Shown: positions 1-64,000 of the stretch, piece by piece | Layout: each line of letters starts with the position of its first letter | Numbering within the stretch: position 1 is the first letter of the stretch | Origin: Candidatus Poseidoniaceae archaeon | GTDB lineage: Archaea > Thermoplasmatota > Poseidoniia > Poseidoniales > Poseidoniaceae | Length of the DNA stretch: 64,000 nucleotides | Assembly (NCBI GenBank): GCA_964228815.1 | Contig: CAXRAL010000008.1 | Span: 3,132 to 67,131, forward strand | Reading direction: 5' to 3' | Made by a program: the position numbers and the translations under genes | Notes under the pieces: generated by a model | What the model was told of the DNA's origin: nothing | The model's database searches: none | Seen by the model: only the letters and a program-made list of their open reading frames with translations

Positions 1-150
1 CCGGTGGCGAAGGCCATGGCCGGTCGCCTCATGGACGACAACTACAGTGCGGACGAGATTTACTCGTTCTACGATGAACCCATTTCCGAAGAACAGGCCG
101 CCACGGTGCGCCAGCTTGACCGCCTGATTTTGGAGCGCGCTCACGCTTGA
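1..150 (+). CDS. C-terminal fragment of an unidentified protein (truncated by window edge)
   Basis: Frame +1 is open from position 1 to TGA at 148-150 (...DDNYSADEIYSFYDEPISEEQAATVRQLDRLILERAHA*). No domain recognised. Confidence 0.3.
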   Translation, partial: PVAKAMAGRLMDDNYSADEIYSFYDEPISEEQAATVRQLDRLILERAHA

Positions 151-230
151 GTGAAGGAACGAGCGGCCCACTGCGATGTTGGTTCCCCACGGTACGAACA
201 TGCGTGGGCTGAATTTGAAAGCGGTTTGAG

Positions 231-304
231 CGGCCCCACCGCGATTCGAACACGGGTTCGAGGCTCCGCAAGCCTCTGTGATATCCAAGCTACACTATAG
301 GGCC
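231..304 (-). tRNA. tRNA-Arg (anticodon GCG)
   Basis: Cloverleaf folded by hand on the minus strand. Acceptor GGCCCTA/TGGGGCC; D-arm GTG(T)/(T)CAC with a GG loop; anticodon stem GAGGC/GCCTC with loop TTGCGGA; 4-nt variable region; T-arm CCGTG-TTCGAAT-CGCGG; discriminator G. CCA is not encoded and there is no intron. Confidence 0.9.
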
Positions 305-397
305 ACTCCGCCCCACCGGCCACCCCAATATAAGCGCGAGGGTGAGCCTCTTGCGGGTGAAGCAAGGGTTCATTGGCGGCGACGCTGTGCTACTGGC

Positions 398-820
398 ATG
401 GCGGTCGAGATTCAACGCAAAGTTGAGTTCTCCATGATCGACATGGCCAACGTGGCCTATTACCCACGAATTTTTGATTTGGCCCACAAGGTGTTTGAGC
501 AAGCCTGGGAGGCCATGTGTGGCGTTTCCTACCCTTCACTGGTCAACGAGCGAAGGGTTGGGTTTCCCGTGGTGTCACTCACCTCCACCTTCCATGCCCC
601 GCTTCGCTACGGCGATACGATCACGGCTTCCGTGGCCATTTCCTCCATCGGAACGACCTCCCTTGCTTGGACCTACACCTTCGTGAACCAGCACGGTGAA
701 ACCGTTTGGACGTCGCAACAAGCCACGGTTTGCGTTGACATGGACACGATGGAAAAACAACCGATTCCCGACGACCTGCGACCGGGTTTGAATCAGCACC
801 TTGAGGAGGCGACGTCGTGA
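398..820 (+). CDS. Acyl-CoA thioesterase, 4HBT/YbgC-type hotdog fold
   Basis: About 140 aa from ATG 398 (MAVEIQRKVEFSMIDMANVAYYPRIFDL...GFPVVSLTSTFHAPLRYGD...), matching the YbgC/4HBT pattern from memory. The ORF-track start at 278 would overlap the tRNA. Confidence 0.65.
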   Translation: MAVEIQRKVEFSMIDMANVAYYPRIFDLAHKVFEQAWEAMCGVSYPSLVNERRVGFPVVSLTSTFHAPLRYGDTITASVAISSIGTTSLAWTYTFVNQHGETVWTSQQATVCVDMDTMEKQPIPDDLRPGLNQHLEEATS

Positions 821-1389
821 ACCCGGCATATCTGGAGGTTCGGCCTGATGAAAAGGGCCCGAAGAACCTCGCCGTCATTCTCCTGCTCAGTTCAATCATC
901 GTGGCCGGCATGGGTTGGCAGGACTGGCAACTTCACAACGACGGCCTGACCGACGAACAAATCGAGACGTTTCTCGCCACACCCAACAGCCAACCCGGTG
1001 AGCCAACCACCGTCGACCAGTACCGTGACTTCGAGACCGATGTTCGGGACAACAACGGCTACCTGGTACGAGGCGTTTCGTTGCTGATTTCATCCCTCTG
1101 CTTGCTGGTGGGTGCGCCCATGCTGTACCGCCTGCAACGCAACGGGGCGCGGTTGTGTTCCGCGGGCGCGCTCATCGGTTTGGTGGGCGGCTTGATTGGA
1201 AGCATGACCATCAACGATGCTGCACAAACCCATCTTGGCGATGCGATGAAACTCACCTACGAAATTTGGGTCTACCTCTGCGGCACCACCATGGGGTTGT
1301 GCCTTGCCGTTGCGGCGCTTCCTCTTCTCAACGTGCGGGCCCGCTTGGCGTTGCATCCAAGGGTGGAACTGCATCACGAAGACGAGTGA
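817..1389 (+). CDS. Hypothetical integral membrane protein (about 4 TM)
   Basis: GTG start overlaps the upstream stop (GTGA). About four hydrophobic segments by eye. No family recognised. Confidence 0.5.
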   Translation: MNPAYLEVRPDEKGPKNLAVILLLSSIIVAGMGWQDWQLHNDGLTDEQIETFLATPNSQPGEPTTVDQYRDFETDVRDNNGYLVRGVSLLISSLCLLVGAPMLYRLQRNGARLCSAGALIGLVGGLIGSMTINDAAQTHLGDAMKLTYEIWVYLCGTTMGLCLAVAALPLLNVRARLALHPRVELHHEDE

Positions 1390-1832
1390 TCGGTGGGTTT
1401 TGGCCACTTCTTTGCGAGTGCTTTGCGGAGTTCATCGTCCATCACGGCGTTCCACCAATCGCTGCCCTGCCAAATGGCGTATTTGCCCCGAATACCGCGC
1501 AGGTCGGCCCCTCCAAACTGACAGTTTCTGAAGTTGGAGAGGTTCAAGCGGGCTTTGCGTAAATCCGCTCCACGAAAGTCCGAACCGTCAAAGGCGGACT
1601 TCATCAAATCGGCTTCCACCATGGACGCTCTCCTAAAATCGCAGTGGGTAAAGTCGCCTTCCGTCAAGTCAGCCCGGTCAAAAATGGTGCGACGGAAGTT
1701 GGACCCTGCGTGCCGTCCTTTGCGAAGGAGGGCTTCGGTATGGTTTTGGAAGGAATAGTCCACCACAATGGCTTGTTCAGCGGTCGATTCGTCGTCCCGT
1801 GGGTCGCCTTGTCCGCCGCCCGACATCACCAT
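1374..1832 (-). CDS. Pentapeptide-repeat protein
   Basis: Runs of A(D/N)LxX pentapeptides (ADLTEGDFTHCDFRRASMVEADLMKSAFDGSDFRGADLRKARLNLSNFRNCQFGGADLRG). ATG 1832 avoids overlap with the upstream gene; the ORF itself is open to 1865. Confidence 0.75.
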   Translation of the reverse strand: MVMSGGGQGDPRDDESTAEQAIVVDYSFQNHTEALLRKGRHAGSNFRRTIFDRADLTEGDFTHCDFRRASMVEADLMKSAFDGSDFRGADLRKARLNLSNFRNCQFGGADLRGIRGKYAIWQGSDWWNAVMDDELRKALAKKWPKPTDHSSS

Positions 1833-1842
1833 GTTGTCCACC

Positions 1843-2346
1843 TCAAGCGTTGGAGCGCTTGTCAAGGTGGGCTTGGCCTTCGGGTGTAAGGATTGCGAAC
1901 CGGTTCTTGTCGTCCTTTCCGGTTGGAACCATGAGGAAGTTTCGCTCCTTCAGGCGGTTCAGATAAAGTGAGAGGTTCCCGGGGGGGTCAATCCCTGCGT
2001 CGGTGAACAAGTCGTTCACCACACGAGGCGGACTGTCGCTGATGCCCTCGACGTCTCGAAGGTAGTGAATGGCCCCGAGAACCTGATCGGGTTTTCGGGT
2101 TAGCGCACAGTTTTCGAGCAACGCACGGAATGCCGATCCTCGCTCGGGGAGTCCGGCGTCACGTGCCGCTGAGACCGCAGCTTCAAGCGCTGCCTCTCGT
2201 GCTTCTCGGATGCGTTCGAGCAGCACCGTCCAGGTGTGCTCCGTTTTGGTTTGGAGCAACTGCTCGTCAATCTGGATGGCTGCACCCTCCAAATCGATTT
2301 CGACGTCGCCCGCTTGAATCGTGAGTCTCAATATCCACGCCCTCAA
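1843..2346 (-). CDS. Hypothetical protein with a possible C-terminal winged-helix domain
   Basis: 167-aa ORF. The C-terminus (LSLYLNRLKERNFLMVPTGKDDKNRFAILTPEGQAHL) looks like a MarR/PadR-type wHTH. The N-terminal half is unassigned. Confidence 0.45.
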   Translation of the reverse strand: MRAWILRLTIQAGDVEIDLEGAAIQIDEQLLQTKTEHTWTVLLERIREAREAALEAAVSAARDAGLPERGSAFRALLENCALTRKPDQVLGAIHYLRDVEGISDSPPRVVNDLFTDAGIDPPGNLSLYLNRLKERNFLMVPTGKDDKNRFAILTPEGQAHLDKRSNA

Positions 2347-2476
2347 TGGTTGAATGCGTTGTGGTCATTGATAACATTATGTTGAGAAAAAAAATACATT
2401 TTTGCAGCATAAACAGGGTTCACCAAGGCAAAACCGACATAAGAGGGAGGGGGACACAACGGAGCGAGGCCTTCCC

Positions 2477-5400
2477 GTGATTCGACGCCAGTTCCTTGGA
2501 TTGCTCTTCGTGTTCTTGTTCCTTGCACCGGCGTGGTCGGTCATGTTTGCACAAGCTCAAGGCGGTAGCATCAGCACATTCTCGACGGGAAGTGCCAGCG
2601 AAACCGTCACCATCACTTCTGGACAGCATGCAGCCGTTGGTTTTGAGTTGAGTCGAAACACGACCGTCACCTCAGCCACGTTCTTCGTCACGCCCACCAC
2701 CTCGGGCTCATCGGTTGGAACATTGGAAATCCATGCCAACAACGACGGCGCTCCAGAATGGGCCTTCAACGACACGGGCTACGGCCATTTCGGCCAACAA
2801 ACCGTGTTTGCGTCAGGAAATGCCACGGAGACCCTCTTCATCGACCCGAATGTCGGTGCCGCCACCAACCCCTCTGCACCCTCGTTCTACCTTCCTACCG
2901 GGGCCAGCGTTTCAAGCACGGGCTACGATGTTGGCTTTTCACCGACGCTGACGGGCGGTTATTTTCAGACCGGCTACATTCATGCTGTCGACAAGGGCGA
3001 CATCAACAACGACAACAACACGGACTTCGCCTTGCTTTCCCGAACAGCCAACGTTTCCGTGGGAGGCACCACGGCACCTGCCTACACGACGGCAGCCGCC
3101 TTCAAGGTCAGCACCTACGACACCACCACTGGCATTACCTTCTCCTCATGGGAACGCACGTGCACCAACGCCACCCGAATCATCGTGGCCGATGTGGACG
3201 GCGACAACTACGATGACGTGGTCGGCTACGCACCGGGCGACGACCAGTTGTGCATTCATTTCACGAACACGACCTCGGGTGGCTTCAAGCCCGTGGTGAA
3301 CGTCACCCACGCTTCCAGCATCATCGACCTTGACTTCGGTGATTTCACCGGAAACGGCGTGGACGAGATGGTCTCCATTCGCTCCAACGGCGTGGTTCAG
3401 GTTGATGAATTCAGCAACCGGTCCAACACCTTCACCTCCCGGGGAAGCGCCACCGTCCAAATTGCAGGGACAACCAATCCTGCCACGCTGACGCACATGC
3501 TGTTTGCACGGTTTGCTGGAACACAGAACAACCCAACCCTCATCGCGGCTCAGGCCAACGGGGACGCCAACGAGGTGTTTTGGTCGCCCAGCACATCTGA
3601 TGTCTCCGTCGGAACCAGCGTCATCTCAGGGGTTGCTTCCGGTTCCATCGTCGGTAATTTCGACGCCGATCAGGATTTGGACATCTTGGCCCCTCGTCCC
3701 TCAGGTCATCGTTCCATCGAAAACCGGGGCGTTCTCGGCTGGGATGGCGACAATCACAACCGGTTGTTGACACTGACCAACGCCACCATTTTGGATTACG
3801 ACATGGACCTTGATGCCCATCTTCTCGTCCCCAACCAAGGGAGCCCAGACGGCAACCCCGCCACGGTCACCGGCAACATTACCGCCTACGGGTTCACCAG
3901 TTCTGGGAATTCAGCGAATCGTGTGAGCGGCACAGCCTCCAATGTGTTTTTCCCCGGAACGGCTCCACGCGCTGTTCACTACGGTGACATGGACGGCGAC
4001 GGCTCAAACGAGCACCTCGTCCTCGTCGGCGAGGGTTCGCAGTACGGTGTGTTTATCTCTGCCTATCACAAGGTCGGCTACGACATGGACCAAGACGGGC
4101 AGGCAGACGTTGAAGCAGAAGGCTACGCAGGAAACGGGAGCAATGGTTTGTCCATGTTGATGATCCAGGACAACACTGGAAACCTCACCCAGACCCTCAA
4201 TGTCCTCAGCCCGGGCCTTCCCTACACCTCGGACGATTACGGCATCCAGATGGGCTGGGTGAACTTCTCCATGCATTCCCTCACGAAGGGCGACTTTACC
4301 TTCAGTGGTCTCGACATTCGATACACGGCAGAGTTCCTGGTGAACACCAACCCCAGCCTTGCCGGAAACTTGAGCAACGCGCTTAACCAACAGATGACAG
4401 CCGGAACGGGAACGTTGACCGTACCGCTCCAATTCAACACCTCGGCCGACGGGAGTTTTGTCATCAAGAACCCGTCCGTCGCCTACGTGGACGGCGCACC
4501 CAACATTGCGCTTCCACCTACGCCCGTGCTCCAACTCTCGGACGTGCAACCCGACCGCGTGGTCATTGATTGGCAACCCATCACCGACTTCGGAGACGAT
4601 CTGCTGGACTTCGCCATCTATCGGTCGCCCACTGGCCAAGCCGTTGACCTGCAAACCTCCTACGCCACGACCCTGGCGAACAACACCATCGACGTCGCCG
4701 TCCAACCCGGTCAATCTTGGACCTACTGGGTGCAGAGCATCCATCGGTTTGGTGTCACCAGCAATCTCTCGGCCCCGTTGAGTGTATCAATTCCTTATCC
4801 AACGCCCAAGTCCTACATTCCCAACGTGTCGGCCATCGACGTGCCGGACGATGAGGGCGGTGTCATGGCCATCTCGTGGAGCTCAGGCGATGCCTCCATC
4901 GTTGAACATCTCGTGTACCTTCTACCAAACGACTTCACGGACGTTGCTGGCCTGGACACCGTCTTGACGACCAACGCAACGACCCTGTCCCTCAGCACTG
5001 AGCAGGACAGTACGGGCGCTTCGCTTGTTGATGGCCTTGCCTACTACGTCGCCGCCATCGGCGTTGACGTGTACGGTAATGCCTCCACCAACGTCACCAC
5101 CATCGGGCCGATTTACACCCGAAACGACACGGCGTTGCCAACCACCCTCGATGTCGCTTACACGGACTTCTCCGACAACACGCTTGACGGGCTGGTCCTC
5201 CTCGCTCGCTCGCAACCGCTCAACGGCCTCGCCCACCTGCATCAAGACGGGACCGGCATCGCTGGTGCAACGTTGCTCCTGAAGGTCAACGGCCTTGATG
5301 AGTCGTACTCGATGGAGTTGACCACGAACGAAACCGGACATGCTGTGATTTCCCTCAATGCTCTCTCGGAGCTTGGACCCATTGACGCCGTCGGTCCGAT

Positions 5401-6823
5401 GCACCTTAACATGACCTGGGAAGGCGATGTGGGTAACGCCACCGTCCAACCCCTCGCACCGACGACGGCCTCAGCCGAAGCTTTCGGGACGGTCGTGGTT
5501 TCGCTTTCGGCCGAGGGACCCGTCGCTGTTGACGATGCGGGGGCATTTTCCACCGTGATCGACGTTGAGGCCGAAGACAGCACGCAAAGCATGTACTTGG
5601 CCAACATGGCGGTCAAGTGGCACGCCACCGACGCATCTGGAACCGAGACTGAGAACGGCACGGCTGAAGTCCGAGGAAACGAACTGACCATCGGAGGCAT
5701 CGGCGCCTACGACGGCCGTTTGGTGGTCAAACTCGGGACCTCACCTCCGACGTTCTACCTTCCAGAATTTTCCAACTCGTTTGCCTTTGCTTCGGCACCT
5801 GATGCGGGCAACGAAACCAACACCACCAACGAGACCAACCAGACCACCGGCCCGACATTCCCCGACGTGACCCTTCCCGCCACCGTTGATTGCGGTACGG
5901 CCACCTACGAATGGGACAGCAACGCCACGGACGTTGGCATCACCTGTACGGTCACCAACCCAAACCCCTTCGACGTCATGGTTGGATTCGCATGGAAGGT
6001 CATTCCCGGCACGCCGCCCCCCATCGAATTGGTCTGGAACGAGGCCGCTGGCCCTTCGGTGACGGTGGAAGCCAACGGAAGTGTTGACGTGACCTTCTCA
6101 TTGGTTCGCAATGCCCCAACGGAGGGCATGTTCCCTGGTCTCCAAGGCGAGGGCTACATCATCTCCCTCACCTGTCTTGACGTAGGAGATGACGCCTGCG
6201 ATTCGATGACCGAGGACACGGCTTCCACCGAGGGAGAAATTGTCTGGACGCTCGGTGAGATGCCCGTGCAGGTCGTTGACGACGACCCCATTGAAGACGA
6301 GGCTGAAGGTGCGATGACGCCCGTTTTGGTCGGCATCGGCCTTTTCATCGCCATCGCAGTTGGCGTGGGTGGCGTGCTCTACCTTCGAAGCCGTGGCGAC
6401 CTGGACTTTGATGACGACGATGACGACGAGGAGGATTATTTCGAGCAAGCCTTGGCTGCCCCCGAACCGTCGACTCGCTCAAAGAGCGTCGACCTTGGCG
6501 CCTCCAAATCACTTGACGAACTGAAGGGTTCAGGCAAATCGCTCCACAGCGATGCACCTGAAGGACTGGCCGCCTCTCCCTCGCTGGGAAGCAGCGCTGA
6601 TGCGTTTGAGTTCGGCGCCACTGCAGAAGATGCGGTTTCGGCCGAGGAAGCGGAGGATGCAGAAGCGTCCTACGACGAAGAGGAAACGTGGGACGAAGAA
6701 GCCACCGAAGAAGACGACGGTATTTCGGTCGACGAGAACGGCACAGAGTGGTGGGAAGACGAGGATGGTACCTGGTGGTACCGCGAAGAAGGTTGGGAAG
6801 ACTGGGCCGTCTGGGAAGAATGA
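2477..6823 (+). CDS. Giant type-I surface protein: FG-GAP/VCBS-like repeats, FN3-like modules, C-terminal TM and acidic Trp-rich tail
   Basis: Probable GTG start at 2477 gives signal peptide VIRRQFLGLLFVFLFLAPAWSVMFAQA (the ORF opens at TTG 2402). Ca-binding-type repeats: DINNDNNTDFAL, DVDGDNYDDVVGY, GDFTGNGVDEMV, GNFDADQDLDIL, GDMDGDGSNEHLV. Many N-x-S/T sequons. TM helix VLVGIGLFIAIAVGVGGVLYL at 6314-6385, followed by a 145-aa tail. Confidence 0.85.
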   Translation: MIRRQFLGLLFVFLFLAPAWSVMFAQAQGGSISTFSTGSASETVTITSGQHAAVGFELSRNTTVTSATFFVTPTTSGSSVGTLEIHANNDGAPEWAFNDTGYGHFGQQTVFASGNATETLFIDPNVGAATNPSAPSFYLPTGASVSSTGYDVGFSPTLTGGYFQTGYIHAVDKGDINNDNNTDFALLSRTANVSVGGTTAPAYTTAAAFKVSTYDTTTGITFSSWERTCTNATRIIVADVDGDNYDDVVGYAPGDDQLCIHFTNTTSGGFKPVVNVTHASSIIDLDFGDFTGNGVDEMVSIRSNGVVQVDEFSNRSNTFTSRGSATVQIAGTTNPATLTHMLFARFAGTQNNPTLIAAQANGDANEVFWSPSTSDVSVGTSVISGVASGSIVGNFDADQDLDILAPRPSGHRSIENRGVLGWDGDNHNRLLTLTNATILDYDMDLDAHLLVPNQGSPDGNPATVTGNITAYGFTSSGNSANRVSGTASNVFFPGTAPRAVHYGDMDGDGSNEHLVLVGEGSQYGVFISAYHKVGYDMDQDGQADVEAEGYAGNGSNGLSMLMIQDNTGNLTQTLNVLSPGLPYTSDDYGIQMGWVNFSMHSLTKGDFTFSGLDIRYTAEFLVNTNPSLAGNLSNALNQQMTAGTGTLTVPLQFNTSADGSFVIKNPSVAYVDGAPNIALPPTPVLQLSDVQPDRVVIDWQPITDFGDDLLDFAIYRSPTGQAVDLQTSYATTLANNTIDVAVQPGQSWTYWVQSIHRFGVTSNLSAPLSVSIPYPTPKSYIPNVSAIDVPDDEGGVMAISWSSGDASIVEHLVYLLPNDFTDVAGLDTVLTTNATTLSLSTEQDSTGASLVDGLAYYVAAIGVDVYGNASTNVTTIGPIYTRNDTALPTTLDVAYTDFSDNTLDGLVLLARSQPLNGLAHLHQDGTGIAGATLLLKVNGLDESYSMELTTNETGHAVISLNALSELGPIDAVGPMHLNMTWEGDVGNATVQPLAPTTASAEAFGTVVVSLSAEGPVAVDDAGAFSTVIDVEAEDSTQSMYLANMAVKWHATDASGTETENGTAEVRGNELTIGGIGAYDGRLVVKLGTSPPTFYLPEFSNSFAFASAPDAGNETNTTNETNQTTGPTFPDVTLPATVDCGTATYEWDSNATDVGITCTVTNPNPFDVMVGFAWKVIPGTPPPIELVWNEAAGPSVTVEANGSVDVTFSLVRNAPTEGMFPGLQGEGYIISLTCLDVGDDACDSMTEDTASTEGEIVWTLGEMPVQVVDDDPIEDEAEGAMTPVLVGIGLFIAIAVGVGGVLYLRSRGDLDFDDDDDDEEDYFEQALAAPEPSTRSKSVDLGASKSLDELKGSGKSLHSDAPEGLAASPSLGSSADAFEFGATAEDAVSAEEAEDAEASYDEEETWDEEATEEDDGISVDENGTEWWEDEDGTWWYREEGWEDWAVWEE

Positions 6824-6879
6824 GCCACCCGTGAGCCTTTTTACAGGACCTTGATTGGAAAGAAAACGGAGGGAGTACC

Positions 6880-7638
6880 ATGGATGCAAATCTGCAATCC
6901 TATGCCTTGGTTCTCCACCAAGATGCCGACCCACGAACGGGCGGGACGGCTGTGTGCGGATTCACCACCGCTGGGATGGTGGGTGTGATCTCAACGTCCC
7001 ACATCATCAAAACCCTGGGGCTTCGCCAACTTGGCACGGTCATGAACAAGGATTTCCCGGCGGTTGCATTGATTCACGACGAGGTGCCTAAGCACCCGGT
7101 TCGCGTCTATCAGGGCGACGGCATCGGTGTCTTCACGTCTGAAATTCAATTTGGCAACGAAACGGACATTCCGTTCGCTACCACGGTGCTTGAGTGGTTC
7201 ACCAAGGGCGGCTTTGACCGGCTGATCATCATCGACGGCCTGACCCGTCCTGAGAAAGAGCTCAGCACCGGCGAATTGTTCGGCGTCGGGTCCACACCTG
7301 CCGCACGAGAGCGCCTCAAGCGCCTTGACATCGAACCCATTCAGCAGGGCATCGTCTCCGGTATTACCGGCTTCTTGCTGGGCGAGGGCGACCGACTCGG
7401 CATTGACATCACGGCGCTGCTGTCCGAAGCCAGCCCGATGTACCCCGACGCCCGGGCCGCAGCGCTGGCCGTGGAAGCCGTAAGCGACCTCACCGGTCTT
7501 GAAATTCCGCTCACGGAACTGATCGAGAACGCTCGCTCCATCGAGGACAGCGTGCGGGACATCATCGAGAACGCGTCGCAAATGCTTCCGGCGCCCGAAG
7601 ACGATAACGTGACGGATGTCGACCCGTCGTTCGGTTGA
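6880..7638 (+). CDS. PAC2-family proteasome assembly chaperone (PbaA/PbaB-like)
   Basis: 252 aa, with GGTAVCGFTTAGMVGVISTSHIIKTLGL...PAVALIHDEVPKHPVRVY typical of the PAC2 family as remembered. GGAGGG lies 8 nt upstream of the ATG. Confidence 0.7.
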   Translation: MDANLQSYALVLHQDADPRTGGTAVCGFTTAGMVGVISTSHIIKTLGLRQLGTVMNKDFPAVALIHDEVPKHPVRVYQGDGIGVFTSEIQFGNETDIPFATTVLEWFTKGGFDRLIIIDGLTRPEKELSTGELFGVGSTPAARERLKRLDIEPIQQGIVSGITGFLLGEGDRLGIDITALLSEASPMYPDARAAALAVEAVSDLTGLEIPLTELIENARSIEDSVRDIIENASQMLPAPEDDNVTDVDPSFG

Positions 7639-7641
7639 CGC

Positions 7642-8988
7642 TTAATCAGCGAGCAACGTTCGTACCGTTTTGATGACATCATCGTGAGGGGCATCGGTGA
7701 CGAAAAACGGGTCAATGTCGGGCACCCTTGCGGCGGCGTGACCCTCGTTGACAAGCGCTTCAAACAACACCTCCATTTTGGGTGCTTGACCAGTGCCAGC
7801 CATGTTGGGCACATCGTCCATGTGATACAAGGTGTGTTCACGGCTCATCAAATCGGCAGCCTCGGCGATGTAGCGAACGCTTCGACGAAGCTCACGTTGC
7901 GCATACTCTGAGTCTTCCTCGTTCCAATCCAGCCCATGATGGCGATGGTCGGCGAGTTCCTCCCTCGTCGGAAAGCAAGTCTGGATGGCACGTTCTTCGG
8001 TCATTCGACCGGCGATGTCCTTGTCCCACAGCGGGCCGATCCACATGGGGCCGCTGGCTTTGCTGACCTCATCGGGCGTGGGGTGTTGCACAAATCGATA
8101 CGTTCCATCTTCGTTGCGAACTCGCCACCCCATGCATTGGAGGACGTCGGAAGCACCCTCACGGCTGCGACGAATTTTCACGCTCACCCGTACATGGTGT
8201 CCGTCAAACAAGGCCAGAACGGGTTCAACGCATCGGTCATGGCGCGCAGCCGTGGTGGCGATGAGGCCGAGGAGCACTCGGACCGCATCGTCGTGAGCGT
8301 AGCTGTCCACGATGCCTTTCGTACCGTAGCGTCGCTGCCCCGAGGAAGCGCTTGACCCGGTTAACGCCGCCGTGTCGGTGGCTGTCACCTCAAGGAAGGC
8401 CACACGAGACAGGCCCTGAACGGCAGCGTCGAGGAAGTTGACGGGAGAACCAAACGGGTCAAGGTCGACCCACTGGTAGGCCGCTTCCATCAGGGCGATT
8501 CGTGCATCGTTGTTCATCACGAACAGCCCGTTGTGCATGGTGCCGCTTGGCAGTCGCTCGTAGCGGTCATCCTCCAGCGCATGGTCAACACGGGTGGTTG
8601 GTGGGTGTTGTTCATGCGCAGCGATGAGCCGGTTGAGGGCCACGTTGTCAAGGTCGTTGGCGGTAATTCGCAGGCGTTGCTGGTGCTCGGCGGGCACTTC
8701 GTTTCGCCATCGGCGTACACGAACCCCCGTGGCGCACAACGCATCCAAGGCCCGGAGGTCGTGGTTTGGCTTGACCAACCAGTCGTGCTCCAGTGCATCC
8801 GCCAACAGGAGCACGGAGCGGGTCCGAGCAGGTGCCATGGCGGGGTTGAGGAAGCCAGGACCCGTGCGTTTGGCGGGTCCTCGTGGCATGTGCGTCGGGC
8901 GATCTTGGTCGGCGCTCAGTTGGACCAGCGTCTTGCCTTCCATCCAGAGGTGGCCGTCGCGCTCGGTTGAACCAGAAGCGTCGGCCAT
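7642..8988 (-). CDS. trm1: tRNA (guanine(26)-N2)-dimethyltransferase Trm1
   Basis: FLNPAMAPARTRSV and the DPFGSPVNFLDAAV motifs, with the size (448 aa) of archaeal/eukaryal Trm1. An alternative start is ATG 8943 (MEGKTLV). Confidence 0.85.
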   Translation of the reverse strand: MADASGSTERDGHLWMEGKTLVQLSADQDRPTHMPRGPAKRTGPGFLNPAMAPARTRSVLLLADALEHDWLVKPNHDLRALDALCATGVRVRRWRNEVPAEHQQRLRITANDLDNVALNRLIAAHEQHPPTTRVDHALEDDRYERLPSGTMHNGLFVMNNDARIALMEAAYQWVDLDPFGSPVNFLDAAVQGLSRVAFLEVTATDTAALTGSSASSGQRRYGTKGIVDSYAHDDAVRVLLGLIATTAARHDRCVEPVLALFDGHHVRVSVKIRRSREGASDVLQCMGWRVRNEDGTYRFVQHPTPDEVSKASGPMWIGPLWDKDIAGRMTEERAIQTCFPTREELADHRHHGLDWNEEDSEYAQRELRRSVRYIAEAADLMSREHTLYHMDDVPNMAGTGQAPKMEVLFEALVNEGHAAARVPDIDPFFVTDAPHDDVIKTVRTLLAD

Positions 8989-9037
8989 GGCCTTGCCAGC
9001 GCCCTCTCCCTCATGACCGCACCGATGCGGACGGCCT

Positions 9038-10150
9038 TCAGTAATGTGAGAATTCCACGCCTTCGATGGCGTGGGTCACACGGTGGCCGTGGTCCCTGAC
9101 ATGGCCGACGATAGCCACCCCTTTCATGCGTTGTTGCAACCAGTCAACGACAGCGGATGCATGGTTGGCGTCCACGGCGACGACCATGCCCATGCCCATG
9201 TTGAACGTGCGGTACATCTCTCTGTTTTCCACACCGCCGGCGGACTGGAGCCACGTGAACTCGGGAAGCACCGGGAGTGGAGTATGGATGTCCCATCCCA
9301 GGGAGGGATGGAGGCGGAGCAGGTTGGACAACCCTCCACCCGTGATGTGGCAAATCCCTCTCACATGCTCGATGTTGAAGGGTGCGTCGCCGCGAGCAGC
9401 GTTGAGCAGGTCAACCACCGGGTCGCAGTAAATTCGGGTGGGGTTGAGGACCACTTCGCCCAAGGTGGGGGCGCCATCGGTCCAACGCATCAGCGCTCGT
9501 CCGTCGTGGTCGGCATTGAACGGTGCGAAATCGGTGTAGGTCAAGCCGGCATGTTCGACGATCTTGCGAACCAAGGAATAGCCGTTGGAATGAATCCCCG
9601 AAGCGGGCAGCCCGATGAGCACGTCACCGTCTTGGAGATGTTCGCCGGTGATGGCTTGTCCCTTGGGCAGCCAGCCGAGGGCTGTGCCCGAGAGGTCGAG
9701 CTCCGTGACGATGCCGGGCAGTGAAGCGGTTTCTCCACCTGCGAGCGTGACACGAGCCAGACGGCACGCTTCGGCCAAGGAAGCGCCGAGCGCAGCATGG
9801 ATGGCCGGGTCGGGCTTTGGAACGGCCACGTAGTCAACAAAGGCGATGGGTTCAGCACCCACGCACAACAGGTCGTTGACGTTCATGGCCATGCAGTCAA
9901 TGCCCACGCCGCCCCACTGCTCCAACATCGTGGCAATTTGCAATTTACTACCCACGCCGTCAGTAGCCATGGCGAGCAGGTTGTCACCGAATTCGATCAG
10001 CCCGCCAAATCCGCCAGGAAGGTCCACGGGGGCGCCTGGTGTCCCGGGTTGTCGGACGCTCTTCGACAGGGCACCGATGAGCGAGGCGACGGCTGAACCC
10101 TCGAGATCGATGTCAACCCCCGCACTGGCGTAGTCCATGGGCTCACTCAT
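9038..10150 (-). CDS. purM: Phosphoribosylformylglycinamidine cyclo-ligase (AIR synthetase)
   Basis: YASAGVDIDLEG..., GGFGGL, DGVGSKL and a C-terminal PurM-like domain. ATG 10150 (MSEPMDYASAGVD) is preferred over the ORF-track start at 10198. Confidence 0.9.
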   Translation of the reverse strand: MSEPMDYASAGVDIDLEGSAVASLIGALSKSVRQPGTPGAPVDLPGGFGGLIEFGDNLLAMATDGVGSKLQIATMLEQWGGVGIDCMAMNVNDLLCVGAEPIAFVDYVAVPKPDPAIHAALGASLAEACRLARVTLAGGETASLPGIVTELDLSGTALGWLPKGQAITGEHLQDGDVLIGLPASGIHSNGYSLVRKIVEHAGLTYTDFAPFNADHDGRALMRWTDGAPTLGEVVLNPTRIYCDPVVDLLNAARGDAPFNIEHVRGICHITGGGLSNLLRLHPSLGWDIHTPLPVLPEFTWLQSAGGVENREMYRTFNMGMGMVVAVDANHASAVVDWLQQRMKGVAIVGHVRDHGHRVTHAIEGVEFSHY

Positions 10151-10194
10151 GGCGTATCCATCGGTTGGCGTTTCATGAAGGAATCGCTTGGGTT

Positions 10195-10803
10195 TCACGC
10201 GTCCATCACGAGGCGGGTGAGTGGAATCAGTTCACCCAAACTCTCGTGAAGCCGATGGCCATCGTCCACTTCATGAAGGGAAACGTGGTCGAGAGCGCCT
10301 TTGGCTCGTTCGCTGTTGGTCAGCGGCACGACATCATCCCCGGTCCCGTGAAGGATGGCCGTTGGGTGGTGCAGCGCGGGCCACGAATGTGTTCGTGCGA
10401 CCTCAACAAAGGACCACGGCATGATGACAGGTTCGTCCCATCCGGGGGGTTGGAAGGTGTGGGTGCCGGACTGTTCCCACGCCTCCATGGCTTGCTGGCC
10501 GAGGGTGGAGGCCACCAGTTCATCGTAGCCAAAAGCGGGTGCCAACAGGACGAGACGAAGGTCGGCTTCGGGACGTAGAGCTGCAGCATTGGCCGTGGCC
10601 AGGCCACCGAACGAGGAACCGATGAGCACGTCAAACGGACCCAACTCGTCAATGGCCTCGAGGACCACGCGCGTTTGACTGGCTTGGTCCCACCCGTACT
10701 TCCGCATGTCAAGCGTGGTAACGTCCCACCCCTGGGCTCGCATCCATGCTGCTTTGCTGCTGTCGGCGCTGGACCACAAACCATGAGCGAAGGTGACCTT
10801 CAT
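10195..10803 (-). CDS. Alpha/beta hydrolase (YqiA/esterase-like)
   Basis: About 200 aa from ATG 10803 (MKVTFAHGLWSS...), with nucleophile elbow GSSFGG and C-terminal LHGTGDDVVP...DDGHRL. Confidence 0.65.
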   Translation of the reverse strand: MKVTFAHGLWSSADSSKAAWMRAQGWDVTTLDMRKYGWDQASQTRVVLEAIDELGPFDVLIGSSFGGLATANAAALRPEADLRLVLLAPAFGYDELVASTLGQQAMEAWEQSGTHTFQPPGWDEPVIMPWSFVEVARTHSWPALHHPTAILHGTGDDVVPLTNSERAKGALDHVSLHEVDDGHRLHESLGELIPLTRLVMDA

Positions 10804-10849
10804 GGCCAAAGGTACGGTTGAGGCTACATGGATTCTTCGCCGCCGGCGG

Positions 10850-10888
10850 TTCTCCACACGACGCTCGAAGCGTGGAAAACAAGGGGTG
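10850..10888 (+). promoter_or_regulatory. ORB-like element A (split: TTCTCCAC-14 nt-GTGGAAAACAAGGGGTG)
   Basis: Read directly in the hydrolase/mcm spacer. The right half is near-identical to element B, and the left heptamer TTCTCCA is identical. Confidence 0.4.
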
Positions 10889-10901
10889 TGCGCGGCCTCA
10901 A

Positions 10902-10925
10902 TTCTCCAGTGGAAACAGAGGGGTG
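10902..10925 (+). promoter_or_regulatory. ORB-like element B (TTCTCCAGTGGAAACAGAGGGGTG), candidate Orc1/Cdc6 binding site
   Basis: Dyad TCCA-G-TGGA, then AAAC, then a G-string. This is the architecture of archaeal origin recognition boxes as I remember them. It lies 63 nt upstream of the mcm ATG. Confidence 0.5.
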
Positions 10926-10987
10926 CATTACCGCATCGAGAATTGATAAATACCGTGGCCTACAATGGCTAACGCCCGGAGGTGAAG

Positions 10988-13120
10988 ATGGTGAGTGCGA
11001 TTCAAGAATTCGACCTCCCCGCTCGTTGGACTTCTCTCCTCCAGGACAAGTACTCCGAAGCCATTCACAACCTCGCCAAGATGTGGCCCGACGAGGGTTC
11101 CCTTGAGGTGTCGTTCCGTGAGGTTGAGGGCTACGACCACGAATTCGCTCAGGACATCCTTGCCAACCCCGACCACCACTTCCGTGCGGCGAATCAGGCC
11201 TTGCGCCAATTCCTGCTGGACGCCGGTGAAGGGAACTTGATGCCGTTCGTTCGTATCATCCATCTTCCAAGCGACCAGGTCCGAACGGTGTCTCAACTCC
11301 GCGCCGATGACATCGGACGGATGATCGCCATCGATGCCGTCACGACCAAGATCACCGGTGTTCGCCCTCGCTTGTACTCGGCCGTGTTCGAATGCGTGGC
11401 CTGCGGGCACAGCATGGAGATCAACCAGCCCAACGAGCAGGAACTGATCGAGCCCCTGGAGTGCTCTCAAATCGACGGCGGCTGCGGCCGACCCAAGCGA
11501 CAAACGCGCTTCTTGCTCCAGCAGCAGGCCTCCCATCTCATCAACTCGCAATTCATTGAACTTCAGGAACTTCCCGAGCAGATGAAAGGCGGCATTCAGC
11601 CCGAGCGCATCCTTTGCATTGGCGAGCAAGACTTGGCCGGCCGGCTGAACCCTGGTGACCGCGTCAAGGCCAACGGTGTCCTGTTCATCCGCTCTCAGCG
11701 CAAAGGCGGCAAGGACACGCCGGTGTTCGACATCTTCCTTCGTATCCATTCGCTGGAACGGCAGAACATCCCGCTGGAGGAAATCATCATCTCCGAAGAG
11801 GAGGAGAACGAAATCCGCGACATCGCCCGAGACCCTCAGGTCTACGACTTGCTGACGCGAAGCATTGCACCTTCCATCTTTGGCATGGAGAAGATCAAGG
11901 AATCACTCATGCTCCAACTCTTTGGCGGCGAAGCTCAAGTCAACGAAGACGGCACCCGAAACCGCGGCGACATCCACATCCTGTTGATGGGCGACCCCGG
12001 TGTGGCCAAATCACAACTTCTGCATTACATGTCCACCATCTCACCACGTGGACGTTTTGCTTCCGGTCAATCCGCTTCCGCTGCAGGGCTGACTGCTGCC
12101 GCCGTGCAGGATGCGGCAGCTGACGGTCGCTGGACCCTCGAGGCCGGTGCCTTGGTGCTGGCCGACCTTGGCTTGGCAGCCATCGATGAATTCGACAAAA
12201 TGAACGCGGCCGACCGCTCGAGCATGCACGAAGCGATGGAACAGCAGAGCATCTCCATTTCCAAAGCCGGCATCAACGCCAGCCTTCGCACCCGTTGCGC
12301 TGTGCTCGCTGCCGCCAACCCCACGAGCGGGCGTTTCCAGCCGGTCAGCGATGTCCCGTTCACTTCGCAGATCAACCTCGCGCCACCCTTGATTTCTCGA
12401 TTTGACATCATTTGGTTGTTGACCGATACGCCCAACGAATCCCACGACGAAAAAATTGCATCGCACATCATCGCGAACAGGCTGAAGGGAAGCAGTGAAT
12501 TGCTCGTGAAGGAAGGCACCATTCCCGACCCTACCCGCTCCACGGCCCAGCGAAAAGAAGCCAAGAAGGCTGATGGCACGTACGAGGTGCTTCCCCGGGA
12601 ACTCCTTCGAAAGTACGTGGCCTATTCCAAACGCATGTTCCATCCAAAACTCAACGACGAGGCGCGAGAAATGATCGTCGCCTACTACGTGGAAACGAGA
12701 AAATCCGGCGGAGAATCCGAGGACAGCGTGGCCATCACCGCACGATCACTCGAGGCCCTTTCTCGTCTCGCTGAAGCCAGCGCACGCATCCGCCTCTCTG
12801 AAACCGCTACCGCTGATGACGCTAAGCGTGCCATCCGACTGACGAAGACCTGGCGGCACGAACTCATGGGCGAGAACTTTGACATGACGACCATCGAGTC
12901 AGGCAAGAAAGGAAAGGTCCGAAACCAAGAGAAAACCATCATCGATATCGTTTCGGTACTGCAAAACGATTCGGGAACGGCCGCTAATTTACTCGACGTG
13001 TTAACCGAAGCTGAACGTCGAGACATTCCGCGCAGCAAGGCGGAGGACATCATCGACAAATTGTGCCGAGACGGGCGCATGATGCGACCTTCCGGCTACG
13101 ACACCCTCCAGATTGTTTGA
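10988..13120 (+). CDS. mcm: Replicative helicase MCM
   Basis: Zn motif CVACGH...CSQIDGGCG, Walker A GDPGVAKSQLL, Walker B IDEFDKM, arginine finger SRFD, and a C-terminal wHTH-like region. No intein. GGAGGTG precedes ATG 10988, and GTG 10982 is also possible. Confidence 0.95.
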   Translation: MVSAIQEFDLPARWTSLLQDKYSEAIHNLAKMWPDEGSLEVSFREVEGYDHEFAQDILANPDHHFRAANQALRQFLLDAGEGNLMPFVRIIHLPSDQVRTVSQLRADDIGRMIAIDAVTTKITGVRPRLYSAVFECVACGHSMEINQPNEQELIEPLECSQIDGGCGRPKRQTRFLLQQQASHLINSQFIELQELPEQMKGGIQPERILCIGEQDLAGRLNPGDRVKANGVLFIRSQRKGGKDTPVFDIFLRIHSLERQNIPLEEIIISEEEENEIRDIARDPQVYDLLTRSIAPSIFGMEKIKESLMLQLFGGEAQVNEDGTRNRGDIHILLMGDPGVAKSQLLHYMSTISPRGRFASGQSASAAGLTAAAVQDAAADGRWTLEAGALVLADLGLAAIDEFDKMNAADRSSMHEAMEQQSISISKAGINASLRTRCAVLAAANPTSGRFQPVSDVPFTSQINLAPPLISRFDIIWLLTDTPNESHDEKIASHIIANRLKGSSELLVKEGTIPDPTRSTAQRKEAKKADGTYEVLPRELLRKYVAYSKRMFHPKLNDEAREMIVAYYVETRKSGGESEDSVAITARSLEALSRLAEASARIRLSETATADDAKRAIRLTKTWRHELMGENFDMTTIESGKKGKVRNQEKTIIDIVSVLQNDSGTAANLLDVLTEAERRDIPRSKAEDIIDKLCRDGRMMRPSGYDTLQIV

Positions 13121-13168
13121 GTTTCAATCAAGGGTTGTGCTCATGAAGGGTGAGCGCTTGGCAAGCAC

Positions 13169-15187
13169 ATGGCCGATGAACCCCAAGGTGATGTTCACCA
13201 GCCGTCGCAGTTGGACCCTGACCAATTGGGGTTCATGTGCGGTCTTGAGGTCCACCAACAACTCGCCACGGGAAAACTGCACTCCCGAGAGACCGGCGAA
13301 CTCTACGACATCACCATCGATACCCTCCCCGACGACTGGCCGACCTTTGAGCGTCGCCTGCGCGCCAGCCGTGGTGAAGGGGGAGCCGTCGACGTCGCTG
13401 CCCGCTTTGAGTCCAAGCGAAATCGCACGTTTGTCTACGCTCAATCGCCCAACGCTGGTCTCATTGAACTTGACGAACAACCGCCGCTGGCTCTCGACGA
13501 AGACGCTCTCGACATCACGCTCACCGTTTCCGCCCTCCTCAATGCAAAGCCCGTTTCGTTGATTCAGACCATGCGAAAAACGGTGGTGGACGGTTCCAAC
13601 ACCAGCGGTTTTCAACGCACGTCCCTCATCGCCACGGACGGCGCCCTCGAGACGTCCGAGGGGCCCGTAGGTGTTGATGTGGTGTGCCTTGAGGAGGACA
13701 GCGCCCGGAAATTGGACACGGTTGACCTCGGACACGGCCAGCAAGTCATTTACAACCTCGACCGATTGGGACTGCCACTCATTGAAATCGCGACATCGCC
13801 CGATGTCCGCTCCCCCGACCACGCCAAGACCACCGCCATCGCGCTGGGGCGTGTCCTTCGCCGAACCCGACGTGTTCGCCGAGGCTTGGGCAGCATTCGT
13901 CAAGACCTCAACGTCTCCATCGCCGCCGGCGACCGTGTGGAGATCAAAGGGTGCCAGGACCTCAATTGGATTCCGACCATCATCCGTCTTGAGATGGCTC
14001 GTCAGTTGCATTTCTATCGCTTGGCCAACGACCTTCGCGCCGACCTCAACCTCTCGCCCCTCTCCCCTCACCGGGATGATGACGACGAGGCAACCGAACA
14101 ACAGGTTGCTCAGGCCGTGGCCGAGCATCTTCCACTCGACCTGCACGATGTCTCGGCCTTGTTTTCCTCAACCCAGTCGGGCATGATCGCTGACGGATTG
14201 AGTGGCGGCTCGCTGATGATGGCGCTTCCGCTGAAGGGCTTATTGGGGCGCCTCGGGACGAAGACGAAGGACGACGACGGTGCCCAACTGCCTCGTCTCG
14301 GTCGTGAACTGGCCGGCGCTGCCAAATTGGCCGGTGTGAAGGGCATCTTCCACGCCGATGAGTTGCCCGCCTACGGCATCACCACTGACGAAGTCAGCGC
14401 CGTTCGTTCCAGCCTAAAGCTGGCCGAAAGCGACGCCTTTGTGTTGTGCTGCGCTCCTGCATGGCAAGCCCGTTTGGCCCTCGAAGCTGTGCTCGACCGG
14501 GCTCGTTTAGCGTGGCACCGAGTTCCCCAAGAAGTTCGAAATGTCGTGGTGAAGAAAGGTGCACCTGAAGACGGCACTACCTCACCCATGCGCCCCCTCC
14601 CGGGGCGGTCCCGAATGTACCCCGAAACCGACGTCCCGCCACGCGTGCTCAATGTGACCGATTGGTCGGCGGTGATGACGTCGCTCCCCATGTCGGATGA
14701 AGCCCGTGCGAACCGCCTCGCGACCTATGAGATGTCCACCGATCAAGCGGAGCAACTGCTGGCTCGAGAATTGGATGACCTGTTTTGCGAACATGTCGCC
14801 GCCCTTCCGGCCAAGGCATGGGCTGCCCTGTTGCTGAACCACGACACTGAATCGCCCGAAACCCTCGCCAACGTGTTGGCGCTTCGGGAGGAAGGGGCGC
14901 TGGCCCGCGATCACGTTGACCGAGTGGTGGAAGCCCACAGCGGGCACCTCGTTTCGCTGGATGAACTACGAGCCTACTGCGCCGCACACGCGCTGGCACC
15001 GGCCGACATCGGTGGTCTCGACGAGGTGATTCAGGGCATCGTGGCTGAACGCTTGGATTTCGTGAAAGAGCGCGGCATGGGCGCCATGGGGCCCCTGATG
15101 GGCGTGGTCATGCAGGCGGCCGGCGGCGCTGACGGAAAGGAAGTCAGCGCGTTGCTTCGGGCTGCGATTCAAGCCGTGTTGGAGTGA
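13169..15187 (+). CDS. gatE: Glu-tRNA(Gln) amidotransferase subunit E
   Basis: LGFMCGLEVHQQL... GatB/E core with the GatE-type insertion and a YqeY-like C-terminal tail. At 672 aa it is an archaeal-specific enzyme. Confidence 0.9.
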   Translation: MADEPQGDVHQPSQLDPDQLGFMCGLEVHQQLATGKLHSRETGELYDITIDTLPDDWPTFERRLRASRGEGGAVDVAARFESKRNRTFVYAQSPNAGLIELDEQPPLALDEDALDITLTVSALLNAKPVSLIQTMRKTVVDGSNTSGFQRTSLIATDGALETSEGPVGVDVVCLEEDSARKLDTVDLGHGQQVIYNLDRLGLPLIEIATSPDVRSPDHAKTTAIALGRVLRRTRRVRRGLGSIRQDLNVSIAAGDRVEIKGCQDLNWIPTIIRLEMARQLHFYRLANDLRADLNLSPLSPHRDDDDEATEQQVAQAVAEHLPLDLHDVSALFSSTQSGMIADGLSGGSLMMALPLKGLLGRLGTKTKDDDGAQLPRLGRELAGAAKLAGVKGIFHADELPAYGITTDEVSAVRSSLKLAESDAFVLCCAPAWQARLALEAVLDRARLAWHRVPQEVRNVVVKKGAPEDGTTSPMRPLPGRSRMYPETDVPPRVLNVTDWSAVMTSLPMSDEARANRLATYEMSTDQAEQLLARELDDLFCEHVAALPAKAWAALLLNHDTESPETLANVLALREEGALARDHVDRVVEAHSGHLVSLDELRAYCAAHALAPADIGGLDEVIQGIVAERLDFVKERGMGAMGPLMGVVMQAAGGADGKEVSALLRAAIQAVLE

Positions 15188-15194
15188 ACGGCCG

Positions 15195-16850
15195 ATGAAA
15201 CGAGCGGCGTTGGTGCTCGCTGCCTTGACCCTCCTGATGCTGACGCCGGTGGCCTCTGCGCAGTCGTGGGTGCCTGCGTGGGAAGCCGACCTCGGCCCGG
15301 GCTACATCACCACGTCTCCGCTGGTGGATGACGAGCACGTGTACATTCGAACCTCCGGCTTTTGGACGGGCGATGAACGGCCCGAAGTCCTGGCGTTTTC
15401 CCACGACGGCGAACAGCGTTGGACGTACCGCAGCGAAACCACCACCCAACACGACATGGCCCCGTTGGTCATGGTGGAGGCCGGTTCAGGCCCCTGCGGG
15501 ACGTGGCCCACCCTGCTCTTGGTAGGATGGGCGGACGGTGCCTTCACGGCGCTGCATCCCTCGAACGGGACCGTGAACTGGCAGGCCAACTCAACAGTGG
15601 ACGGATGGGGCATCACGGGAGCGCCGCTGGTCGATGGCGACCATGTGGTGGTGCCAACACGCACCGGTCTGATGCGTTTGTGTCTTGCAGACGGTGCCGT
15701 TGCTTTCCAAACAGATCTCGGAAATGGATGGCGCAACGGCGTCACTCTCCACGACGGCGCCTATTGGTTGGGCGATGAAGCCGGTCAGTTGTGGTCCGTC
15801 GCGGTCGACGGCACGGTGCTCGAGACTCACAACCTCTCCGCCTCCCTCCGCCACGCACCCGTCAGCATGGGCGGGGGTCTGCTGCTTCACGTTCAGGAAA
15901 CAAGCCTCAGTCGCTTGCTTTTGTTCAACAGCACGTCGAGCACGCTTGCAGAACTTGCCGTGCTGGGCCGTTCGCCTGCCATCCCGCTGGTGATGGACAC
16001 CACCGTTGTGCTGGGCGACAGCGATGGATTGACCTCCGTTCAATGTGACCCTGATTGCATCGTCGTCGACACGTATCCAACCAAGGTGAACGGCGAGATG
16101 AGATGGCGTTCGCCCGGCCAATTCTTTGCCCCCGTGAACACCGATGAGGGCGGTTGGTTGAGCGCTGAGTTGAACGACAACGGGACGCTGGGTGAAGTGA
16201 GCCTGTTTTCTACACCCTACGACGGCTACGGCACTTCGGCACCAGCGTGGACACCCACTGGGATGTACTTGGGCAACGATGCGGGCGTGCTGATGGCGTA
16301 CACCATTGATCGCACGAGCAGCGGGGAGGAAGCAACAACCACATCAACCCCGCTCATCGGATTGACAGCGATCACCCTCGGCTTGGTTGGAGCAGCGTGG
16401 TTGTCGAACCGAGGACGGACCACGGATGCATGGCGTCTGTTGACCTTGGGGGCCGTGGCCGTGGCGTTGCTGATGCTTTCCGACCTAGCGGCGTCATGGA
16501 ATGCCTGGTTGGTGGAAGAAGAATCGTATTCCGAGGAGGCGATATGGGACCCGTCCTGGCCGGACGAATGGCTGGGCACCCAAATCGTCGTGTTTGATTT
16601 GCCAGATCAAACCGTTGTGGTTGGTGGTTTGGTTGGACATGAAACGGTTTGGGCGTTGACGGCGGCCGCAGCGGAAGAACGTAATCTCTCCCTCGAAACC
16701 GAGGTGACCGGCATTGGACTCTACCTTGAGGCCATCAACGGCGTGGAAGCGACAGGATGGGAATACACCGTCAACGACCAGCGCGGGGTGTTCGCGATGG
16801 ACGAGGCCGAGATTGAGACCACCCTCGTCTTGCGGTGGCATCTGGCTTGA
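15195..16850 (+). CDS. Secreted PQQ/BamB-like beta-propeller protein fused via two TM helices to a DUF4430 (transcobalamin-like) domain
   Basis: Signal peptide MKRAALVLAALTLLMLTPVASAQS. Repeated W..G propeller-blade signatures. TM segments LIGLTAITLGLVGAAWL and LLTLGAVAVALLMLSDLAA. The C-terminus (GIGLYLEAINGVEATGWEYTVNDQRGVFAMDEAEIETTLVLRW) resembles DUF4430. Confidence 0.6.
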   Translation: MKRAALVLAALTLLMLTPVASAQSWVPAWEADLGPGYITTSPLVDDEHVYIRTSGFWTGDERPEVLAFSHDGEQRWTYRSETTTQHDMAPLVMVEAGSGPCGTWPTLLLVGWADGAFTALHPSNGTVNWQANSTVDGWGITGAPLVDGDHVVVPTRTGLMRLCLADGAVAFQTDLGNGWRNGVTLHDGAYWLGDEAGQLWSVAVDGTVLETHNLSASLRHAPVSMGGGLLLHVQETSLSRLLLFNSTSSTLAELAVLGRSPAIPLVMDTTVVLGDSDGLTSVQCDPDCIVVDTYPTKVNGEMRWRSPGQFFAPVNTDEGGWLSAELNDNGTLGEVSLFSTPYDGYGTSAPAWTPTGMYLGNDAGVLMAYTIDRTSSGEEATTTSTPLIGLTAITLGLVGAAWLSNRGRTTDAWRLLTLGAVAVALLMLSDLAASWNAWLVEEESYSEEAIWDPSWPDEWLGTQIVVFDLPDQTVVVGGLVGHETVWALTAAAAEERNLSLETEVTGIGLYLEAINGVEATGWEYTVNDQRGVFAMDEAEIETTLVLRWHLA

Positions 16851-17551
16851 GGGTGGCAAGCCTCAAGGCTGGCCGCCTTCTCGGACGGTTCATGTTCAAA
16901 GCGCTGGGGGTTCATGGACCAGAATTGTCCCCCACCGGCGCTGCCCTTGTGGACGTCGCCTTGGTTGGAACAGCGTTTGCGTTCTTGTTCTCAGCGCCAC
17001 GAGCGAACCGCATGACAGCGGCCATGTTGGTCACGATGGTGCTCGCCATGGCGGCCTTGCGCGTCGTCATGCAACCGCTCCCGAACATTCAGCCCGTGAC
17101 CGTGGCTGCTTTGCTCGTCGGTGCCCACTTGGGCGCCAAGCGCGGCGTTGCGTTTGCCATCCTTGTCACCCTGCTCTCCAACCTGCTCATCAGCCACGGC
17201 TGGTGGACCCTTTTCCAGGCCTTGGGCTGGTCGGTGGTAGCGGTGGTCGGTGCCAAAGCGAACCTCATCGTCGACGGACGCCTCAACCACGCTCGTCTGT
17301 ACCTTGCTGCAGCCTTGGTGGCGCCGCTGTTTGGTTTGATATCGACGCTGTCGTTGGTCACCGGCGGCATGACGGTTGGTCAATTTGCAATCTTGGTCGG
17401 CCAAGGGCTTCCCTTTGATGCTGTCCATGCCCTTGGCAACGTCGCCTTTGCCGTTTGGACGGGCTCGATGCTCCATCGCTTCCTCAGCGGTTTGACCGCG
17501 TTGGAAGATGACGCGCTGGCGACGGGTGAACTGCATGGCCTCGATGCATGA
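16835..17551 (+). CDS. Polytopic membrane protein, ECF S-component-like (DUF6580-like)
   Basis: About 6 TM. The PNIQPVTVAALLVGAHLGAKRGVAFAILVTLLSNLLI motif resembles the PN(F)SP...G-A...KR signature of S-component-like proteins found next to DUF4430 genes. The start is uncertain (GTG 16835 or ATG 16892). Confidence 0.45.
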   Translation: MASGLRVASLKAGRLLGRFMFKALGVHGPELSPTGAALVDVALVGTAFAFLFSAPRANRMTAAMLVTMVLAMAALRVVMQPLPNIQPVTVAALLVGAHLGAKRGVAFAILVTLLSNLLISHGWWTLFQALGWSVVAVVGAKANLIVDGRLNHARLYLAAALVAPLFGLISTLSLVTGGMTVGQFAILVGQGLPFDAVHALGNVAFAVWTGSMLHRFLSGLTALEDDALATGELHGLDA

Positions 17552-17891
17552 TGCACCGACCATGGCCCTCATTGTGCGGCAAGATCTGGCGTTAAGCACC
17601 GGAAAACTGGCGGCTCAGTGCGCCCATGCTGCGGTCGACGTCGTACGCGCCGCTCGTCGCACAAGGCTCCTCGAGCGTTGGCGAGCCGGCGGTGCGAGGA
17701 AGGTCGTACTGGGTGTGGGCGACCTCGAAGCCATGCATGCGCTTCACGCCTCTATTCCAAGCGGATGTTATGCTGCGCTGGTCACGGATGCTGGGCGCAC
17801 TGAAATCCCAGCGGGTACGGTGACCGTGCTCGGCATTATGGGGCCAAGAAGAGCAATGGACACCCTGTTGCGTCATTTGGATGCGCTGTGA
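17544..17891 (+). CDS. pth2: Peptidyl-tRNA hydrolase, archaeal/eukaryal type (Pth2), paralog A
   Basis: LIVRQDLALSTGKLAAQCAHAA...TDAGRTEIPAGTVTVLGIMGP...L. The start is ATG 17544 or 17562. Confidence 0.85.
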   Translation: MHDAPTMALIVRQDLALSTGKLAAQCAHAAVDVVRAARRTRLLERWRAGGARKVVLGVGDLEAMHALHASIPSGCYAALVTDAGRTEIPAGTVTVLGIMGPRRAMDTLLRHLDAL

Positions 17892-17969
17892 GGTGAAAGG
17901 ATGGGGCTGCGTTCGTTTCTTCATCGCATCACGGCACCTACGCCCTCCAGAGCGCCGGTGGAGGGCTCA

Positions 17970-18317
17970 ATGAAATTGGTGTGCGTGGTCAATCAGTCGC
18001 TGAAAATGGGCAAGGGCAAAATTGCCGCTCAGGTCGGTCATGCCTCCATCCAGGCGTTCCTCGGCGCAGGGGTGACTCACCCCCAACATGTCGAGGCCTG
18101 GTTGGCCGAAGGTCAGAAGAAAATCTGCGTGAAAACTCCGGAAGCCTCCGACTTTGACAGCCTCACCCACCTTGCTCGCCAGCGAGACATCCCCGTTCAT
18201 CTTGTCCGGGATGCGGGCCACACGCAGATTCCGAAAGGCTCTGCTACGGTGCTGGCCTTGGGCCCGTTTAACGAGACGGCCCTTGACGAGTTGACCGGCC
18301 ATCTCAAATTGCTTTAA
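17970..18317 (+). CDS. pth2: Peptidyl-tRNA hydrolase Pth2, paralog B
   Basis: MKLVCVVNQSLKMGKGKIAAQVGHAS...RDAGHTQIPKGSATVLALGPF...HLKLL. GGAGGG lies 5 nt upstream of ATG 17970. The ORF is open from 17901. Confidence 0.85.
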   Translation: MKLVCVVNQSLKMGKGKIAAQVGHASIQAFLGAGVTHPQHVEAWLAEGQKKICVKTPEASDFDSLTHLARQRDIPVHLVRDAGHTQIPKGSATVLALGPFNETALDELTGHLKLL

Positions 18318-18354
18318 TCACCGCATTGATGAAGGAGAGCGTTGAGCCAATTCC

Positions 18355-19401
18355 ATGCGGGAACACCCCTCCTCCCGAATCGACTTCCGCTCTGACACGG
18401 TCACGCAGCCCACAACCGTCATGCGCCAGGCCATGCACGAAGCATCGGTGGGCGACGACGTGCTCGGGGACGATCCGACCGTGATTGAACTGCAAGATCG
18501 CGTGGCCGCCATGTTTGGCAAAGAAGCCGGACTGTTCGTTGCGTCCGGAACGATGTCAAACGCCATTGCCCTTCGAACCCACACCGTGCCGGGCGACGAG
18601 ATCGTGTGCGACAAAACCGCTCACATCTATCGCTACGAAGGCGGCGGTTATGCAGCGCTGTGCGGTGCTTCCATCGCTCTGGTGGACGGCGAGGGCGGCC
18701 TCATGACACCCGGGCAGGTCCGTTCTGCCGTTCGAAAGGCGGAAGGCTCGGGCAGCCACTACCCCAACGGTTCGCTGGTGTGCGTTGAAAACACGTCCAA
18801 CCTCGGAGGGGGCTCCTGTTACGACCAAACCACGCTCGATGACATCGCCAAGGTCGCTGCCTCTTTGGGATGCGCCACGCACATTGACGGGGCTCGAATT
18901 TTCAACGCCGCCATCGCCACGGGCGTTGATGTCGCACGCATGTGCCAGCACTACGACTCAGTCTCCATTTGCTTCTCCAAAGGGCTCGGCGCGCCGGTTG
19001 GCTCGGTGTTGGTCGGTTCGTCGGCTTTCATCGCGAAGGCCCACCGGTGGCGCAAATTGTTCGGTGGCGGTTGGCGGCAAGCGGGCCTGTTGGCATCGGC
19101 TTGCCTTCATGCGCTTGACCACCACGTTGACCGATTGCAAGACGATCACGATCGCGCTCAGCGGATTGCTGTCATGCTCAACGAGCTCCCTGAATTCACC
19201 GTTGACCTCGCCACCGTGCAGACCAACATGGTCTACGCCAATACGAACCGTCCTGCGGCCGAGGTGGTCGAGCAGTACGCCGCCAATGGCGTAGACATGT
19301 TTGACCTGAGTGACAACCGGATTCGCGTGGTGGTGCATCTCCACATCACCGATGAGGATGTAGAGCGGTTCACCGACATTTCGCAGCGGCTCTTCGGTTG
19401 A
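18355..19401 (+). CDS. ltaE: Low-specificity L-threonine aldolase
   Basis: DFRSDTVTQPT..MRQAM....VGDDVLGDDPTV N-terminus, PLP-fold length of 348 aa, and SICFSKGLGAPVGS (PLP lysine region). Confidence 0.85.
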   Translation: MREHPSSRIDFRSDTVTQPTTVMRQAMHEASVGDDVLGDDPTVIELQDRVAAMFGKEAGLFVASGTMSNAIALRTHTVPGDEIVCDKTAHIYRYEGGGYAALCGASIALVDGEGGLMTPGQVRSAVRKAEGSGSHYPNGSLVCVENTSNLGGGSCYDQTTLDDIAKVAASLGCATHIDGARIFNAAIATGVDVARMCQHYDSVSICFSKGLGAPVGSVLVGSSAFIAKAHRWRKLFGGGWRQAGLLASACLHALDHHVDRLQDDHDRAQRIAVMLNELPEFTVDLATVQTNMVYANTNRPAAEVVEQYAANGVDMFDLSDNRIRVVVHLHITDEDVERFTDISQRLFG

Positions 19402-19433
19402 GCCTTCAAAAAGAGTCAGGAAATATTTCCTTC

Positions 19434-21800
19434 ATGACGACGAGCGTACGCGAAACGCTGTGTGTTCACAACGCAGCCTCCCCCGACACCGACCATGTCT
19501 GCGATTGGTGTCAATCGATGATCGATTTCCAGCCCCAGCGCGGCTGGAACGCCCCCTTGCATCCAGAAGAGCACGAACGGGCGATGGCGTTGTTTGGTGG
19601 ACCAAATGGCACGTCATCACGAAAGTGGAACGCCCTGCTGGCGAACACCCAGGACCTCCACCATGTTCAGTGGGCTCGTTTGGACAGTGACGACGATCCC
19701 ATCACCAAACCGCCAGAATCGTGGGGCGCCTTTGAGGAACTCACGCAAGCAGTTCTGTGCGGCGACAACCTCACTCAACGCCAAGAAGCCATGCTGAGGG
19801 AAGGCATCGGGTTCCATGATGGGTCGGTTTTGCGCTACCTCGATGGTGCGTGGAACCTCAACGGATGCGACCTCCACGGGCTGAGTTTGTTCGTCGTATT
19901 TTCGTTGATGGAGAGCGTGTCCAAACGAAAGGGGTGGGACATTCCGGCACTGCTGGTGTGTGTGACCTCCGTCAATCCAGAACTTCGCCACTCGTCGCGA
20001 ATGGTGCAGTACATTCACCACCGAGGTCGCCGGGAATTGCGCCCCTCGTATCGTCCCTTGGCTGCGATGTTGATGTGGTTGTCGACTCGATTGAAAATCG
20101 ACCGTACCCTGAACATGGAAGCCCGTGAATACGTGCCGATGATGGCGTGGGCCCATGACATCCAATCCCGAATGTTTGACCGGCAACCTCCCAACATGGA
20201 AGGGATGTTCCAAAAAGCGCTCTCTCACCATCCACCGGGCTTGTTCCACGCCTACAACACGCCGTGGATGCAGGCTTGGCGGGAACTTGAACCGGCTCAC
20301 GAACAAGCTGAAACGCAAAAATGGGCAATGGATCTCAACCTGAAAGCGCTTCGCTTTCGGACACGGACGGCCTCCGGTTCACTGCGGTTGATTCGAGTGC
20401 CCAGCGAGCCTGCGCTCTGGGCGTTCCTCTCCTCACTGGTGCTCTCCCCACTGAACTCCGAACCGGGGAAACTCTTGCTTGGCTTGCAGCACAACTGGTC
20501 GGTGGGCTACATTGAACGCACCCTTCCTTCAGCGCCGCTGGTTCGCTCGCTGGAGTTTTGTCACAGCATCATGAACGGCTTGGAAACCAAGGTCTTCCTC
20601 GAACGAGCTCGAGCCTTGATCATCGGTCAATTTGGTCACGTGTATGAGGTGGCCGTTGAACACGGCCAACACGGTGCGCCGTACACCATCCAGCACGTCA
20701 CCGACATCACACCCAACGTCAAACGGCCGATTTGCATTCATAGCGGACAATTCGCCAACACCCTGCCGCTGGGTGACACGATGGGAAGTGTCATTCTTTC
20801 CATGGTCAACGACATCAAAGCATCGGCAGAGATCCAAAGCCTCGAGGAGTTGCTGTTTCATCATCCTCCGTTCGGCTTCCCTCGGCATGACATCCCCACT
20901 GCGTGGATTGACCGCCTCCGGGACGATGTCGTTCAGCCCGCCAATCCCCCTCGGTATTTCTTGCACCAACTTCGATGGTTCCGTCGCGACGCCGTTGACG
21001 AGTTGGAACCGCGTCCGGGTGGAGGACTTCACGAACTCTTTCTTCGAAACCGACACCATGGCCGTCGCCGCCCACGCTTCTCAGAACGCTGGGCTGCACG
21101 ATTCCACACCGTGTTTGATCGTGAGGGCCGTTTCCCGCTTGAGGAAGCCGTGGCCGAGTGGCGGGAAACCGTGCCGCCCTATGTGCCAGGACGAACGGAA
21201 ATTCAGGGCTTTGGCGACTACTTCGGTCGCATTCAGGAGGGCTTCTTCCACCGACGCTACCACCACTTGATGCCTCATCGACGTGGAGATGACCTTCACG
21301 AGGAGGGCGATGTACGGGACGGAGAACGCCGTTGGTGCGAGGTCTTTGCACGGGTATGGGAAGTGCTGGTCCATCAACCGTTGGGGGCTCACTTTCGCCT
21401 CCCGCTCCGTGACGGCGGACCACTGGCGCTCCAGCATGCTGACCTCCAAGTGACGGTACGGTCCGAACTTGAACGCAACTTCTTCAGACGTGCTGCGAAA
21501 ATGCTCGGCTATGTCAGGGACGAGGAAGATTGCTCGCACGCCATCCTCGTTCGCCGAGATCACCCACGACCCAATGCCCGTTTGCAGCTGACGGACTTGC
21601 TTCGCGACATGCAGGACCGCCAGCGGGTACGTGGGGCTCCACCACGCTGGTGGAATTACGTCGACGTGGTGGCTCCGCCCCGGGAAGTACCTCACTTCCG
21701 ATGGCAACTTCACCTCGACCATCGGGACACGCAACGCGTCGTTGAGTTCGACGACCCGGCTGACCGTGAATTCAGCGGTCTCGGCGAATTCGTTGAGTGA
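19434..21800 (+). CDS. Large orphan protein (789 aa from ATG 19434), Trp/Arg/His-rich, no recognisable domain
   Basis: Uninterrupted 800-codon ORF whose codon usage looks like its neighbours. The N-terminus carries C-x-H...H-x-C-x2-C (LCVHNAASPDTDHVCDWC). I recognise no known catalytic or NTPase motif. Confidence 0.6.
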   Translation: MTTSVRETLCVHNAASPDTDHVCDWCQSMIDFQPQRGWNAPLHPEEHERAMALFGGPNGTSSRKWNALLANTQDLHHVQWARLDSDDDPITKPPESWGAFEELTQAVLCGDNLTQRQEAMLREGIGFHDGSVLRYLDGAWNLNGCDLHGLSLFVVFSLMESVSKRKGWDIPALLVCVTSVNPELRHSSRMVQYIHHRGRRELRPSYRPLAAMLMWLSTRLKIDRTLNMEAREYVPMMAWAHDIQSRMFDRQPPNMEGMFQKALSHHPPGLFHAYNTPWMQAWRELEPAHEQAETQKWAMDLNLKALRFRTRTASGSLRLIRVPSEPALWAFLSSLVLSPLNSEPGKLLLGLQHNWSVGYIERTLPSAPLVRSLEFCHSIMNGLETKVFLERARALIIGQFGHVYEVAVEHGQHGAPYTIQHVTDITPNVKRPICIHSGQFANTLPLGDTMGSVILSMVNDIKASAEIQSLEELLFHHPPFGFPRHDIPTAWIDRLRDDVVQPANPPRYFLHQLRWFRRDAVDELEPRPGGGLHELFLRNRHHGRRRPRFSERWAARFHTVFDREGRFPLEEAVAEWRETVPPYVPGRTEIQGFGDYFGRIQEGFFHRRYHHLMPHRRGDDLHEEGDVRDGERRWCEVFARVWEVLVHQPLGAHFRLPLRDGGPLALQHADLQVTVRSELERNFFRRAAKMLGYVRDEEDCSHAILVRRDHPRPNARLQLTDLLRDMQDRQRVRGAPPRWWNYVDVVAPPREVPHFRWQLHLDHRDTQRVVEFDDPADREFSGLGEFVE

Positions 21801-22674
21801 ACGCCAGTGCCAAACCCACGACCATCATCGTCGACACGGCGGACAAGGCTGGCGTGTCTTCATTGGGTTCAACAGGTTCGGGTTCCTCTTCCATCACTTC
21901 CGGTGGGTTGGGCATGATTTCGTAAAGCAGGTGAACCTCCAAATCGTCGCCGTCGTGCGGTGTTGGGAGCGACACCATCATCGATCCTTGGGATGTGTTT
22001 CCAACATCGATCATCTCGCGCACGATGTGCGGGTAAGTCCCCAGGCCGTTGGTCCCCTCTTCGTAATCGGCGGCGGTCTCCACGATGTAAGCGTACACGG
22101 TGAGGCTGGCGTTGTCGAGGTGCTTCTCGTCGATGTCAAGGTCCCACGTCATGGTGCCGCAGGCGAACACATCTTCGCAAGCACCGGGCGTCCAGGAAAA
22201 CGAGGTGGTACCTTGACCAAGCCCCAAGTCCTGTTTGGCAAGGTTGGTGAATTCGTTCTGAAGCGTTCCATCGTCGGCCACACTGCCGACTTTCTTCATG
22301 GTCCCGTTGAACACCACGCCGGGCGGGGAGTTGGGCTCGTACTTGTCTCGCCATCGCTGTTCAAGTTCGGCTACACCAAACGGATCGCTGAGGGTGGAGT
22401 GGAAGTGGTACTGAATCAGGTGCCCTTCGGCCTTGACGTCCTCAAGGGCGTGCTCAACATCGACACAGTTGTCACACCAGGTGGCGGTGTAGACTTCCGT
22501 GACGGCTTTGAGATCGCTGAAATTGGACGTCTCGACCGCCGTTGTGTTGGCCGATGTCCACTGCCCACCAAACAACATGCCGTTGTTGACTTCGCTGGCT
22601 GGAAGGGCAGCAACCGGGCTGATGGTTCCGAGAAAGAACGCAAGCGCAAGGCTCAGAGCAAAGGATGAACGCAT
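21772..22674 (-). CDS. Exported, membrane-anchored thioredoxin-fold protein
   Basis: Signal peptide MRSSFALSLALAFFLGTISPVAA, a WCxxC motif (TATWCDNCV), and a C-terminal TM anchor (ALSAVSTMMVVGLALAF) followed by RIRRDR. Confidence 0.6.
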   Translation of the reverse strand: MRSSFALSLALAFFLGTISPVAALPASEVNNGMLFGGQWTSANTTAVETSNFSDLKAVTEVYTATWCDNCVDVEHALEDVKAEGHLIQYHFHSTLSDPFGVAELEQRWRDKYEPNSPPGVVFNGTMKKVGSVADDGTLQNEFTNLAKQDLGLGQGTTSFSWTPGACEDVFACGTMTWDLDIDEKHLDNASLTVYAYIVETAADYEEGTNGLGTYPHIVREMIDVGNTSQGSMMVSLPTPHDGDDLEVHLLYEIMPNPPEVMEEEPEPVEPNEDTPALSAVSTMMVVGLALAFTQRIRRDR

Positions 22675-22720
22675 GCTTCGTGGGAGCGGTCAGTGGGATA
22701 TGAACCCCACTTCATTTGGT

Positions 22721-23878
22721 TCACTCGTCAGCGGCTTCTTCATCGGCGTTACCGTCGCTCTCAACGGCTTCATCCACCGTGTCGGAGAAGAGTTCTGCTC
22801 CTTTGGGGAAATCTCCGTTCTCGTAGCGTTCACGCATCTCTTCGAGGCGACTCTTGATGCCGGCACCCGAGCGCTGCACGGCTTTGGCCACGGTGCTGAG
22901 GTTGCCGTTTTGGAGGCCAAGCTGGCGCAGGAGGTTGTACATGACGCAACCTGCGACCATCGAGATGGGGACGTTGGCTGTGGGGGCGTCCACGCTGGGC
23001 TCACCCAGGTTCGACATGACAGTGAAGAAAGCGTCCATGATGGCGCCAAGGTCATCGTCGTCAAAGCGCTTTGACAGACCGTCGCTCAGGTTTTCAGCGA
23101 CCTTGTCCAACTCGTCTTCACGGGCAGCGGCAAGGCTGAGTTGTTGAGGAGGTGCGGCCCAACCCTGGCGCACGCGCTCTTGGTAGTGCTGCATGATCGT
23201 CTTCTTGGCGTTCTTGAGTTGCTTGGCCGTAATGCCGTAGGTGTCCATCAGTTGCTTCTCGTTGACTCGCACGGTGCGGAACCAGCGAGCAGCGATAGAG
23301 GCGATGGCCAAGGCCATGATTTGCAACTTGTCTTTGTCAGTCTTGCCACGGAGTTCGGGGTGCTCCTTGCCACCTGCACGGCAGATGGCCGTCTTTGGGC
23401 ACTTGAGGCGGCGGCGTTCGCCGGGCGACAAGGTCTTGCGCGTGGCTTCTTGGGTGCGAGTGAGTTTGCGAGCAGCAGCACGTGCCAGCGGCTCAACCGC
23501 CTTGGCCATGTCAGCGCCGAACATGTTGCGGAGCGTGGCCATGAGTTGGGCGTACATCGGGTCGGTGTCTCGCTGGGAACTTCGGTCCAACTTTCCGATT
23601 CGGGCGGCGAGGCGGCGTTGCTTGGCCGTCAGGCGGTTGCCTCGACCGTCAAACTTGTCGCCAAAGGGGTTCATTTTGCCGCCCATTTTCGCGCCGCCGT
23701 GACCTGCTTCCATGTTGACGGCTTCGTTGTGGCGACCTTCGCCAAGCGAGCTGCCGCTGTTGGTGTCGGCGTCGTCGTGAAGGACGGGGTGCACCAAGGA
23801 GCACACATCGCAGATGCCCTCTCCACGGGTCAAATCAATCGTCAGGTTTCCGCTGCATTCATCGCATTTCATCATCAT
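22721..23878 (-). CDS. tfb: Divergent TFIIB/TFB-family transcription factor
   Basis: N-terminal Zn ribbon (KCDECSGNLTIDLTRGEGICDVCSLV). B-linker-like GDKFDGRGNRLTAKQRRLAARIGKLDR. Two helical cyclin-like halves and an acidic C-terminal tail. It is longer than, and divergent from, canonical TFB. ATG 23878 is preferred over TTG 23887. Confidence 0.6.
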   Translation of the reverse strand: MMMKCDECSGNLTIDLTRGEGICDVCSLVHPVLHDDADTNSGSSLGEGRHNEAVNMEAGHGGAKMGGKMNPFGDKFDGRGNRLTAKQRRLAARIGKLDRSSQRDTDPMYAQLMATLRNMFGADMAKAVEPLARAAARKLTRTQEATRKTLSPGERRRLKCPKTAICRAGGKEHPELRGKTDKDKLQIMALAIASIAARWFRTVRVNEKQLMDTYGITAKQLKNAKKTIMQHYQERVRQGWAAPPQQLSLAAAREDELDKVAENLSDGLSKRFDDDDLGAIMDAFFTVMSNLGEPSVDAPTANVPISMVAGCVMYNLLRQLGLQNGNLSTVAKAVQRSGAGIKSRLEEMRERYENGDFPKGAELFSDTVDEAVESDGNADEEAADE

Positions 23879-23895
23879 TTTTCTCAACTCCTAGG

Positions 23896-23957
23896 TTAAT
23901 GTCTCGCCACCCCATATAAAGGATTCAATTACCAGCATCTCTGCTTCTTAATGTCTC
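23896..23957 (+). repeat. 10-bp direct repeat TTAATGTCTC x2 (23896-23905 and 23948-23957)
   Basis: Read directly. The core ATGTCT recurs inverted as AGACAT at 24001-24006 and 24081-24086. Confidence 0.6.
23914..23920 (-). promoter_or_regulatory. TATA-box candidate (TTTATAT on the minus strand) for the tfb-like gene
   Basis: Lies 36-42 nt upstream of ATG 23878, which fits an archaeal TATA at about -26 with a short leader. Confidence 0.4.
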
Positions 23958-24226
23958 CTCCCGGGCCGGAAAACAGGTTTTCAACACGGGGGGAGAGACA
24001 AGACATATTCTTATTGGGCTCGAACTATAAGAAACTTCCCAAAACATCCCCGGATAGAGAGGTGTGCAATCGAGAACACTAGACATCATCTTTAGTGAGC
24101 CAATTTCACAAAGACGGAGTTAAATCCACGAGACACCAATTTCAATAGGAATGATCAGCGAAGTCAACATCCTTGCCGCGCATGTTGAAATAGCCTCGGT
24201 GCTGTTCTCCAAAACAGGCGGTTTTC

Positions 24227-27200
24227 ATGGAGGGAACACCGAGCATCACATCGGAACACGTCCCTGCAGGCGAGGGTCTTCCACCGTGGCTGTTCGAAGC
24301 CCTCTGCCACCCCATGGAGCACGCTCCGTTCATGCTTCTGCATCCTACGGAACTGCACCGTCAACGCACCCTGGAGCGCTTGAACGAGGCTGGCGTGGTG
24401 GTTACGCCCCAGTATCATCTCACCCTAAATCGCCTGGTTCGCCTTCTGCACGTAGATCTCCGGCTCCCGGTGCTGATGGATGACGAATCCAGCACCTTCA
24501 TGGCCCTTCACGCACGGTGTGCTGCGGCCGCTGAGAATGCCGAACTCCCGTTCCTCTACACGCCGGGGATTGGCAGTTGGACACTCACGAAAACACGTCG
24601 ACTTCAGCAACTGCACGGCGAACTGCTCCAACTGCGCCGCCCCTTTGCGTGGGAGGGCGACCCGGGCGCCGCGGTGTTCCATCGCTTGTGCCTTGAGACC
24701 GAAGCGGCGGCGGGTGCCATGCTGCCAGCACTGGTTTCTCGACATGTCCTTGAGGCGTTGCAGACGGCCACAGATATACCGTTTCATCTCAGTGAAGTGG
24801 CCGGCCTGATTGTCCTCGACGCCGCCCCGGACTTCAACGAAGTCGAACAAGACCTCCTCACTGCTGTATCCACTTTTACTCCTGTGCATCAGCTGCTCAA
24901 CCCTGGGTCGTTCCGGCTTGGTTACCACGGCGCTTACCTGGTGGATGAACCACCGTGCACCACAGCGAACTTGCCCGATTGGGTACCTCCACACGATGCG
25001 TGGACCGGCGACGCCACGATGTGGCAAACCGACGTGGGACGTGAGCGAGCGACCCGGTTGACGAGGGTGACCCTTGACGAACGAGGCCACGGCATGCAGG
25101 CGGCCCTGACCATGATTCAGGCGTACCGTGCGCACCACGACGGGCACATGTTGGTGGTCGATGCAGGCGTTCGAGATCGGGCCACGACCTGGTCCAACGG
25201 CTTGGCCTCCATCGGCCTTCGGTGGCATCCCGGCTCGGCCGCCATGAACCAGCAACCCACGCATCACGCCGTGGTCAGAGCCGCTCGGTTGGCACAGGGC
25301 ATGAGCGCCTGGTCGCTTGAATCACTGCGGGGCGTGTTCTTCTCCTCCGTAGTCCCCTTCAACGACGACCTGTTTCCTGAGTTGAACCATCCCAGCGAGG
25401 GAACGTGGCGCCCTCAGCCTGACGCTACCGTCTTGGACGACATCTCGCGGCAGTTCCACGTGCTCGGTGGCCCGGGCGCCATCGCCCGCTGGCTTGGTGT
25501 TCTGGCCGGGGCTGAGCCTTCCTTTGCAGAGCGACGTCCCGAAGAAAAGGCCAGGGCGCTTGAACAGACGCAGTGGTGGCTTGCCTGTTTGCTACGCACT
25601 TGGGCGCCGCTTCTCTCCCCAGAGGACCGCCATTTGCTGCGACGCCCGGTGGTGGGGTGCACCAGCGGCGTTGAACTGCCGATGCCCGATTCTCCTGTCT
25701 CCGGCATGGCGTGGCTTTCGTGGTTGCTTACCTCCATTGACGTGGCCCGGTTTGAACAGCGGCGAGCCCCCTTTGATGCAGGCTTTGGGGCCCTCCAGGC
25801 GCTCGTGGAAGCCCTGAACGCCATCAAGGCTCAACTTCTCCACCATGGTCTTCCGTTTGAGGACCATGGCGTTGCGTTTGTGGACCTTCTCGACCACATC
25901 GGGTCTTCAGCAGAGGTCACTCACCAAACTTCGCGAACCGACCGCATCAACGTGGTTACGCCCGACGACGCTCACGGATGCACCGCCGACGTGGTGCTGC
26001 TCGTTGGCATGGACGTTGATTCATGGTCGATGCGCTCTTCAATCACGCCTTGGCTGGACGCTTCGGCCCAACTTGAACTTGGGTTGTTCCAAACCGACCG
26101 CCTGGTTCGCCGTGGGCGCCATCATCTTCGCCATTTGCTGAACGCAGCCCCCACGGTGGTCGTGTTTGATTCCTCTCCTGAAGAGGGCGGAGGCCCGAGT
26201 GCACCGTTGGCTGAATGGTTAGCAGATGTCCAACGGACTGGGGCATGGGAGGCCATGCGAACCCCTCCCTCGTTCCTCCCGCCATCCACCTATGAGGGTG
26301 AAGGGGAACCTCGTCCGTTCCGATGGTCGGTGCGCGAAGACGGCCACGGCAGTTGGCTCACACCGGTGATGCACGCCACCGCCAGCACGACGTCGGGGTT
26401 GCGAACGGTTCGCTTTGGTTTCAGCGGAAGGGACCGACGTCAACAACTCGGTCTCGATGTCCGCTCACATCTCGAACCCAACGTCATGCCCAATCATGCC
26501 GTTGCTCTGGTCCATGCCTACGAAGGCGAGGTTCAGGCCGATCGAAGGCGGCGGCAGCCGCTGGCCAAACACCTTGGCGAACACACCAGTTTTGCTTGGT
26601 CAAATCGAGCACATCTGTCCAGCGTTGATGCCGTCACGCTTCGCCCGACCCGTGCTTCGCTCAAGGTGAACGGCGTTGCAGCCACCGAGTTCCCTCATCT
26701 GGGTCATCGTGAAGAGAAATCCGTCTCCGTCAGCGTCGACCCGCGACCGCTTCCGCCCTACGTCCCTTCAGAACCAGGCCTTTCACAACGCTTTGGCGTG
26801 CTCGACATGCCCCTCGAACGTGAGGTGTGGTCGCCAAGTCGCCTTGAGGCCTGGCTCAAGTGCCCACGCCAAGCGTGGTTGAAGCAACACCTCCGCGCCG
26901 ACGACGACGAAGAGATGAGCACCGAAGACATCGACATCCGAATTCGAGGTCAAGTGGTGCACGAGACGGAAGCAGCCATCCTGCATGGTCACGGGGTTCC
27001 GATGGGAGGTGAAATCACCACTGAGCCACAACCGCTCCATCTTGGCCCCATGGGTGAAGGTCGTGCAGGGTGGGATGCTGTGCTTGATTTCCTCCAGCAG
27101 GATGTTCACTGGCTGGGCCGGCACAACGCCGTTTCCGTCCATCGCACCAAGGACCTCATCGACGCCTCACCCGAGTCCTGGCAGGCTCATCAGGACGGTG

Positions 27201-27964
27201 AAATCGAACTGCCTCCCCGCGGCCGTCTCGCCCGATTGTTGAACGCTGACCTCGCGCTGGAGCACGCCGCTCCCGTGGCGATGGAATGGTCTCCCAGGGT
27301 TGAGAGCGAGCGTTCCGTTCTGCTCGACACCCTTGGGGGAGATGAAGGGGCGGGTTTCCGTCTGTTTGGTTACGCCGACCGCGTGGACGTCGTGGTCCTT
27401 CCCGAAACCCTCCGCTCAGTGCTCGTCGATCAAGGCGTCTTGGGTGAGGATGACCATGAGACACCGTTCCCGCTTCACGATGCACCGCGAGCGGCGCAAC
27501 GCTTGGTCGTCATTCGTGATTTGAAGACCGTTCGGGGCCCGGACTCGGCTTCCGCAGGCTTGCGTCACATGCGCTGCTTGTTTGAAGACCTCCAGTTGGC
27601 CCTGTACGCTCGTGCTTGGGAACTTCTGCATCCCAACGACCGCGTCATCGGTGTTGGTGCCAGCGAGGTGGGGGAATCCACCACGCACTACGTTGAACTT
27701 GACAGCGACCTCGCTGCCTTGAGCGAACACCTGTCCATCGGCGAACTCACCCATGTGTTCCCTCAACACTTCCCGGCGTCCACACCGAGCGGTACGACCA
27801 CGACCCCCTTCCGAAGGTGGATGGCTGAGCGTTTGACCGTCGCTCAACGAGCGGTTGACACTGCCCACCAAGGGCACGTTCACCCCACACCGGGTGCGCA
27901 CTGCAGCTATTGTGCCGTCGCTCACTCCTGCGATGTGTCCCAGTACAGCGGAGGTGATTTCTGA
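24227..27964 (+). CDS. addB: AddB-like subunit: inactivated helicase scaffold with a C-terminal PD-(D/E)XK nuclease and 4-Cys (Fe-S) motif
   Basis: I found no Walker A. AddB-like IVLDAAPDFNEVEQDLL and VVLLVGMDVDSWS are present. Nuclease signature: SPSRLEAWLKCPRQAW, GYADRVDVV, VIRDLKT, QLALYARAW, HCSYCAVAHSC (C...CxxCx5C). The stop overlaps the addA-like ATG (TGATG). Confidence 0.8.
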   Translation: MEGTPSITSEHVPAGEGLPPWLFEALCHPMEHAPFMLLHPTELHRQRTLERLNEAGVVVTPQYHLTLNRLVRLLHVDLRLPVLMDDESSTFMALHARCAAAAENAELPFLYTPGIGSWTLTKTRRLQQLHGELLQLRRPFAWEGDPGAAVFHRLCLETEAAAGAMLPALVSRHVLEALQTATDIPFHLSEVAGLIVLDAAPDFNEVEQDLLTAVSTFTPVHQLLNPGSFRLGYHGAYLVDEPPCTTANLPDWVPPHDAWTGDATMWQTDVGRERATRLTRVTLDERGHGMQAALTMIQAYRAHHDGHMLVVDAGVRDRATTWSNGLASIGLRWHPGSAAMNQQPTHHAVVRAARLAQGMSAWSLESLRGVFFSSVVPFNDDLFPELNHPSEGTWRPQPDATVLDDISRQFHVLGGPGAIARWLGVLAGAEPSFAERRPEEKARALEQTQWWLACLLRTWAPLLSPEDRHLLRRPVVGCTSGVELPMPDSPVSGMAWLSWLLTSIDVARFEQRRAPFDAGFGALQALVEALNAIKAQLLHHGLPFEDHGVAFVDLLDHIGSSAEVTHQTSRTDRINVVTPDDAHGCTADVVLLVGMDVDSWSMRSSITPWLDASAQLELGLFQTDRLVRRGRHHLRHLLNAAPTVVVFDSSPEEGGGPSAPLAEWLADVQRTGAWEAMRTPPSFLPPSTYEGEGEPRPFRWSVREDGHGSWLTPVMHATASTTSGLRTVRFGFSGRDRRQQLGLDVRSHLEPNVMPNHAVALVHAYEGEVQADRRRRQPLAKHLGEHTSFAWSNRAHLSSVDAVTLRPTRASLKVNGVAATEFPHLGHREEKSVSVSVDPRPLPPYVPSEPGLSQRFGVLDMPLEREVWSPSRLEAWLKCPRQAWLKQHLRADDDEEMSTEDIDIRIRGQVVHETEAAILHGHGVPMGGEITTEPQPLHLGPMGEGRAGWDAVLDFLQQDVHWLGRHNAVSVHRTKDLIDASPESWQAHQDGEIELPPRGRLARLLNADLALEHAAPVAMEWSPRVESERSVLLDTLGGDEGAGFRLFGYADRVDVVVLPETLRSVLVDQGVLGEDDHETPFPLHDAPRAAQRLVVIRDLKTVRGPDSASAGLRHMRCLFEDLQLALYARAWELLHPNDRVIGVGASEVGESTTHYVELDSDLAALSEHLSIGELTHVFPQHFPASTPSGTTTTPFRRWMAERLTVAQRAVDTAHQGHVHPTPGAHCSYCAVAHSCDVSQYSGGDF

Positions 27965-30900
27965 TGATTCAGTTCAACAACAGCCAGCGGCTTGGGTTGG
28001 ACTTGGACCGGCACATTGCGCTCGATGCAGGCGCAGGCACGGGGAAGACGACGGTGATGGCCGAGCGCTATGTTCAGCACTTGTTTGCAGCCGACCAACG
28101 AGCCACGCACGTGACTCCCATGGGGCCACGTACACCGCTGTCTGGACATGGTGCGCTTCGTGCACCCAAACGAGAACGGACGGCCCTGCAGGAATGGCCC
28201 GGCTTGCTCCCCTCAGAAGTGGTGGCCATCACCTTCACTCGTAAGTCAGCGGCTGAACTCAAAGCACGTATCCGTCATCGACTCGCTCAGGCTCGGGCAC
28301 GCCCCCCCTCACCCGAAGACCGCGACGGCGCGTTTGACCCGAGGTTGCGCAACGACGGCGACGTGGAAATGCTCCTCTCTGGGTTGGATGAAGCCCCCAT
28401 TTCCACCATCGATGCCTTCCTCAGCCAACTGGTGCAACCCTACGTTGACCTCGTTGCCCTCTACCCCTCCAACCAGCAAGTATCAGAGGAGCGAAAACCA
28501 CTGATGGTGCGAGACACGCTCCACGCTGTTTGGCGGATCCGTTCCGTTGACGATGCTCGAGAAGCGGGTGTACTGAATCATCATCAGGCCTTCTTGGACG
28601 CTCGCAACCGTCTCGTGAATCGACTGGGCGGGCAGGACCAAGCGGAGATTGTCCTCGGTGGATTGCTCGACCGTTCGTTGTTTGTTGAACAATCTCACCG
28701 GTCCATGATTCAGCGGGCAGAAGACATGGGCTTGGCCTGGAACGGCCGGGGACCTGCTCCCGTGGACGTGTTGCTCAACACCATCGCTGAGCCGGTGACC
28801 ACCCTGCTCCCCAATTTCATTGAGGAATTGCAGCGAAGATTGGGCGATTGGGTGCAAACTTTCCTGCCCTACCACGCCAATTGCATTGCGCCGGCCGAGG
28901 CCACGACGTCCCTGACCCGATTCAATCACCTCGTACGGGTCACGTCGCAACCGCTCCCAACCGAGGCCGGCGAGCAACTTTCGTGGGTTTGGAAGGCCTT
29001 GCTCGGCATCGCCACGGCCTCAGGTTTGGTCAAACCCTCATGCACGTTTTTCCCGAGGGACGCCCTTCCCAACGGCAACGGCTGGCCTTCTGGCATGACT
29101 TCAAAAACGGGGGCAACAGGGCTTTCAAAAGACGAAAAAAACGCCCTCTACGAGGCTGGAAAAACACACCTTTCTGGCTTGCGTTCGTTGCTAAATTCAG
29201 CCAACGGCACCCTCATCCGCTTGTTGGCTCGCTCTGCTTTTTTGCTCAACCCAATGGACGGCTTTGACGGGATGCCGCTCGACAGCCCTCTTCGATTGGA
29301 ACCCTTGGTCGACCCGCTGCCCAGCGAGGCGGGTGACCGAGGCACCTACGTCTCCGCCGAGCTTCAAGTACAGGTGCTCAGCGACCTTCAGGTGATTCAC
29401 ATGGCGTGCAATCAAATTCTCGCTCGAAGAAAATCCCTCGACAACATGCATGATTTTGACGACATGCAGCGCTTTGCTGCCGATTTGCTGCTGGCCCGGT
29501 GCCCCGACATCTGCCGGCATCGCTACCCGCCGGCGGTCATCGACGCATTGGACGGGCTTGGCGATGAGCCGTGGACCGACGCACACATCGCCCGCGCACT
29601 CACGCTACTCAACGATCGACCAACACTGCTGGAAGACCTTCAACGCCGCGTGGCCATTCTGGGCGAACTGCGCCGCCAGTATCGCGCTTTCATCATTGAC
29701 GAATACCAAGACACCAACCCCTCCCACTACCGTTTGCTTGCCCGACTGTGGGGCCGCCGGCGCCGTCATCCCGACGACCCTGCGGGTCCGTTGGGTGCGT
29801 GGGACCCCACCGTGTGCATTGTTGGTGATATGAAACAGAGCATCTACCGTTTCCGACAAGCCGAGGTCTCCGTGATGCGACGAGCGGTGGAAGCCATCCG
29901 TCAGTTCAACATTGATGAAGAGGGTGAGACTCGCCTTGGCCACCTTCGCGAGGCCGGCTGTGGCCGCGACCCCCGCCCCGTGGGTGGTGGAGGTGAAACC
30001 GGGTCGTTTTCCAACGAACACAGCGGCGAAGTTTCTGTCCCCCACACCTTTGTTCGCTTTGACGAGGAGGACCAGGCGGGTCAACCTTCCATCGTCGGTC
30101 ATCGCTTGTTGCGCCGTGCTGAAGGTCACGTTGATTTGACTTCCAATCACCGAACACGGCACGATTTGATGGAGACCATGAACGACATGTTCGACGAGGT
30201 CTTCGATTCTCGGTACCACGACCTTCCCGGTGATTGGCATGCGGAGGCGCAACGGCTTCGCCCGGCCCGCGCCACCGAGCACCCCGGCGTGTTGGAATGG
30301 CTCCTCCCGGTACCGGGCACCATCACCGAAGTTCCCCTTGACTTGGACGTGGCCGTCAACACCTTCGCCGACCCGAACGCCTCGCAAGTTCACCTCGAAC
30401 ACGAATTGCTCGCCGACCGTCTTCACGCCTTGCTCAACGAGTCATCCACGAGGGTATGGGACAGTGAAGCCGCTTCGTGGACCACGGTCACCGAAGCAGG
30501 CCCACCGGTTCGACCACAGGACATCATGATCCTCATCAACTCACGAAAACACCTGCCAGATTTGGTCGATCGCCTTCGGGCACGAAACATCCCAGTCATG
30601 GCCGACCGACAGGGCTTGCTGTCCATGCAACCGGTGGTTCAACCGCTGATGGCGATGCTGGCACTGATGGCCCGTCCGACCATGCGTAAAGCGGGCGTTG
30701 AACTCGGTCGTTCTGCCGTTGTCGGTCTCTCTGAACGGCAGTTGCACGAGGCCATGGTCTCGCTCGAGGAAGGTGCTGAAGTGTTGCCCCATTTGATCGA
30801 ACATGCACCGTCCGAAGCCGTTCGGTCGCTCTTGGCTCACCTTCACCAACTCATGAGCTGGGGCGCTTTGTACGACGTGTTTGACGCCGTGCTCGACCAC

Positions 30901-32898
30901 TCCGATTTGCTCGTGGCCTATCCAGATGACGCCCAACGTCAATTTGCCGAGGCCTGGGTGGCCATTGTCCAATCCATCGGCAACGACACGGGTCACGATG
31001 CAGCCGCCATGTACCGCCGCATGGTCGAGGTTCGTGCTTTGGGGCGTCAAGGGCCCCAAGCCATTACGCAACCCGATTCAACAGCCGTTCAGATCATGAC
31101 GATTCACGGCTCCAAAGGGCTGCAAGCGCCGGTGGTCGTGGTTTCGGGGTTGTTTGCAGCCGGCAAGGCCGACGCCAGCATGTCCGTCCAGGACAACATC
31201 CTCGTCACCCCGCAGGTGTTGGCCGGTCGCATTCAACCCTGGCGAGCCAAAGACCGCCCAGAGGACGGCCTGTGGGCTTTCGCGGCAGAGATGAACAAGG
31301 CGCAGGACAAGGCAGAGCTTCGTCGGAAATTCTACGTAGCGTTGACCCGAGTGAAAGACCGACTCATCATCACGGGCAGCCCGGGCAACCGTTCGACCTT
31401 TGATGAAGAGAGTGGAACGCTGTCGGTTCGGTTTGCTCCCGACCCACGAACGATGGGTCGCATGTTCATCGAGGGGCTACGAAGAGCTACCTGGTGCGCT
31501 GGTGGCGACGCTCCTTGGGTGTCAGCGGCTGAACTTGAGGCACCTGTATTGCCTCCTTTTTCCTCGCATCAGCACCAAACCGCGCTCAACCCGCGTGCGT
31601 TGTTGAACGATTCGCAGCTTGGCGAGCACGGCTTGAGCGGTTTGAGATTGTACCACCATCCGTTGTGCTTCGACCCCGTGGACACGACCTCACCTCAACA
31701 ACGTGCACGGGCGCTGGCCACGCATCTTGAGACCATGGAAGCGACCGGCCTCTCCACGGCGCCCCCGCTTCGTCTTCAAGAGAACATCAAGGGTGCTGCT
31801 CATCACCTCGACGCCACCTTTGCTTGCCCACGGCGGTACTGGTTGGAACACGTACGGGGATGGTCGACCGAACCCTTCCATCTCCCACAGGCTTCGACAG
31901 CAACACCTCCACAGCGGGCATGGCCCGAGCCGACCACGTTCGGTTTGATGATGCACCGGGTGCTGGAAATCGGGCTGCGAAATCCTCGTGCGAAGTCGGA
32001 GCAGACGCCGCCGTTGGACGCCTCATGGCTGCACGAAGCCGACGACGATCTGGCCTCTGGAGAGACCTTGGGGCGCGTCATGAACGAATTCGGATTTGGG
32101 GCTGAACAAACCGGGTCCTCGCCTGAGGCCTCGTGGCGTGAGCGATTGATGCATCTGAGTTCGCTCATCGACCGTGGCCTGCTCGGCCAGTGGGTGCAAG
32201 GAGCGACCTTGCACGGGTGGACGGTTGAAGCGGTGAGAACCGAACTTCCGTTCTTCCATCGGGAGCGCCTCCAACGGGCGACCTCGGCGGGTGAATCGGT
32301 GGAAAGCGAGCCGCATGGTCCATCGGTGGTTGAGCACGTCAACATGGATTTCAGTGGTCGCGCTGATTTGGTGTTGGCGCTGGTCGACGAGCACGGGCAA
32401 GGGGCGCTGAAGGTGGTGGACCTCAAAACGCGAGGTTGTTTGGGGGCCTTCAACGTCGAAGACCCTTCCAAAGGTCACCCGCTCCAACAGGTGGGTCCCG
32501 AGGAAACCAATCCCGTCCCACAAAGCGATGATGAAGCGGCCATCTTACACGAACACCGTTTGCAGCTTACGCTGTATTCGATGGCCTTGGAGGCCATTGA
32601 AGCACGAAAACCTGCATCCGAACGCCGCCACATCCTGCCACCAGCACTGCTGTTGGGCGCCAACGGCCGCATCGTGGAACTGTCGGAGGGCGCCTTTGAA
32701 CAAGCCAAAGCGGACTTGTTGGCGCATTTGGACTGGCGAGCTTCGGTCCATCTTGACACTCATCACGGCGAACCCGGGCGCCTCCCCTCCGGGTCGCTCA
32801 CCTGCCAGCAATGTGCGTTTTATCGGGGCGATTTGCGCCGTTGCGCTCCTGAAGGTGAACCCTTGGGTTTCGTCAGTCGCCTCAACGATGAGCCGTGA
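27964..32898 (+). CDS. addA: AddA/RecB-like UvrD-family helicase-nuclease (1644 aa)
   Basis: Walker A AGAGTGKT, motif II FIIDEYQDTNP, TIHGSKGLQAP and FYVALTRVKDRLII. The C-terminal nuclease carries ACPRRYW, GRADLVLAL, VVDLKT, QLTLYSMAL and CQQCAFYRGDLRRC. Confidence 0.85.
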   Translation: MIQFNNSQRLGLDLDRHIALDAGAGTGKTTVMAERYVQHLFAADQRATHVTPMGPRTPLSGHGALRAPKRERTALQEWPGLLPSEVVAITFTRKSAAELKARIRHRLAQARARPPSPEDRDGAFDPRLRNDGDVEMLLSGLDEAPISTIDAFLSQLVQPYVDLVALYPSNQQVSEERKPLMVRDTLHAVWRIRSVDDAREAGVLNHHQAFLDARNRLVNRLGGQDQAEIVLGGLLDRSLFVEQSHRSMIQRAEDMGLAWNGRGPAPVDVLLNTIAEPVTTLLPNFIEELQRRLGDWVQTFLPYHANCIAPAEATTSLTRFNHLVRVTSQPLPTEAGEQLSWVWKALLGIATASGLVKPSCTFFPRDALPNGNGWPSGMTSKTGATGLSKDEKNALYEAGKTHLSGLRSLLNSANGTLIRLLARSAFLLNPMDGFDGMPLDSPLRLEPLVDPLPSEAGDRGTYVSAELQVQVLSDLQVIHMACNQILARRKSLDNMHDFDDMQRFAADLLLARCPDICRHRYPPAVIDALDGLGDEPWTDAHIARALTLLNDRPTLLEDLQRRVAILGELRRQYRAFIIDEYQDTNPSHYRLLARLWGRRRRHPDDPAGPLGAWDPTVCIVGDMKQSIYRFRQAEVSVMRRAVEAIRQFNIDEEGETRLGHLREAGCGRDPRPVGGGGETGSFSNEHSGEVSVPHTFVRFDEEDQAGQPSIVGHRLLRRAEGHVDLTSNHRTRHDLMETMNDMFDEVFDSRYHDLPGDWHAEAQRLRPARATEHPGVLEWLLPVPGTITEVPLDLDVAVNTFADPNASQVHLEHELLADRLHALLNESSTRVWDSEAASWTTVTEAGPPVRPQDIMILINSRKHLPDLVDRLRARNIPVMADRQGLLSMQPVVQPLMAMLALMARPTMRKAGVELGRSAVVGLSERQLHEAMVSLEEGAEVLPHLIEHAPSEAVRSLLAHLHQLMSWGALYDVFDAVLDHSDLLVAYPDDAQRQFAEAWVAIVQSIGNDTGHDAAAMYRRMVEVRALGRQGPQAITQPDSTAVQIMTIHGSKGLQAPVVVVSGLFAAGKADASMSVQDNILVTPQVLAGRIQPWRAKDRPEDGLWAFAAEMNKAQDKAELRRKFYVALTRVKDRLIITGSPGNRSTFDEESGTLSVRFAPDPRTMGRMFIEGLRRATWCAGGDAPWVSAAELEAPVLPPFSSHQHQTALNPRALLNDSQLGEHGLSGLRLYHHPLCFDPVDTTSPQQRARALATHLETMEATGLSTAPPLRLQENIKGAAHHLDATFACPRRYWLEHVRGWSTEPFHLPQASTATPPQRAWPEPTTFGLMMHRVLEIGLRNPRAKSEQTPPLDASWLHEADDDLASGETLGRVMNEFGFGAEQTGSSPEASWRERLMHLSSLIDRGLLGQWVQGATLHGWTVEAVRTELPFFHRERLQRATSAGESVESEPHGPSVVEHVNMDFSGRADLVLALVDEHGQGALKVVDLKTRGCLGAFNVEDPSKGHPLQQVGPEETNPVPQSDDEAAILHEHRLQLTLYSMALEAIEARKPASERRHILPPALLLGANGRIVELSEGAFEQAKADLLAHLDWRASVHLDTHHGEPGRLPSGSLTCQQCAFYRGDLRRCAPEGEPLGFVSRLNDEP

Positions 32899-33568
32899 GG
32901 ACCAGCGTCCCGGCCCAACCTTCCTTGGCGCCTACTTGTTCTGCCTTGATGTCGATAAAACCGGCCGCTTCCAACCCGTCAGTCCACTCGGCGATGCTCA
33001 AGAGCGCCATGTGGACGTTCAACGACGGCCCCCAGTCGTGGCTCGACGGGTTTTCCGTGTAGTGGTCGACCCCGATAACAAGTCGGCCGCCGGGGTTCAT
33101 CCACTCGTCGTGCATGGTATGGAGAAAGCCAAGCGGATCCTCGAGATAGTACAAGCACTCCATCGTGTGCACCAAATCCACGGGCTCGTCCGGCTTCCAG
33201 GCCGGGAGCATGGCTTCCACGTAGTCGCCCTCCGGGTCAACGGCCTGTGCTTTGGCGATCATCGACGGTGCGCCGTCCACGCCGCTGGCGTGCTGGCACA
33301 GGTCGTGTGCGGCAAGCCGACGGACGACCCAACCGTTTCCGCATCCGATGTCCATCGCCGTGAACGGACGGTTCCACCCGTTGAGGAGACGGTCAAGCAT
33401 CACGTCCACGCTGGCGCTGTGGCCGCGTTCCATGCCTTCATCCCGACCGACGTCGGCCCATTCGCTGAACAAATCCGTCGCCGGTCGCAGGCTCATGCAA
33501 GGTGGCCACCCGCGGCGTCTCATGAAGGTGTTCATGGCGAAAGGAAGATGCACGGCGTTGCTTTCCAA
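32882..33568 (-). CDS. Class I SAM-dependent methyltransferase
   Basis: Motif I AMDIGCGNGWVVRRL with a downstream acidic loop; about 220 aa. An alternative start is ATG 33535. The 3' end overlaps addA-like by 17 nt (convergent). Confidence 0.75.
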   Translation of the reverse strand: MESNAVHLPFAMNTFMRRRGWPPCMSLRPATDLFSEWADVGRDEGMERGHSASVDVMLDRLLNGWNRPFTAMDIGCGNGWVVRRLAAHDLCQHASGVDGAPSMIAKAQAVDPEGDYVEAMLPAWKPDEPVDLVHTMECLYYLEDPLGFLHTMHDEWMNPGGRLVIGVDHYTENPSSHDWGPSLNVHMALLSIAEWTDGLEAAGFIDIKAEQVGAKEGWAGTLVLTAHR

Positions 33569-33573
33569 GGTCC

Positions 33574-34536
33574 ATGCTTGACACCACCACGACGCTGGCC
33601 GATGTTCTCTACCCGCCCATCGAAGCGCACACCACCGGCATGCTGACCGTCTCGGACATGCACACCATCGCCTGGGAGCAAAGCGGAAATCCCGATGGCA
33701 TTCCTGTCGTGGTTATTCACGGTGGTCCCGGCGGTGGAGGTCAGCCTTCCTACCGGCAGTACTTCGACCCGGAGGCGTTCAACATCGTGCAGTTTGATCA
33801 GCGAGGCTGTGGCCAATCCACGCCGTATGCTGAATTGGAGGATAACAACACGCACGCATCAGTGAGTGATTTGGAAACCCTCCGCGAACACTTGGGCATT
33901 GAAACGTGGCACGTGTTCGGTGGCTCATGGGGCTCCACCCTGTCCCTCATCTATGCGCAGCATCATCCTCAGCGGGTCCGAAGTTTGGTCCTCCGGGGCA
34001 TCTTCATGTGTCGGAAATCCGAATTACACTGGTTCTATCAGGACGGTGCCAGCCACCTCTTCCCCGACGCCTTTGCGCCATACCGCGACCACATCCCCGC
34101 GGCGGAGCAAGCCGACTTGATTCGCGCCTACTATGCCCGACTGACCAGCGATGACATCGAGGTTCGTCGTGCAGCCGCCAAGGAGTGGACGCGCTGGGAG
34201 ATGGCCACCAGTCGACTGTTTCCCGACCCGGAATACCTCGACAAGGCCGAAGACCTCGATTTCGCCGTGGCGTTTGCCCGTATCGAGTGCCACTACTTCA
34301 TCAACGCTATTTTCGTTGAAGAGGCCTACATTCTCAACCACGTCGATGCCATTCAACACATCCCGACGGTCATCGTGCAGGGCCGATACGACGTGGTCTG
34401 CCCGCCGCGGAGTGCTTGGGAACTTCACCAAGCGATGCCGCAGAGCCGACTGGTGATGGTGCCGGATGCCGGCCACTCGATGGGCGAAGTCAGCATCGCC
34501 CGTGAATTGGTGGCGGCGACCGATGCGCTTCGCTGA
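33574..34536 (+). CDS. pip: Proline iminopeptidase (prolyl aminopeptidase)
   Basis: GNPDGIPVVVIHGGPGGG, QRGCGQS, GGSWGSTL nucleophile elbow and C-terminal DAGHS. Confidence 0.9.
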   Translation: MLDTTTTLADVLYPPIEAHTTGMLTVSDMHTIAWEQSGNPDGIPVVVIHGGPGGGGQPSYRQYFDPEAFNIVQFDQRGCGQSTPYAELEDNNTHASVSDLETLREHLGIETWHVFGGSWGSTLSLIYAQHHPQRVRSLVLRGIFMCRKSELHWFYQDGASHLFPDAFAPYRDHIPAAEQADLIRAYYARLTSDDIEVRRAAAKEWTRWEMATSRLFPDPEYLDKAEDLDFAVAFARIECHYFINAIFVEEAYILNHVDAIQHIPTVIVQGRYDVVCPPRSAWELHQAMPQSRLVMVPDAGHSMGEVSIARELVAATDALR

Positions 34537-34641
34537 GGAAAACATCGGCCAAGGTGTGCGAAATCGGTGCTCTTTCGAGCGTCGGCTTGATAGGGAGGAG
34601 TGAACTCGGTGAAGGTGGAGGCTTGTCCTCCGGGTGAAGAC

Positions 34642-35418
34642 ATGACGGACGGAACCATCACGCCTGAGGTCCAAATCAAGCAACTCGAGGAAGCTTTGGC
34701 CACCGAAACGGACCGCTTGCAGAAACTCTTCGCCGCTTACGAGACGCAAGAGAAAGAGCTCGTTGACGCCAAGGCCGAAATCGAGGTGCTCGAGAAGGAG
34801 ATCATCGACCGTGAAATCGAGAAGGAATCGCTCGAATCCATCATCGCCGAGAAGGATGTGCGTGTTCGTGAACTTGAGATGAAAGCCACGAAGAATTCCA
34901 AGCGAGTCGAACACCTCGAGCCTGAACTTGAGAAGATGGAAGAGAAGTATTCCCGAGAAAAGGACCGTCTGGGCAAGGTCTTCGGCATCGCTGAAGAACT
35001 GGACAACGACCTCCGACTGGCGGTCACCGAAATGAAGGCCCGCGACGACTGGTACGTGGACCACATGCAGATTTTCGAAGACCTGAACAAGGCCATCAAG
35101 GAACGCTACGAGATGATCGAGCGAGCCGTTGAATCCGAGCGAAAGTCGCAGCACATGTCCCGTGCGTTCACCGAACGTGTGGAAGAGATGGTCCAAGCCC
35201 GTTCCGAAGAAATGGCAGAAGAAGAAGCCGCCTCGGCCGAGGCTGAAGAAGCCACGGCGGCCGTTGAGGTCGTTGAAGAGGCGCCCGCTGAAGCGGCACC
35301 TGTCGAAATCGAGTCCGAAGAACCTGCTCAGGAAGAGGAGGCCCCTGCCGAAGAGGCAGCCGAAGAAGAGGCGCCTGCTTCCTGGGGTGACAGTCAAGAC
35401 CCCTGGGCTTCGGAGTAG
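34642..35418 (+). CDS. Coiled-coil protein with an Ala/Glu-rich acidic tail
   Basis: Heptad-like E/K/L-rich sequence over about 190 aa, then AEEEAASAEAEEATAAVEVVEEAPAEAAPVEIESEEP...WGDSQDPWASE. The ORF is open from GTG 34600. Confidence 0.55.
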   Translation: MTDGTITPEVQIKQLEEALATETDRLQKLFAAYETQEKELVDAKAEIEVLEKEIIDREIEKESLESIIAEKDVRVRELEMKATKNSKRVEHLEPELEKMEEKYSREKDRLGKVFGIAEELDNDLRLAVTEMKARDDWYVDHMQIFEDLNKAIKERYEMIERAVESERKSQHMSRAFTERVEEMVQARSEEMAEEEAASAEAEEATAAVEVVEEAPAEAAPVEIESEEPAQEEEAPAEEAAEEEAPASWGDSQDPWASE

Positions 35419-35426
35419 GTGATTGA

Positions 35427-36287
35427 ATGGCCGGGTTGGCCCCCGGTGGGCACAGCCCCGTCCTCACGCTTTCGATGATGGGCGTCAGCGCCCTCGTCAT
35501 TGGCTCCATCATCAACCCGCTCGCTGGTTTGGTGCCGCTGTTTGGCATGGGCTGTCTCATGGCAGCCGTCTTCATGGGCTACTTTTGGCGAGACCCCGAC
35601 CGACCGATTCCTCGTACACCCGGTGTCTTGGTCGCTCCTGCTGATGGTCATGTCATGTTTTTGCGAAGAGAACGCGCAACCGGGCGCCGGCCCAGCAAGG
35701 AGGAGATGGACAGCGGCCGGTGCCAGTCCGACCCGTTGACGGGCGATTGGTACCCTGAACCGCTGGACGACCCGCTCAGTTTGGCCACCGAACAGCGATT
35801 CGAGCCCGTTCCTTCAGGCGAAGAAGCGCCCACCGATGTGTGGCGGATGGCGGTGTTCATGTCGCCCCTCGACGTCCACGTCAATCGTGCTCCTGGTGCT
35901 GGGCGTATTGAGCGCATTGAACATCGAACGGGCAAAGGATTGCGTCGCGGTCCCTTCCGACCCGCTTACACCAAGGAGAGCGAACACAACGAGCGGGTTC
36001 GCTCCGTTCACCGATTGGACAACGGCCACCGCATTGAGATCACGCAAATCTCAGGGGCGCTCGCCCGAACCGTGGTGCCCTACCTCTACGACGAGGACAC
36101 AATCCGCCGTGGTCAACGCATCGGCATGATTCGGTTGGGTTCGAGAGTGGACCTTCGCGTCCCAGCCGAGGCATACATTTCTTCAATCATTACGGCGGAG
36201 GACAAGCATAAGGAGCACCCCAAAGGCATGCACGTGATGGCAGGCAGGACCGTGGTCTTTGAATCAAAACAGGAGGAAGAAGAATGA
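35427..36287 (+). CDS. psd: Archaeal-type phosphatidylserine (archaetidylserine) decarboxylase proenzyme
   Basis: N-terminal TM segments, FMSPLDVHVNRAPGAGRI, and the self-cleavage-type motif IRLGSRVDL. Confidence 0.85.
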   Translation: MAGLAPGGHSPVLTLSMMGVSALVIGSIINPLAGLVPLFGMGCLMAAVFMGYFWRDPDRPIPRTPGVLVAPADGHVMFLRRERATGRRPSKEEMDSGRCQSDPLTGDWYPEPLDDPLSLATEQRFEPVPSGEEAPTDVWRMAVFMSPLDVHVNRAPGAGRIERIEHRTGKGLRRGPFRPAYTKESEHNERVRSVHRLDNGHRIEITQISGALARTVVPYLYDEDTIRRGQRIGMIRLGSRVDLRVPAEAYISSIITAEDKHKEHPKGMHVMAGRTVVFESKQEEEE

Positions 36288-37357
36288 GCGGTTGGCGAAG
36301 AACGGTGCCTGCAGTGTTGTTGTTTCTGATCGTGAGCATGCCCGTGGTTTACTACCAGGCCGGCAACCTCGTCTACACGCAGGCTGCTGCAAGTAACCTC
36401 GAGTGTTCCGGTCATTCGGAACGCAACACGCCGGGCGAATTCAGCGTGGAACTCTGGCACGAAGACGTGAGCGTCGTCACTCACCAGAAGAACGAGACGT
36501 TGGCGGCCAACCTTGAGCCGCTGTTCTTTGACTCATGGGACAACTTCACGGTGGAGATGCCGGAAGAATCCATCTCACTGGTCGGCTGGGTGATGGAACA
36601 TGACGCCTCCCAACCTTGGGTCATCCTCGTTCACGGCATCCGCTCCTGCAAAGCCAACCACGAGGTGTTGATTCCAGCCGCTTGGCTGTATCAAGCCGGG
36701 TTCAACGTTGTTCTCTTCGATATGCGTGACCACGGCGAAAGTACGGTTGAGGACGGTTTGGTGTCCGCCGGTCAGCGCGAGTACCGTGATATCTTGGCCG
36801 TGTGGCAGTGGATCCAAGACGAGAAGGACGTCCCGCCTGAGCGCATCGGCGCCCTCGGCATTTCCCTTGGCGCAGGGGCCCTTGCCATCGCTTTCGAGCA
36901 GGAACCGCAGTTCCAATCCGTGTTCCTCGAATCGTCGTTCTCCTCCATGGGCACCATCATTGAGGAAGAACTCCAGTTTGCTGGATTCCCCGTGTTCTTG
37001 ACGGACGCTGCCATCTTTGCTGGAAAGGTTTCTTCGGGCGACAACCTCGTGAAATACGAACCCATCAACGCCATGAAGGCCGTAGGCGATCGTGCGGTCT
37101 TCATCACCCAATCCCTCGAAGACATCCGCATCAACATCCACCACGGTGAGTCCATGTGCGAGGCGGCGCAAGCCAGCGTTTCGCAGGACGGCATGGCCGA
37201 ATGCTGGTTCGAATCCTCCGGCGTGGCTCACAACGACCGCGACCAGGAAGGCATCCTGTCTCACATCACCCTGATGCTGACGCAACCCGATGAATACCGA
37301 GACCGAATGGTGTCGTTCTTTGAGCAAAGCATCGGTCAGCCGGATGCGGTGGTTTGA
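36284..37357 (+). CDS. Membrane-anchored alpha/beta hydrolase
   Basis: ATGA overlap with psd, with AGGAGG upstream. N-terminal TM, HG oxyanion region ILVHGIRS, nucleophile elbow GISLGAG. Confidence 0.7.
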   Translation: MSGWRRTVPAVLLFLIVSMPVVYYQAGNLVYTQAAASNLECSGHSERNTPGEFSVELWHEDVSVVTHQKNETLAANLEPLFFDSWDNFTVEMPEESISLVGWVMEHDASQPWVILVHGIRSCKANHEVLIPAAWLYQAGFNVVLFDMRDHGESTVEDGLVSAGQREYRDILAVWQWIQDEKDVPPERIGALGISLGAGALAIAFEQEPQFQSVFLESSFSSMGTIIEEELQFAGFPVFLTDAAIFAGKVSSGDNLVKYEPINAMKAVGDRAVFITQSLEDIRINIHHGESMCEAAQASVSQDGMAECWFESSGVAHNDRDQEGILSHITLMLTQPDEYRDRMVSFFEQSIGQPDAVV

Positions 37358-37393
37358 AACGAGGGACGCTGAGGGCCTTCCGAGGTGGACAGC

Positions 37394-38560
37394 ATGGCCA
37401 GCCCCAATCCGTTGCCGTTGCTTGGAAGCGGGCAGAAAGGGCTTCGCATCCACGACTTGGTCAAAGCGCCTGCGAACACGCCTTGGGCCAAAGCCAAGCA
37501 GCAATCCTGGGATGCAAGTGAACCCGCTACGGTCTACACCACCCCCGAGGTGTTGGCCGACGGAACCCCGTGCAGCGCCGTCACCGTCATTCTGCGGACC
37601 AAGGGTTGCCACTGGTGGTGGTCGTCCGGTTGCACCTTCTGCGGCTACTTCAATGACACACGGGACGACGTGACCAACGAGGACCTTCATGCGCAATGGG
37701 CAGCAGCCAAGGCCAAGTTTGACGATTTCAAAGACCAAGCGATGGTTAAGGTCTACACCTCCGGTAGCCTCTTGGAAGACAGGGAAATTCCTGTCGAATT
37801 CCAAGAAACCGTGCTTCGGGACTGCGCCGAGATGAACAAGGAGCTCATCGTAGAGAGCCGTTGTGAACAACTCACCGAGGAGAAGCTCGCATGGGCAACG
37901 GCCATCAACCCGGATTTCACCGTAGCGATTGGACTGGAGGCCTACGACGACGAAGTCTTGCGGTTCCATGTCAACAAAGGGTTCACCACCAAATCGTGGG
38001 ATCGGGCCGTTGAAAACTTGCAAAAATTCGACCTTCGCATCAAGACCTACTTGATGTTCAAGCCTCCGTTCATGAGCGAAGCCGATGCGCTTGACCATTG
38101 CGTTGCATGGATTGGAGCGGTGGCCGAACAATCCGATGAAATCTCGGTCAACCCGATGAACATCCAGCGCGGGACGGTCATCGACCGACTTCATCGACAC
38201 AACGAGTACCGCCCACCGTGGTTGTGGTCGTTGGTCGACATGATACGGCGAGCCCACCCGCTCATCCATCCGGAAGGCGGCATCAACGGCGATGCAGACC
38301 AAGTTGCCCGCCTCATCGTTCATCCAACGGCTGGAGGAAAAATCCGCGGCTCTCACAACTGCGGCCAGTGTGACGCCGAGGTCGTTGCAGCGATTGAGCG
38401 CTACGCGGTTTCAGGGAGTCTGTTGGAATTTGAAGGCCTCTCATGCGGCTGTGAAGCGGTTTGGCAGGCTGAGGTGCAGCTGGAGCGCCAACTTCCCGTT
38501 CCCCTCGGGTTGTCAAAGCCTCGCCGTGGTTCGCCCATCCATCGTCTGCGCTCCCCCTAA
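37394..38560 (+). CDS. Radical SAM protein, archaeal TIGR01210 family (RaSEA-like, archaeosine pathway)
   Basis: Cluster motif LRTKGCHWWWSSGCTFCGY, plus VKVYTSGSLLEDRE, IGLEAYDDEVLRFHVNKGFT and EYRPPWLWS, remembered as family hallmarks. GAGGTG lies 6 nt before ATG 37394, and GTG 37385 is also open. Confidence 0.65.
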   Translation: MASPNPLPLLGSGQKGLRIHDLVKAPANTPWAKAKQQSWDASEPATVYTTPEVLADGTPCSAVTVILRTKGCHWWWSSGCTFCGYFNDTRDDVTNEDLHAQWAAAKAKFDDFKDQAMVKVYTSGSLLEDREIPVEFQETVLRDCAEMNKELIVESRCEQLTEEKLAWATAINPDFTVAIGLEAYDDEVLRFHVNKGFTTKSWDRAVENLQKFDLRIKTYLMFKPPFMSEADALDHCVAWIGAVAEQSDEISVNPMNIQRGTVIDRLHRHNEYRPPWLWSLVDMIRRAHPLIHPEGGINGDADQVARLIVHPTAGGKIRGSHNCGQCDAEVVAAIERYAVSGSLLEFEGLSCGCEAVWQAEVQLERQLPVPLGLSKPRRGSPIHRLRSP

Positions 38561-38631
38561 GCGAGGGCCTGCACGGCAAAATTCCGTAATTAAAGTGGTC
38601 AATGTTTATCACCGGATGTTTCGTCGCAGGA

Positions 38632-38650
38632 TTGACCCCTATGGGGTCAA
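38632..38650 (+). promoter_or_regulatory. Perfect 8-bp hairpin TTGACCCC-TAT-GGGGTCAA just upstream of the RBS of the 38666 gene
   Basis: Read directly. GAGGT at 38654-38658 and ATG at 38666 follow. TTTATC at 38605-38610 is a possible TATA box. Confidence 0.3.
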
Positions 38651-38665
38651 CTTGAGGTAATCCGT

Positions 38666-38938
38666 ATGACGAACTCCAGAGCCCTCCCCGACACGACCGT
38701 CGGAACGGGAGAACCCGCAGCCAGTCGCATCGTCCTGACCCTGTTCTTTGTTGGGATTCTTGGCCTCTATTCCTTGTTTTCAAACGTCTTCGGTTGGGAC
38801 AACCTTCCGCTGCTTGGCGAACTCGTGCCCTTGGTTCAAAACCTGGGCGGCAGCGGCATCTGGTACTACCTCATCGGCTTCTTGATTGGCATCGGTGCCA
38901 TTGTGGCGACCTTGGTGGGTGAGGTCCTCGCCGAGTGA
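38666..38938 (+). CDS. Small 2-TM membrane protein
   Basis: 90 aa with two hydrophobic helices (IVLTLFFVGILGLYSLF and WYYLIGFLIGIGAIVATLVG), preceded by an SD-like GAGGT. It sits immediately upstream of the large membrane protein. Confidence 0.5.
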   Translation: MTNSRALPDTTVGTGEPAASRIVLTLFFVGILGLYSLFSNVFGWDNLPLLGELVPLVQNLGGSGIWYYLIGFLIGIGAIVATLVGEVLAE

Positions 38939-38952
38939 AGGAGGTGTGATGC

Positions 38953-40938
38953 ATGGAACTCATTTTCATCGCTGGTGGCGTCCTTCTTACGCTTCTCTTC
39001 CTTCTTGCCCAATCCCTCTCCAAAGGCGTCGGAACCGTGGGCGGGGCCCTCAAGCAAGTCGGCTTGTTCGTTCTCCAGAAGAACCCACCCGGTCTCGTCG
39101 ACATCTTTGACGACAAGGACGGCAGTGGTTCCCGAACATGGATGAACTTCGGCATGCTCTGGCTGGTGTTCGCCACGCTCCTTGGTTTCCTCATGGGTTG
39201 GCACACCTACGATCCAACGGCGCTCGATTCGTTGGCCAGCGTGGGTTGGTCGTACGACGACGGCTCTTCGCTCAAGGATGCAACGCTCAACTTCCTCTCC
39301 ATCGCCCTGCTGTACGGGTTGGTGGGCAGCGGCATGGTCGCTGCTGCACGAAACGGCAACGGTCGCTTGGCCAGTGAAGCCAACGCTTCCATGGTCGCCC
39401 TGCTTTTGTCGGTCGTGCTCCTTGCCACCTACATCTTGCCGTTCATCTTCGGCTTCCTCGACATCGACACCTCGGAAAACCCAATTCGAACCGTGCTCTA
39501 CAGCTTAGAGACGCTCGCCGTTGGCTTGTTGCTGGTTCCGGTGTTCATCAACATCCTCATCACCGCTTCGAACCGAGGTGAGCAGGAACTCCAAACGAGC
39601 GTATGGTTCCTCATCATGGGCATCGCCGCCTACATCCTGTCCATGCTCTACATGTTCTTCGGCGAACTGGCAGATGCGACTCAAATGGTGTGGCTGGCCG
39701 AGCGTGTGGCTTACGGCTGGGTCCCGTTGGCGCTCATGTTCTCGGTGGGCTACCACGTGATTCCCATGACGGCCAAGCAACCGATTTGGTCCGGCTCCCT
39801 TCGCGGGGCCAGCATGCTTCTGTTGTTCATCACCATCCCACCGTTCTTCATGACCGATGCATCGGCCAGCAACTTCGTCACCAACCTCGGTGCCATTCTC
39901 TTGACGCTGGGCGTCTTGCCCATCTTTGCCGCCTCGATCAACCTGCTGATGACCGCCAGTTCCGGTCTCAGTGCCGTGGTCAAGCAACCGGGTGCCATCG
40001 CTGCCAGCATGGCGTTCATCGCCCTTCCCTTCTTTGCCATCGGTGGCTACTTCACCGCCATGGACACGTTCGTTGGTACGGGTGAACTTGGCACCATGGG
40101 CGACATCGTCAACATGAGCATGCTGTTCACCGTGGGTGGTCTTCTGGTTCTCGCCGGTGCCTTCACGAACTACCCGAACGCCATTGGCAAGTCCCTCGCT
40201 ACGCCGTCCACGGCCACCTTGGCCACCTGGTTGGTCTTCGTCGGTGGCGTGGCATCAACCCTCACCTACCTCACGGGTGAATTCACCTCCAACGCCGTCG
40301 CTGCTTCTGAGATTGAAGACGTCGTTGCCAACAACGGTGGCTTCTACCTGACCGGTGCAGCCTTGTTCTACTTGGCCGCCATCGGTGCCATCTTGTCCAC
40401 CATGGTCGTCATTCGAACGGGCATTGCTTCCACGGGACGCTCCATTGAAGTGAACGATGTTTCTGACGTGGCCACTTACACGCTGACGTCCGGCTCCTCC
40501 ACCACCATTCGGGACCTCATCGGCCGAGGCGTGGGCGTTGACACGACCCTTGTGGTCAGTGAGACCGAAGCCAACGAAGGAGGTTCCACCGTCATCGCCG
40601 TGGATTCAGCGCTTCACAACGACGAGGTCAAGGAATTCCCCACCACCGCTTCTACTGTGATGGTCGAATTTGTTCAGTACCTCACCAACACCAACCAGTC
40701 GGTGTTTGAGTTGTTCCGAAGCATGGACCTGGACGACTCCGGTAAAATCGACAGCCAAGAATTCCTGGCTGCCCTCGAAGCCTCAGACGTTGAAGCACTG
40801 TCTTCATTGGAAGCCGCCGAACTGGTTGAGAGCATGGATTTGGACGGCGACGGTGAACTCAACCTCCCCGAGCTTGACATCGCCATCGCTCAGATCAAGC
40901 GAGACCACGACATCGTGGCGGCTCAAGAAGAGGAGTGA
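38953..40938 (+). CDS. Polytopic membrane protein (about 13 TM) with a C-terminal EF-hand pair
   Basis: GGAGGTG lies 6 nt upstream. About 13 hydrophobic segments by eye. The C-terminal soluble domain has two canonical 12-residue EF loops: DLDDSGKIDSQE and DLDGDGELNLPE. Confidence 0.75.
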   Translation: MELIFIAGGVLLTLLFLLAQSLSKGVGTVGGALKQVGLFVLQKNPPGLVDIFDDKDGSGSRTWMNFGMLWLVFATLLGFLMGWHTYDPTALDSLASVGWSYDDGSSLKDATLNFLSIALLYGLVGSGMVAAARNGNGRLASEANASMVALLLSVVLLATYILPFIFGFLDIDTSENPIRTVLYSLETLAVGLLLVPVFINILITASNRGEQELQTSVWFLIMGIAAYILSMLYMFFGELADATQMVWLAERVAYGWVPLALMFSVGYHVIPMTAKQPIWSGSLRGASMLLLFITIPPFFMTDASASNFVTNLGAILLTLGVLPIFAASINLLMTASSGLSAVVKQPGAIAASMAFIALPFFAIGGYFTAMDTFVGTGELGTMGDIVNMSMLFTVGGLLVLAGAFTNYPNAIGKSLATPSTATLATWLVFVGGVASTLTYLTGEFTSNAVAASEIEDVVANNGGFYLTGAALFYLAAIGAILSTMVVIRTGIASTGRSIEVNDVSDVATYTLTSGSSTTIRDLIGRGVGVDTTLVVSETEANEGGSTVIAVDSALHNDEVKEFPTTASTVMVEFVQYLTNTNQSVFELFRSMDLDDSGKIDSQEFLAALEASDVEALSSLEAAELVESMDLDGDGELNLPELDIAIAQIKRDHDIVAAQEEE

Positions 40939-42239
40939 ACCCGCAGGGCGTGCTCAGGGTGCGCATTGGCCTCGTTGGGAAACCGAACGTCGGAAAGTCG
41001 ACCTTCTTCAGTGCCGCTACCCTGGCTCAGGTTGACATTGCCAACTACCCCTTCTGTACCATTGACCCCAACGTCGGGGTGGCGTTTGTTGAGGCCCGTT
41101 TGGCGTGCCCGTGCAAGGACCTTCGAGAGAAGCTGGAAGGCGAAGGGCGACTCGAGCCTGCCGCTGAGGACGACCCGCGCCAAGGCAGCCTCTGCGAGCC
41201 GAGGACTGGTTCCTGCGTCGGCCACCGCCGAAGCGTACCCGTGGCACTGGTGGACGTGGCGGGGCTTGTGCCGGGCGCAAGCGAAGGTCGCGGTCGTGGA
41301 AACGCCTTCTTGGCGGATTTGGCCAATTGTGACGTGCTCATCCAGGTCGTCGATGCCGCCGGCTCCACGGACATCGAGGGCCAGTTCAACGGTGCTTCAA
41401 ACGATACCAACGTGGCGGTTGAAGCCGTTCGTGCAGAAATTGAGTTCCTTGAACACGAATTGGATGCGTGGATCGGTGGCTTGCTGGAAGACGGTTGGAA
41501 CCGAGGTGTGCGTCGGGTTCAGGCCGAAGGCGAGAAGGGCTTGACGTCCTTCGTTCATGAACGCCTCAGCGGTCTCGGCGCCACGCCCGTCAAGGTGGCA
41601 CAAGCAATGTTTGAATTCAACCAGCGCCACACCTCCGAGGCTCAACCCTGGGATTGGGGTGCGGCCTCGCTCCATCTCTTGGGCGAGTGCATGCGCAAGC
41701 AGTTGTTTCCCATCGTCTACGCCGCCAACAAGATGGACATTGCACCACCTGACGTGCTCAAGGCCTTCTCCGACCGAACGATGGTGGCCTGCATGGCCGA
41801 CATGGAATTGGCGCTTCGAAGGGCTGCTTCTTCGGGTCTCATCGACTACCAAAGCGGGCAATCCTCCTTCACGGTTCATCCTGGCGCTTCCCTGAACGAG
41901 GCGCAGCAAAAGGCGCTATCACACATGAACCAGCGGCTCGAACAGGCCGGTGGCACGGGACTCGCCCGTCTTATGGATGAGGTCCTCTTCGACCAACTCG
42001 ACCACATCGTGGTCTATCCTGTGCAAGACGAATCGCACTGGGTCGACGGCGATGGACGGGTGCTTCCTGATGCGTTCGTGGTCCCGTCCGGGCTTCATGC
42101 GAAAGCACTGGCTGGACGCGTTCACACCGATTTGGAAGCAGGGTTCATCCGCGGCGTTGACGGACGCACACGTCGCGTGGTTGGCGCCGACCATGAATTG
42201 GGCGATGGCGACGTGCTGAAGATTCACGCCAAGTCGTGA
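40935..42239 (+). CDS. OBG-family P-loop NTPase, YchF/Ygr210-like, with a C-terminal TGS domain
   Basis: G1 motif IGLVGKPNVGKSTFF, then ANYPFCTIDPNVG, G3 DVAGLV, G4 ANKMD, and a TGS-like end (GDGDVLKIHAKS). The GTG start overlaps the upstream stop, and later GTG starts (40950, 40959) are possible. Confidence 0.85.
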   Translation: MNPQGVLRVRIGLVGKPNVGKSTFFSAATLAQVDIANYPFCTIDPNVGVAFVEARLACPCKDLREKLEGEGRLEPAAEDDPRQGSLCEPRTGSCVGHRRSVPVALVDVAGLVPGASEGRGRGNAFLADLANCDVLIQVVDAAGSTDIEGQFNGASNDTNVAVEAVRAEIEFLEHELDAWIGGLLEDGWNRGVRRVQAEGEKGLTSFVHERLSGLGATPVKVAQAMFEFNQRHTSEAQPWDWGAASLHLLGECMRKQLFPIVYAANKMDIAPPDVLKAFSDRTMVACMADMELALRRAASSGLIDYQSGQSSFTVHPGASLNEAQQKALSHMNQRLEQAGGTGLARLMDEVLFDQLDHIVVYPVQDESHWVDGDGRVLPDAFVVPSGLHAKALAGRVHTDLEAGFIRGVDGRTRRVVGADHELGDGDVLKIHAKS

Positions 42240-42241
42240 GT

Positions 42242-42628
42242 TCAGTGGCCCTTGGGGCGGTCGTAGGCCGGCGTTAAGCGAGCCATATCACCCGAATATT
42301 GGCCGCCTCGATAGATGAAGAGGACCGGTGCAGCGAGGGTCAGCAAGATCAGCAAAATGAGGAAAAACAAGCCCCACGGTTTAACGTCGGACAGGGTGGC
42401 TCCCCACAACACCCAGAGGAAGGGGAGGTAAAGGAAGATGCTGTAACGTCGAGCAACGGCAGAGAACCGCGCACTTGAGGTGTTCTTCTCAAAGAGAACG
42501 GGAACTTCGTCCTTCGAGACGAGTCCGTGGTCAACGCCGCAGCGTACGCAGACTTGCGTATTTGGTCCATTGCCGTGAATAAAGAACTCACGAGGATAGG
42601 TGCTACCGCAGTGGCGACAGGTTGGCAT
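42242..42628 (-). CDS. Zinc-ribbon membrane protein
   Basis: N-terminal CRHC...CVRC ribbon followed by two TM helices; 128 aa. Confidence 0.55.
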   Translation of the reverse strand: MPTCRHCGSTYPREFFIHGNGPNTQVCVRCGVDHGLVSKDEVPVLFEKNTSSARFSAVARRYSIFLYLPFLWVLWGATLSDVKPWGLFFLILLILLTLAAPVLFIYRGGQYSGDMARLTPAYDRPKGH

Positions 42629-42664
42629 GGTGGTCCCCAGTTTGACCCAACGGCACGGGATTCT

Positions 42665-44905
42665 TCAACCATCCGCTTGACTGGAAAGAAATTGGTGGAT
42701 GAGATGTTGACCGTCGCGAGAACCAATGGATTCGGGATGGAACTGCACGCCGTGAACGGGGAGTGTCGGATGACGGAGCCCCATGATGAGGCCCGAGGTG
42801 CTTTCGGTGGCGTTGACCAGCAAGGTATGTTCACCGTTTTCCACGGCGACCAATGAATTGTAGCGGGTTAATTTCAGCGAACCGGGCTGGTGTGGAAAGA
42901 CCCCCGAACCATCGTGTTCGATGTCCACGGGTACGCCGTGAACCGGACCGAACGGCGAGGGGTTGACCTGCCGCCCATCGGCCAGGGCCAACGCTTGATG
43001 GCCCAAACATACGCCAAGCACCGGCATCGACAACTGTCCCGCGAGGGCGTGGTGAGCCAGCGCCATCGTCAAGGCCGCATCATCGGGGCGACCGGGACCA
43101 GGACCGAGGATGAGGTGGCTCGGCTCCAAGCGGTCGAGCAAATCGTGCAGTGCGACAGGGTCCAACCAACGTTCGTTCTGCGGCGCTCGCCCCTTCAAGA
43201 CGACAACGTCTCGGCCGGCTTGGGCCACAGCGTCAGCGATGTTGAGGGAGAACGAATCGAGGTTATCAACGAACAGGACAGCGCCGGTTGGCGTTTCATC
43301 CCCCTGTTGTTCCAACTCCAAAATTCGGCCGCAGGCAGCACCACCTGGTGGTTGACCTGGGGGTTGAAGTGGATGAATTCCGAGGGTTCCGTTTGGCAAT
43401 GCCGTGTGTTCCCTGCGCATCCAACCCGCTGCAATGCGGAGCGCCGCCCCCTTCCAAGCCGCCTCTTCAACCTCTTTCTTGGCCTCCGAGGCGATGGTGA
43501 TGCCGCCACCGGCACCGACCGTTGCTTGCCACCTGCCGCCCACGAGATGTGCCTCAAGGGTTCGAATGAGGATGTTCCATGCGCTTTGGCCACCATGAAC
43601 ATCAATGTAGCCGATGGACCCGGTCCAGAAGGAACGTGGCCATTGTTCCAGCTCATCGATGACGGCGCAAACCACGGTACGTGGGCATCCGGTGATGGAA
43701 CCACCGGGGAAGACGGCGCCCAGTGCATCAGCCCCTCCAAGGGTTGGTTTCAGGGCGGCTGTGATGTGGCTCACGAGGTGCTGAACGTTGGCGTAGGATT
43801 CGACATCAAATCGCTCCACGTTGATGCTGCCGGGTTCGGCCACCTGTGTGAGGTCGTTGCGCATCAGGTCCACCAACATCCGATGCTCGGCTCGTTCTTT
43901 CTGGTCGCTGATCATGGCTTCTCTGAATTTGGAAGCTTCCTCTCGTGTCCCTCCCTGCGGACAGGTGCCTTTGATCGGGGAGGTCTGCAGGATTCCGTCC
44001 CGTACCACGAGCAAGGATTCTGGAGACGAACTTGCCAGTGCCACGCCGAGGTCCTGAGCATGGACGTAGGCAGAAAACGGGGCAGGGTTGTCCTGCATCA
44101 GGCGTTGAAAAACGGCGTAGGGGTGGTCGATTTCGCCCTGCCAGTGTTTCCCGATGTTGACCTGGTAGACCTGCCCGTCAACAATGCCTTGACGAACGGC
44201 CTCCACGTTATCTGCGTGCGTCTCGTCGGTGTGCGTGACCGCTTCTCGGTGGGGCGTTGGCGCCGGGACATGAACACGGTCGTTCCACTCCAACTCAAGG
44301 TTTGATGCAGCGGCGCACCAGGTGTCATCGTTGCCAAAGACCGTGGTGGCGTCGCTGGCATGGTCCACGACCACGCCGTTCTCCACACACCAGAGAACAG
44401 CGAGGATGGCTCCCTCCTCGGGAGGGTGTTGAAGTCGCAATGGTTGCGTCCACTGAACGAGATCGTAGGCCAACGCTCCCGACCAGAACGGTCGGTGAGG
44501 AAACTGGGCTTCATGGGCTCGTTCAAACGGGTCTTGAGCGGTGGTATCGCCAAGTTTGTTGAACAGGTCGTCCAAGCCGCTGGCCCGCAAGGTCACGCTG
44601 TGGTACCATGAACCGTGCTTCCATTCCTCAACATCAGCCCGAAGCAACGCTCGGTCATCGACCAAGCGAACGTCGCCCTCCAACGGGTGATGGGGTTCAG
44701 CGGCCGGGAGCTCGCAGCGGGCGGGTTGACGCACCACGACTCGCTTCGTTGCGGGCGCAGCGATGAGCGACCATCGAGCAAGATGGGACACGGGGCCACC
44801 GGAAACCAAGAGGACGCGGTCAGGGGCGCCGAAGCGAAACGCTGCATCGCCAAGAAGCCCGTTGACCTTCAAGGATTCAACGATGGCCATCACGCGTTGC
44901 GACAT
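42665..44905 (-). CDS. pabB: Fused aminodeoxychorismate synthase (PabB chorismate-binding domain plus PabA glutamine amidotransferase)
   Basis: PabB hallmark SPIKGT and chorismate-binding core (GSITGCP, SIGYID). C-terminal GATase: FVDNLDSFSLN, GVCLGHQAL, GVQFHPES. ATG 44905 or 44890; the ORF-track start at 45049 would overlap the pabC-like gene heavily. Confidence 0.85.
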   Translation of the reverse strand: MSQRVMAIVESLKVNGLLGDAAFRFGAPDRVLLVSGGPVSHLARWSLIAAPATKRVVVRQPARCELPAAEPHHPLEGDVRLVDDRALLRADVEEWKHGSWYHSVTLRASGLDDLFNKLGDTTAQDPFERAHEAQFPHRPFWSGALAYDLVQWTQPLRLQHPPEEGAILAVLWCVENGVVVDHASDATTVFGNDDTWCAAASNLELEWNDRVHVPAPTPHREAVTHTDETHADNVEAVRQGIVDGQVYQVNIGKHWQGEIDHPYAVFQRLMQDNPAPFSAYVHAQDLGVALASSSPESLLVVRDGILQTSPIKGTCPQGGTREEASKFREAMISDQKERAEHRMLVDLMRNDLTQVAEPGSINVERFDVESYANVQHLVSHITAALKPTLGGADALGAVFPGGSITGCPRTVVCAVIDELEQWPRSFWTGSIGYIDVHGGQSAWNILIRTLEAHLVGGRWQATVGAGGGITIASEAKKEVEEAAWKGAALRIAAGWMRREHTALPNGTLGIHPLQPPGQPPGGAACGRILELEQQGDETPTGAVLFVDNLDSFSLNIADAVAQAGRDVVVLKGRAPQNERWLDPVALHDLLDRLEPSHLILGPGPGRPDDAALTMALAHHALAGQLSMPVLGVCLGHQALALADGRQVNPSPFGPVHGVPVDIEHDGSGVFPHQPGSLKLTRYNSLVAVENGEHTLLVNATESTSGLIMGLRHPTLPVHGVQFHPESIGSRDGQHLIHQFLSSQADG

Positions 44906-45638
44906 GGTGCGGCCCCACGGTGGACCACGTGCCTTCGTCGGTAAAATGTTGGGACAGCAGGGCATGGCACGCCGTTGAGAGGGCCCGGGCGTTACCGAGC
45001 TGGACGCCGTCAAGGCTGCTGACGTGACACACGCCCATGCCCGTGCCAACCAGCACCAATTCAGCGCAACGCGCCACCGTTCGTTCGTTCAAGTTCCCCC
45101 TCACGACTGGGAGCCCAAGATCCGGCAGCCATCGTTCGAGTTGCTTGGCGACCACACCGTCCACACCGCCTGCCTCGTCGGGCGCCATCCATACCGTGCC
45201 GTCTTCATCCAGGACCAACGGCGTGGCCCGATCGCCGTCCACGATGGCGTAGTCGTGAACGAGCAACGCAGCGTCGCAACCGGCGTCTTCCGCGGCCTGT
45301 TTTGCCGACGTGTAGGCCCCCCAGTCCCCGTGCTTTGTCCCGTTGGTTCGGTCGTTCCATCGAGGGGCGGGGAAAGAGATGGCATCGATGTCCTCGTTTC
45401 GCACACCGAGGTGGCGGATGGCAACATGCCAGGCTTCCCCACTGAAACCGATGCGAGCAAGACCCAAGGCTGCGGTTGATGGTGGGTCGATTTCGGGGTC
45501 CTCATCCGGAAGGGTGAGTCGAAGCCGCTGAGCGTGCTTGCTCAGACGTTGACGGTGGGCAGGCCAATCCGCTATCTCACCGTGTTCGTTCACCAGCACC
45601 GTGGTAAACACCTCGGAGCGGGGACCGGTTGACGCCAT
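44877..45638 (-). CDS. pabC: Class IV aminotransferase-fold protein, aminodeoxychorismate lyase-like
   Basis: TKHGDWG (catalytic Lys region), DAALLVHDYAIVDGDRATPLVL and the ELVLVGTGMGVCHVSSLDG pattern. It sits directly upstream of pabB/A. Confidence 0.65.
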   Translation of the reverse strand: MASTGPRSEVFTTVLVNEHGEIADWPAHRQRLSKHAQRLRLTLPDEDPEIDPPSTAALGLARIGFSGEAWHVAIRHLGVRNEDIDAISFPAPRWNDRTNGTKHGDWGAYTSAKQAAEDAGCDAALLVHDYAIVDGDRATPLVLDEDGTVWMAPDEAGGVDGVVAKQLERWLPDLGLPVVRGNLNERTVARCAELVLVGTGMGVCHVSSLDGVQLGNARALSTACHALLSQHFTDEGTWSTVGPHHVATRDGHR

Positions 45639-45647
45639 GGCAAGGCC

Positions 45648-48600
45648 TCACAACAAATCGTCGAGGAAGGAGGTGTCAATCTCGGGCATGCGAGGAGCAG
45701 CGGCAGGCTCGTCGAGCAGGCCGTCCAGCAACGAGGGGTCAACTTGAGGCTGAAGCACCGGCTGAGATGGTTGGTAGGCGGTTCGTCCATAATCTTGGCT
45801 CTGGATGCGGTTGGCTGCAGCATAGATGTCGTTGGCTTGCTGCGTTGAGACGCCGGGCGGCGGTGCTGGAGCGGCGGTTGGAGGCGCAGGTGGTGCAGCC
45901 GGTGCCGGCGAGTCCCAGCTCGAGTCCTGAATGCCCCAAGTGGCTTCTTGCAATTCCCAGTTCTTGGAACGACGGCTTGCGTTTCCACGGGCGCGAACGA
46001 TGAGCACCAAGAGCATGACCACGATGAGGACCATGCCTGCCGCAATGAGGTTCGGCGTCGTGAGCAACGATTCGAGCGTGAACGGGCCGTCATCGCTCAC
46101 ACCATCCGTGGTTGCACCGCTGCCGTCGAGGGGGTTCAATTTGACCGACTCGACCGTGGATTTTGCTACCGTGTCGTCGTAGGGCACCACGCCAATGTAG
46201 TACGCTGTGGCGTTGTTGAGGCCTTCGAATTCGTCGTTTGTGATCAGCAAGGAGTTGGCCGATACCGTTTGGCCAACCTTGATGGCGTCGTCGGTGGACG
46301 TGAACATCTCATCGCTGATGTAGATATGATAGCCCCTCACGTTGGCGTCGACCGAATGTTCCCATTCAACAAAGATGCTGGTTTGTTCAAACCACTCTGC
46401 GTTTACCTTGGCGATGTCGGGGAGGTACACACCCGGGTCTGTGATGCCTTCATCGGTCGCACTGGCCGAAACCATCGTGAGCATGTCGGTGTGTGCGTTG
46501 CCTGAAGAATCCACCACGACCACCGCCACCCAGATGGCCTGGCCCGGAATCACCGGTGCATCGTCAGCGACGACGTCGATCACCAGGGGCAGGTCTGGTG
46601 AGCGTTCCAAGCTTGCAATCTTGAGCGGGTCGTTGGAGAGGTCGCCCTGCTGCCCGACTTCGCCGGAGAAATTGTAGGTCGCAGCGAAGACATGGTAGGT
46701 AGCAACATCGTCGGCCTCGGAGAGTTCAAAGTCAAGCAGTAAAGCACGACCGTTGTCATTGGGTCGGTCGGTCAAGGACAAGTCGGTCAACCGGTCTGGA
46801 GCCGTGTTGTCGTTGATGTTGTCGATGGGCGTGACGCTCACTTGGGTCAGGTCGGTCAAGTGGACGTTTCCGCGCAAGTCGTGAACAGTGACCACGACGA
46901 AATACTCCACATCGGCTTGAATCAGACCCGGGGCGCCATCGGCGAGCGAGCCACCCTCGGGGACGACCAAGGCCGTGGAGAGGGTGAGCTGAATGGGGTT
47001 GGTTCGCTCGTCAATCCACTGTTTGTTGAACGAGAAACATCCGCAGGCTTGGGGGTTGCTTCCGAAAGCCGCATAGGCGGTGGAGAGGTCCTCAACCGGG
47101 GCGTTGGAAATCCAGACCGTGTACGAGGCGAAATCCTCGACGGTGGACGGTTCCCACACCACATCGATGGCGCTGCCGTCGTCGTCGGGATGGTCAAAGG
47201 CCATCAGCGAGGTGATGCGAGGCGGCGTACCGCCTTGACCGATGATGTTCTGCAGTGGAGCAGCAGCGACCAAGAGCACGTCGTCGGTGTTGCCGTTCAG
47301 CCAGACATCGTAGGCAACGATGCCGACGGTGTAGATCTGTCCGTCGATGAGCGGTACACCGTCCAAGGACGAAACGATGGTGCTGTTTTCATCGCACGGG
47401 TTGATGACGGCTGCTTGAGCAAAGCCTTCCACGCTTGCGCTCGCACCGTCGGTTGCCGTGTGGTCGCCCTGTTTCATGTAGACCGTGTAGAAGGCACAAT
47501 CGTCAGCCGTACTGAGGTCCCAACTCACGACCAATCGACCTCCTTCGTCGTCAGGGGCATCGCCCACCGTGGTGCCGGTGATGGGATCGGGTGCATCGTT
47601 GTCGTTGAGCTCACCCGTGGGCACCACGGGGCCGACCACGGTAACGTTAGACAGGTTCTCCTGGCCCGCTTCGTCAACACAGGTGAAACCAACCCACACC
47701 GGCACACCAGGGGTCTGCTTGATGACGGACTGGTTGCCTTCGTTGGGAGCGTAGGACGTGTACGGGGTTCGTCCGAGGGCATCCACCATGGGGGTGGTCG
47801 AGACGTAGACGTTGGTTGAGGCCAAGTCAAGGGCCGTACATCGTGCCCATTCGAGTTGGATGTCGCCGTCGTCACCGCTGCTCCCAAGGGCTCCAGCGCT
47901 CGCCCAGAGCGGCGCACCGGGGACCTCATCGGTGGGGGAAGCAGGCCCAAACGGTGCAGAAACGTCGCCCCAGCGACCGTCGGTGTATTCGACCACAGCC
48001 ACGGCGTAGTAGTCGGTGCCGTCCATGAGCGGTGCACCGCCTGCGGTTTCGATGTCAGCGCTCAGTCGGCTGTGAAGCGAGACCGCTTTGTCGGGCGTCT
48101 GACCGAGAAGTTCCAGTTCGGTTGGCGCCGTGGCCCAGGGGCCTTCGTTGAGGAAGATCAGGTAGCGCGCAAAGTCTTCGTCGTGCACGAGGGACCACGA
48201 AGCGGTCAAGACGCCACCTCCGTCGTCGGGTCGGTCGACCAAGCCCTGAACGGCCACGGGGGTATCGCTGCGAACATAATCGTAGGTTAACCTGACTTCG
48301 AGGGAGCCGTTGGAAGGGGAGAAGAGCCGCAGAGCCACATGACGGGTGTTGTCGTAGAGTTGCCCGGTATCCACGGCGTCCTGCAGGTTGCGGCCGAGGT
48401 TGGGGTCTTCGGTCAGGTTCAGCGTGGCATCGTATTGCAAGGCGACGGATTTGGCCCACACTGCAGCGCCTGCAGACGGGGACGTCATGACGACCGGGAC
48501 GTTTTGGAAGAGGAGGCCGTGAATCCCCGGCGTTCCTTGCGTGGCGTCCAAGGCGAACGGTGCCGTGGGGTCAACCAGTTCGATTTGCATGCCCAGGTGG

Positions 48601-51600
48601 GTCATGTCGCTGATGTTGATGCCACCGCCGTTGCCCATGGCGCGGACCGTCAGCGGCAAGGCACGGCGCATCGACGAGGATTCAACCGATGTGAACTGGC
48701 CGTTTCGCTCCCAGCCCAGCAACCCGTCTTCGGCGATTGCCCAGATGTGGTTGGTGCCCAGGGTTCCGGTGATGAGGCCAGCCGCCCCAAGGGACGCCGT
48801 AAAGGCGTGCGCAGGCGTACGCGCTTCGCTGAGGAGCAAGTTGTCCCGTGAACCGACGGACAGGAGTTCTTCGCCGTCGCTCAGCATGTGAACGATGGGG
48901 TATTGAATTTGAATCGAGGCCGTACCGTCTTCAAAGTCGCCGGTAGAGGCGTTCCAGTGGGTGAGCGGTCCAACGTCCGTGGCCATGTGAAGCCCCCACC
49001 AGTCAGCGGTTAACGCCGTCACCGTGTTGGACGGGAGTTGATCGAAGCGGTGCGTGGAGATGACCTGTTGGGTTGACGGGTTGATGAGGCTCACGCCGGG
49101 CCGGTCAGCGCCACGTCCGTCGTGGCTGACGATCAGGGTGGAGACACCGACATTGTTGGTGTTCACGGCCAAGCCCCAGGTTGATTGTCCCATGAGGCCG
49201 TTGCTGGCGGTTAGGGTTGACCCGCTTTGCGTCGAAGGGTCCCACACAAACAGGCCGGCAGGCGTTGCCATGTAGACGAGGCTGCCGACGGCGAGCACGT
49301 CTTCGACCACGTCGGTTGGCAGGCCGTTGAAGGTCGTGATGGAATCCATCCAGTCGTTGGTGGAGTAGTTCCAGCGGCCGATGCCACCGTCGGTGGCGAT
49401 GTAGAGCACATCGGTGGTTTCGGCAAAGCCGTTGACGATGTTGGATGGTAAGCCAGCGATGAGGCGGCCGTTGCCAAATTGCGAGGTCAAGGGGTTGAAC
49501 ATTTGAACGCCCGGTGGACTACCGCCGTCACCGGCCAGCCCAACGACGAGTTGGCTGTTGTAGGTGTGCATCGTGTCGAACTTCCCGTGGAGCGAGCCGC
49601 CCACCGCCGAGATGGTGCGGGTGGTCGTGTCGAGTTTGAGCATACCACCGGGGTTGGTCGCGATGAAAAGGTCCGTTCCGTGCAAGTGGAAATCACTGGC
49701 CACCGTGTTACCGGGGAGTGTCCAACCGTACTCCCATTCAACCGTGCCGTTGGGCAGGAAGGTCCCTTGGAGCAAGCCAGTGCCGGTGCCACCAAAGTTT
49801 CCTGTGGTGGCCGATGTTCCGGTCGAGGCCCACAGGTGGGTGGCGTTGGCCACCATCGTGGACACTTGGCCGCTGACGAGGCCAGGAAGGTCGACGACCG
49901 TTTGACGTCCCGATGATGAAAGGGTGGCGACTTCGCTGTAGCCGGAGGAGCCACCAGCACGGCCGATGAGCCACTCGGATGAACCGCTGAGCCACTGCAA
50001 GGACGTCACGGGGGAACCGGCGCCCTGAATCTGTGCTTGCAAGGCGGTCGCACCGCTGGCCACCAAGGTTGAGTATCCACCTGCGATGAGGTTTGAACCC
50101 GAGTTACCCACGGCGTGACCGACGATGAGTTGGGTGCCAGAATGCGAGAGGGCGTCGTACCATACCCGGTCACTGGGAAGGTTGTGGCTGGACGTGGTGA
50201 GGCTGGAGATGAAGCCCGAGGTCGGATAGCTGTAGCGGCTGATCGGTTGGTTGTCAGCATAGTAGCCGATGTAGAGCGTGTCTTGGCTGTCGCAGGTGAC
50301 CGAGGCCGGGCCGAACCCGTCGAGTTGACTGCGGTCAAAGCCGGCGTTGACCGTGGCGTTTTGCAGGTCGATGCGAGCAATGCCACCGTTGTTGTTGTAC
50401 ATGGCGATGTTGAGCATGCCACCGCACATTTCCATGGAGATGGGGTAGCCGTCGGGGATGTTGTTGTTGGAATCGGCCGGGTAGGACGTCCATGCGCCGG
50501 CGCCGTTGCGATGCGAGATGATGCCTTCCCTAAACTGGCCGAAGTTGGTGAAATCAGCTCCACCAACGACCAAATGCGTGCCATCGGTCCAGAGTTCGTA
50601 GAAGATGTCGCCTGCGTTGCTGGGCAGTCCGTTGCCGGCTTCCCACGTGGTGTTCCACGTGTTGGTGTTCTCGTTGTAGCGAGCGATGCCGTCTTCGGTA
50701 GCAAACAGCGTTTCCCCGTTGTGCTCAACGATGCCGCGAATAGGGAATTCGAAGTTCGTCCACGCATTCACGAGGTTGCGATTGCTGTCGTAAAGTTCCA
50801 ACTTCAACTCACCCCACGATACCCACGTATTGCCGTTGGAGGATTCGTAGGCCGTGACTCGGTCAATGGACCCGGTTGGGAGAATATTTCCTTCCCACGT
50901 TGAGGTGGTGGTGTTCCATCGAGCGATACCACCCGAACCGTCGCTTTGCCACCACTGGCCCGATACCACGCTGACCATCAGGGTGTCACCGGACATTTCC
51001 ATGCTGACGATGTCGCCGCCGTTTTCCCCAACACGAGCGCCGATGTCGAGGTTTGAGAGCGGGACGGCATTGGTGACGTTCAAGCGACTGACTTCATCGC
51101 TGGAAGTGCTTGAGTGGTAATACATGATGTTGTTGTGGATGATCATGCCGTAGGGGTCGCCGTCGGCCGTGTATTGGCTGCTGGTTCGTTCAATGTCGTA
51201 GACTTCGGCACCGTTGGTCACGTTGATGAGTTGGAAACCGTCGCTTCCTCCGACCCAGATCATGTCTTGGCGGATGTCGGCGGCCAGACCGGTGACATCG
51301 TCGTTGCCCCCGTCGAGCACGCCGTTGTCCTCGGTGAAGGGCACCAGCCACTGATTTGAGGTGATGTTGTAGCGGAGGACACCGAGGCCTTCGGTCCCGA
51401 TGTAGGCGATGTCGCCCATGACCTCAACCACGGCGTTACCCGTTTGGGTGCCTTGGCCCCAATTCTGATCGTGTTGGAAGTTGGATTTCGTGATGAGACC
51501 AACACCCGAAGTGGTGCCGCCGTAGACGTAGGTGCTGTCGTAGCCGACGCTGTACGTAGCCCAGTTGGGCATGCCGTCGTAGACGTTCTGGCAGTCGTTG

Positions 51601-53987
51601 ATGCCCATGGTCGCGATGCTGTACTTGCATACGCCGATGTTAGTCCCAGCGTAGAGGCTGCCACCGCTGATGCTGCCTTCAACGGCGAAGTCGAAGAATT
51701 GTTGAGGCCGTGTTTGCCAGGACGACCCCTGGCCGAAGCTTGTCATTTGGCTGCCGTCCCACTTGCGGGCGCCTTGCTGCGTGCCGATGTAGAGGTTGGT
51801 ACCGTCGGTGTCCAAGGCGTAAATTTGGTCGGAGGGGAGCAGCCCACCGCGGTTCCCTGCGGTCAGGGGGGCGAGAATTTCGCCGGTGCTGAGGTCTTTT
51901 CGCACGACGCCAAAGCCTTGCAGCCCGAGGTGGAGGATATCGCCGACCATGGCGACCGATGCGTAGTTGACGCCATTCACGCCGGTGGAACCCCATGGCT
52001 CAAGCCAGGTGTCGTTGGTGATGTCGTAGCGCAGGACGCCTTTGTTTTCGGTGGCCATGTACGCCGTGTTGTCAACCAAGGCCACGTCGCCAACGAAGGA
52101 GGTTGGGAGGCCGTTGGTGGTGTCGTAGGACGTGCACGCTCCAGTGGTTCGGTCAAAGTGGACGAACACGCCGCTCTCCAGTGAGAGGACGAGATGATCA
52201 TCGTTGGCGGCCACGCTCATGATCTCGGTCGTGGACGGGTAGCAACCGTTGGTGCCGTCGTAGGTCTGGATGCTGTTGCCGCTGGTGTCCATCTCTTCAA
52301 CGATGGGGGAGCCTTCCATGGCGAACAGGAGCGTGGTTGCTCCCTGCGAGGATGGTGCGGCGACGGTGTGCATCACGTTGTCCGAGACCGACCACGGCGT
52401 GAGCCAAACCGAGTTGCTGATGTCGTAGCGCATGACGAGCATGGAGTTGTCCGCCGACCCGATGTAGAGGACGTTGTCCACCTCGACCAAGTCGGTCATT
52501 TCGTCGGTTGCCGGTGCGCTGGCGAGCAACATTTCGCCCTCAACGAACGGGGATTGGTTCGGGGAGAGGTGAATCAGATTGCCGCTTCCGTCGTCAACGA
52601 GCAACGCGTGGGTGGCGGGCGAAGCACCGCCGCTGGCGGGCCAACTGGTGAGCGAGGCTCCTTCGTTGGCCAAACCCAAGGTCGCTAAGTCGTAGGTCGT
52701 GCTGAACACGCCGTTGGTCGTGTTGTAAGAATGCAAATCCTTGCCGGCGAGGATGTAGAGAGTGGGCCCCACGCGCTCCACACCGGCTACGGTGTCGCTC
52801 GAGAGCCAGTTGGCGGAGGTCCATGTGGAGAGCCAGAAGCCCGCAGCATAGTCAAAGCGGGCCAGGCCGTTGTCGGAAGAGCCCAGCAGGAGTTGGTTGC
52901 CAGAGACGGTCATGTGCGTGATGCTGTCGGAGTGCAGGGTGTTGGCTGAGCTCCACGTGGAGAGGGCGTTGGAGGCCGTGGTGTCGTAGCGGAGGACGCC
53001 CACCCCCTCAACGGCAGCGTAGACCACGCCGGCGACTTCGACCATCGAAAGGGCCTGCGTGCCGCCGTCCGTGCTTGAAACGGAGGCCACGGTGGTCCAC
53101 GTTGAACCGTCCCACATGACGATGCCAAGACCGTTGGCGGCGAAGACGTCGCCGTTGCTGGCCATGATGAATTGGTCGACGTTTCCATCACCGAGGGCGG
53201 GTTGGTCGGAACTGTCACTCAATGAAATGGCACGGAAGGTGCCGTCGGCCAGCAGAAGATGGAGCAAACCTCCCGCCGTGTCCATGACCATGTCGAGCAC
53301 GCCACCTTCGCTGGCGAAGTCGTACACGTCGATGGTGTGGGGGTTGTTGTTTGCATGGAGAAGCACCAATTCGTCGTTGGCTGCGAGGTAGAGGACGCCA
53401 CTGTCGGGATTGACGGCGGTTGCGCGGAGGTCAAAGTCGTAGGGCGTGAGCGATACCAACGGGTCGGCAGGGGCAAGGGCTTCGATGACCATCTGGGTAA
53501 TTTCAGCGTCCGAAGGGAGGTCCCAACCCGCTCCGGAGTTGCTGTTGGGGTTGAGTCGGCCGCTGTAGGTGCTGCCCGTGGTGAAACCGTCGGCTTCGCC
53601 CAAGGTTCCAAGCCCCCGCCAGTCGAACAGCGACGTGCCCAGTCCGTCAATCACCAGCTGTGGTTCGTGGATCGTCATCCCGTCTTGGCCGCTGGCTCGG
53701 ACCTCGAGGGTCACGTTGGAGAGGACGGCGCCGGGGGCGAAGGACAAGTTCCAGTCTGCGGTGGCCCGCTGACCGGTTTCAGGTACAGCGCCAAGCGCAT
53801 CAAGCGTGACCCAGCCGGTGTCGTTGCTGCCTTCCAGGGGCCAGGTCACGCCACTGGGTTCGGCGTGGGCGGAAACCACGGGCGACGTGAGCAATGGGCC
53901 CATGGACATGAGCACCATCAGGACCACCATGGACAGGGCGCGTGGTCGCTGGCCCTGAGAGGGAGAGGCTGAACGCCCATGTTTCAT
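45648..53987 (-). CDS. Giant (2779 aa) type-I surface protein: multiple beta-propeller (Reg_prop/YYY-like) repeats, about 4 FN3-like modules, TM and Pro-rich cytoplasmic tail
   Basis: Signal peptide (ALSMVVLMVLMSMGPLLTSPVVSAHA). Dozens of repeats of the type NGLP(S/T)..V..(hydrophobic)...G..(hydrophobic)Y(hydrophobic)(A/G)T..G(hydrophobic)..(Y/W)D. Abundant N-x-S/T sequons. Modules start with D-x-P-(D/N)-D-x-G. TM helix NLIAAGMVLIVVMLLVLIV at 45996-46052, followed by a 115-aa tail. Confidence 0.85.
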   Translation of the reverse strand: MKHGRSASPSQGQRPRALSMVVLMVLMSMGPLLTSPVVSAHAEPSGVTWPLEGSNDTGWVTLDALGAVPETGQRATADWNLSFAPGAVLSNVTLEVRASGQDGMTIHEPQLVIDGLGTSLFDWRGLGTLGEADGFTTGSTYSGRLNPNSNSGAGWDLPSDAEITQMVIEALAPADPLVSLTPYDFDLRATAVNPDSGVLYLAANDELVLLHANNNPHTIDVYDFASEGGVLDMVMDTAGGLLHLLLADGTFRAISLSDSSDQPALGDGNVDQFIMASNGDVFAANGLGIVMWDGSTWTTVASVSSTDGGTQALSMVEVAGVVYAAVEGVGVLRYDTTASNALSTWSSANTLHSDSITHMTVSGNQLLLGSSDNGLARFDYAAGFWLSTWTSANWLSSDTVAGVERVGPTLYILAGKDLHSYNTTNGVFSTTYDLATLGLANEGASLTSWPASGGASPATHALLVDDGSGNLIHLSPNQSPFVEGEMLLASAPATDEMTDLVEVDNVLYIGSADNSMLVMRYDISNSVWLTPWSVSDNVMHTVAAPSSQGATTLLFAMEGSPIVEEMDTSGNSIQTYDGTNGCYPSTTEIMSVAANDDHLVLSLESGVFVHFDRTTGACTSYDTTNGLPTSFVGDVALVDNTAYMATENKGVLRYDITNDTWLEPWGSTGVNGVNYASVAMVGDILHLGLQGFGVVRKDLSTGEILAPLTAGNRGGLLPSDQIYALDTDGTNLYIGTQQGARKWDGSQMTSFGQGSSWQTRPQQFFDFAVEGSISGGSLYAGTNIGVCKYSIATMGINDCQNVYDGMPNWATYSVGYDSTYVYGGTTSGVGLITKSNFQHDQNWGQGTQTGNAVVEVMGDIAYIGTEGLGVLRYNITSNQWLVPFTEDNGVLDGGNDDVTGLAADIRQDMIWVGGSDGFQLINVTNGAEVYDIERTSSQYTADGDPYGMIIHNNIMYYHSSTSSDEVSRLNVTNAVPLSNLDIGARVGENGGDIVSMEMSGDTLMVSVVSGQWWQSDGSGGIARWNTTTSTWEGNILPTGSIDRVTAYESSNGNTWVSWGELKLELYDSNRNLVNAWTNFEFPIRGIVEHNGETLFATEDGIARYNENTNTWNTTWEAGNGLPSNAGDIFYELWTDGTHLVVGGADFTNFGQFREGIISHRNGAGAWTSYPADSNNNIPDGYPISMEMCGGMLNIAMYNNNGGIARIDLQNATVNAGFDRSQLDGFGPASVTCDSQDTLYIGYYADNQPISRYSYPTSGFISSLTTSSHNLPSDRVWYDALSHSGTQLIVGHAVGNSGSNLIAGGYSTLVASGATALQAQIQGAGSPVTSLQWLSGSSEWLIGRAGGSSGYSEVATLSSSGRQTVVDLPGLVSGQVSTMVANATHLWASTGTSATTGNFGGTGTGLLQGTFLPNGTVEWEYGWTLPGNTVASDFHLHGTDLFIATNPGGMLKLDTTTRTISAVGGSLHGKFDTMHTYNSQLVVGLAGDGGSPPGVQMFNPLTSQFGNGRLIAGLPSNIVNGFAETTDVLYIATDGGIGRWNYSTNDWMDSITTFNGLPTDVVEDVLAVGSLVYMATPAGLFVWDPSTQSGSTLTASNGLMGQSTWGLAVNTNNVGVSTLIVSHDGRGADRPGVSLINPSTQQVISTHRFDQLPSNTVTALTADWWGLHMATDVGPLTHWNASTGDFEDGTASIQIQYPIVHMLSDGEELLSVGSRDNLLLSEARTPAHAFTASLGAAGLITGTLGTNHIWAIAEDGLLGWERNGQFTSVESSSMRRALPLTVRAMGNGGGINISDMTHLGMQIELVDPTAPFALDATQGTPGIHGLLFQNVPVVMTSPSAGAAVWAKSVALQYDATLNLTEDPNLGRNLQDAVDTGQLYDNTRHVALRLFSPSNGSLEVRLTYDYVRSDTPVAVQGLVDRPDDGGGVLTASWSLVHDEDFARYLIFLNEGPWATAPTELELLGQTPDKAVSLHSRLSADIETAGGAPLMDGTDYYAVAVVEYTDGRWGDVSAPFGPASPTDEVPGAPLWASAGALGSSGDDGDIQLEWARCTALDLASTNVYVSTTPMVDALGRTPYTSYAPNEGNQSVIKQTPGVPVWVGFTCVDEAGQENLSNVTVVGPVVPTGELNDNDAPDPITGTTVGDAPDDEGGRLVVSWDLSTADDCAFYTVYMKQGDHTATDGASASVEGFAQAAVINPCDENSTIVSSLDGVPLIDGQIYTVGIVAYDVWLNGNTDDVLLVAAAPLQNIIGQGGTPPRITSLMAFDHPDDDGSAIDVVWEPSTVEDFASYTVWISNAPVEDLSTAYAAFGSNPQACGCFSFNKQWIDERTNPIQLTLSTALVVPEGGSLADGAPGLIQADVEYFVVVTVHDLRGNVHLTDLTQVSVTPIDNINDNTAPDRLTDLSLTDRPNDNGRALLLDFELSEADDVATYHVFAATYNFSGEVGQQGDLSNDPLKIASLERSPDLPLVIDVVADDAPVIPGQAIWVAVVVVDSSGNAHTDMLTMVSASATDEGITDPGVYLPDIAKVNAEWFEQTSIFVEWEHSVDANVRGYHIYISDEMFTSTDDAIKVGQTVSANSLLITNDEFEGLNNATAYYIGVVPYDDTVAKSTVESVKLNPLDGSGATTDGVSDDGPFTLESLLTTPNLIAAGMVLIVVMLLVLIVRARGNASRRSKNWELQEATWGIQDSSWDSPAPAAPPAPPTAAPAPPPGVSTQQANDIYAAANRIQSQDYGRTAYQPSQPVLQPQVDPSLLDGLLDEPAAAPRMPEIDTSFLDDLL

Positions 53988-54127
53988 GGAGATAGGTGCA
54001 TTTTCCCCTTATTTGAAAGGAAGCCCTTGCTGACTGAACAATGCTCGGTTGCTTTTACGCTTCTGTGGCCTGTTTGTGGCGCAAACATCGGGGGAATCTT
54101 TTCCTGATGTTGCACCCCGCATGAACC

Positions 54128-54712
54128 ATGGAAGAAGCGTTTTGGAACACCGAGGGAGGAGAAAAGGAAAGCGCTAACAACGGCACCGATGCTCCTATGA
54201 GTTCGTCCGAATCATCGCCCCATGCAACCGAACACGTCATTGAAGGCTCCCCGCTCATGATGATTGGCGGCCTCCTACTTTTTGCGGTGATGGCCGCATC
54301 ACTCCTTTCCAGTGCTCTCGGCGACGGCGTTGATTACACGTTTGAAACGGTCGCCTTCTCAGTGGTAGCGCTCGTTCTCCCGTTGTATGGATACGCCCAG
54401 TACAAGAAAACGGTCATCATTTCCTGGAAACAAGAACAACGTCTCGTGGAAGTCTTCAAAGGATTCCGAAACAGTGAGGAACGAAACACCATGCTTTCGT
54501 ACACGGCTGAGCCGGGTGATCAAATCATCATTCAGTCCGAAACAACACATTCCGGCGGTCACCGCTCCATGGATCACGATTACACCGATTCAAAAACAGA
54601 ATACTGGTTGGTGATCAGGCGAAAGGATGGCACCTACGTTGAATCCTCAGACACTGCAAGGAGTACCTTTTTTCTGAAGCGAATCAAGCAACACCTCGAT
54701 CAACTTCAATGA
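54128..54712 (+). CDS. Hypothetical 2-TM membrane protein (lower GC than its neighbours)
   Basis: 194-aa ORF with two hydrophobic helices and a soluble C-terminal half. It is visibly richer in A/T-ending codons. No family recognised. Confidence 0.5.
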   Translation: MEEAFWNTEGGEKESANNGTDAPMSSSESSPHATEHVIEGSPLMMIGGLLLFAVMAASLLSSALGDGVDYTFETVAFSVVALVLPLYGYAQYKKTVIISWKQEQRLVEVFKGFRNSEERNTMLSYTAEPGDQIIIQSETTHSGGHRSMDHDYTDSKTEYWLVIRRKDGTYVESSDTARSTFFLKRIKQHLDQLQ

Positions 54713-54847
54713 ATCAAATCAAATGTGTTCGCACGATGTTGACGTGCTGAAAGTTCACCAGCACGGCTTCAACCTCGCACAACAATCAAACCCCGCCTCT
54801 CCGCCCTTTCGGTGGGGATAGCCTTGTCCAGGAGCAAAAAAGACGAG

Positions 54848-57148
54848 ATGTTGCGCAAGGAGGCGCTTGAGTACCACGAGGCAGAGCCTCAAGGGAAAAT
54901 CAAGGTCGTGCCCACCAAACCACACGCCACGGCTCACGAACTGAGTCTGGCCTACTCCCCCGGTGTCGCCTACCCGTGCCTCGAAATCGAGGAGCGACCC
55001 GAAGACGCCTACCGCTACACCTCCAAGGGCAACCTGGTGGCGGTCATCTCCAACGGCACGGCCGTTCTTGGCCTCGGCAACATCGGTGCGCTTGCCAGCA
55101 AGCCGGTCATGGAAGGCAAGGGTTTGCTGCTGAAAACCTTCGCCGGCATCGACGTGTTCGACATCGAGGTCGACACCGAGGACCCCGAGGAATTCATCAA
55201 CACCGTCGTGAACATTTCCAAGACCTTTGGCGGCATCAACCTCGAAGACATCAAGGCGCCCGAATGCTTTGAAATTGAGCGTCGTATTTCAGAGGCCACC
55301 GACATTCCCGTCATGCACGACGACCAGCACGGCACGGCCATCATCTCCGCAGCCGCCCTGCTTAACGCTGCGGAACTTCAAGGCAAGGCGCTGGCCGACC
55401 TCAAGGTCGTCGTCATTGGCGCTGGAGCCTCAGCCATCGCCTGTGCCAACCACTACGTGGCCGTCGGCGTGTCGATGAGCAACATCACGCTGGTGGACAG
55501 CCAGGGCATCATCACGAAAGCCCGACTTGATGCCGGCGAACTCAACGAGTACAAGGCGCCCTTCGCCCAAGACCGTCCCGCCGGCGATTTGGCGGATGCG
55601 CTGAACGGTGCGGATGTGATGCTCGGCTTGTCCCGAGGCGGCCTCGTCAGCAAGGAGATGGTGGCCAGCATGGCCGACAAACCGATCATCTTCGCGTTGG
55701 CCAACCCGACACCAGAAATTCTCCCCGAAGAGGTGCTCGAGGTGCGCCAAGACGCCATCATCGCTACAGGGCGCTCGGACTATGCCAATCAGGTGAACAA
55801 TGTGCTTGGCTTCCCTTACATCTTCCGAGGTGCGCTCGATGTTCGCGCTCGGGACATCACGCAGAACATGAAGATGGCCGCCACCAAAGCGCTGGCTGCC
55901 CTCGCCAAGGAACCCGTTCCTGACTACATTTCAGCGGCCTACGACGGCGTTGTCATGCAGTACGGTCCCGAATACATCATCCCCAAACCGTTCGACCGCA
56001 GGGTGTTGATCTGGGAGGCCGCTGCAGTGGCGCAAGCTGCCGTTGACGAAGGCATCACCGGCGTATCAGCCGAAGAATTCGATATCAATCGATATCGGGA
56101 AGAGCTCGAGGCGCGACTGGGCGAGTCCTACTCCGTCATGCGTCAGATGATCAACCAGGTCAAAGGCAAGGGCAAGCGCATTGTCTTCCCTGAGGGCGAC
56201 AATGAAACGGTGCTTCGAGCAGCCGCTCAACTCGTTGAGCAACGCATCTGTTCACCTATTCTGCTTGGCCCCGTCGACCGCATTGACCGCATGGTGGAGG
56301 AGCTCGGTCTGAATTTCACGTACGAAGCCTACGACCCGCGTTACGATGAGCGGCGAAAAACCGACTATGCGAACGCCTTCTTTAGACGGCGACAACGCAA
56401 AGGCATCACCTGGCCGGACGCCGCTCGCCTGCTCAAGAGCCGGCCGTATTTCGCAGCACAGATGGTTCAGGCCGGTGACGCTGACGGGTTCGTCGGTGGT
56501 GTCAGTCGGAACTACGCCGACGTGCTCCGCCCGACGCTGGAACTCATCGGCAAGTCGGACGACGCTCACTGCGTGATTGGATGCTACATGATGAACGTCA
56601 AAGGGCGAACCATCTTCCTGGCTGATGCGACGGTCAACGTGTACCCCGACAGCCGAACGCTGGCCGAAATTGCCGTTCAAACCGCCAAGGTTGCACGACG
56701 ATTCGGCGTGGTCCCTCGGGTGGCGATGCTTTCGTTTTCCAACTTCGGCTCAACCCGTGCACAGCGTTCCGAGCGCATCGAAGAAGCGGTCATCATGGCA
56801 CGAACGCTCGACCCGACGCTGATGATCGACGGCCCCATGCAAAGCGATACGGCGCTCAACCCCTCGGTTCAGGAAGAATACCCGTTCATGAAACTCGTCG
56901 GACCGGCCAACGTGCTTATCCTCCCGAACCTCGCCTCGGCCAACATCGCCTACAAGTTGCTGGAGGAGCTCGGTGACGCAGAAATGACCGGACCCATCCT
57001 CGAGGGCATGGCGCATCCCGTTCAACTCGTGGCTCGTCAAGACGGCGTTCGCCACATCGTGAACATGGCCACGATTTGCACGGCCGATGCCATTCGCAAG
57101 GACAACTACTGGGAGACGCTGGTGGACGACGGTTCAACGTCGTCGTAA
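54848..57148 (+). CDS. maeB: NADP-dependent malic enzyme with a C-terminal phosphate-acetyltransferase-like domain (MaeB type)
   Basis: LEYHE...GKI.V.PTKP, LSLAYSPGVA, NGTAVLGLGNIG, VVIGAGASA, then a PTA-like roughly 330-aa C-terminal half. ATG 54848 is preferred over the ORF-track start at 54812. Confidence 0.9.
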   Translation: MLRKEALEYHEAEPQGKIKVVPTKPHATAHELSLAYSPGVAYPCLEIEERPEDAYRYTSKGNLVAVISNGTAVLGLGNIGALASKPVMEGKGLLLKTFAGIDVFDIEVDTEDPEEFINTVVNISKTFGGINLEDIKAPECFEIERRISEATDIPVMHDDQHGTAIISAAALLNAAELQGKALADLKVVVIGAGASAIACANHYVAVGVSMSNITLVDSQGIITKARLDAGELNEYKAPFAQDRPAGDLADALNGADVMLGLSRGGLVSKEMVASMADKPIIFALANPTPEILPEEVLEVRQDAIIATGRSDYANQVNNVLGFPYIFRGALDVRARDITQNMKMAATKALAALAKEPVPDYISAAYDGVVMQYGPEYIIPKPFDRRVLIWEAAAVAQAAVDEGITGVSAEEFDINRYREELEARLGESYSVMRQMINQVKGKGKRIVFPEGDNETVLRAAAQLVEQRICSPILLGPVDRIDRMVEELGLNFTYEAYDPRYDERRKTDYANAFFRRRQRKGITWPDAARLLKSRPYFAAQMVQAGDADGFVGGVSRNYADVLRPTLELIGKSDDAHCVIGCYMMNVKGRTIFLADATVNVYPDSRTLAEIAVQTAKVARRFGVVPRVAMLSFSNFGSTRAQRSERIEEAVIMARTLDPTLMIDGPMQSDTALNPSVQEEYPFMKLVGPANVLILPNLASANIAYKLLEELGDAEMTGPILEGMAHPVQLVARQDGVRHIVNMATICTADAIRKDNYWETLVDDGSTSS

Positions 57149-57975
57149 CGTAACACGGGCCGTCGTGGTCGCCAGATGGCACCGGTGAAGAACCCGGCAC
57201 AGAGCCCACCAAACAGCAGGTTGACCCAGCCTTCGGTGGCATAATCGCCCATGCCCCGAAGGACGGGAATGAGGAAGGACGGCACGATGCCCAGCACCGT
57301 GGTCCACATCGCTTCCGAGCGAACGTTTCGCCATATGTCGGTGTTGTTGGGCACCCGCTTGGGCGGAGTTTCCCGGACAGGGACGAGGGCCAACCGTGCG
57401 ACTACGCCAGGGAGGGGGCGGTCGCTGGGGACGCTGGCAACGGCGGTGATGGTGGCGTTGCGGGGATGAACGGCGATGGCCGCTGTTTGGGTGGCAGCCG
57501 GCCCCAGCACTTCGTTGGGTCTTGGGCGGCCGTCCATCATCGCACCGCGGTGATTGGACGCCGGGCCATCGGCTAGCCGTTCGGTGAGCCCGGCCTCAAG
57601 CGTCAACACGCCTTGGTTTCGGGCCGCCAACCACTCGGCGTGCGTCAGGGCGCGGATGTCCCAGGTTCCTGAGAGGTCGGCTACGGCGGCCTTGAAGTCG
57701 GCCTCCTCCATCAGGGTTTGAGCCAACTCCGACAGGTCGTAGGAGGTCAACGCTTCCATGGGGGTGCTGTTGCCGTCCTCGTCGTCCTCGCCCATGGCTT
57801 TGGCCACATCGTTCCTCGTCAGCGGGCGCTCCATGGTGTAGAAGACCGGTGTTTTGGCCTCGTAGCAGGGTCGCTGGCCGGCATAGACCCAGCCACCTTT
57901 CGTGGTCCCCATGATGGTGGTTGCCGCGTTGACCGGTTGGAAGACGAGGCCGCTGAGGGTGATGCTCACGTGCAT
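57106..57975 (-). CDS. Hypothetical protein with C-terminal TM helices
   Basis: 289-aa ORF lying 3 nt downstream of the GST-like gene. The C-terminal hydrophobic segments are MWTTVLGIVPSFLIPVL and WVNLLFGGLCAGFFTGAIW. The 3' end overlaps maeB by 43 nt (convergent). Confidence 0.45.
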   Translation of the reverse strand: MHVSITLSGLVFQPVNAATTIMGTTKGGWVYAGQRPCYEAKTPVFYTMERPLTRNDVAKAMGEDDEDGNSTPMEALTSYDLSELAQTLMEEADFKAAVADLSGTWDIRALTHAEWLAARNQGVLTLEAGLTERLADGPASNHRGAMMDGRPRPNEVLGPAATQTAAIAVHPRNATITAVASVPSDRPLPGVVARLALVPVRETPPKRVPNNTDIWRNVRSEAMWTTVLGIVPSFLIPVLRGMGDYATEGWVNLLFGGLCAGFFTGAIWRPRRPVLRYDDVEPSSTSVSQ

Positions 57976-57978
57976 CCC

Positions 57979-58671
57979 TCAGTTGAGTGTGGCTTCCATG
58001 CGGCGGTACCACGCCATGCCGTTGGCGTGGTCGGTCAATTGCTCAAACTGCGGGTACGGCGACACCGACCGCATGTAGCCGAACGCGGCGAAATCGACAA
58101 GGTCGGGCGTTGCACCGCCAAAGAACGGTTCGTCGCCGTGGGCGTCGGTGAACTCCGTCAACAGGTCATGCCAGAGTTTCTTGGGTGTTCGCCCGTCACG
58201 CTTGACGCGTTTTCGTGCGATGATACCCCACATGATCGGGAAGCCGGCCCATGCATAGAGGCGCTTTGAGATGAAACCGAATTTCTCAATTTTTGAGATT
58301 CGAGTGGTGGTCTTGAGGGCAGAACCGAGGCTTCCGTAAAGGATGGGAACGGTGGCCTTCGACAGATGGGCGTCCACCCAGGTCATCCACTCTTCTCGGC
58401 GAGCAGCATCACCTTGAGCAGCCATGACTCCGTTGTTGTACGTCTGGTCGATGAGCCGGAGCAGTGGCGTGGAATCAACGTGGTGTTGACCTTGTTCGTC
58501 AGTGAACACGGGAACCTTGCCCCAGTCGCCAGCAAAGGCCACGTCTTTCTTGATTTTCATGCCGTTCACGCCGACGTAGTTCACGTCGACATCGAGGTGT
58601 TCGAGCAGGCCGCGAACCTTCCAGCAAAACGGGCACGAGTAGAGCAAGTGCAGCGTAGGGGTTTGACCCAT
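57979..58671 (-). CDS. Glutaredoxin-2/GST-like protein (mPGES2-like, CPFC motif)
   Basis: LHLLYSCPFCWKVRGLL...KVPVF thioredoxin-fold N-terminal domain plus a helical GST-C-like domain. ATG 58671 is preferred over TTG 58701. Confidence 0.7.
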   Translation of the reverse strand: MGQTPTLHLLYSCPFCWKVRGLLEHLDVDVNYVGVNGMKIKKDVAFAGDWGKVPVFTDEQGQHHVDSTPLLRLIDQTYNNGVMAAQGDAARREEWMTWVDAHLSKATVPILYGSLGSALKTTTRISKIEKFGFISKRLYAWAGFPIMWGIIARKRVKRDGRTPKKLWHDLLTEFTDAHGDEPFFGGATPDLVDFAAFGYMRSVSPYPQFEQLTDHANGMAWYRRMEATLN

Positions 58672-58697
58672 GGTGGCTGGCTGAGGACCGTCCTTCT

Positions 58698-59033
58698 TCA
58701 AGCCTCGTCCTCATCATCCATGCCGGGTTTCCAGCCCGCTTTCCAAAAGTTGAGGTTGTCCAACCAGCCCAGCCATTCCCTATCGGTGCAGTTGAGCAAG
58801 CGAAACGCTCGACCTTCCAACCCCTCTCGGAGCGAGGGCGTCATGTCGCCACGGTCCATGGCTTCCTTCCATTCCACCTGCATGTGGCGAATCAACCGAC
58901 GAGCCTCCTCGGGCTGGTCGAAGTTCATCTCACACGCGTCCCTCAACTCGGCTAACCACGTGCGGGTGTCCTTGAGAATCGGGTCGTTGGTGTCGGTGGA
59001 CGGCGTTTTCTTGCGAAACGGCCACCAACCCAT
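58698..59033 (-). CDS. Hypothetical small Trp-rich protein (112 aa)
   Basis: Only the last 112 codons (MGWWPFRKK...WKAGWKPGMDDEDEA) of the 323-codon ORF avoid the antisense of rlmH. The stop overlaps the GST-like TTG. Confidence 0.4.
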   Translation of the reverse strand: MGWWPFRKKTPSTDTNDPILKDTRTWLAELRDACEMNFDQPEEARRLIRHMQVEWKEAMDRGDMTPSLREGLEGRAFRLLNCTDREWLGWLDNLNFWKAGWKPGMDDEDEA

Positions 59034-59111
59034 GCGGTCTCCTCGGTGGACTGGTTCATGGTCTTGTTCATTCTCCAACGGTTTGAAAGCCCGAGTTCCA
59101 ACCTCCCGTTC

Positions 59112-59546
59112 ATGGGCCGCTTGACCGTTCACACCCACGGCGCACCCAAAGAGAAGGCCATGAAGCGTCTCATCGACATGTACGGCGAGCGTATCCAAGG
59201 TCGCGGCGTGGGGCTTGAACATCACCCTGCCAAACTGAGTGGAGCTGATTACGTGGCTCGTCTCCTGGCGAAAAAGGGGACACTGGTGCTTCTGGATGAG
59301 GGTGGTATGCAGGAAGATTCCCTCGCCTTTGCGCAGCGTTTTGAAGCATGGCAACTGTCGTCGGACAACGTTCATTTGGCCGTGGGCCCGGCCGAGGGAT
59401 GGCCTGAGGATGCCAACCTGAAGCCCGTTCTCCGGCTTTCGCTGTCCGACATGACTTTCCCGCACGAATTGGCCGCCGTGATGCTGGTCGAGCAACTCTA
59501 CCGTGCAACCGAACTTCAGCGTGGCTCGGGGTATCACAAAGCATGA
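59112..59546 (+). CDS. rlmH: 23S rRNA (pseudouridine-N3)-methyltransferase RlmH (SPOUT)
   Basis: LVLLDEGG...DSLAFA, HLAVGPAEGW and LSLSDMTFPHELAAVMLVEQLYRA...GSGYHK align well with remembered E. coli RlmH. Confidence 0.85.
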   Translation: MGRLTVHTHGAPKEKAMKRLIDMYGERIQGRGVGLEHHPAKLSGADYVARLLAKKGTLVLLDEGGMQEDSLAFAQRFEAWQLSSDNVHLAVGPAEGWPEDANLKPVLRLSLSDMTFPHELAAVMLVEQLYRATELQRGSGYHKA

Positions 59547-59573
59547 TAGCAGGGCGATGCAGAGGTTTTGACG

Positions 59574-60347
59574 ATGAGCACGATGTTTCTGGACGAATCT
59601 TCGGGCAAAGCGCTCGTGTTGCTCGTCCTCGCCGTGGTCTCGGTTTCCCTCATCGCCGGGAGCCGGCACCAGCCCTTTCCTGAGATCTCAGGGCGCTTCG
59701 GCTGGGTGTTGATTTCGCTGACGGGCATGCTGGCGCTTGGCGAGACCGCCCCTCGCCCCATGTCGCTCACGCTCTTGCTCGTGGTCGTCCTTGGCTCGGG
59801 AAGTTATGGGGTGCTCGTCGGCGTCCATCACATGGTTCGTACTCGGCGGGATGTGTTCATCGCCCCGATGTCGGGGTTCGTGTTTTGCACGGGCGCTGGC
59901 GGCCTGATGGTGCTGACCTGGCCGGACTTGAACACCCTTGAACAGTGGGCGGGTTTCCTGATGCTGGTCGGGCTGGGCGGCGGTCAGACGTGGATGGTGT
60001 TTCGTGGCCTTTTGATCGGCCGGCTCCCATTGGCATGGAGCCAAGCCGGCATGGTCGCCCTCCAACGTCGTCAACTCCACGGCCCCCACGGTGCTATCGC
60101 TTGCTTTGAGCGAGGATGGGACGCCGATGAGGAGCACCTCAATCCCATGGCCTACGTGGCCCTTCATCGAATCCATGTGTTTCTCGAGGACGAGGAGGCA
60201 GCTGAGCGTTGGCTCGAAGCGTTTGAGGACGCCGGTGGAACGGACTCGGTGGCGCCCGAATGGATTTCAGCCATCCACGATGGTTTGGTCGCAATGGGTG
60301 CACCTTCTGACCAGTTTCCGCAAGAAGATAGCACGGAAGAAGCCTGA
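59574..60347 (+). CDS. Hypothetical membrane protein with a soluble acidic C-terminal domain
   Basis: About 5 TM segments followed by a roughly 90-aa soluble region. GAGG lies 8 nt before ATG 59574; the ORF opens at TTG 59568. Confidence 0.5.
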   Translation: MSTMFLDESSGKALVLLVLAVVSVSLIAGSRHQPFPEISGRFGWVLISLTGMLALGETAPRPMSLTLLLVVVLGSGSYGVLVGVHHMVRTRRDVFIAPMSGFVFCTGAGGLMVLTWPDLNTLEQWAGFLMLVGLGGGQTWMVFRGLLIGRLPLAWSQAGMVALQRRQLHGPHGAIACFERGWDADEEHLNPMAYVALHRIHVFLEDEEAAERWLEAFEDAGGTDSVAPEWISAIHDGLVAMGAPSDQFPQEDSTEEA

Positions 60348-60391
60348 AACTTCCGTTTTTCGGGGATTTGGGGTACAAAACAAACGAGGCC

Positions 60392-60397
60392 TTATAT
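60392..60397 (+). promoter_or_regulatory. TATA-box candidate (TTATAT)
   Basis: Centred about 26 nt upstream of ATG 60420, which would give a leaderless or near-leaderless transcript. Confidence 0.35.
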
Positions 60398-60419
60398 CCC
60401 TCGAGGTCGATGTAGTATC

Positions 60420-60707
60420 ATGAAACACCTTGAACGAGCACCAGATGATTGGCCCATGGGTAACATCCTGTGGTTTGCCGTTCTCATCTGGTTTTCCTCG
60501 AGTCTGCTGTCTCAATCGGCCTACATGGCCACCCACGGGCTGCCCTATGACGCCGTCTCCATGCTCAAATCGCTCGGTCCGGTGTACTACCTCGTCGTGC
60601 TCATGGAGATCACGCTGTGGGTGGGGCTTTTGATGATGGGCTGGGTGAAGCTCGCTCGGGCCCGACGAACGCCCCTCGCACCCGCAGGGGACCCGGTGGG
60701 GGCTTGA
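60420..60707 (+). CDS. Small membrane protein (95 aa, about 3 TM)
   Basis: ORF with hydrophobic segments (ILWFAVLIWFSSSLL and VYYLVVLMEITLWVGLLMMGWV). No family recognised. Confidence 0.45.
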   Translation: MKHLERAPDDWPMGNILWFAVLIWFSSSLLSQSAYMATHGLPYDAVSMLKSLGPVYYLVVLMEITLWVGLLMMGWVKLARARRTPLAPAGDPVGA

Positions 60708-60719
60708 ACCTCGGACATT

Positions 60720-60738
60720 CGTTTTTCGCTCAAAAACG
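60720..60738 (+). terminator. Hairpin CGTTTTT-CGCTC-AAAAACG with a T5 run, flanked by GGACATT direct repeats
   Basis: Read directly, 13 nt after the stop of the 60420-60707 gene. Oligo-T tracts are archaeal termination signals. Confidence 0.4.
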
Positions 60739-60796
60739 GACATTTCTCATGGCCACCCGCCGGTGACTAAAAGAAGCGTCAAGGCAAGGAGAAGCC

Positions 60797-61282
60797 GTGT
60801 CTACACCCGAGGACGAACCGTTCTATTCTGGGCTACCGATGGCTCTGGAGGAACTTTCCCCGGAGGCTGACCTCCCCTACCCGCTCCCCGACGGCGCCCG
60901 CGTGGTGACCATCGAGGAAGCGCGTGCCTCCCTTCCTGAGGCGCAAAACGTGCTGATGGTGCTGCAGGCGATGAGCGACGAGGCTCACGACCTCACCAAT
61001 GAGTTGGAGCTCCTGCTTGAAGGCTACAGCATGACTCACCCCCACGTGCTTGAGGTGGCCGAACACCTGGGCCGCTTGGTGAATCAATGGCAAGCCAGTG
61101 TGGCTCGCCTGGAAAGCATCGGCGCCCGTATTGTGTCGATGGACCCCGGTCGACTCGAATGGTACGGCGTGGTGGACCACACGATGGCGTTGTTTTCCTG
61201 GGCTGTGGGTGAAGCCGACATCGAGTGGTATTACCGGATGGAAGAGGGCTTCCCGTCCCGCAAACCCCTCATAGAGGCATGA
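60797..61282 (+). CDS. DUF2203-family protein
   Basis: The C-terminus (GARIVSMDPGRLEWYGVVDHTMALFSWAVGEADIEWYYRMEEGFPSRKPL) matches the remembered DUF2203 pattern (G..vkd...G..dF...v.LCW..GE..I..WH...GF..R.P). GTG start with GGAG upstream. Confidence 0.55.
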   Translation: MSTPEDEPFYSGLPMALEELSPEADLPYPLPDGARVVTIEEARASLPEAQNVLMVLQAMSDEAHDLTNELELLLEGYSMTHPHVLEVAEHLGRLVNQWQASVARLESIGARIVSMDPGRLEWYGVVDHTMALFSWAVGEADIEWYYRMEEGFPSRKPLIEA

Positions 61283-61305
61283 CGTGGCAAGGGTGAGGCG
61301 CACCC

Positions 61306-62001
61306 ATGGTCAAGATCAATCGCGTATACACCGGCGGCGGGGACGGCGGCGAATCTTCGCTTGTTGACGGTTCCCGGCGCAAAAAATCAGACGCTCGCTT
61401 CAATGTGGTCGGGGTTTGCGACGAAGTCAACAGTTGGTTGGGCATGGTGCTCGCTGAACTCGCTCGGCTTCCCGACCACGAAGACGGCGGCCAACGAACC
61501 AATGTTCATCGAGTCCAAACCGTGTTGACCGAGGCCTTGGTTCGTGTTCAAAACGAACTGTTTGATTTGGGTGCTGAACTGGCGTGCCCACCTGCCACCC
61601 TGCCCGAATACATGGTGCTGATCTCTCAAGCGCAAACCGACGTGCTGATGGAAGAAATGGATGCCTGGTTGGCAACACTGCCCGAGTTGACGAGTTTCAT
61701 CCTCCCGGCTGGCTCACCCCCGGTCGCCACCATGCACCTCGCTCGAACCGTTGTTCGTAGGCTTGAACGCTGCCTTGTTCACCTTGTTGACGAGGAGGGT
61801 GAAGGGGCCGTCCGTCCGCTTGTGCTGGTTTACGTCAACCGTCTCTCCGACTGGTTCTTTGTGATGGGGCGCTGGGTCAGCATGATGCTGAACGAAGAGG
61901 AAGCCCTTTGGGTGCCGTTGGGGAAGCGACCGGCCGAGAAGGGCGTTGCTCATCGCGTTGACCAAATGCGGGCCAATGACGGTGACTTCGATTCGCTGTG
62001 A
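61306..62001 (+). CDS. pduO: ATP:cob(I)alamin adenosyltransferase, PduO type
   Basis: N-terminal RVYTGGGDGGESSL...R..K.D.R, followed by the ELFDLGAEL and YVNRLSDWFFV motifs. Confidence 0.85.
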   Translation: MVKINRVYTGGGDGGESSLVDGSRRKKSDARFNVVGVCDEVNSWLGMVLAELARLPDHEDGGQRTNVHRVQTVLTEALVRVQNELFDLGAELACPPATLPEYMVLISQAQTDVLMEEMDAWLATLPELTSFILPAGSPPVATMHLARTVVRRLERCLVHLVDEEGEGAVRPLVLVYVNRLSDWFFVMGRWVSMMLNEEEALWVPLGKRPAEKGVAHRVDQMRANDGDFDSL

Positions 62002-62412
62002 TCACTGCGTTCCGTAGAGGTTCACGAACTGCTGTGCCAAACGCACGACGCTCCGTGTTTCATCGTGGGTGATCGTCTCCAATGCTTGGTCCCAGTCCAG
62101 CCAGAGGTAGCCGCGGTGTTCGTGGGAAAGCTCAACCTCCATCGTCTCGGTCTCTGCCACGTACCAGTAGACTTCCTTGCTCTTGCGCTTGCCTTTGTGT
62201 CGGAAGCTGTACTCGGTTCGTTCCTCAAACCCGCTGAGCACGGTGACATCGGCGATGCCGGTTTCCTCGGCCAATTCTCGAAGCATCGTGGCCGTGCGGT
62301 TGGTGTCGTTCTCTTCGACATGGCCTTTGGGAAGGTCCCAGTGGCCCTGCGGGTATTGCAGCAAAAGCACCGCCCCGTAGTTGACCAGCACCACGCCGCA
62401 CGAGGTCTCCAT
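62002..62412 (-). CDS. NUDIX hydrolase
   Basis: Nudix box GHWDLPKGHVEENDTNRTATMLRELAEETGI. Its stop abuts the pduO stop (convergent, 0-nt gap). Confidence 0.85.
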   Translation of the reverse strand: METSCGVVLVNYGAVLLLQYPQGHWDLPKGHVEENDTNRTATMLRELAEETGIADVTVLSGFEERTEYSFRHKGKRKSKEVYWYVAETETMEVELSHEHRGYLWLDWDQALETITHDETRSVVRLAQQFVNLYGTQ

Positions 62413-62437
62413 GTGTCGGCCTCACGGCTTCTCGTTC

Positions 62438-63487
62438 ATGGTCATAACGGGTGTTGGCCACCCAACCTTGATGGACATGGGGCGGCGCCTCCTCGCCATG
62501 GGCATCGTTCCACTGCGACGTGAAGAGGTGCCCCATTACACCCGTATCTTGGCCGATTCTGACATGGACGGGCTGTTTGGTGCGGCCGTGCTCAAGGCCT
62601 TTCGCCCCGATGCCACCGTGATGTTTTCTCACGCTGCCGCCCTGCGGGGTGGCTTGAACGACGGGGACATTGACCGCGACACGGTGCTGGTCGACCTCCC
62701 GTTTCATCCCGCTTGTGGTTGGTACGTCGACCACCACCTGACCAATCGTCCCGACGAACAGGAAGCCTCCACGTTCGCCGCTGACGGTGGAACACAACAC
62801 TGGGAAGCCACGCCGTCCGCCGCTCGTCTCGCTTACGAATTGCTGGTAGACATCACCGAAATGGACCACTTGACGCCGATGATGCCGGTGGTTGATGCCT
62901 TGGATTCCGGGGGCATTAGCAAGGAGGCCTTCCTCGAAGACGGCCCTCTGTTGCAACTCTCCCGAACGTGCACGTCCCGGGACCCGGCCTACATGGAGCA
63001 CCTGGTTGAGTTGCTGGCTGGTGGCGCTGATTTCGAGGCGCTGATGGCCGACCCTACGGTGAAGGAACGATGTCAGCAAGCCAAGGAGGAGCGAACCGCG
63101 GTTCAGCAACACGTGGAGGCGAACACGACGGTGGTCAATCGTCTGGCCGTTTGCCGAATGGACGAATCGGGGTTCCGTAGCAACGGCTACCTCGTTACCG
63201 CTTGGGCGGGTGACCGAGCTGATGCCTGTTGCATCGTTCACGGCTACGCAGACGGCGATCTCAATGCGCCTGACCGCCCGCCGCTCTCTGCGAGCTTCTA
63301 CGCCAATTCCTTCCTCCCAAACGGTCAGGGCCGCTACGATTTGTCGCGAATGGCCACGGCGCTCGACCCAACCGGTGGCGGCCACGCGAATGCGTGTGGT
63401 TGTCGAATTCAGCCCCCGGGTTTGGAGGCCAACATGGCGCACTGGCTTGACATGTGGGCCAAGCGAGACACGGTTCTGAAGATTTGA
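62438..63487 (+). CDS. DHH/DHHA1-family phosphoesterase
   Basis: Motif I ILADSDMDG, the DHH motif (WYVDHH), and DHHA1 GGGHANACG. The start is uncertain (ATG 62411, 62438, 62471, 62477 or 62498). Confidence 0.75.
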   Translation: MVITGVGHPTLMDMGRRLLAMGIVPLRREEVPHYTRILADSDMDGLFGAAVLKAFRPDATVMFSHAAALRGGLNDGDIDRDTVLVDLPFHPACGWYVDHHLTNRPDEQEASTFAADGGTQHWEATPSAARLAYELLVDITEMDHLTPMMPVVDALDSGGISKEAFLEDGPLLQLSRTCTSRDPAYMEHLVELLAGGADFEALMADPTVKERCQQAKEERTAVQQHVEANTTVVNRLAVCRMDESGFRSNGYLVTAWAGDRADACCIVHGYADGDLNAPDRPPLSASFYANSFLPNGQGRYDLSRMATALDPTGGGHANACGCRIQPPGLEANMAHWLDMWAKRDTVLKI

Positions 63488-63488
63488 T

Positions 63489-63725
63489 TCAGAATTTGCG
63501 GGTCATCGTGATGTTGGTGGAGTTTTCGATATCGATCTCCTCGTCCACCTCATCGACGGGCTCGGCGGCCTCAACAGGGGCTTCCTTGAGGCGCTTGACG
63601 GTGGCCTTGAGGACCTCGAATTCAATCTCAAGGTCTTCCAGAGCGTCCCGGGTTTCCTCGATGTGCTTCTCAACGCGAGCCAACACCTTGTTGACTTTCT
63701 TGAGGGTACGGTTCTGCCGTGCCAT
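63489..63725 (-). CDS. Small coiled-coil protein (78 aa)
   Basis: MARQNRTLKKVNKVLARVEKHIEETRDALEDLEIEFEVLKATVKRLKE followed by an acidic tail. The ORF is open to GTG 63764. Confidence 0.4.
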   Translation of the reverse strand: MARQNRTLKKVNKVLARVEKHIEETRDALEDLEIEFEVLKATVKRLKEAPVEAAEPVDEVDEEIDIENSTNITMTRKF

Positions 63726-63756
63726 GGTGGCCGGTTCCGCTGTCCTGTTTTGAAGG

Positions 63757-64000
<244 letters not shown>

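Follow-up and report, generated by a model that had tools for sequence, protein, structure and literature searches.

An origin recognition box in fixed register with the TATA-like box of mcm is a probable promoter element in Poseidoniales

The spacer upstream of mcm, the replicative helicase gene, in a 64-kb stretch of Poseidoniaceae DNA (the whole of what was analysed, hereafter the window) holds an element, B, that is on the evidence of its sequence a genuine archaeal origin recognition box (ORB). B probably serves as an Orc1/Cdc6 site within the upstream part of the mcm promoter of Poseidoniales, and not as a replication origin. We give roughly even chances to a broader proposition, that throughout Poseidoniales Orc1 is a dedicated transcription factor of the mcm operon acting through the ORB, and that the origin lies in a ferredoxin/beta-CASP spacer unlinked from orc1. 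The ORB motif is of a known kind; what is new is its promoter-phased, order-wide use at mcm, of which no description was found in the literature searched (on the Poseidoniales origin, the archaeal mcm promoter and the Orc1 regulon). The features of the window around this spacer are as follows.

10195 to 10803, minus strand: alpha/beta hydrolase gene, UPF0227-like, divergent from mcm (Pfam)
10850 to 10862, plus strand: upstream dyad-like box, left half of element A, TTCTCCACACGAC (anchored profiles)
10872 to 10888, plus strand: half-ORB (right dyad arm and G-string), right half of element A, GTGGAAAACAAGGGGTG (14 of 17 positions identical to B)
10902 to 10925, plus strand: element B, full ORB, TTCTCCAGTGGAAACAGAGGGGTG (ORB pattern match and conservation)
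10943 to 10954, plus strand: putative BRE/TATA-like box of mcm, TTGATAAATACC, +38 to +49 from the T of the ORB's TCCA (assigned from sequence and position)
10953 to 10960, plus strand: conserved block CCGTGGCC, consensus C.GT.G.C at +48 to +55, directly 3′ of the TATA-like box
10975 to 10984, plus strand: CCCGGAGGTG, conserved CCGG (+71 to +74) overlapping a Shine-Dalgarno-like GGAGGTG (anchored profile)
10988 to 13120, plus strand: mcm, replicative helicase gene, 710 aa (Pfam MCM_N, MCM_OB, MCM and MCM_lid)
13169 to 15187, plus strand: gatE-like gene directly 3′ of mcm (Pfam GatB_N and GatB_Yqey)

The spacer containing A and B is flanked by the hydrolase gene (start codon CAT at 10801–10803, minus strand) and by mcm (ATG at 10988), which has the same gene call on a public contig. 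The sequences and coordinates that the preliminary description of this DNA had given for the two elements were borne out letter for letter, and no tRNA or Rfam RNA was found near the spacer. Downstream, mcm and gatE are separated by 48 bp in the window and overlap by 11 nt in the MGIIb locus L235 (gatE 12138–14222). Because mcm and gatE stay together in MGIIb loci as well as in the MGIIa window, one promoter is probably common to the two genes and gatE is probably co-transcribed with mcm, an arrangement that would join a replication gene and a translation gene. Elsewhere in the window, two adjacent giant genes (24227–32898; 1245 and 1644 aa) with PD-(D/E)XK nuclease and UvrD helicase domains form an AddAB-like pair in an archaeon, and an ORF of 2779 aa occupies 45648–53987 on the minus strand.

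The core of B, TCCAGTGGAAACAGAGGGGT at 10905–10924, consists of the dyad TCCA-G-TGGA, then AAAC, then a G-string that points toward the mcm TATA box. It thus contains every part by which we recognised an ORB: the dyad TCCA-N-TGGA, AAA(Y), a 3–4 nt spacer and GGGGT. The published archaeal consensus is CTTCCAGTGGAAACGAAAGGGGT (PMC4153887, Table 2) and that of Methanomassiliicoccales is GTTCCAGTGGAAATGG-AGGGGTA (PMC4153887). B is identical at 20 of 22 positions to ORB3 of M. alvus, TTTCCACTGGAAACAG-AGGGGT (PMC4153887), the free central base of the dyad being one of the two differences, and its motif is also the consensus of an inverted ORB pair in the Poseidoniaceae ferredoxin/beta-CASP spacer described below. 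The ORB architecture first recognised in B agrees with the published consensus (PMC4153887). The ORB pattern TCCANTGGAAAYNNNGGGGT, allowing at most one mismatch, has a single match in the window (10905–10924), while shuffled sequences average 0.02, so the motif is not at background frequency there.

As a positive control, the ORB pattern was scanned against public metagenomes and recovered at least 120 loci. Among the 120 matches listed, 34 have orc1/cdc6 in the same locus (28 of them within 600 bp of the ORB); 10 represent the ferredoxin/beta-CASP locus and 2 the mcm site. The same scan of viral contigs returned 24 single matches, approximately the estimated chance level for 16 specified bases. 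One GC-rich deep-ocean contig (L172, 10779–10806) carries within an ORF a ‘double-sided’ ORB, CCCCCCTATTTCCAGTGGAGAATAGGGG, whose one dyad is flanked on both sides by a C-string and a G-string.

Element A (10850–10888, plus strand) reads TTCTCCAC-acgacgctcgaagc-GTGGAAAACAAGGGGTG, with a middle part of 14 nt, and its dyad halves accordingly lie 14 nt apart, compared with 1 nt in an ORB, a form that the ORB definition does not admit. The right half that it shares with B, GTGGAAAMNRRGGGGTG, matches the window at A and B and nowhere else, without a mismatch in either case, where 0.29 matches would be expected by chance even at up to two mismatches. Since the counts for GTGGAAAMNRRGGGGTG and for the ORB pattern both lie far above expectation, the A/B repeat is real and not a chance likeness.

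The two halves of A differ in their distribution among relatives. The left half, TTCTCCACACGAC, is a degenerate form of an order-wide box, TTnCCAnTGGACA, whose TCCA lies exactly 52 bp (about five helical turns) upstream of the TCCA of B. Ungapped anchored profiles conserve GG at −60/−59, CCA at −51 to −49, G at −45 and C at −43 upstream of the ORB, and the 52-bp offset is also present in the MGIIb-related locus L197 and in MGIIb loci. The half-ORB on the right survives intact in just the two nearest relatives (L002 and L004) and is degraded in L003, L005, L008, L064 and L013; family-wide, a weak AAA at −27 to −25 is its sole remnant. A is therefore a degenerate dyad box joined to a lineage-specific half-ORB and not a second ORB copy. 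The reading of A and B as two copies of one element, put forward in the preliminary description, holds for B, an intact ORB, and fails for the composite A. A small ORF or an N-terminal extension of the hydrolase was considered as a source of the conserved upstream box and rejected, as the box persists beside unrelated upstream genes.

Using the MCM protein of the window, we retrieved 80 genome loci, each a species representative; all belong to Poseidoniales/Poseidoniaceae (marine group II), and their MCM identities range from 99% to 62%. Wherever upstream DNA is retained, which is the case in 76 MGIIa genome loci, mcm is preceded by an ORB in its own orientation, one per locus, and a stricter ORB regular expression found no further site on either strand in 1.45 Mb of the relatives' mcm loci. 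Seven MGIIb loci each contain exactly one full ORB within their ~20–22 kb, again upstream of mcm. The same ORB–mcm arrangement is found in the metagenomic locus L197, whose MCM is 41% identical to that of the window and whose nearest named relatives are Thalassarchaeaceae, i.e. MGIIb. The gene upstream of mcm varies among a UPF0227 hydrolase (the window), a PF00756 esterase (L023 and L070) and a PCC-domain gene (MGIIb). With three different neighbours and an unchanged ORB–mcm arrangement, the ORB belongs to mcm and the hydrolase gene stands outside the element.

Promoter anatomy was compared in an ungapped alignment of all loci, with the T of TCCA as position 0. The ORB, at −3 to +19, carries a mean information of 1.49 bits per position, a value that owes something to the anchoring regular expression, which itself dictates some of the sameness at core positions (one of the profiles left the G-string and A9 unconstrained). 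A TATA-like block, aTTAtAtaC.GT.G.C at +38 to +58, averages 0.81 bits, and flanks elsewhere 0.18–0.31 bits. The consensus aTTAtAtaC (+40 to +48) occupies the same register (+41, ±1) throughout the anchored set, at least 95% of which share the A at +43. By contrast, between 79 and 98 nt separate the ORB from the conserved MCM N-terminus, and the spacing of TATA box and coding sequence varies by 19 nt: indels are tolerated 3′ of the TATA box, and none between the ORB and the TATA box. An apparent TATA offset of +23 nt in 10 loci proved to be an artefact of anchoring or of the PWM. Thus the ORB keeps a fixed position and orientation relative to BRE/TATA and is linked to mcm rather than to the divergent neighbour, as would be expected of an upstream promoter element. 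The AT-rich stretch of ~15 bp at 10941–10955, which had earlier been put down as a limited unwinding element, is instead the conserved TATA-like box of mcm, TTGATAAATACC.

The transcription start of archaeal genes usually lies ~26 nt from the TATA box, and that of mcm is predicted at ~10972–10978; with a start near 10975, the centre of the ORB would fall near −60. Between the TATA-like box and the gene, the C.GT.G.C block reaches 0.9–1.5 bits at +50, +51, +53 and +55, and this block and the CCGG may represent a further regulatory or initiation-region element. In one Poseidoniaceae clade (L054–L058 and L061–L063), an extra dyad, TGCAATGGAAC, abuts the TATA-like box of mcm at +30 to +40 from the ORB. 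The register itself recurs away from mcm: three marine contigs (L136, minus strand, ORB at ~1168–1187; L218, 568–587; L176, 552–571) combine a full ORB with a TATA-like box at +41/+42, the spacing seen at mcm, ahead of tiny CxxC (zinc-ribbon-like) ORFs. They resemble a mobile element or virus.

In vitro, Cdc6/Orc1 has high affinity for a lone ORB but not for a lone mini-ORB (PMC1904270); each ORB takes one Orc1-1 monomer with defined polarity (PMC12141716), and marine group II carries Orc1 proteins of both types, Orc1-1 and Orc1-2 (PMC4153887). From the affinity of single ORBs and the presence of these paralogues, we infer that B is occupied by Orc1. In the mechanism that we propose, one Orc1/Cdc6 monomer, most likely the Orc1-1 orthologue, would sit on B ~60 bp upstream of the predicted start, its AAA+ domain on the G-string side turned toward BRE/TATA at a distance of 21 bp. 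The −52 dyad box, and in the window genome the half-ORB, may aid its binding. Placed beside TBP and TFB, bound Orc1 would modulate their recruitment and tune transcription of mcm, or of mcm and gatE, and the supply of helicase would thereby be coupled to the level or nucleotide state of the initiator. Sites upstream of BRE/TATA are typical of archaeal activators, and since B lies in that position activation is favoured over repression, although the sign of the effect is a guess. ChIP-chip in Pyrococcus, the one genome-wide archaeal test consulted, found Cdc6 only at oriC, with extremely high specificity, and a promoter role was not seen (PMC1904270). An initiator that doubles as a transcription factor is therefore not the archaeal default, which counts against the promoter reading.

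Marine metagenome matches revealed a second ORB-bearing spacer, between a 4Fe-4S ferredoxin gene (minus strand) and a beta-CASP RNase gene (plus strand), in which two full ORBs are inverted. The pair was located at the following positions.

L165, 3187–3372: inverted ORB pair in the ferredoxin/beta-CASP spacer
L182, 11052–11228: inverted ORB pair in the ferredoxin/beta-CASP spacer
L226, 5772–5956: inverted ORB pair in the ferredoxin/beta-CASP spacer
L232, 4073–4254: inverted ORB pair in the ferredoxin/beta-CASP spacer
L233, ~9750–9938: inverted ORB pair in the ferredoxin/beta-CASP spacer

This synteny and the ORB pair are present together in 11 loci with GC contents from 0.32 to 0.55, and L165 encodes a beta-CASP protein with 81% identity to one that NCBI assigns by name to a Candidatus Poseidoniaceae archaeon. 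In the seven loci measured, the two dyads are 134–146 bp apart and the segment between the ORBs lies 7–18 GC points under its locus (e.g. 0.55 to 0.40, 0.32 to 0.14 and 0.46 to 0.28). Between the ORBs is a conserved inner motif, TATGGTCGCGAGA (L165, 3282–3294; L226; L233; variants in L229, L122 and L182), which is reminiscent of the ucm motif that UBP binds in Sulfolobus and may be its analogue. Pfam lists placed no orc1 within 10 kb of the spacer. A 240-aa gene beside ferredoxin was considered as a hidden initiator and set aside, as an FAD/NAD Rossmann-like N-terminus was all that could be recognised and PDB gave no match. A third dyad, TTCCAGTGGACAC, overlaps the ferredoxin start codon (L229, 9661–9670; L122; L182, 10904–10913) and shares the ‘TGGACA’ type with the −52 box at mcm. 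On structural grounds, the ferredoxin/beta-CASP spacer is the best oriC candidate for Poseidoniaceae and likely the oriC of marine group II, for which no origin description was found in the literature searched. Such a candidate for an uncultured group would help growth-rate estimates from metagenomic coverage.

Archaeal origins usually adjoin replication genes and dormant origins are known, and the mcm spacer could by the same token be a second, ancillary or dormant origin, or an MCM-loading site at which Orc1 on B and the dyad recruits MCM. The ORBs of the ferredoxin/beta-CASP spacer cannot be told apart from B, and the box 52 bp upstream is a further dyad of Orc1 type. Even so, we regard an origin at mcm as distinctly unlikely. 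The spacer has a single full ORB and its partial elements are direct, as the preliminary description had remarked, with no inverted partner among them; the two or more inverted ORBs of an oriC1-type origin are therefore lacking, and Sulfolobus oriC1 requires each of its inverted ORBs (PMC12141716). The anchored profile shows no C-string to the left of the upstream dyad, where a conserved GG is found instead. No AT-rich DNA unwinding element (DUE) is apparent, given that the 140 bp upstream of the ORB have the same GC content as the locus around them (0.59 vs 0.60 in the window; 0.49 vs 0.49 as the mean across loci). The GC skew proposed earlier as a check tracks gene orientation over the 64 kb, with a flip at ~42 kb for example, and so carries no replication signal either way. 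No orc1 was detected by tblastn in the window or within 10 kb on either side of mcm in the 80 loci, using a consensus Orc1 probe validated on PDB 2qby_A (Cdc6-1; E = 3e-154), nor in Pfam scans of large ORFs of the window. A search for homologous Orc1 proteins gave only Thermococcales-, Halobacteria- and methanogen-like top matches and no Poseidoniales orc1 locus. Finally, exact phasing to a TATA box has no rationale at an origin. Of the two roles initially proposed for the ORBs at mcm, Orc1 control of transcription is thus favoured by the fixed spacing and orientation of ORB and TATA box throughout the order, and an origin is disfavoured by the single ORB, the missing DUE and orc1, and the ORB pair elsewhere.

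The arguments from promoter position apply equally if the protein that reads B is not the initiator. An Orc1-2-type paralogue, which marine group II carries and which is a promoter-binding regulator in Sulfolobales (PMC9738581), or an unrelated winged-helix factor could use the element; however, the motif of Orc1-2 is ANTTTC and no ORB (PMC9738581), and the sequence at mcm is the pan-archaeal ORB of Orc1-1-type initiators, which this family also has in its origin-like inverted pair. A non-initiator reader is on these grounds rather unlikely. It seems less probable still, and indeed very improbable, that Orc1 binds B in a role apart from transcription, either for initiator titration, in the manner of datA or of the ORB clusters of Haloarcula oriC2, or as a mark of chromosome organisation. 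Extra ORB clusters have been proposed as negative control of origins in haloarchaea, and orphan ORBs away from orc1 occur in Methanomassiliicoccales (PMC4153887). One site, however, would titrate very little protein, and neither titration nor an architectural mark needs a TATA spacing exact to 1 bp and an orientation kept across the order.

ORBs are taken to define origins, and the example at mcm warns against calling origins from single ORB matches. If B does act as a promoter element read by Orc1, it would be a case of an archaeal initiator motif recruited to gene control and would link initiator and helicase supply directly through regulation, in a DnaA-like or E2F-like circuit as yet undescribed in archaea.

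In motif, B is the same as the ORBs of oriC1-type origins (Sulfolobus oriC1, Pyrococcus oriC, Aeropyrum ori1 and the predicted origins of Methanomassiliicoccales) and, on that likeness, presumably also binds an Orc1 monomer with defined polarity. Origin ORBs, however, form inverted pairs around an AT-rich DUE, usually beside orc1, while the mcm ORB is single, has neither DUE nor orc1 and is locked to a TATA box. Sulfolobus has as its functional core a 130-bp ORB3–DUE–ORB2 unit, and neither of the two inverted ORBs in it is dispensable (PMC12141716). Closer in form are the orphan ORBs of ‘Ca. Methanomassiliicoccus intestinalis’ (downstream of ftsZ and of nifH/nifE), another lineage of Thermoplasmatota, which are likewise single consensus ORBs away from orc1 (PMC4153887). 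These were reported from one genome, and neither conservation nor promoter phasing is in evidence for them, unlike the order-wide ORB at mcm, and the ORB list of three Methanomassiliicoccales genomes includes none at mcm (PMC4153887). The Orc1-2/DDRE system of Sulfolobales provides a functional parallel, as an AAA+ winged-helix protein of the Orc1/Cdc6 family that regulates via promoters, but it does so as a non-initiator paralogue governing a DNA-damage regulon through ANTTTC and no ORB (PMC9738581).

ORB elements are also tied to a replication gene in Thermococcales, where ORB/mini-ORB repeats accompany dp1 (the PolD small subunit). Those repeats lie inside a coding region that adjoins oriC and orc1, whereas the mcm ORB is promoter-phased and far from any origin-like region. 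In bacteria, DnaA boxes occur in promoters, for dnaA autoregulation and at other genes. The promoter role of DnaA has been mentioned as a contrast to Pyrococcus Cdc6 (PMC1904270). The resemblance to the mcm ORB lies in the reuse of an initiator's origin motif for transcription control, although the bacterial protein and motif are unrelated to those of archaea.

What the first reader, a model, noticed from the sequence alone, without database searches (positions are those of the whole stretch)
24227..32898. Bacterial-type AddB/AddA-like helicase-nuclease pair in an archaeal chromosome
Archaeal double-strand-break end resection is classically done by Mre11-Rad50-HerA-NurA, while AddAB/RecBCD/AdnAB are bacterial machines. 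Here a 1245-aa AddB-like protein has no Walker A that I could find but carries a C-terminal PD-(D/E)XK nuclease. It is translationally coupled (TGATG, 27962-27966) to a 1644-aa UvrD/AddA-like helicase-nuclease that retains all the core helicase motifs. The AddA-like subunit is roughly 400 aa longer than the bacterial AddA I remember, so it carries large insertions. This could be a horizontally acquired recombination machine or a repurposed, defence-type helicase-nuclease.
Basis: partly seen in the sequence, partly recalled or inferred. Interest (0 to 1): 0.7.

Follow-up and report, generated by a model that had tools for sequence, protein, structure and literature searches.

The report
Divergent AddAB-type helicase-nuclease in marine archaea
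Marine Group II archaea, among the most abundant archaea in the ocean, carry as a conserved core gene pair a very divergent, enlarged version of the bacterial AddAB machine that chews back broken DNA ends, a machine usually said to be absent from archaea.

Summary
Two ORFs, 24227-27964 (1245 aa) and 27964-32898 (1644 aa), overlap in TGATG. The window is archaeal (MCM, GatE, Trm1) and comes from Candidatus Poseidoniales (Marine Group II, MGII).

The downstream protein (P2) is an intact UvrD/AddA-type helicase with a C-terminal PD-(D/E)XK nuclease. Its best solved relative is B. subtilis AddA.

The upstream protein (P1) has no Walker A. By sequence it is recognisable only through its C-terminal nuclease. 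An AlphaFold model of a 72%-identical homologue matches AddB best (ranks 1-5, E about 2e-15), then AdnA, then UvrD and RecC.

The pair is not a recent or mobile acquisition:
- GC content is uniform across it.
- It occurs in 143 species-representative genomes, including the closed MG-II chromosome.
- It always sits in the same housekeeping synteny.
- The stop/start overlap is conserved.
- Its divergence parallels that of housekeeping genes.
- No defence genes lie nearby.

It is far below the curated AddA and AddB cut-offs. P2 is about 410 aa longer than AddA, with conserved insertions. Both nuclease domains carry a 1+3 cysteine (iron-staple) pattern, a combination I also found in a cyanobacterial plasmid AddAB. 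More canonical AddAB pairs sit on haloarchaeal plasmids.

Verdict: a real, new variant of a known kind. Its function (DNA-end resection) is inferred, not shown.

The parts
23888..24226 (+). Intergenic region upstream of the AddB-like gene; presumed promoter region, shared with the divergently transcribed 388-aa gene
   Evidence: ORF map and sequence. No promoter analysis was done; the role is inferred from position only.
24227..27964 (+). AddB-like gene (P1, 1245 aa): a degenerate UvrD-like helicase scaffold without Walker A, followed by a C-terminal iron-staple PD-(D/E)XK nuclease
   Evidence: ORF. Pfam PDDEXK_1 at 1093-1236. The AlphaFold model of the 72%-identical homologue P0133 (pLDDT 82) best matches AddB chain B (E 2e-15), then AdnA, UvrD and RecC. 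12 of 19 family members hit TIGR02786 addB_alphas (best E 2.8e-10). No Walker A.
24227..26806 (+). P1 N-terminal helicase-like region (about residues 1-860), with no helicase sequence motifs
   Evidence: Foldseek matches to UvrD, Rep and PcrA over about 660 columns, and full-length matches to AddB, AdnA and RecC. No PDB sequence match, even with a profile. No Walker A.
25811..26221 (+). P1 residues 529-665: the only stretch with sequence-level similarity to bacterial and haloarchaeal AddB
   Evidence: TIGR02786 addB_alphas positions 565-698. hhalign against the haloarchaeal AddB-like protein, E 8e-5, at P1 568-659.
26810..27961 (+). P1 nuclease domain: C879 in 'WLKCPRQAW' (26846-26896), 'GYADRVD' (27365-27391), D1098-L-K1100 (27506-27532), Q1123..Y1127 (27587-27613), C1226-x2-C1229-x5-C1235 (27902-27931)
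   Evidence: All these residues are invariant in 49 family members. Coordinates verified. The pattern equals the AddB iron staple described in PMC3378879.
27962..27966 (+). TGATG stop/start overlap (translational coupling)
   Evidence: Conserved as TGATG/TAATG (33 loci) or ATGA (25 loci), or as GTG/TTG-start overlaps, in 69 related loci.
27964..32898 (+). AddA-like gene (P2, 1644 aa): an active-looking SF1A UvrD-type helicase followed by a C-terminal PD-(D/E)XK nuclease with a 1+3 Cys pattern
   Evidence: Pfam, NCBIfam, PDB profile search with best hit AddA 3u44_A at E 5e-32, and family conservation.
28027..28050 (+). P2 helicase motif I / Walker A, AGAGTGKT
   Evidence: Invariant G25-T29; regex match in 19 of 19 sequences; coordinates verified.
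29689..29862 (+). P2 helicase motifs II (FIIDEYQDTN) and III (VGDMKQSIYRFRQA)
   Evidence: Invariant columns D579-P586 and G621-V635; aligned to AddA motifs II and III; coordinates verified.
29881..30126 (+). Clade-specific insertion of about 66-80 aa between helicase motifs III and IV, with the invariant loop G667-R-D-P-R-P-x-G-x-G676
   Evidence: It is a gap in the haloarchaeal AddA in hhalign and in B. subtilis AddA. The invariant residues are listed.
30127..31374 (+). P2 helicase motifs IV (LTSNHRT), V (IMTIHGSKGLQ) and VI (YVALTRVKDRLI), with the 2A/2B domains between them
   Evidence: Aligned to AddA residues 471-884; invariant columns; coordinates verified.
31801..32895 (+). P2 nuclease domain: C1288 in 'ACPRRYWLEH' (31807-31851), GRAD D1468 (32353-32376), D1486-L-K1488 (32413-32439), Q1534..Y1538 (32560-32580), C1614-x2-C1617-x9-C1627 (32803-32844)
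   Evidence: Invariant or near-invariant columns. AlphaFold model pLDDT 79. Foldseek top hits are the AddB nuclease (E 3.6e-7), AddA, AdnA, Dna2, ACE1/Cas4 and RecB. The same pattern is present in the most divergent relative, L085.

Best explanation
The two genes encode the subunits of a heterodimeric AddAB-type helicase-nuclease. It is a vertically inherited core component of the Poseidoniales (Marine Group II) genome.

Proposed mechanism, by analogy with AddAB and AdnAB:
- The complex binds a double-stranded DNA end.
- The AddA-like subunit (P2) is the single ATP-driven 3'->5' SF1A motor. It pulls the 3'-ended strand through the complex and cuts it with its own C-terminal nuclease.
- The AddB-like subunit (P1) is a catalytically dead helicase scaffold, with no Walker A and hence no nucleotide binding. 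It holds the fork, may scan the passing 3' strand for a regulatory sequence, and cuts the displaced 5' strand with its C-terminal iron-staple nuclease.
- The product would be a 3' single-stranded tail for the archaeal recombinase RadA. As in bacteria, the same activity would also destroy unprotected linear foreign DNA.

Shown here: the domain architectures, the conserved catalytic and cysteine residues, the AddB-like fold of P1, conserved gene order and coupling, the chromosomal housekeeping context, and the distribution across the order.

Inferred: heterodimer formation, division of labour between the strands, Fe-S cluster binding, sequence regulation, and the hand-over to RadA.
For: - P2 helicase: all SF1A motifs are invariant.
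- P2 family scores: AddA 151 bits, RecB 124, AddA-alpha 104, PcrA 79.
- P2 PDB profile search: AddA 113 bits, AdnB 70, UvrD1 66, RecB 49.
- P2 bacterial tblastn hits are annotated addA.
- P1 fold: the model matches AddB chain B at ranks 1-5 over about 1350 columns (E 2e-15), then AdnA (5e-12), then UvrD and RecC.
- P1 sequence: 12 of 19 members hit addB_alphas.
- Catalytic residues: both nuclease domains keep invariant D...D-x-K...Q-x3-Y motifs and a 1+3 Cys pattern. P1's C-x2-C-x5-C is identical in spacing to the AddB iron staple.
- Gene order: addB upstream of addA is the layout of all four comparator loci, and three of the four also overlap stop and start. The overlap is conserved in 69 MGII loci.
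- Vertical inheritance and housekeeping context.
- No defence signature.
Against: - Scores are far below NCBI's equivalog cut-offs: 151 against 707.65 bits for AddA, and 16.5 against 486.5 bits for AddB.
- By sequence P1 is almost an orphan. It has no PDB sequence hit and only 394 hits at E <= 0.001 among 1.84 billion representatives.
- TM-scores to AddB are low (0.33), so the relative arrangement of the domains is not well reproduced.
- No interaction, activity or cofactor data exist.
- No Chi-like motif was found, although 64 kb gives little power.
- AddAB normally works with RecA and bacterial SSB. Compatibility with RadA and RPA is assumed.
- I could not determine whether these genomes also have Mre11-Rad50-HerA-NurA.
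Confidence: 0.7

Rival explanations
1. The pair is primarily an anti-virus or foreign-DNA-degrading system (a 'defence-type' helicase-nuclease), not a repair machine. It would degrade linear viral DNA entering the cell, as RecBCD and AddAB also do in bacteria.
For: - P2 has generic similarity to the defence helicase GajB (62 bits).
- UvrD-Cas4-like fusions have been linked to defence contexts (PMC5704561).
- The more canonical haloarchaeal plasmid AddAB sits next to a BREX gene.
- Bacterial AddAB and RecBCD have a dual repair and defence role (established knowledge).
Against: - P1 has no PADLOC hit, and P2's GajB score is far below its AddA score.
- There is no GajA, restriction-modification, BREX or other defence gene nearby. 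The neighbours are PTH2, beta-eliminating lyase, a class I SAM methyltransferase, a hydrolase, PS decarboxylase, YchF and PabB.
- The position is fixed in 143 species-representative genomes, and divergence parallels housekeeping genes. Defence islands are typically patchy and mobile.
- The two roles are not mutually exclusive.
Confidence: 0.15
2. P2 is a member of the stand-alone UvrD-Cas4-like fusion family described in bacteria and mesophilic archaea, acting alone as an accessory helicase-nuclease. P1 is an unrelated PD-(D/E)XK protein that merely lies upstream.
For: - P2 has the same architecture: a UvrD helicase plus a Cas4-like 4-Cys nuclease with a 'CPRxxW' motif.
- The P2 nuclease model matches iron-staple nucleases (AddB, AdnA, Dna2, ACE1/Cas4) at least as well as the AddA and RecB nucleases.
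Against: - P1's fold is AddB/AdnA-like over its full length.
- The stop/start overlap is conserved in 69 loci.
- The two genes co-occur even in the most divergent relative.
- No type III restriction-modification or Dcm/Vsr context is present.
- A bona fide cyanobacterial addB-addA pair also has a Cys-cluster AddA, so a Cas4-like nuclease on the motor subunit is compatible with AddAB.
Confidence: 0.07
3. The machine processes replication intermediates (reversed or stalled forks, flaps; a Dna2-like role) and is not dedicated to double-strand-break resection.
For: - The P2 nuclease model matches Dna2 (E 8e-6).
- MCM lies 11 kb upstream in the same conserved region.
- Bacterial AddAB also processes reversed forks (title and abstract of PMC13288102, as listed).
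Against: - Nothing links the pair specifically to the replisome. The proximity to MCM is synteny and the two are not in one operon, since several unrelated genes lie between them.
- The architecture is that of an end-resection enzyme.
- This role would overlap with, not replace, the main explanation.
Confidence: 0.07
4. The pair is bacterial contamination, a chimeric assembly, or a very recent horizontal acquisition.
For: One related contig is labelled Verrucomicrobiales (L016).
Against: - L016 carries GatE and the full MGII synteny, so it is a mis-binned archaeal contig.
- The window has MCM, GatE and Trm1 and uniform GC.
- The pair is present in the closed MG-II chromosome and in 143 species representatives in the same place.
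- Loci span GC 0.39-0.71, so the pair shares its hosts' composition.
Confidence: 0.01

Closest known systems
Bacillus subtilis AddAB (PDB 3U44, 3U4Q, 4CEH, 4CEI, 4CEJ)
   Same: - Two-gene operon with addB upstream of addA.
- AddA is an SF1A motor plus a RecB-type nuclease. AddB is a degenerate helicase fold plus a nuclease with a 1+3 Cys iron staple (C-x2-C-x5-C).
- It is the best fold match for P1 and the best sequence match for P2.
   Different: - B. subtilis AddB keeps a Walker A motif that binds nucleotide (PMC3321194). P1 has none.
- AddA there has no Cys cluster (PMC3378879). P2 has C1288 + C1614/C1617/C1627.
- P2 is 412 aa longer.
- Scores are about 5-fold (AddA) to 30-fold (AddB) below the equivalog cut-offs.
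- The host uses RadA, not RecA.
Cyanobacterial plasmid AddAB-like pair (Synechococcus sp. NIES-970 plasmid3, AP017962.1; locus L089)
   Same: The AddB-like subunit lacks Walker A and carries C-x2-C-x5-C. The AddA also carries a C-terminal Cys cluster and hits the Cas4 model. The genes overlap by 1 nt. This is the same combination of features as the MGII pair.
   Different: - It is much smaller (890 + 1078 aa against 1245 + 1644 aa).
- The Cys spacing in AddA is x2/x5, not x2/x9.
- It is plasmid-borne.
- Similarity to the MGII proteins is only weak and partial.
Haloarchaeal plasmid AddAB-like pairs (e.g. Natrinema sp. J7-2 pJ7-1, NC_018225.1; locus L086)
   Same: The host is archaeal and the addB-like gene overlaps the addA-like gene. 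These AddA-like genes are the best tblastn matches to P2 in the plasmid collection. The AddB lacks Walker A and has the C-x2-C-x5-C staple.
   Different: - The pairs are of canonical size and sequence (AddA 364 bits to addA_alphas; AddB hits the addB_alphas, addB_Gpos and rexB models).
- The AddA nuclease has no cysteines.
- They lie on plasmids, next to BrxA and ParA, so the context is mobile and possibly defensive.
- Identity to P2 is only about 26%, over the helicase part.
Mycobacterial AdnAB (PDB 6PPJ, 6PPR, 7SJR, 9NP6)
   Same: A heterodimer of two UvrD-like-plus-nuclease subunits, with the Fe-S cluster in the non-motor subunit AdnA (PMC13000450). It is the second-best fold match for P1 (AdnA) and the second-best sequence match for P2 (AdnB).
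   Different: AdnA retains Walker A and B motifs and binds nucleotide. P1 has no such motifs. AdnB has no reported Fe-S cluster.
RecBCD (E. coli)
   Same: RecB is an SF1A helicase-nuclease and RecC is a dead-helicase scaffold. P1 matches RecC structurally (E 8e-8) and P2 hits the RecB model at 124 bits.
   Different: RecC has no active nuclease motifs or Cys cluster, whereas P1 has both. No RecD-like SF1B helicase gene is adjacent to the pair.
UvrD-Cas4-like fusion proteins (Hudaiberdiev et al. 2017, PMC5704561)
   Same: A UvrD-type helicase fused to a Cas4-like Cys-cluster nuclease, reported in bacteria and mesophilic archaea. This is the architecture of P2.
   Different: Those are single proteins, stand-alone or next to type III restriction-modification or Dcm/Vsr genes. 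Here P2 is always coupled to an AddB-like partner in a housekeeping context. MGII is not in their data as held.
Archaeal Mre11-Rad50-HerA-NurA
   Same: The presumed cellular task: 5' strand resection of DNA ends for RadA-mediated recombination.
   Different: No homology. It uses a hexameric FtsK-like translocase plus the NurA nuclease, not SF1A and PD-(D/E)XK proteins. Whether MGII genomes also encode it could not be tested here.

Membership tests
AddAB-type helicase-nuclease: AddA subunit | Complete set of SF1A (UvrD/PcrA-type) helicase motifs I-VI | tested here: met
   Motifs I, Ia, II, III, IV, V and VI are present and invariant in 19 sequences down to 44% identity. They are also present in the 32%-identical relative L085.
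AddAB-type helicase-nuclease: AddA subunit | C-terminal RecB-family PD-(D/E)XK nuclease with catalytic D, D/E-x-K and Q-x3-Y | tested here: met
   Pfam PDDEXK_1. D1468, D1486-L-K1488 and Q1534..Y1538 are invariant. The model matches the AddB, AddA, AdnA, Dna2 and RecB nucleases.
AddAB-type helicase-nuclease: AddA subunit | Score above the curated equivalog cut-off of TIGR02785 (addA_Gpos) or TIGR02784 (addA_alphas) | tested here: not met
   151 bits against 707.65, and 103.8 bits against 860.75. The annotated cyanobacterial addA (303 bits) and the haloarchaeal AddA (364 bits) also fail these cut-offs.
AddAB-type helicase-nuclease: AddB subunit | N-terminal region with a UvrD-like four-subdomain helicase fold that lacks the helicase motifs | tested here: met
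   AlphaFold model (pLDDT 82). Foldseek gives full-length matches to AddB chain B (E 2e-15) and about 660-column matches to UvrD, Rep and PcrA. No helicase motifs are detectable by sequence. Caveat: TM-score is only 0.33.
AddAB-type helicase-nuclease: AddB subunit | C-terminal nuclease with four cysteines, one before and three after the domain (iron staple; present in many but not all AddB) | tested here: met
   C879, C1226, C1229 and C1235 are invariant in 49 sequences, with C-x2-C-x5-C spacing. The definition comes from PMC3378879. Actual cluster binding was not tested.
AddAB-type helicase-nuclease: AddB subunit | N-terminal Walker A motif (Bacillus-type AddB) | tested here: not met
   0 matches in P1 and 1 of 49 in the family. 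The motif is not universal: the Sphingomonas, Synechococcus and haloarchaeal AddB-like proteins also lack it, while Pusillibacter has it.
AddAB-type helicase-nuclease: AddB subunit | Score above the curated cut-off of TIGR02773, TIGR02786 or TIGR02774 | tested here: not met
   The window protein scores 16.5 bits against 486.5 for TIGR02786. The best family member reaches E 2.8e-10.
AddAB-type helicase-nuclease: operon | addB immediately upstream of addA, co-transcribed | tested here: met
   The order, and the overlap in three of four, are the same as in Pusillibacter (4-nt overlap), Synechococcus (1 nt) and Natrinema (8 nt); in Sphingomonas the genes are adjacent. The overlap is conserved in 69 MGII loci. 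Co-transcription itself was not tested.
AddAB-type helicase-nuclease: function | Heterodimer with DNA-end-dependent helicase and dual nuclease activity, regulated by Chi | not testable with these tools
   This needs biochemistry. A k-mer scan for a Chi-like motif in 64 kb was uninformative.
AdnAB | Both subunits retain ATP-binding motifs (AdnA has Walker A and B and binds nucleotide) | tested here: not met
   P1 has no Walker A. The AdnA features are taken from PMC3321194 and PMC13000450.
RecBCD | Three subunits including a RecD SF1B helicase; RecC has no active nuclease | tested here: not met
   No third helicase gene is adjacent in the window or in related loci. P1 has an intact nuclease motif set and a Cys cluster.
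UvrD-Cas4-like fusion (Hudaiberdiev 2017) | Single-protein helicase-nuclease, stand-alone or next to type III restriction-modification or Dcm/Vsr genes; monophyletic helicase clade | tested here: inconclusive
   The architecture of P2 fits. The context does not: there are no restriction-modification or Dcm/Vsr genes, the neighbouring methyltransferase is a generic class I SAM enzyme, and there is an obligate AddB-like partner. Phylogenetic placement was not tested because no sequences of that clade were available.
Known anti-phage defence systems (PADLOC-DB) | Match to a defence-system protein model, with the system's partner genes nearby | tested here: not met
   P1 and three neighbours give no hits. 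P2 gives only generic GajB/UvrD similarity (62 bits), with no GajA nearby.

The most novel reading that the evidence does not exclude
In the Poseidoniales lineage an AddAB-type machine has taken over DNA-end resection from the canonical archaeal HerA-NurA system. It would work with the eukaryote-like recombinase RadA, and possibly under the control of a Chi-like sequence read by the dead-helicase subunit. That would be the first case of a bacterial-style, sequence-regulated resection machine feeding an archaeal/eukaryotic-type recombinase. The conserved clade-specific insertions in P2 would be the candidate adaptation for that partnership.
Probability: 0.25. Interest if true: 0.8.

Novelty: new variant of a known kind. 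Interest (0 to 1): 0.55.

Why it matters
Current papers on archaeal repair still state that RecBCD and AddAB are absent from archaea (bioRxiv 10.64898/2026.05.08.723854). Here an AddAB-type pair is a fixed core component of one of the most abundant archaeal orders in the ocean, and more canonical pairs sit on haloarchaeal plasmids.

If the MGII pair is active, several things follow:
- It would show how a bacterial-type end-resection machine can be integrated with archaeal RadA and RPA.
- It would raise the question of Chi-like regulation in an archaeon.
- It bears on CRISPR spacer acquisition and virus defence in MGII, since both depend on such nucleases in bacteria.
- It gives a tractable biochemical handle (two genes, expressible together) on the DNA metabolism of an uncultured lineage.
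- It shows that curated AddA and AddB models miss a broad fringe of divergent pairs, so annotation pipelines label them only 'UvrD-helicase domain-containing' or 'PD-(D/E)XK nuclease family' proteins.

Tried and rejected
- PDB sequence searches with P1 (single sequence and 19-sequence profile) and with the P2 C-terminal domain (single sequence and profile) found nothing useful. The fold had to be tested through structure prediction.
- Profile-profile comparison of the P2 nuclease domain with P1, and with the haloarchaeal and cyanobacterial AddA and AddB, gave only motif-level signal. The origin of the Cys-cluster nuclease on P2 (duplication of P1's domain, or inheritance) stays open.
- I first thought that Fe-S-type nucleases on both subunits might be unique to MGII. 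I rejected this after the cyanobacterial plasmid AddA proved to have a C-x2-C-x5-C cluster too.
- The Chi-like motif search (k = 5-8, Markov-corrected over-representation and strand skew) on the 64-kb window gave nothing convincing: best z is about 5, and GGCGTTGC shows a 14:1 strand skew of unknown meaning.
- The PADLOC scan gave no defence assignment.
- The conserved upstream genes were considered as possible third components and rejected. The 300-aa ORF is a signal-peptide, membrane-anchored CxxC protein, and the 388-aa ORF is a zinc-ribbon TFIIB-like protein.
- The last homology search, with the most divergent AddB-like protein P0198, returned only itself, so its lineage could not be named.
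- Literature searches for AddAB or RecB in MGII/Poseidoniales found no description.
- The presence of mre11, rad50, herA and nurA elsewhere in the genome could not be checked. Only the region around the pair is accessible with these tools, and none of the ORFs I scanned in the window is one of them.
- The bacterial donor could not be identified. The listed homologues of P1 and P2 are all from this archaeal clade, and no broad bacterial sequence set was available for a tree.


Full report
OBSERVATION

The junction reads TGATG at 27962-27966, so the TGA stop of P1 and the ATG start of P2 share one base.

The window is archaeal. It encodes MCM (10982-13117, 630 bits), archaeal GatE (13169-15184, 566 bits, above the curated cut-off) and Trm1. 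GC content is flat at about 0.60 across the pair and its flanks.

Close relatives in species-representative genomes are labelled Poseidonia sp., Candidatus Poseidoniales or Poseidoniaceae, up to 98% identical. The organism is therefore a Marine Group II (MGII) archaeon.

THE DOWNSTREAM PROTEIN (P2)

Pfam finds UvrD-helicase, AAA_19, UvrD_C, UvrD_C_2 and a C-terminal PDDEXK_1 domain.

NCBIfam ranks the family models as follows: AddA (Firmicutes type) 151 bits, RecB 124, AddA (alpha type) 104, the epsilon-type 'RecB-like helicase' 80, PcrA 79, UvrD 58. All are far below the curated cut-offs.

A 19-sequence family profile searched against PDB sequences gives B. subtilis AddA first (113 bits, E 5e-32). 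AdnB follows (70 bits), then UvrD1, PcrA and RecB (49 bits). Bacterial tblastn hits in the plasmid collection are annotated addA.

All helicase motifs are invariant across the family:
- I: AGAGTGKT, residues 22-29
- Ia: residues 86-104
- II: DEYQD, 579-583
- III: GDMKQSIYRFRQA, 621-633
- IV: residues 722-732
- V: residues 1043-1058
- VI: residues 1121-1137

The nuclease motifs are also invariant: D1468 in GRAD, D1486-L-K1488 and Q1534..Y1538.

P2 is 412 aa longer than B. subtilis AddA and 433 aa longer than a haloarchaeal AddA. The excess is spread over several places:
- the region between motifs I and II (about +176 aa);
- a 66-80-aa insertion between motifs III and IV, containing the invariant loop GRDPRPxGxG;
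- the linker and nuclease region (about +200 aa).

These insertions are conserved in length across the whole clade: homologues are 1630-1666 aa down to 44% identity.

THE UPSTREAM PROTEIN (P1)

By sequence only the C-terminal PDDEXK_1 domain is recognisable. PDB sequence searches with the protein or with a family profile find nothing except a weak Cas4 N-terminal motif match.

There is no Walker A in P1, and only 1 chance match in 49 family members.

Weak but repeated similarity to AddB does exist. 12 of 19 members hit TIGR02786 (addB_alphas, best E 2.8e-10), and 5 hit the AddB-related model TIGR03623. The matches fall in residues 529-665. That same stretch aligns to a haloarchaeal AddB-like protein (hhalign E 8e-5).

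The decisive test was structural. I modelled P0133, a 72%-identical homologue that covers P1 residues 58-1245, with a 49-sequence alignment. The model has mean pLDDT 82 and pTM 0.55.

Foldseek against the PDB gave these ranks:
- Ranks 1-5: chain B (AddB) of the five B. subtilis AddAB structures, E 2e-15 to 2e-14, about 1350 aligned columns.
- Ranks 6-8: AdnA, E 5e-12 to 6e-10.
- Below these: UvrD (E 5e-8, about 660 columns, showing that the N-terminal half has a helicase fold independent of the nuclease) and RecC (E 8e-8).

TM-scores are low (0.33), so the mutual arrangement of the domains is not reproduced. The class assignment (AddB, AdnA or RecC-like dead helicase) is nevertheless clear.

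The nuclease domain keeps invariant 'GYADRVD', D1098-L-K1100 and Q1123..Y1127. It also keeps four invariant cysteines: C879 in 'CPRQAW', and C1226-x2-C1229-x5-C1235. This is exactly the 'one before, three after' iron-staple arrangement described for AddB (PMC3378879; PMC3321194).

CYSTEINES IN THE MOTOR SUBUNIT

P2 also has a 1+3 pattern around its nuclease domain. C1288 lies in 'ACPRRYW', and C1614-x2-C1617-x9-C1627 lies at the C-terminus. The first three are invariant and the last is present in 90% or more of the sequences.

An AlphaFold model of residues 1141-1644 (pLDDT 79, pTM 0.71) matches the following, all within a narrow E-value range: AddB nuclease (3.6e-7, ranks 1-3), AddA (5.5e-6), AdnA, Dna2, the Cas4-family protein ACE1, and RecB.

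In the characterised systems the cluster sits only in the non-motor subunit: AddB and AdnA. I therefore checked controls:
- The haloarchaeal, Pusillibacter and Sphingomonas AddA proteins have no such cysteines.
- The AddA of a cyanobacterial plasmid pair (Synechococcus sp. NIES-970) has C-x2-C-x5-C at its C-terminus and hits the Cas4 model (49.7 bits).
- That cyanobacterial pair's AddB-like partner also lacks Walker A.

So the combination seen in MGII is unusual but not unique. Metal binding itself is untested.

DISTRIBUTION AND INHERITANCE

P2 homologues (top 120 of 553 hits) and P1 homologues (48 hits) are all full-length. Where named, they come from Poseidoniales.

A scan of one genome per GTDB species found P1 relatives in 143 species representatives. 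All 80 loci kept are MGII-labelled, including the closed MG-II chromosome CM001443.1. The one exception is a 'Verrucomicrobiales' contig that carries GatE and the full MGII synteny, so it is mis-binned.

An exhaustive HMM search of 1.84 billion representative proteins with a P1 profile found only 394 hits at E <= 0.001. About 30 are full-length and the rest are fragments. Where named, they are Poseidoniales or 'Euryarchaeota'. The family is thus extremely narrow in sequence space.

Synteny is conserved at 44-50% P2 identity. The order is: PTH2, beta-eliminating lyase, an 800-aa protein, two minus-strand genes, P1, P2, a convergent class I SAM methyltransferase, an alpha/beta hydrolase, PS decarboxylase, radical SAM, an EF-hand protein, YchF and PabB.

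The most divergent member, P0198, lies on a 3.0-Mb contig with 71% GC. It still shows MCM, GatE, PTH2, the overlapping pair, PS decarboxylase and radical SAM. It also has the same Walker A and cysteine features.

Identity of the pair falls in step with housekeeping genes. GatE falls from 59% to 48%, P1 from 41% to 31% and P2 from 47% to 32%. The loci span GC 0.39-0.71.

In 69 loci the stop/start overlap is TGATG or TAATG (33 loci), ATGA (25 loci), or mostly a GTG or TTG-start overlap.

All this indicates vertical inheritance from the ancestor of the clade and selection for coupled expression. If the pair came from bacteria, the transfer was ancient. I could not identify a donor.

THE DEFENCE-TYPE ALTERNATIVE

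PADLOC models give nothing for P1 or for the conserved neighbours. P2 shows only generic UvrD-type similarity to GajB (62 bits, well below its AddA score), and there is no GajA nearby.

The neighbouring methyltransferase belongs to generic small-molecule-type SAM methyltransferase families, not to DNA methylase families.

The known UvrD-Cas4-like fusions of bacteria and mesophilic archaea are single proteins. They stand alone or lie next to type III restriction-modification or Dcm/Vsr genes (PMC5704561). P2 shares their architecture but not their context, and it always has an AddB-like partner.

A role in degrading foreign linear DNA is not excluded, since bacterial AddAB and RecBCD do both. 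The locus itself has no defence-island character.

ADDAB IN OTHER ARCHAEA

The best tblastn matches to P2 in the plasmid collection are 'UvrD-helicase domain-containing proteins' on haloarchaeal plasmids.

On Natrinema pJ7-1 this gene (1211 aa) is overlapped by an upstream 'PD-(D/E)XK nuclease family protein' (884 aa). The pair lies next to BrxA and ParA.

These two proteins score 364 bits (addA_alphas) and 58, 57 and 46 bits (addB_alphas, addB_Gpos, rexB). They form a fairly canonical AddAB pair.

The statement that AddAB is absent from archaea is therefore already inaccurate for haloarchaeal plasmids. What is particular to MGII is that a highly diverged, enlarged pair is a fixed chromosomal core feature of a whole order.

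MECHANISM (INFERRED)

By analogy with AddAB and AdnAB, P1 and P2 form a heterodimer that engages duplex DNA ends.

P2 is the only motor. It moves 3'->5' on the 3'-ended strand and cleaves that strand with its nuclease.

P1 cannot bind ATP. It provides the scaffold and possibly a sequence-scanning channel, and it cleaves the 5'-ended strand with its iron-staple nuclease, which in AddAB also sits at the fork.

The outcome would be a 3' tail for RadA. The architecture, catalytic residues, fold and coupling are shown here. Complex formation, strand assignment, cofactor binding, regulation and the link to RadA are inferred.

WHAT COULD NOT BE DONE

- Presence or absence of Mre11, Rad50, HerA and NurA elsewhere in MGII genomes.
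- A donor phylogeny.
- A meaningful Chi search: the 64-kb k-mer scan was uninformative.
- Any biochemistry.

No paper in the searchable library describes this pair in MGII. JGI's automatic annotation does call some P2 homologues 'exoDNAse V beta subunit', so the RecB/AddA-like nature of P2 is visible to pipelines. P1 is annotated only as hypothetical or as a PD-(D/E)XK nuclease family protein.

VERDICT

The finding is real and correctly interpreted. It is a new variant of a known kind: an AddAB-type helicase-nuclease that is archaeal, chromosomal, order-wide, strongly diverged and enlarged. Its AddB-like subunit lacks Walker A, and both nuclease domains are of the Cys-cluster type.

Interest is moderate to good (0.55). 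It contradicts a common textbook-level statement and opens a testable question about how a bacterial-type resection machine works with archaeal recombination proteins. Against that, horizontal acquisition of bacterial repair genes by mesophilic archaea is a familiar theme, and the function here remains inferred.

Noticed in passing
L086 (Natrinema sp. J7-2 plasmid pJ7-1, NC_018225.1) 4333-10615; similar hits on more than 30 haloarchaeal plasmids: Haloarchaeal plasmids carry a fairly canonical addB-addA pair (884 + 1211 aa, 8-nt overlap; AddA 364 bits to addA_alphas). It is annotated only as 'PD-(D/E)XK nuclease family protein' and 'UvrD-helicase domain-containing protein', and here it lies next to a BREX gene (BrxA) and ParA. 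This contradicts the common statement that AddAB is absent from archaea.
   Followed up: partly
L016 (NZEQ01000040.1, labelled 'Verrucomicrobiales bacterium isolate ARS100'): This contig carries GatE, the beta-eliminating lyase and the full MGII synteny, with a 69%-identical P1. It is an archaeal MGII contig mis-binned into a bacterial MAG.
   Followed up: yes
L089 (Synechococcus sp. NIES-970 plasmid3, AP017962.1) 2578-8486: A cyanobacterial plasmid AddAB-like pair in which the AddA subunit also has a C-terminal C-x2-C-x5-C cluster and a Cas4-model hit, and the AddB-like subunit lacks Walker A. The AddB-like gene is annotated 'hypothetical protein'. AddAB with Cys-cluster nucleases on both subunits may be an under-described subclass.
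   Followed up: partly
L085 (ENA ERZ26167216, contig ctg495766, 3,002,195 bp; 71% GC): A very GC-rich 3.0-Mb archaeal contig carries the most divergent copy of the pair (29-32% identity), with partial MGII synteny (MCM, GatE, PTH2, PS decarboxylase). Its AddB-like protein is a singleton in the 5.8-billion-protein collection. The lineage is unidentified, and the contig is larger than typical MGII genomes.
   Followed up: partly
window 45648-53987 (-) and 2402-6823 (+): Two very large ORFs (2779 aa and 1473 aa) have no Pfam hit, and the 1473-aa ORF also has no NCBIfam hit. They are possibly giant surface proteins typical of MGII. They were not examined further.
   Followed up: no
window 32528-33646 (+) versus 32882-33568 (-): The 372-aa plus-strand ORF just after P2 has no family hit. 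It overlaps a minus-strand class I SAM methyltransferase gene that is conserved in synteny, so the plus-strand ORF is probably spurious. The methyltransferase's 3' end overlaps the 3' end of P2 by 17 nt, tail to tail.
   Followed up: yes
window 21772-22674 (-) and 22721-23887 (-): Two conserved genes are transcribed divergently from the pair. One is a 300-aa protein with a signal peptide, a WCDNC (CxxC) motif and a C-terminal membrane anchor; a 31%-identical homologue lies directly upstream of the pair even in L085. The other is a 388-aa protein with an N-terminal CxxC...CxxC zinc ribbon (weak Zn_Ribbon_TF hit in a homologue). No link to DNA repair is apparent.
   Followed up: partly
window, whole 64 kb: The octamer GGCGTTGC occurs 14 times on the + strand and once on the - strand. 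I did not check whether this reflects a repetitive gene, codon usage or a polar motif.
   Followed up: no
window 29881-30126 (P2 residues 640-721): The clade-specific insertion between helicase motifs III and IV contains an invariant glycine- and proline-rich loop (G667-R-D-P-R-P-x-G-x-G676). It has no counterpart in B. subtilis or haloarchaeal AddA. Its function is unknown.
   Followed up: partly

Follow-up and report, generated by a model that had tools for sequence, protein, structure and literature searches.

The window analysed here is a stretch of 64,000 nucleotides from a Candidatus Poseidoniaceae archaeon. On its forward strand, a gene for a small protein with two transmembrane (TM) helices directly precedes a gene for a large membrane protein with a C-terminal EF-hand pair, and the two genes lie between those of RaSEA and a YchF-related GTPase. 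The genes and the putative expression signals near them are as follows.

37385..38560, + strand: RaSEA, an archaeosine radical-SAM protein (TIGR01210, 288.7 bits), the conserved upstream neighbour
38605..38612, + strand: TATA-like box TTTATCAC, about 55 nt 5' of the small gene
38632..38650, + strand: hairpin TTGACCCC-TAT-GGGGTCAA, with a perfect 8-bp stem and a 3-nt loop, in the presumed 5' UTR
38666..38938, + strand: gene of the small partner, 90 aa, two TM helices (ORF list, hydropathy scan)
38953..40938, + strand: gene of the large protein, 661 aa, with a CcoN-like and, very probably, cofactor-less membrane domain and a cytoplasmic EF-hand tail
40935..42239, + strand: YchF-related GTPase (YGR210-like, TGS-domain), the conserved downstream neighbour

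The two ORFs and the 14 nt between them lie exactly where the original prediction had placed them. The strong SD sequences it ascribed to both genes are also present: GAGGT 8 nt 5' of the ATG at 38666 and GGAGGTG 6 nt 5' of the ATG at 38953. The small and the large ORF use different reading frames in the window. The TATA-like box suggests that the gene pair has a putative promoter of its own; its TTTAT core keeps the same position in the congeneric loci compared. The hairpin stops just 5' of the SD sequence of the small gene. It is retained in three congeners (L003, L005, L006) and varied in L014, and in L015-L017 another hairpin (ACCCG...CGGGT) stands in its place.

The two-gene unit is conserved: in each of the 26 loci compared across the order, the 2-TM partner lies directly 5' of the large gene. 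Of 94 Poseidoniales genomes sampled, 93 carry the family, usually in one copy; it was absent from about 300 further genomes sampled in the phylum. A profile search of 19 outgroup genomes gave nothing convincing; there was one marginal match (E ~1e-3) to a 155-aa ORF. Both genes are under strong purifying selection, with dN/dS of 0.06-0.15 across all segments. The two genes form an obligate pair that belongs to the core of the order Poseidoniales and has been inherited vertically. We found no published description of it in the literature. One paper mentions no more than that Ca-binding domains are among the Poseidoniales-specific families (PMC9258230). In the public databases the large protein is named only "EF-hand domain-containing protein", and searches for protein homologues return mostly near-identical metagenome copies.

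The same neighbours, namely the 2-TM partner, RaSEA and the YchF-like GTPase, recur in the 26 loci examined. The GTG start of the YchF-like gene overlaps the stop codon of the large gene (GTGA). In 22 of 23 loci the two genes are separated by -44 to +93 nt (mostly -4 to +59), and in the remaining one by 1.35 kb; they are collinear in all 24 loci that reach far enough. The GTPase gene is probably co-transcribed with the large gene. In the outgroups, the YchF-like gene abuts unrelated genes. Two accounts of how the arrangement arose were considered and rejected. The first, that the pair was inserted into an ancestral RaSEA-YchF adjacency, fails since RaSEA and YchF lie apart in 11 outgroup genomes. 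The second, an older homologue beside YchF in the outgroups, fails because the genes found there encode CARDB, PKD or bactofilin-domain proteins. The query genome encodes a genuine COX1, and 66 of 70 genomes from the order have one too, always at another locus.

The estimate of about 13 TM helices in the 661-aa protein agrees with the AlphaFold model, which has 13 (mean pLDDT 80.4, pTM 0.72); most of them are also found by a hydropathy scan. Which side of the membrane the EF hands face had been left to a topology check. The query has 10 K+R residues inside and none outside, and the family means are 13.1 versus 0.7; this gives an N-out/C-in topology, and the EF hands thus face the cytoplasm. 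Along the chain, the following regions can be distinguished.

38959..39264, + strand: N-terminal module, residues 3-104 (family alignment, AlphaFold model)
39265..40425, + strand: probable CcoN-homologous core, TM2-TM12, residues 105-491 (profile versus PDB, Foldseek)
40492..40551, + strand: juxtamembrane cytoplasmic motif G.(S/T)T(I/V)R.L(L/I)..G.G.DT, residues 514-533 (family alignment)
40726..40761, + strand: EF loop 1 DLDDSGKIDSQE, residues 592-603 (Pfam, PDB search, alignment)
40837..40872, + strand: EF loop 2 DLDGDGELNLPE, residues 629-640 (Pfam, PDB search, alignment)

The N-terminal module shows the highest conservation in the family and has no alignable counterpart in the sequence of CcoN. 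It comprises an extra TM1, which places the N-terminus outside, a conserved cytoplasmic loop that contains an amphipathic helix (residues 24-57), an invariant face W63/W70/F79/W83 in TM2, and a conserved outer loop (87-104). In the juxtamembrane motif, G526 is invariant and R520, D530 and T531 are almost so; the motif is common to both families of the order, including the members without EF hands. Conservation is slightly higher in the cytoplasmic halves of the helices (0.53 versus 0.42). The outer loop 87-104 is also highly conserved, and the role could be extracellular.

The small ORF does encode a 2-TM protein: the hydropathy scan gives two hydrophobic segments, and the orientation is probably N-in/C-in, for which topology forbids a direct fusion of this C-in end to the N-out end of the large protein. 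In the family alignment, E16-P17, N-terminal of TM1, is invariant, and so are W66 and G71 at the start of TM2, with I65 almost so; the C-terminus is acidic. Its dN/dS is 0.06. A relative was sought in Pfam, NCBIfam and the PDB, and none was found. The sequence has no Cys and hence no CxxCH motif. We considered whether the small partner could be what remains of CcoO, of CcoQ or of subunit II and found no evidence for any of these.

The original prediction could not place the membrane domain in a known transporter family, and there is indeed no transporter or channel signature in Pfam or NCBIfam. The domain can nevertheless be assigned: the family profile and the fold identify it as a divergent CcoN homologue that appears to have lost its cofactors. 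The homology requires the family profile. Single-sequence searches of Pfam, NCBIfam and the PDB with the membrane domain gave no match, and the query alone reaches no Pfam threshold in this domain. The profile of the family matches CcoN chains in the PDB over about 340 aligned positions (6xkw_n at 5e-17, 3mk7_A at 1e-16), and a profile restricted to the membrane domain matches CcoN chains alone (7e-11 to 3e-8). COX1 (PF00115) is matched in 3 of 20 members, in one of them (P0144) at 7.6e-11, above the cut-off. A single-sequence search of 1.84 billion representatives returned 92 matches, and all 19 that are full-length align end to end with the family.

The fold leads to the same protein. In a Foldseek search of the model against the PDB, the best seven matches are all CcoN, with a TM-score (target) of 0.72-0.77, followed by NorB, ba3 and aa3; the 12-helix core of subunit I is retained. 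Among the 28 family-conserved positions that can be aligned, 17 carry the same residue in CcoN, for example R133, T204, W218, W247, P277, S280, P323, N330 and T334, as well as P408, G412, W426 and G431.

The sites of the CuB and haem ligands fall within this core. The ligand numbering of CcoN is that of 3MK7, in which H207, H257 and H258 bind CuB, H345 binds haem b3, and H60 and H347 bind haem b. By alignment with CcoN, the corresponding positions in the query are:

39703..39705, + strand: R251, at the site of the CuB ligand H207
39844..39849, + strand: F298-F299, at the sites of the CuB ligands H257/H258
40108..40116, + strand: V386-N387-M388, at the sites of H345/V346/H347

As far as the alignment tells, all six metal-binding His and the cross-linked Tyr of CcoN are lost. 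His is found in none of 45 members at the H257 and H258 sites, and in none of 45 at the site of H345, the proximal ligand of the high-spin haem; at the latter site (V386 in the query), 42 of 45 members have an aliphatic residue (V, L, M, I), with S, A, T, F in the rest. The site of the cross-linked Y251 is F292 in the query and Tyr in one member of 45. At the H207 site, His occurs in 9 of 45 members, and at the H347 site (M388 in the query) in 6 of 45, with Met in 11 of 45. In the region of H60, a His lies within +/-5 residues in 7 of 46 members. The highest occupancy of a His column in the family alignment is <=47%, and the membrane domain of the query contains two His and no Cys.

At the H207 site (position 251), 33 of 45 members have R, K, H or Q, and at position 387, 34 of 45 have D, N or E; the charges at positions 251 and 387 co-vary in the family alignment. 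The types of substitution, together with this co-variation, suggest that hydrophobic side chains and a charge-compensated polar pair (251/387) now plug what was the binuclear centre. This pair is absent from some members (A/S and I/N variants) and, not being universal, could be merely structural. We infer that the large protein is unable to bind haem b, haem b3 or CuB and can therefore reduce neither O2 nor NO. Taking the identity with CcoN and the absence of redox function together, we are confident, if not certain, that the 661-aa protein descends from CcoN, the subunit I of the C family (cbb3-type), and is redox-dead and without cofactors.

The canonical EF-hand pair reported earlier at the C-terminal end is present: EF-hand_7 (PF13499) covers residues 584-641 with 33.4 bits (cut-off 30), and EF-hand_1 (PF00036) scores 28.9 bits (cut-off 25.4). 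A single-sequence PDB search with this domain finds calmodulin and centrin chains as the best matches, and in the AlphaFold model the domain has the expected helix-loop-helix pattern (pLDDT ~77-90). In a canonical loop of 12 residues, positions 1, 3, 5 and 12 supply oxygen ligands and the sixth is Gly; the query and all EF-bearing members fit this pattern in both loops, except that Gly6 of loop 1 is missing in two distant representatives. One relative carries two EF pairs.

The conservation of the EF ligands, put forward as decisive for the original prediction, extends to every member of the query's family-level clade; the whole sister family is without EF hands. Because the ligand positions are kept across the clade and the dN/dS of the segment is ~0.15, the pair is more than a chance resemblance, and it is predicted to bind Ca2+. 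In the sister family, the membrane domain is retained together with the partner and the juxtamembrane motif; Ca sensing is therefore not the core function, and the EF pair is accessory. It had been allowed that the membrane domain might belong to a known family that routinely bears such a tail, but CcoN does not routinely carry an EF-hand tail. At the C-terminal end, 11 of 20 representatives have a SAP (PF02037) or Rho_N-like motif; the SAP motif was sought in the query and is absent there, the protein terminating in ...IKRDHDIVAAQEEE.

As to function, the most likely proposal, which we make tentatively and at less than even confidence, is that the large protein and its 2-TM partner serve in the membrane as a scaffold or sensor without redox function. 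A cytoplasmic partner would dock on the conserved cytoplasmic face, made up of loop 24-57, the PIWS loop and the motif after TM13, and in the EF-bearing clade Ca2+ on the cytoplasmic EF pair would modulate this docking. A bolder reading is that the emptied oxidase shell has become either an ion-conducting or signal-transducing complex, with a new ligand or partner in its vacated haem/copper cavities or at its cytoplasmic face, or a Ca2+-modulated tether from the membrane to nucleic acid or the translation apparatus, by way of the SAP tails and the co-encoded YchF-like GTPase; we rate it as rather improbable. If true, such a device would be specific to and essential in an archaeal order that ranks with the most abundant in the ocean, and few if any cofactor-free proteins of the haem-copper oxidase (HCO) superfamily would have been given a defined new function before it.

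The HCO fold has built-in proton and gas channels. The Ca-sensing signalling or transport device of the original prediction could accordingly be a Ca2+-regulated channel or transporter, in which the vacated haem sites and the proton and oxygen channels conduct H+, Na+ or Ca2+ and the EF pair acts as a gate. The built-in channels favour this proposal, as do the conserved intramembrane polar residues (E142, N200, T204, N330, T334, Y473 and the 251/387 pair) and the canonical EF pair, which is under selection; seawater Ca2+ is high, so that sensing of an influx would be plausible. However, His has mostly given way to bulky hydrophobic side chains (F, L, M, V), a sign of cavities that are filled rather than opened; N330, T334 and T204 are simply inherited from CcoN, and some members lack the 251/387 pair. 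Gating by Ca is not the core function, since the whole sister family has no EF hands, and no likeness to any transporter family was found in Pfam or NCBIfam. We consider a channel unlikely.

The co-occurrence of a genuine COX1, present in 66 of the 70 genomes, brings to mind a non-catalytic accessory or assembly subunit of the respiratory chain, for example a partner of the A-type oxidase or of another membrane complex. HCO subunits do form the interfaces of supercomplexes, and the PDB matches 9g83, 8smr and 6xkw are supercomplexes. Yet the pair is never linked to the genuine cox genes; its neighbours are RaSEA and a GTPase instead of respiratory genes. Cytochrome c partners are lacking, with no Cys in the membrane domain of the large protein or in the small partner, and EF-hand and SAP tails would be unexpected on a respiratory subunit. 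We would give such a role only a slim chance.

The conserved neighbourhood could instead point to a membrane receptor or tether for the translation machinery, with the cytoplasmic face binding the YchF-like GTPase or the SAP tails holding nucleic acid, and with Ca2+ as a modulator. In 22 of 23 loci the GTPase gene follows closely on the same strand (-44 to +93 nt), and 4-nt overlaps recur; SAP or Rho_N-like ends occur in 11 of 20 representatives; and the cytoplasmic loops and the motif after TM13 are highly conserved. On the other hand, the CARDB/PKD surface-protein genes of the outgroups abut the same GTPase as tightly, and the coupling may be a property of the GTPase gene. One locus has the 1.35-kb gap, the query has no SAP, and synteny in these genomes may be neutral. 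This tether is, in our opinion, a poor candidate.

That the protein is still a redox enzyme, with haem or copper held by unconventional ligands (Met, Tyr, Lys), is scarcely credible: Met stands at the H347 site in 11 of 45 members and Y473 is invariant, but none of the seven cofactor positions has a conserved candidate ligand, the proximal site of haem b3 is aliphatic in 42 of 45 and never His, and the unit has no cytochrome c, cupredoxin or quinol-site signature as an electron donor.

We tentatively retain the non-redox scaffold or sensor as the most likely function of the pair. Few membrane enzymes have been studied as intensively as subunit I of the haem-copper oxidases, and its metal ligands count as its defining feature. 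A ligand-free subunit I that is strictly conserved and under strong selection, here with an obligate new partner and cytoplasmic modules of a signalling type, would show that the oxidase fold can be recruited for non-redox work. Poseidoniales are abundant, even dominant, archaea of the surface ocean, and the gene pair is a lineage-defining membrane component of this order. For annotation, the COX1 signal in some members could lead to their being miscounted as a second terminal oxidase. The C family is mainly bacterial, and the observation raises the question of how a C-family-like subunit entered the archaeal order Poseidoniales.

Among known systems, CcoN/FixN (PDB 3MK7, 6XKW, 8SMR, 9G6B, 9G83) is the closest. 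It has in common with the Poseidoniales protein the 12-helix core fold, the profile homology over ~340 residues, an N-in/C-in orientation of the core, and shared positions that include the P-x-(W/Y)-S loop, N289/T293, P367...G371 and W386...G391 (CcoN numbering). CcoN has the ligands of haem b, haem b3 and CuB and the cross-linked Tyr, whereas the Poseidoniales protein is without them. In the ccoNOQP operon the cytochromes CcoO and CcoP adjoin CcoN; the Poseidoniales pair has a novel 2-TM partner instead. Relative to CcoN, the Poseidoniales protein adds an N-terminal TM helix with a conserved N-terminal module, the cytoplasmic T-I-R...DT motif, the EF-hand pair and, in relatives, SAP; its family is archaeal and confined to one order. 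NorB of the cytochrome c-dependent nitric oxide reductase (3O0R, 4XYD) is the second-best fold match (Foldseek E ~1e-5, TM-score 0.73-0.75). It is a subunit I of the HCO superfamily and close kin of the C family. NorB keeps all haem His and the FeB site, unlike the Poseidoniales protein, and the membrane-only profile gave no match to NorB in the PDB at E <= 1. Calmodulin-like and prokaryotic EF-hand proteins (XopAW family, NF041410) have paired 12-residue loops with D/D/S-or-D/G/.../E ligands, as here. Unlike the calmodulin-like proteins, the Poseidoniales protein carries a single pair, predicted to bind Ca2+, on the cytoplasmic end of a polytopic protein of the oxidase fold.

The gene pair occupies a short collinear segment in which we delimit the following features.

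38605-38612: TATA-like box TTTATCAC (TTTAT), 5' of the small gene
38632-38650: perfect 8-bp hairpin in the 5'-UTR, between the TTTATCAC box and the small-gene SD
38666-38938, + strand: small-partner ORF, 90 aa
38953-40938, + strand: large-protein ORF, 661 aa, starting 14 nt after the small ORF
40935-42239: YchF-related GTPase gene (YGR210-like G4 and TGS), whose GTG start overlaps the large-gene stop (GTGA)

SD-like purine runs precede both ATG codons (GAGGT by 8 nt at the small gene, GGAGGTG by 6 nt at the large one), and a hydropathy scan combined with the AlphaFold model gives 13 TM helices for the large protein and 2 for the small; the original prediction of two closely spaced ORFs with SD sequences and about 13 and 2 TM helices is thus upheld. 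Since the TTTAT box and the 5'-UTR hairpin precede the small gene and are conserved in congeners, the two genes probably form a unit with a promoter of its own. Box and hairpin are kept in three congeners (L003, L005, L006) and the stem is altered in L014; in the more distant species (L015-L017) another hairpin, ACCCG...CGGGT, occupies the same place. The leader hairpin may serve to stabilise the 5'-UTR or to regulate the unit.

Of the 94 genomes of the order Poseidoniales in a phylum-wide sample of 401, 93 yielded the membrane domain, mostly in single copy; none of the approximately 300 others did, ten same-class genomes included. The more sensitive, membrane-only profile A2 returned nothing convincing from 19 outgroup genomes, the sole match being a marginal one (E ~1e-3) to a 155-aa ORF. 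Identity to the query falls with taxonomic distance, from 55-96% inside the genus through 37-53% inside the family to 25-31% for members of the other family, a pattern indicating that the gene has been inherited vertically since the ancestor of the order. The 2-TM partner lies directly 5' of the large gene in all 26 loci examined, which represent 19 genera, and has invariant E16-P17, W66, G71 and an acidic C-terminus. Among congeners, the small partner has a dN/dS of about 0.06 and the large protein values of about 0.08 (membrane domain), 0.11 (linker) and 0.15 (EF domain); with dS as high as ~1.2, all of them are approximate. Near-identical public proteins from Poseidonia sp. and Candidatus Poseidoniales archaeon are annotated only as "EF-hand domain-containing protein"; these names assign the window to a Marine Group II archaeon. 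Our literature search found no publication describing the large protein.

The membrane domain was originally considered not assignable to a known transporter family; it can now be placed as a homologue of CcoN, subunit I of the cbb3-type haem-copper oxidases (HCO). The query sequence alone matches no Pfam or NCBIfam model in this domain, and an exhaustive phmmer search with residues 1-500 over 1.84 billion representative proteins yielded no more than 92 representatives, many being fragmentary; judged by such searches, the family is narrow. Three of the 20 full-length representatives in alignment A1 match Pfam COX1 (PF00115), P0144 above the cut-off (7.6e-11). The A1 profile retrieves CcoN from the PDB (6xkw_n, 5e-17; 3mk7_A, 1e-16), its positions 111-448 aligning with CcoN 61-413, and CcoN chains are the only PDB matches of A2 (7e-11 to 3e-8), which was built from the membrane part of 23 genome-derived orthologues. 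The AlphaFold2 model (mean pLDDT 80.4, pTM 0.72; 85-97 in most TM helices) has CcoN as its seven best Foldseek matches in the PDB (TM-score 0.72-0.77 on the target), followed by NorB and by ba3 and aa3 subunit I. Family TM2-TM13 correspond to CcoN TM1-TM12, TM1 being an addition. Of the 28 positions with a conservation of 80% or more in the family that can be aligned to CcoN, 17 have the identical residue there; examples (query/CcoN) are R133/R83, T204/T148, W218/W162, W247/W203, P277/P233, S280/S236, P323/P282, N330/N289, T334/T293, P408/P367, G412/G371, W426/W386 and G431/G391.

The cofactor ligands, on the other hand, are lost. As a reference we used the CcoN segment in the established 3MK7 numbering, with the named residues checked to be H or Y in it; H60 and H347 bind haem b, H345 haem b3 and H207, H257 and H258 CuB, and Y251 is the cross-linked tyrosine.

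Occupancy of CcoN cofactor positions in the family
H257, H258 (CuB ligands): His in none of 45 members
H345 (haem b3 ligand): His in none of 45 members
Y251 (cross-linked Tyr): Tyr in 1 of 45, Phe in 29
H347 (haem b ligand): His in 6 of 45
H207 (CuB ligand): His in 9 of 45

For H60, 7 of 46 members have a His no more than five residues away. In the query the former ligand sites are occupied by R251, F292, F298, F299, V386 and M388; independently of any alignment, its membrane domain lacks Cys and contains just two His, the unconserved H84 and H268, and the share of His in an alignment column never exceeds 47%. Two buried positions have turned polar: at 251, the former H207, 33 of 45 members have R, K, H or Q, and at 387, between both former haem His, 34 of 45 have D, N or E. 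The charges co-vary: K/R/H accompanies D/E in 19 members, an uncharged residue accompanies N or S in about nine, and three show the opposite polarity (Q or G with R). The two residues may form a polar pair of compensating charge, which along with bulky hydrophobic side chains would fill the former binuclear centre. We infer that the large protein is not a redox enzyme.

The C-terminal pair of textbook EF-hand loops, as originally predicted, is real:

residues 592-603: EF loop 1, DLDDSGKIDSQE
residues 629-640: EF loop 2, DLDGDGELNLPE

Both Pfam EF-hand_7 (33.4 bits, cut-off 30) and EF-hand_1 (28.9 bits, cut-off 25.4) are matched there, and the best single-sequence PDB matches are calmodulin and centrin. 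The predicted topology is N-out/C-in because K+R residues are in excess inside (10 in the predicted cytoplasmic and 0 in the external loops of the query; family means 13.1 and 0.7, with an inside excess of at least 8 in every member), and therefore the tail and its EF hands face the cytoplasm. Throughout the family-level clade of the query (653-863 aa) the pair is always present with intact ligand positions, and L051 has two pairs. Proteins of the sister family (527-616 aa) stop soon past the juxtamembrane motif, now and then with a SAP motif, and have no EF hands. Since this family lacks them and the tail architecture is variable, the EF pair is a conserved accessory rather than the core of the device. 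The SAP motif (PF02037) terminates many clade members (11 of the 20 representatives) and is absent from the query itself; a SAP on an archaeal polytopic membrane protein is unusual. A SAP or Rho_N-like C-terminal motif follows an acidic spacer in P0122-P0125, P0128, P0129, P0137, P0143, P0149, P0157, P0164 and L040, and P0157 (857 aa) has a coiled-coil-like insert of ~170 aa between EF pair and SAP. At least six other EF-hand-pair ORFs, of 99 to 1079 aa, are found in the genome of the query (C69:14579-15337, C51:7935-8093, C1:3107-3481, C74:28663-28830, C4:3724-3894, C45:346-504); only 2 of 14 control genomes have any such match, and the EF-hand protein set appears expanded in this lineage. 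These ORFs are consistent with the remark that Ca-binding domains occur among the protein families specific to Poseidoniales (PMC9258230).

It is not the CcoN core that is most conserved in the family but the stretches listed here, and conservation is somewhat higher in the cytoplasmic helix halves than in the outer ones (0.53 vs 0.42).

residues 24-57: N-terminal module, cytoplasmic loop (G25, F39, K43, G57)
TM2: N-terminal module, with W63, W70, F79 and W83 invariant
residues 87-104: N-terminal module, outer loop
residues 275-280: PIWS loop
residues 514-533: juxtamembrane motif G.(S/T)T(I/V)R.L(L/I)..G.G.DT (G526 invariant; R520, D530 and T531 nearly so)

The large protein is a CcoN-fold protein without cofactors whose EF pair is cytoplasmic and whose 2-TM partner is obligate; it is conserved throughout the order and under purifying selection. 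We presume that the pair most likely acts as a non-redox membrane scaffold or sensor: its conserved cytoplasmic face and juxtamembrane motif would bind a partner, and in the EF-bearing clade Ca2+ may modulate this binding. A Ca2+-regulated channel or transporter seems unlikely to us; channels are built into the fold, but the ligand His are mostly replaced by hydrophobic residues and the sister family manages without EF hands.

A true A-type COX1 is encoded elsewhere in the same genome, and 66 of 70 Poseidoniales genomes have one, in every case unlinked to the pair. Here it lies outside the window (C15:45867-47228, within an ORF of ~776 aa); the length of ~770-800 aa, conserved across the order, suggests an oxidase of the type in which subunits I and III are fused. 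That the large protein is an accessory subunit of this genuine respiratory chain we consider rather improbable: true COX1 co-occurs universally, but the genes are unlinked and there are no redox partners.

It is equally improbable, in our opinion, that the protein binds the YchF-like GTPase, or nucleic acid through SAP, as a receptor or tether, although relatives carry SAP tails and the order RaSEA (archaeosine radical-SAM protein), small gene, large gene, GTPase is collinear wherever a locus is long enough. In 22 of 23 loci the distance from the large-gene stop to the GTPase start is between -44 and +93 nt (mostly -4 to +59), and six of them have a 4-nt overlap, as in the window. However, the outgroups undercut the gene-order argument: unrelated CARDB or PKD surface-protein genes abut the same GTPase equally tightly and RaSEA is not near it, so the linkage is weak evidence of a functional tie. 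The GTPase gene seems habitually coupled translationally to any upstream gene. In same-class outgroups the gap between a large CARDB-domain surface-protein gene and the GTPase is 0-3 nt. Convergent with the GTPase gene is another, its position conserved in several same-family genera (L034-L037):

42242-42628, - strand: 128-aa protein with an N-terminal 4-Cys zinc-ribbon-like motif (CRHCGS...CVRCG) and two TM helices

A redox enzyme using unconventional ligands is hardly credible: some members have Met at the H347 position, but no cofactor position has a conserved ligand.

Subunit I of the haem-copper oxidases has both termini on the cytoplasmic side, and the topology derived here agrees with its known orientation. 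By descent the large protein is a member of the HCO superfamily, nearest to C-family CcoN; it departs from CcoN in every cofactor-related criterion of membership, and its mode of action resembles nothing characterised.
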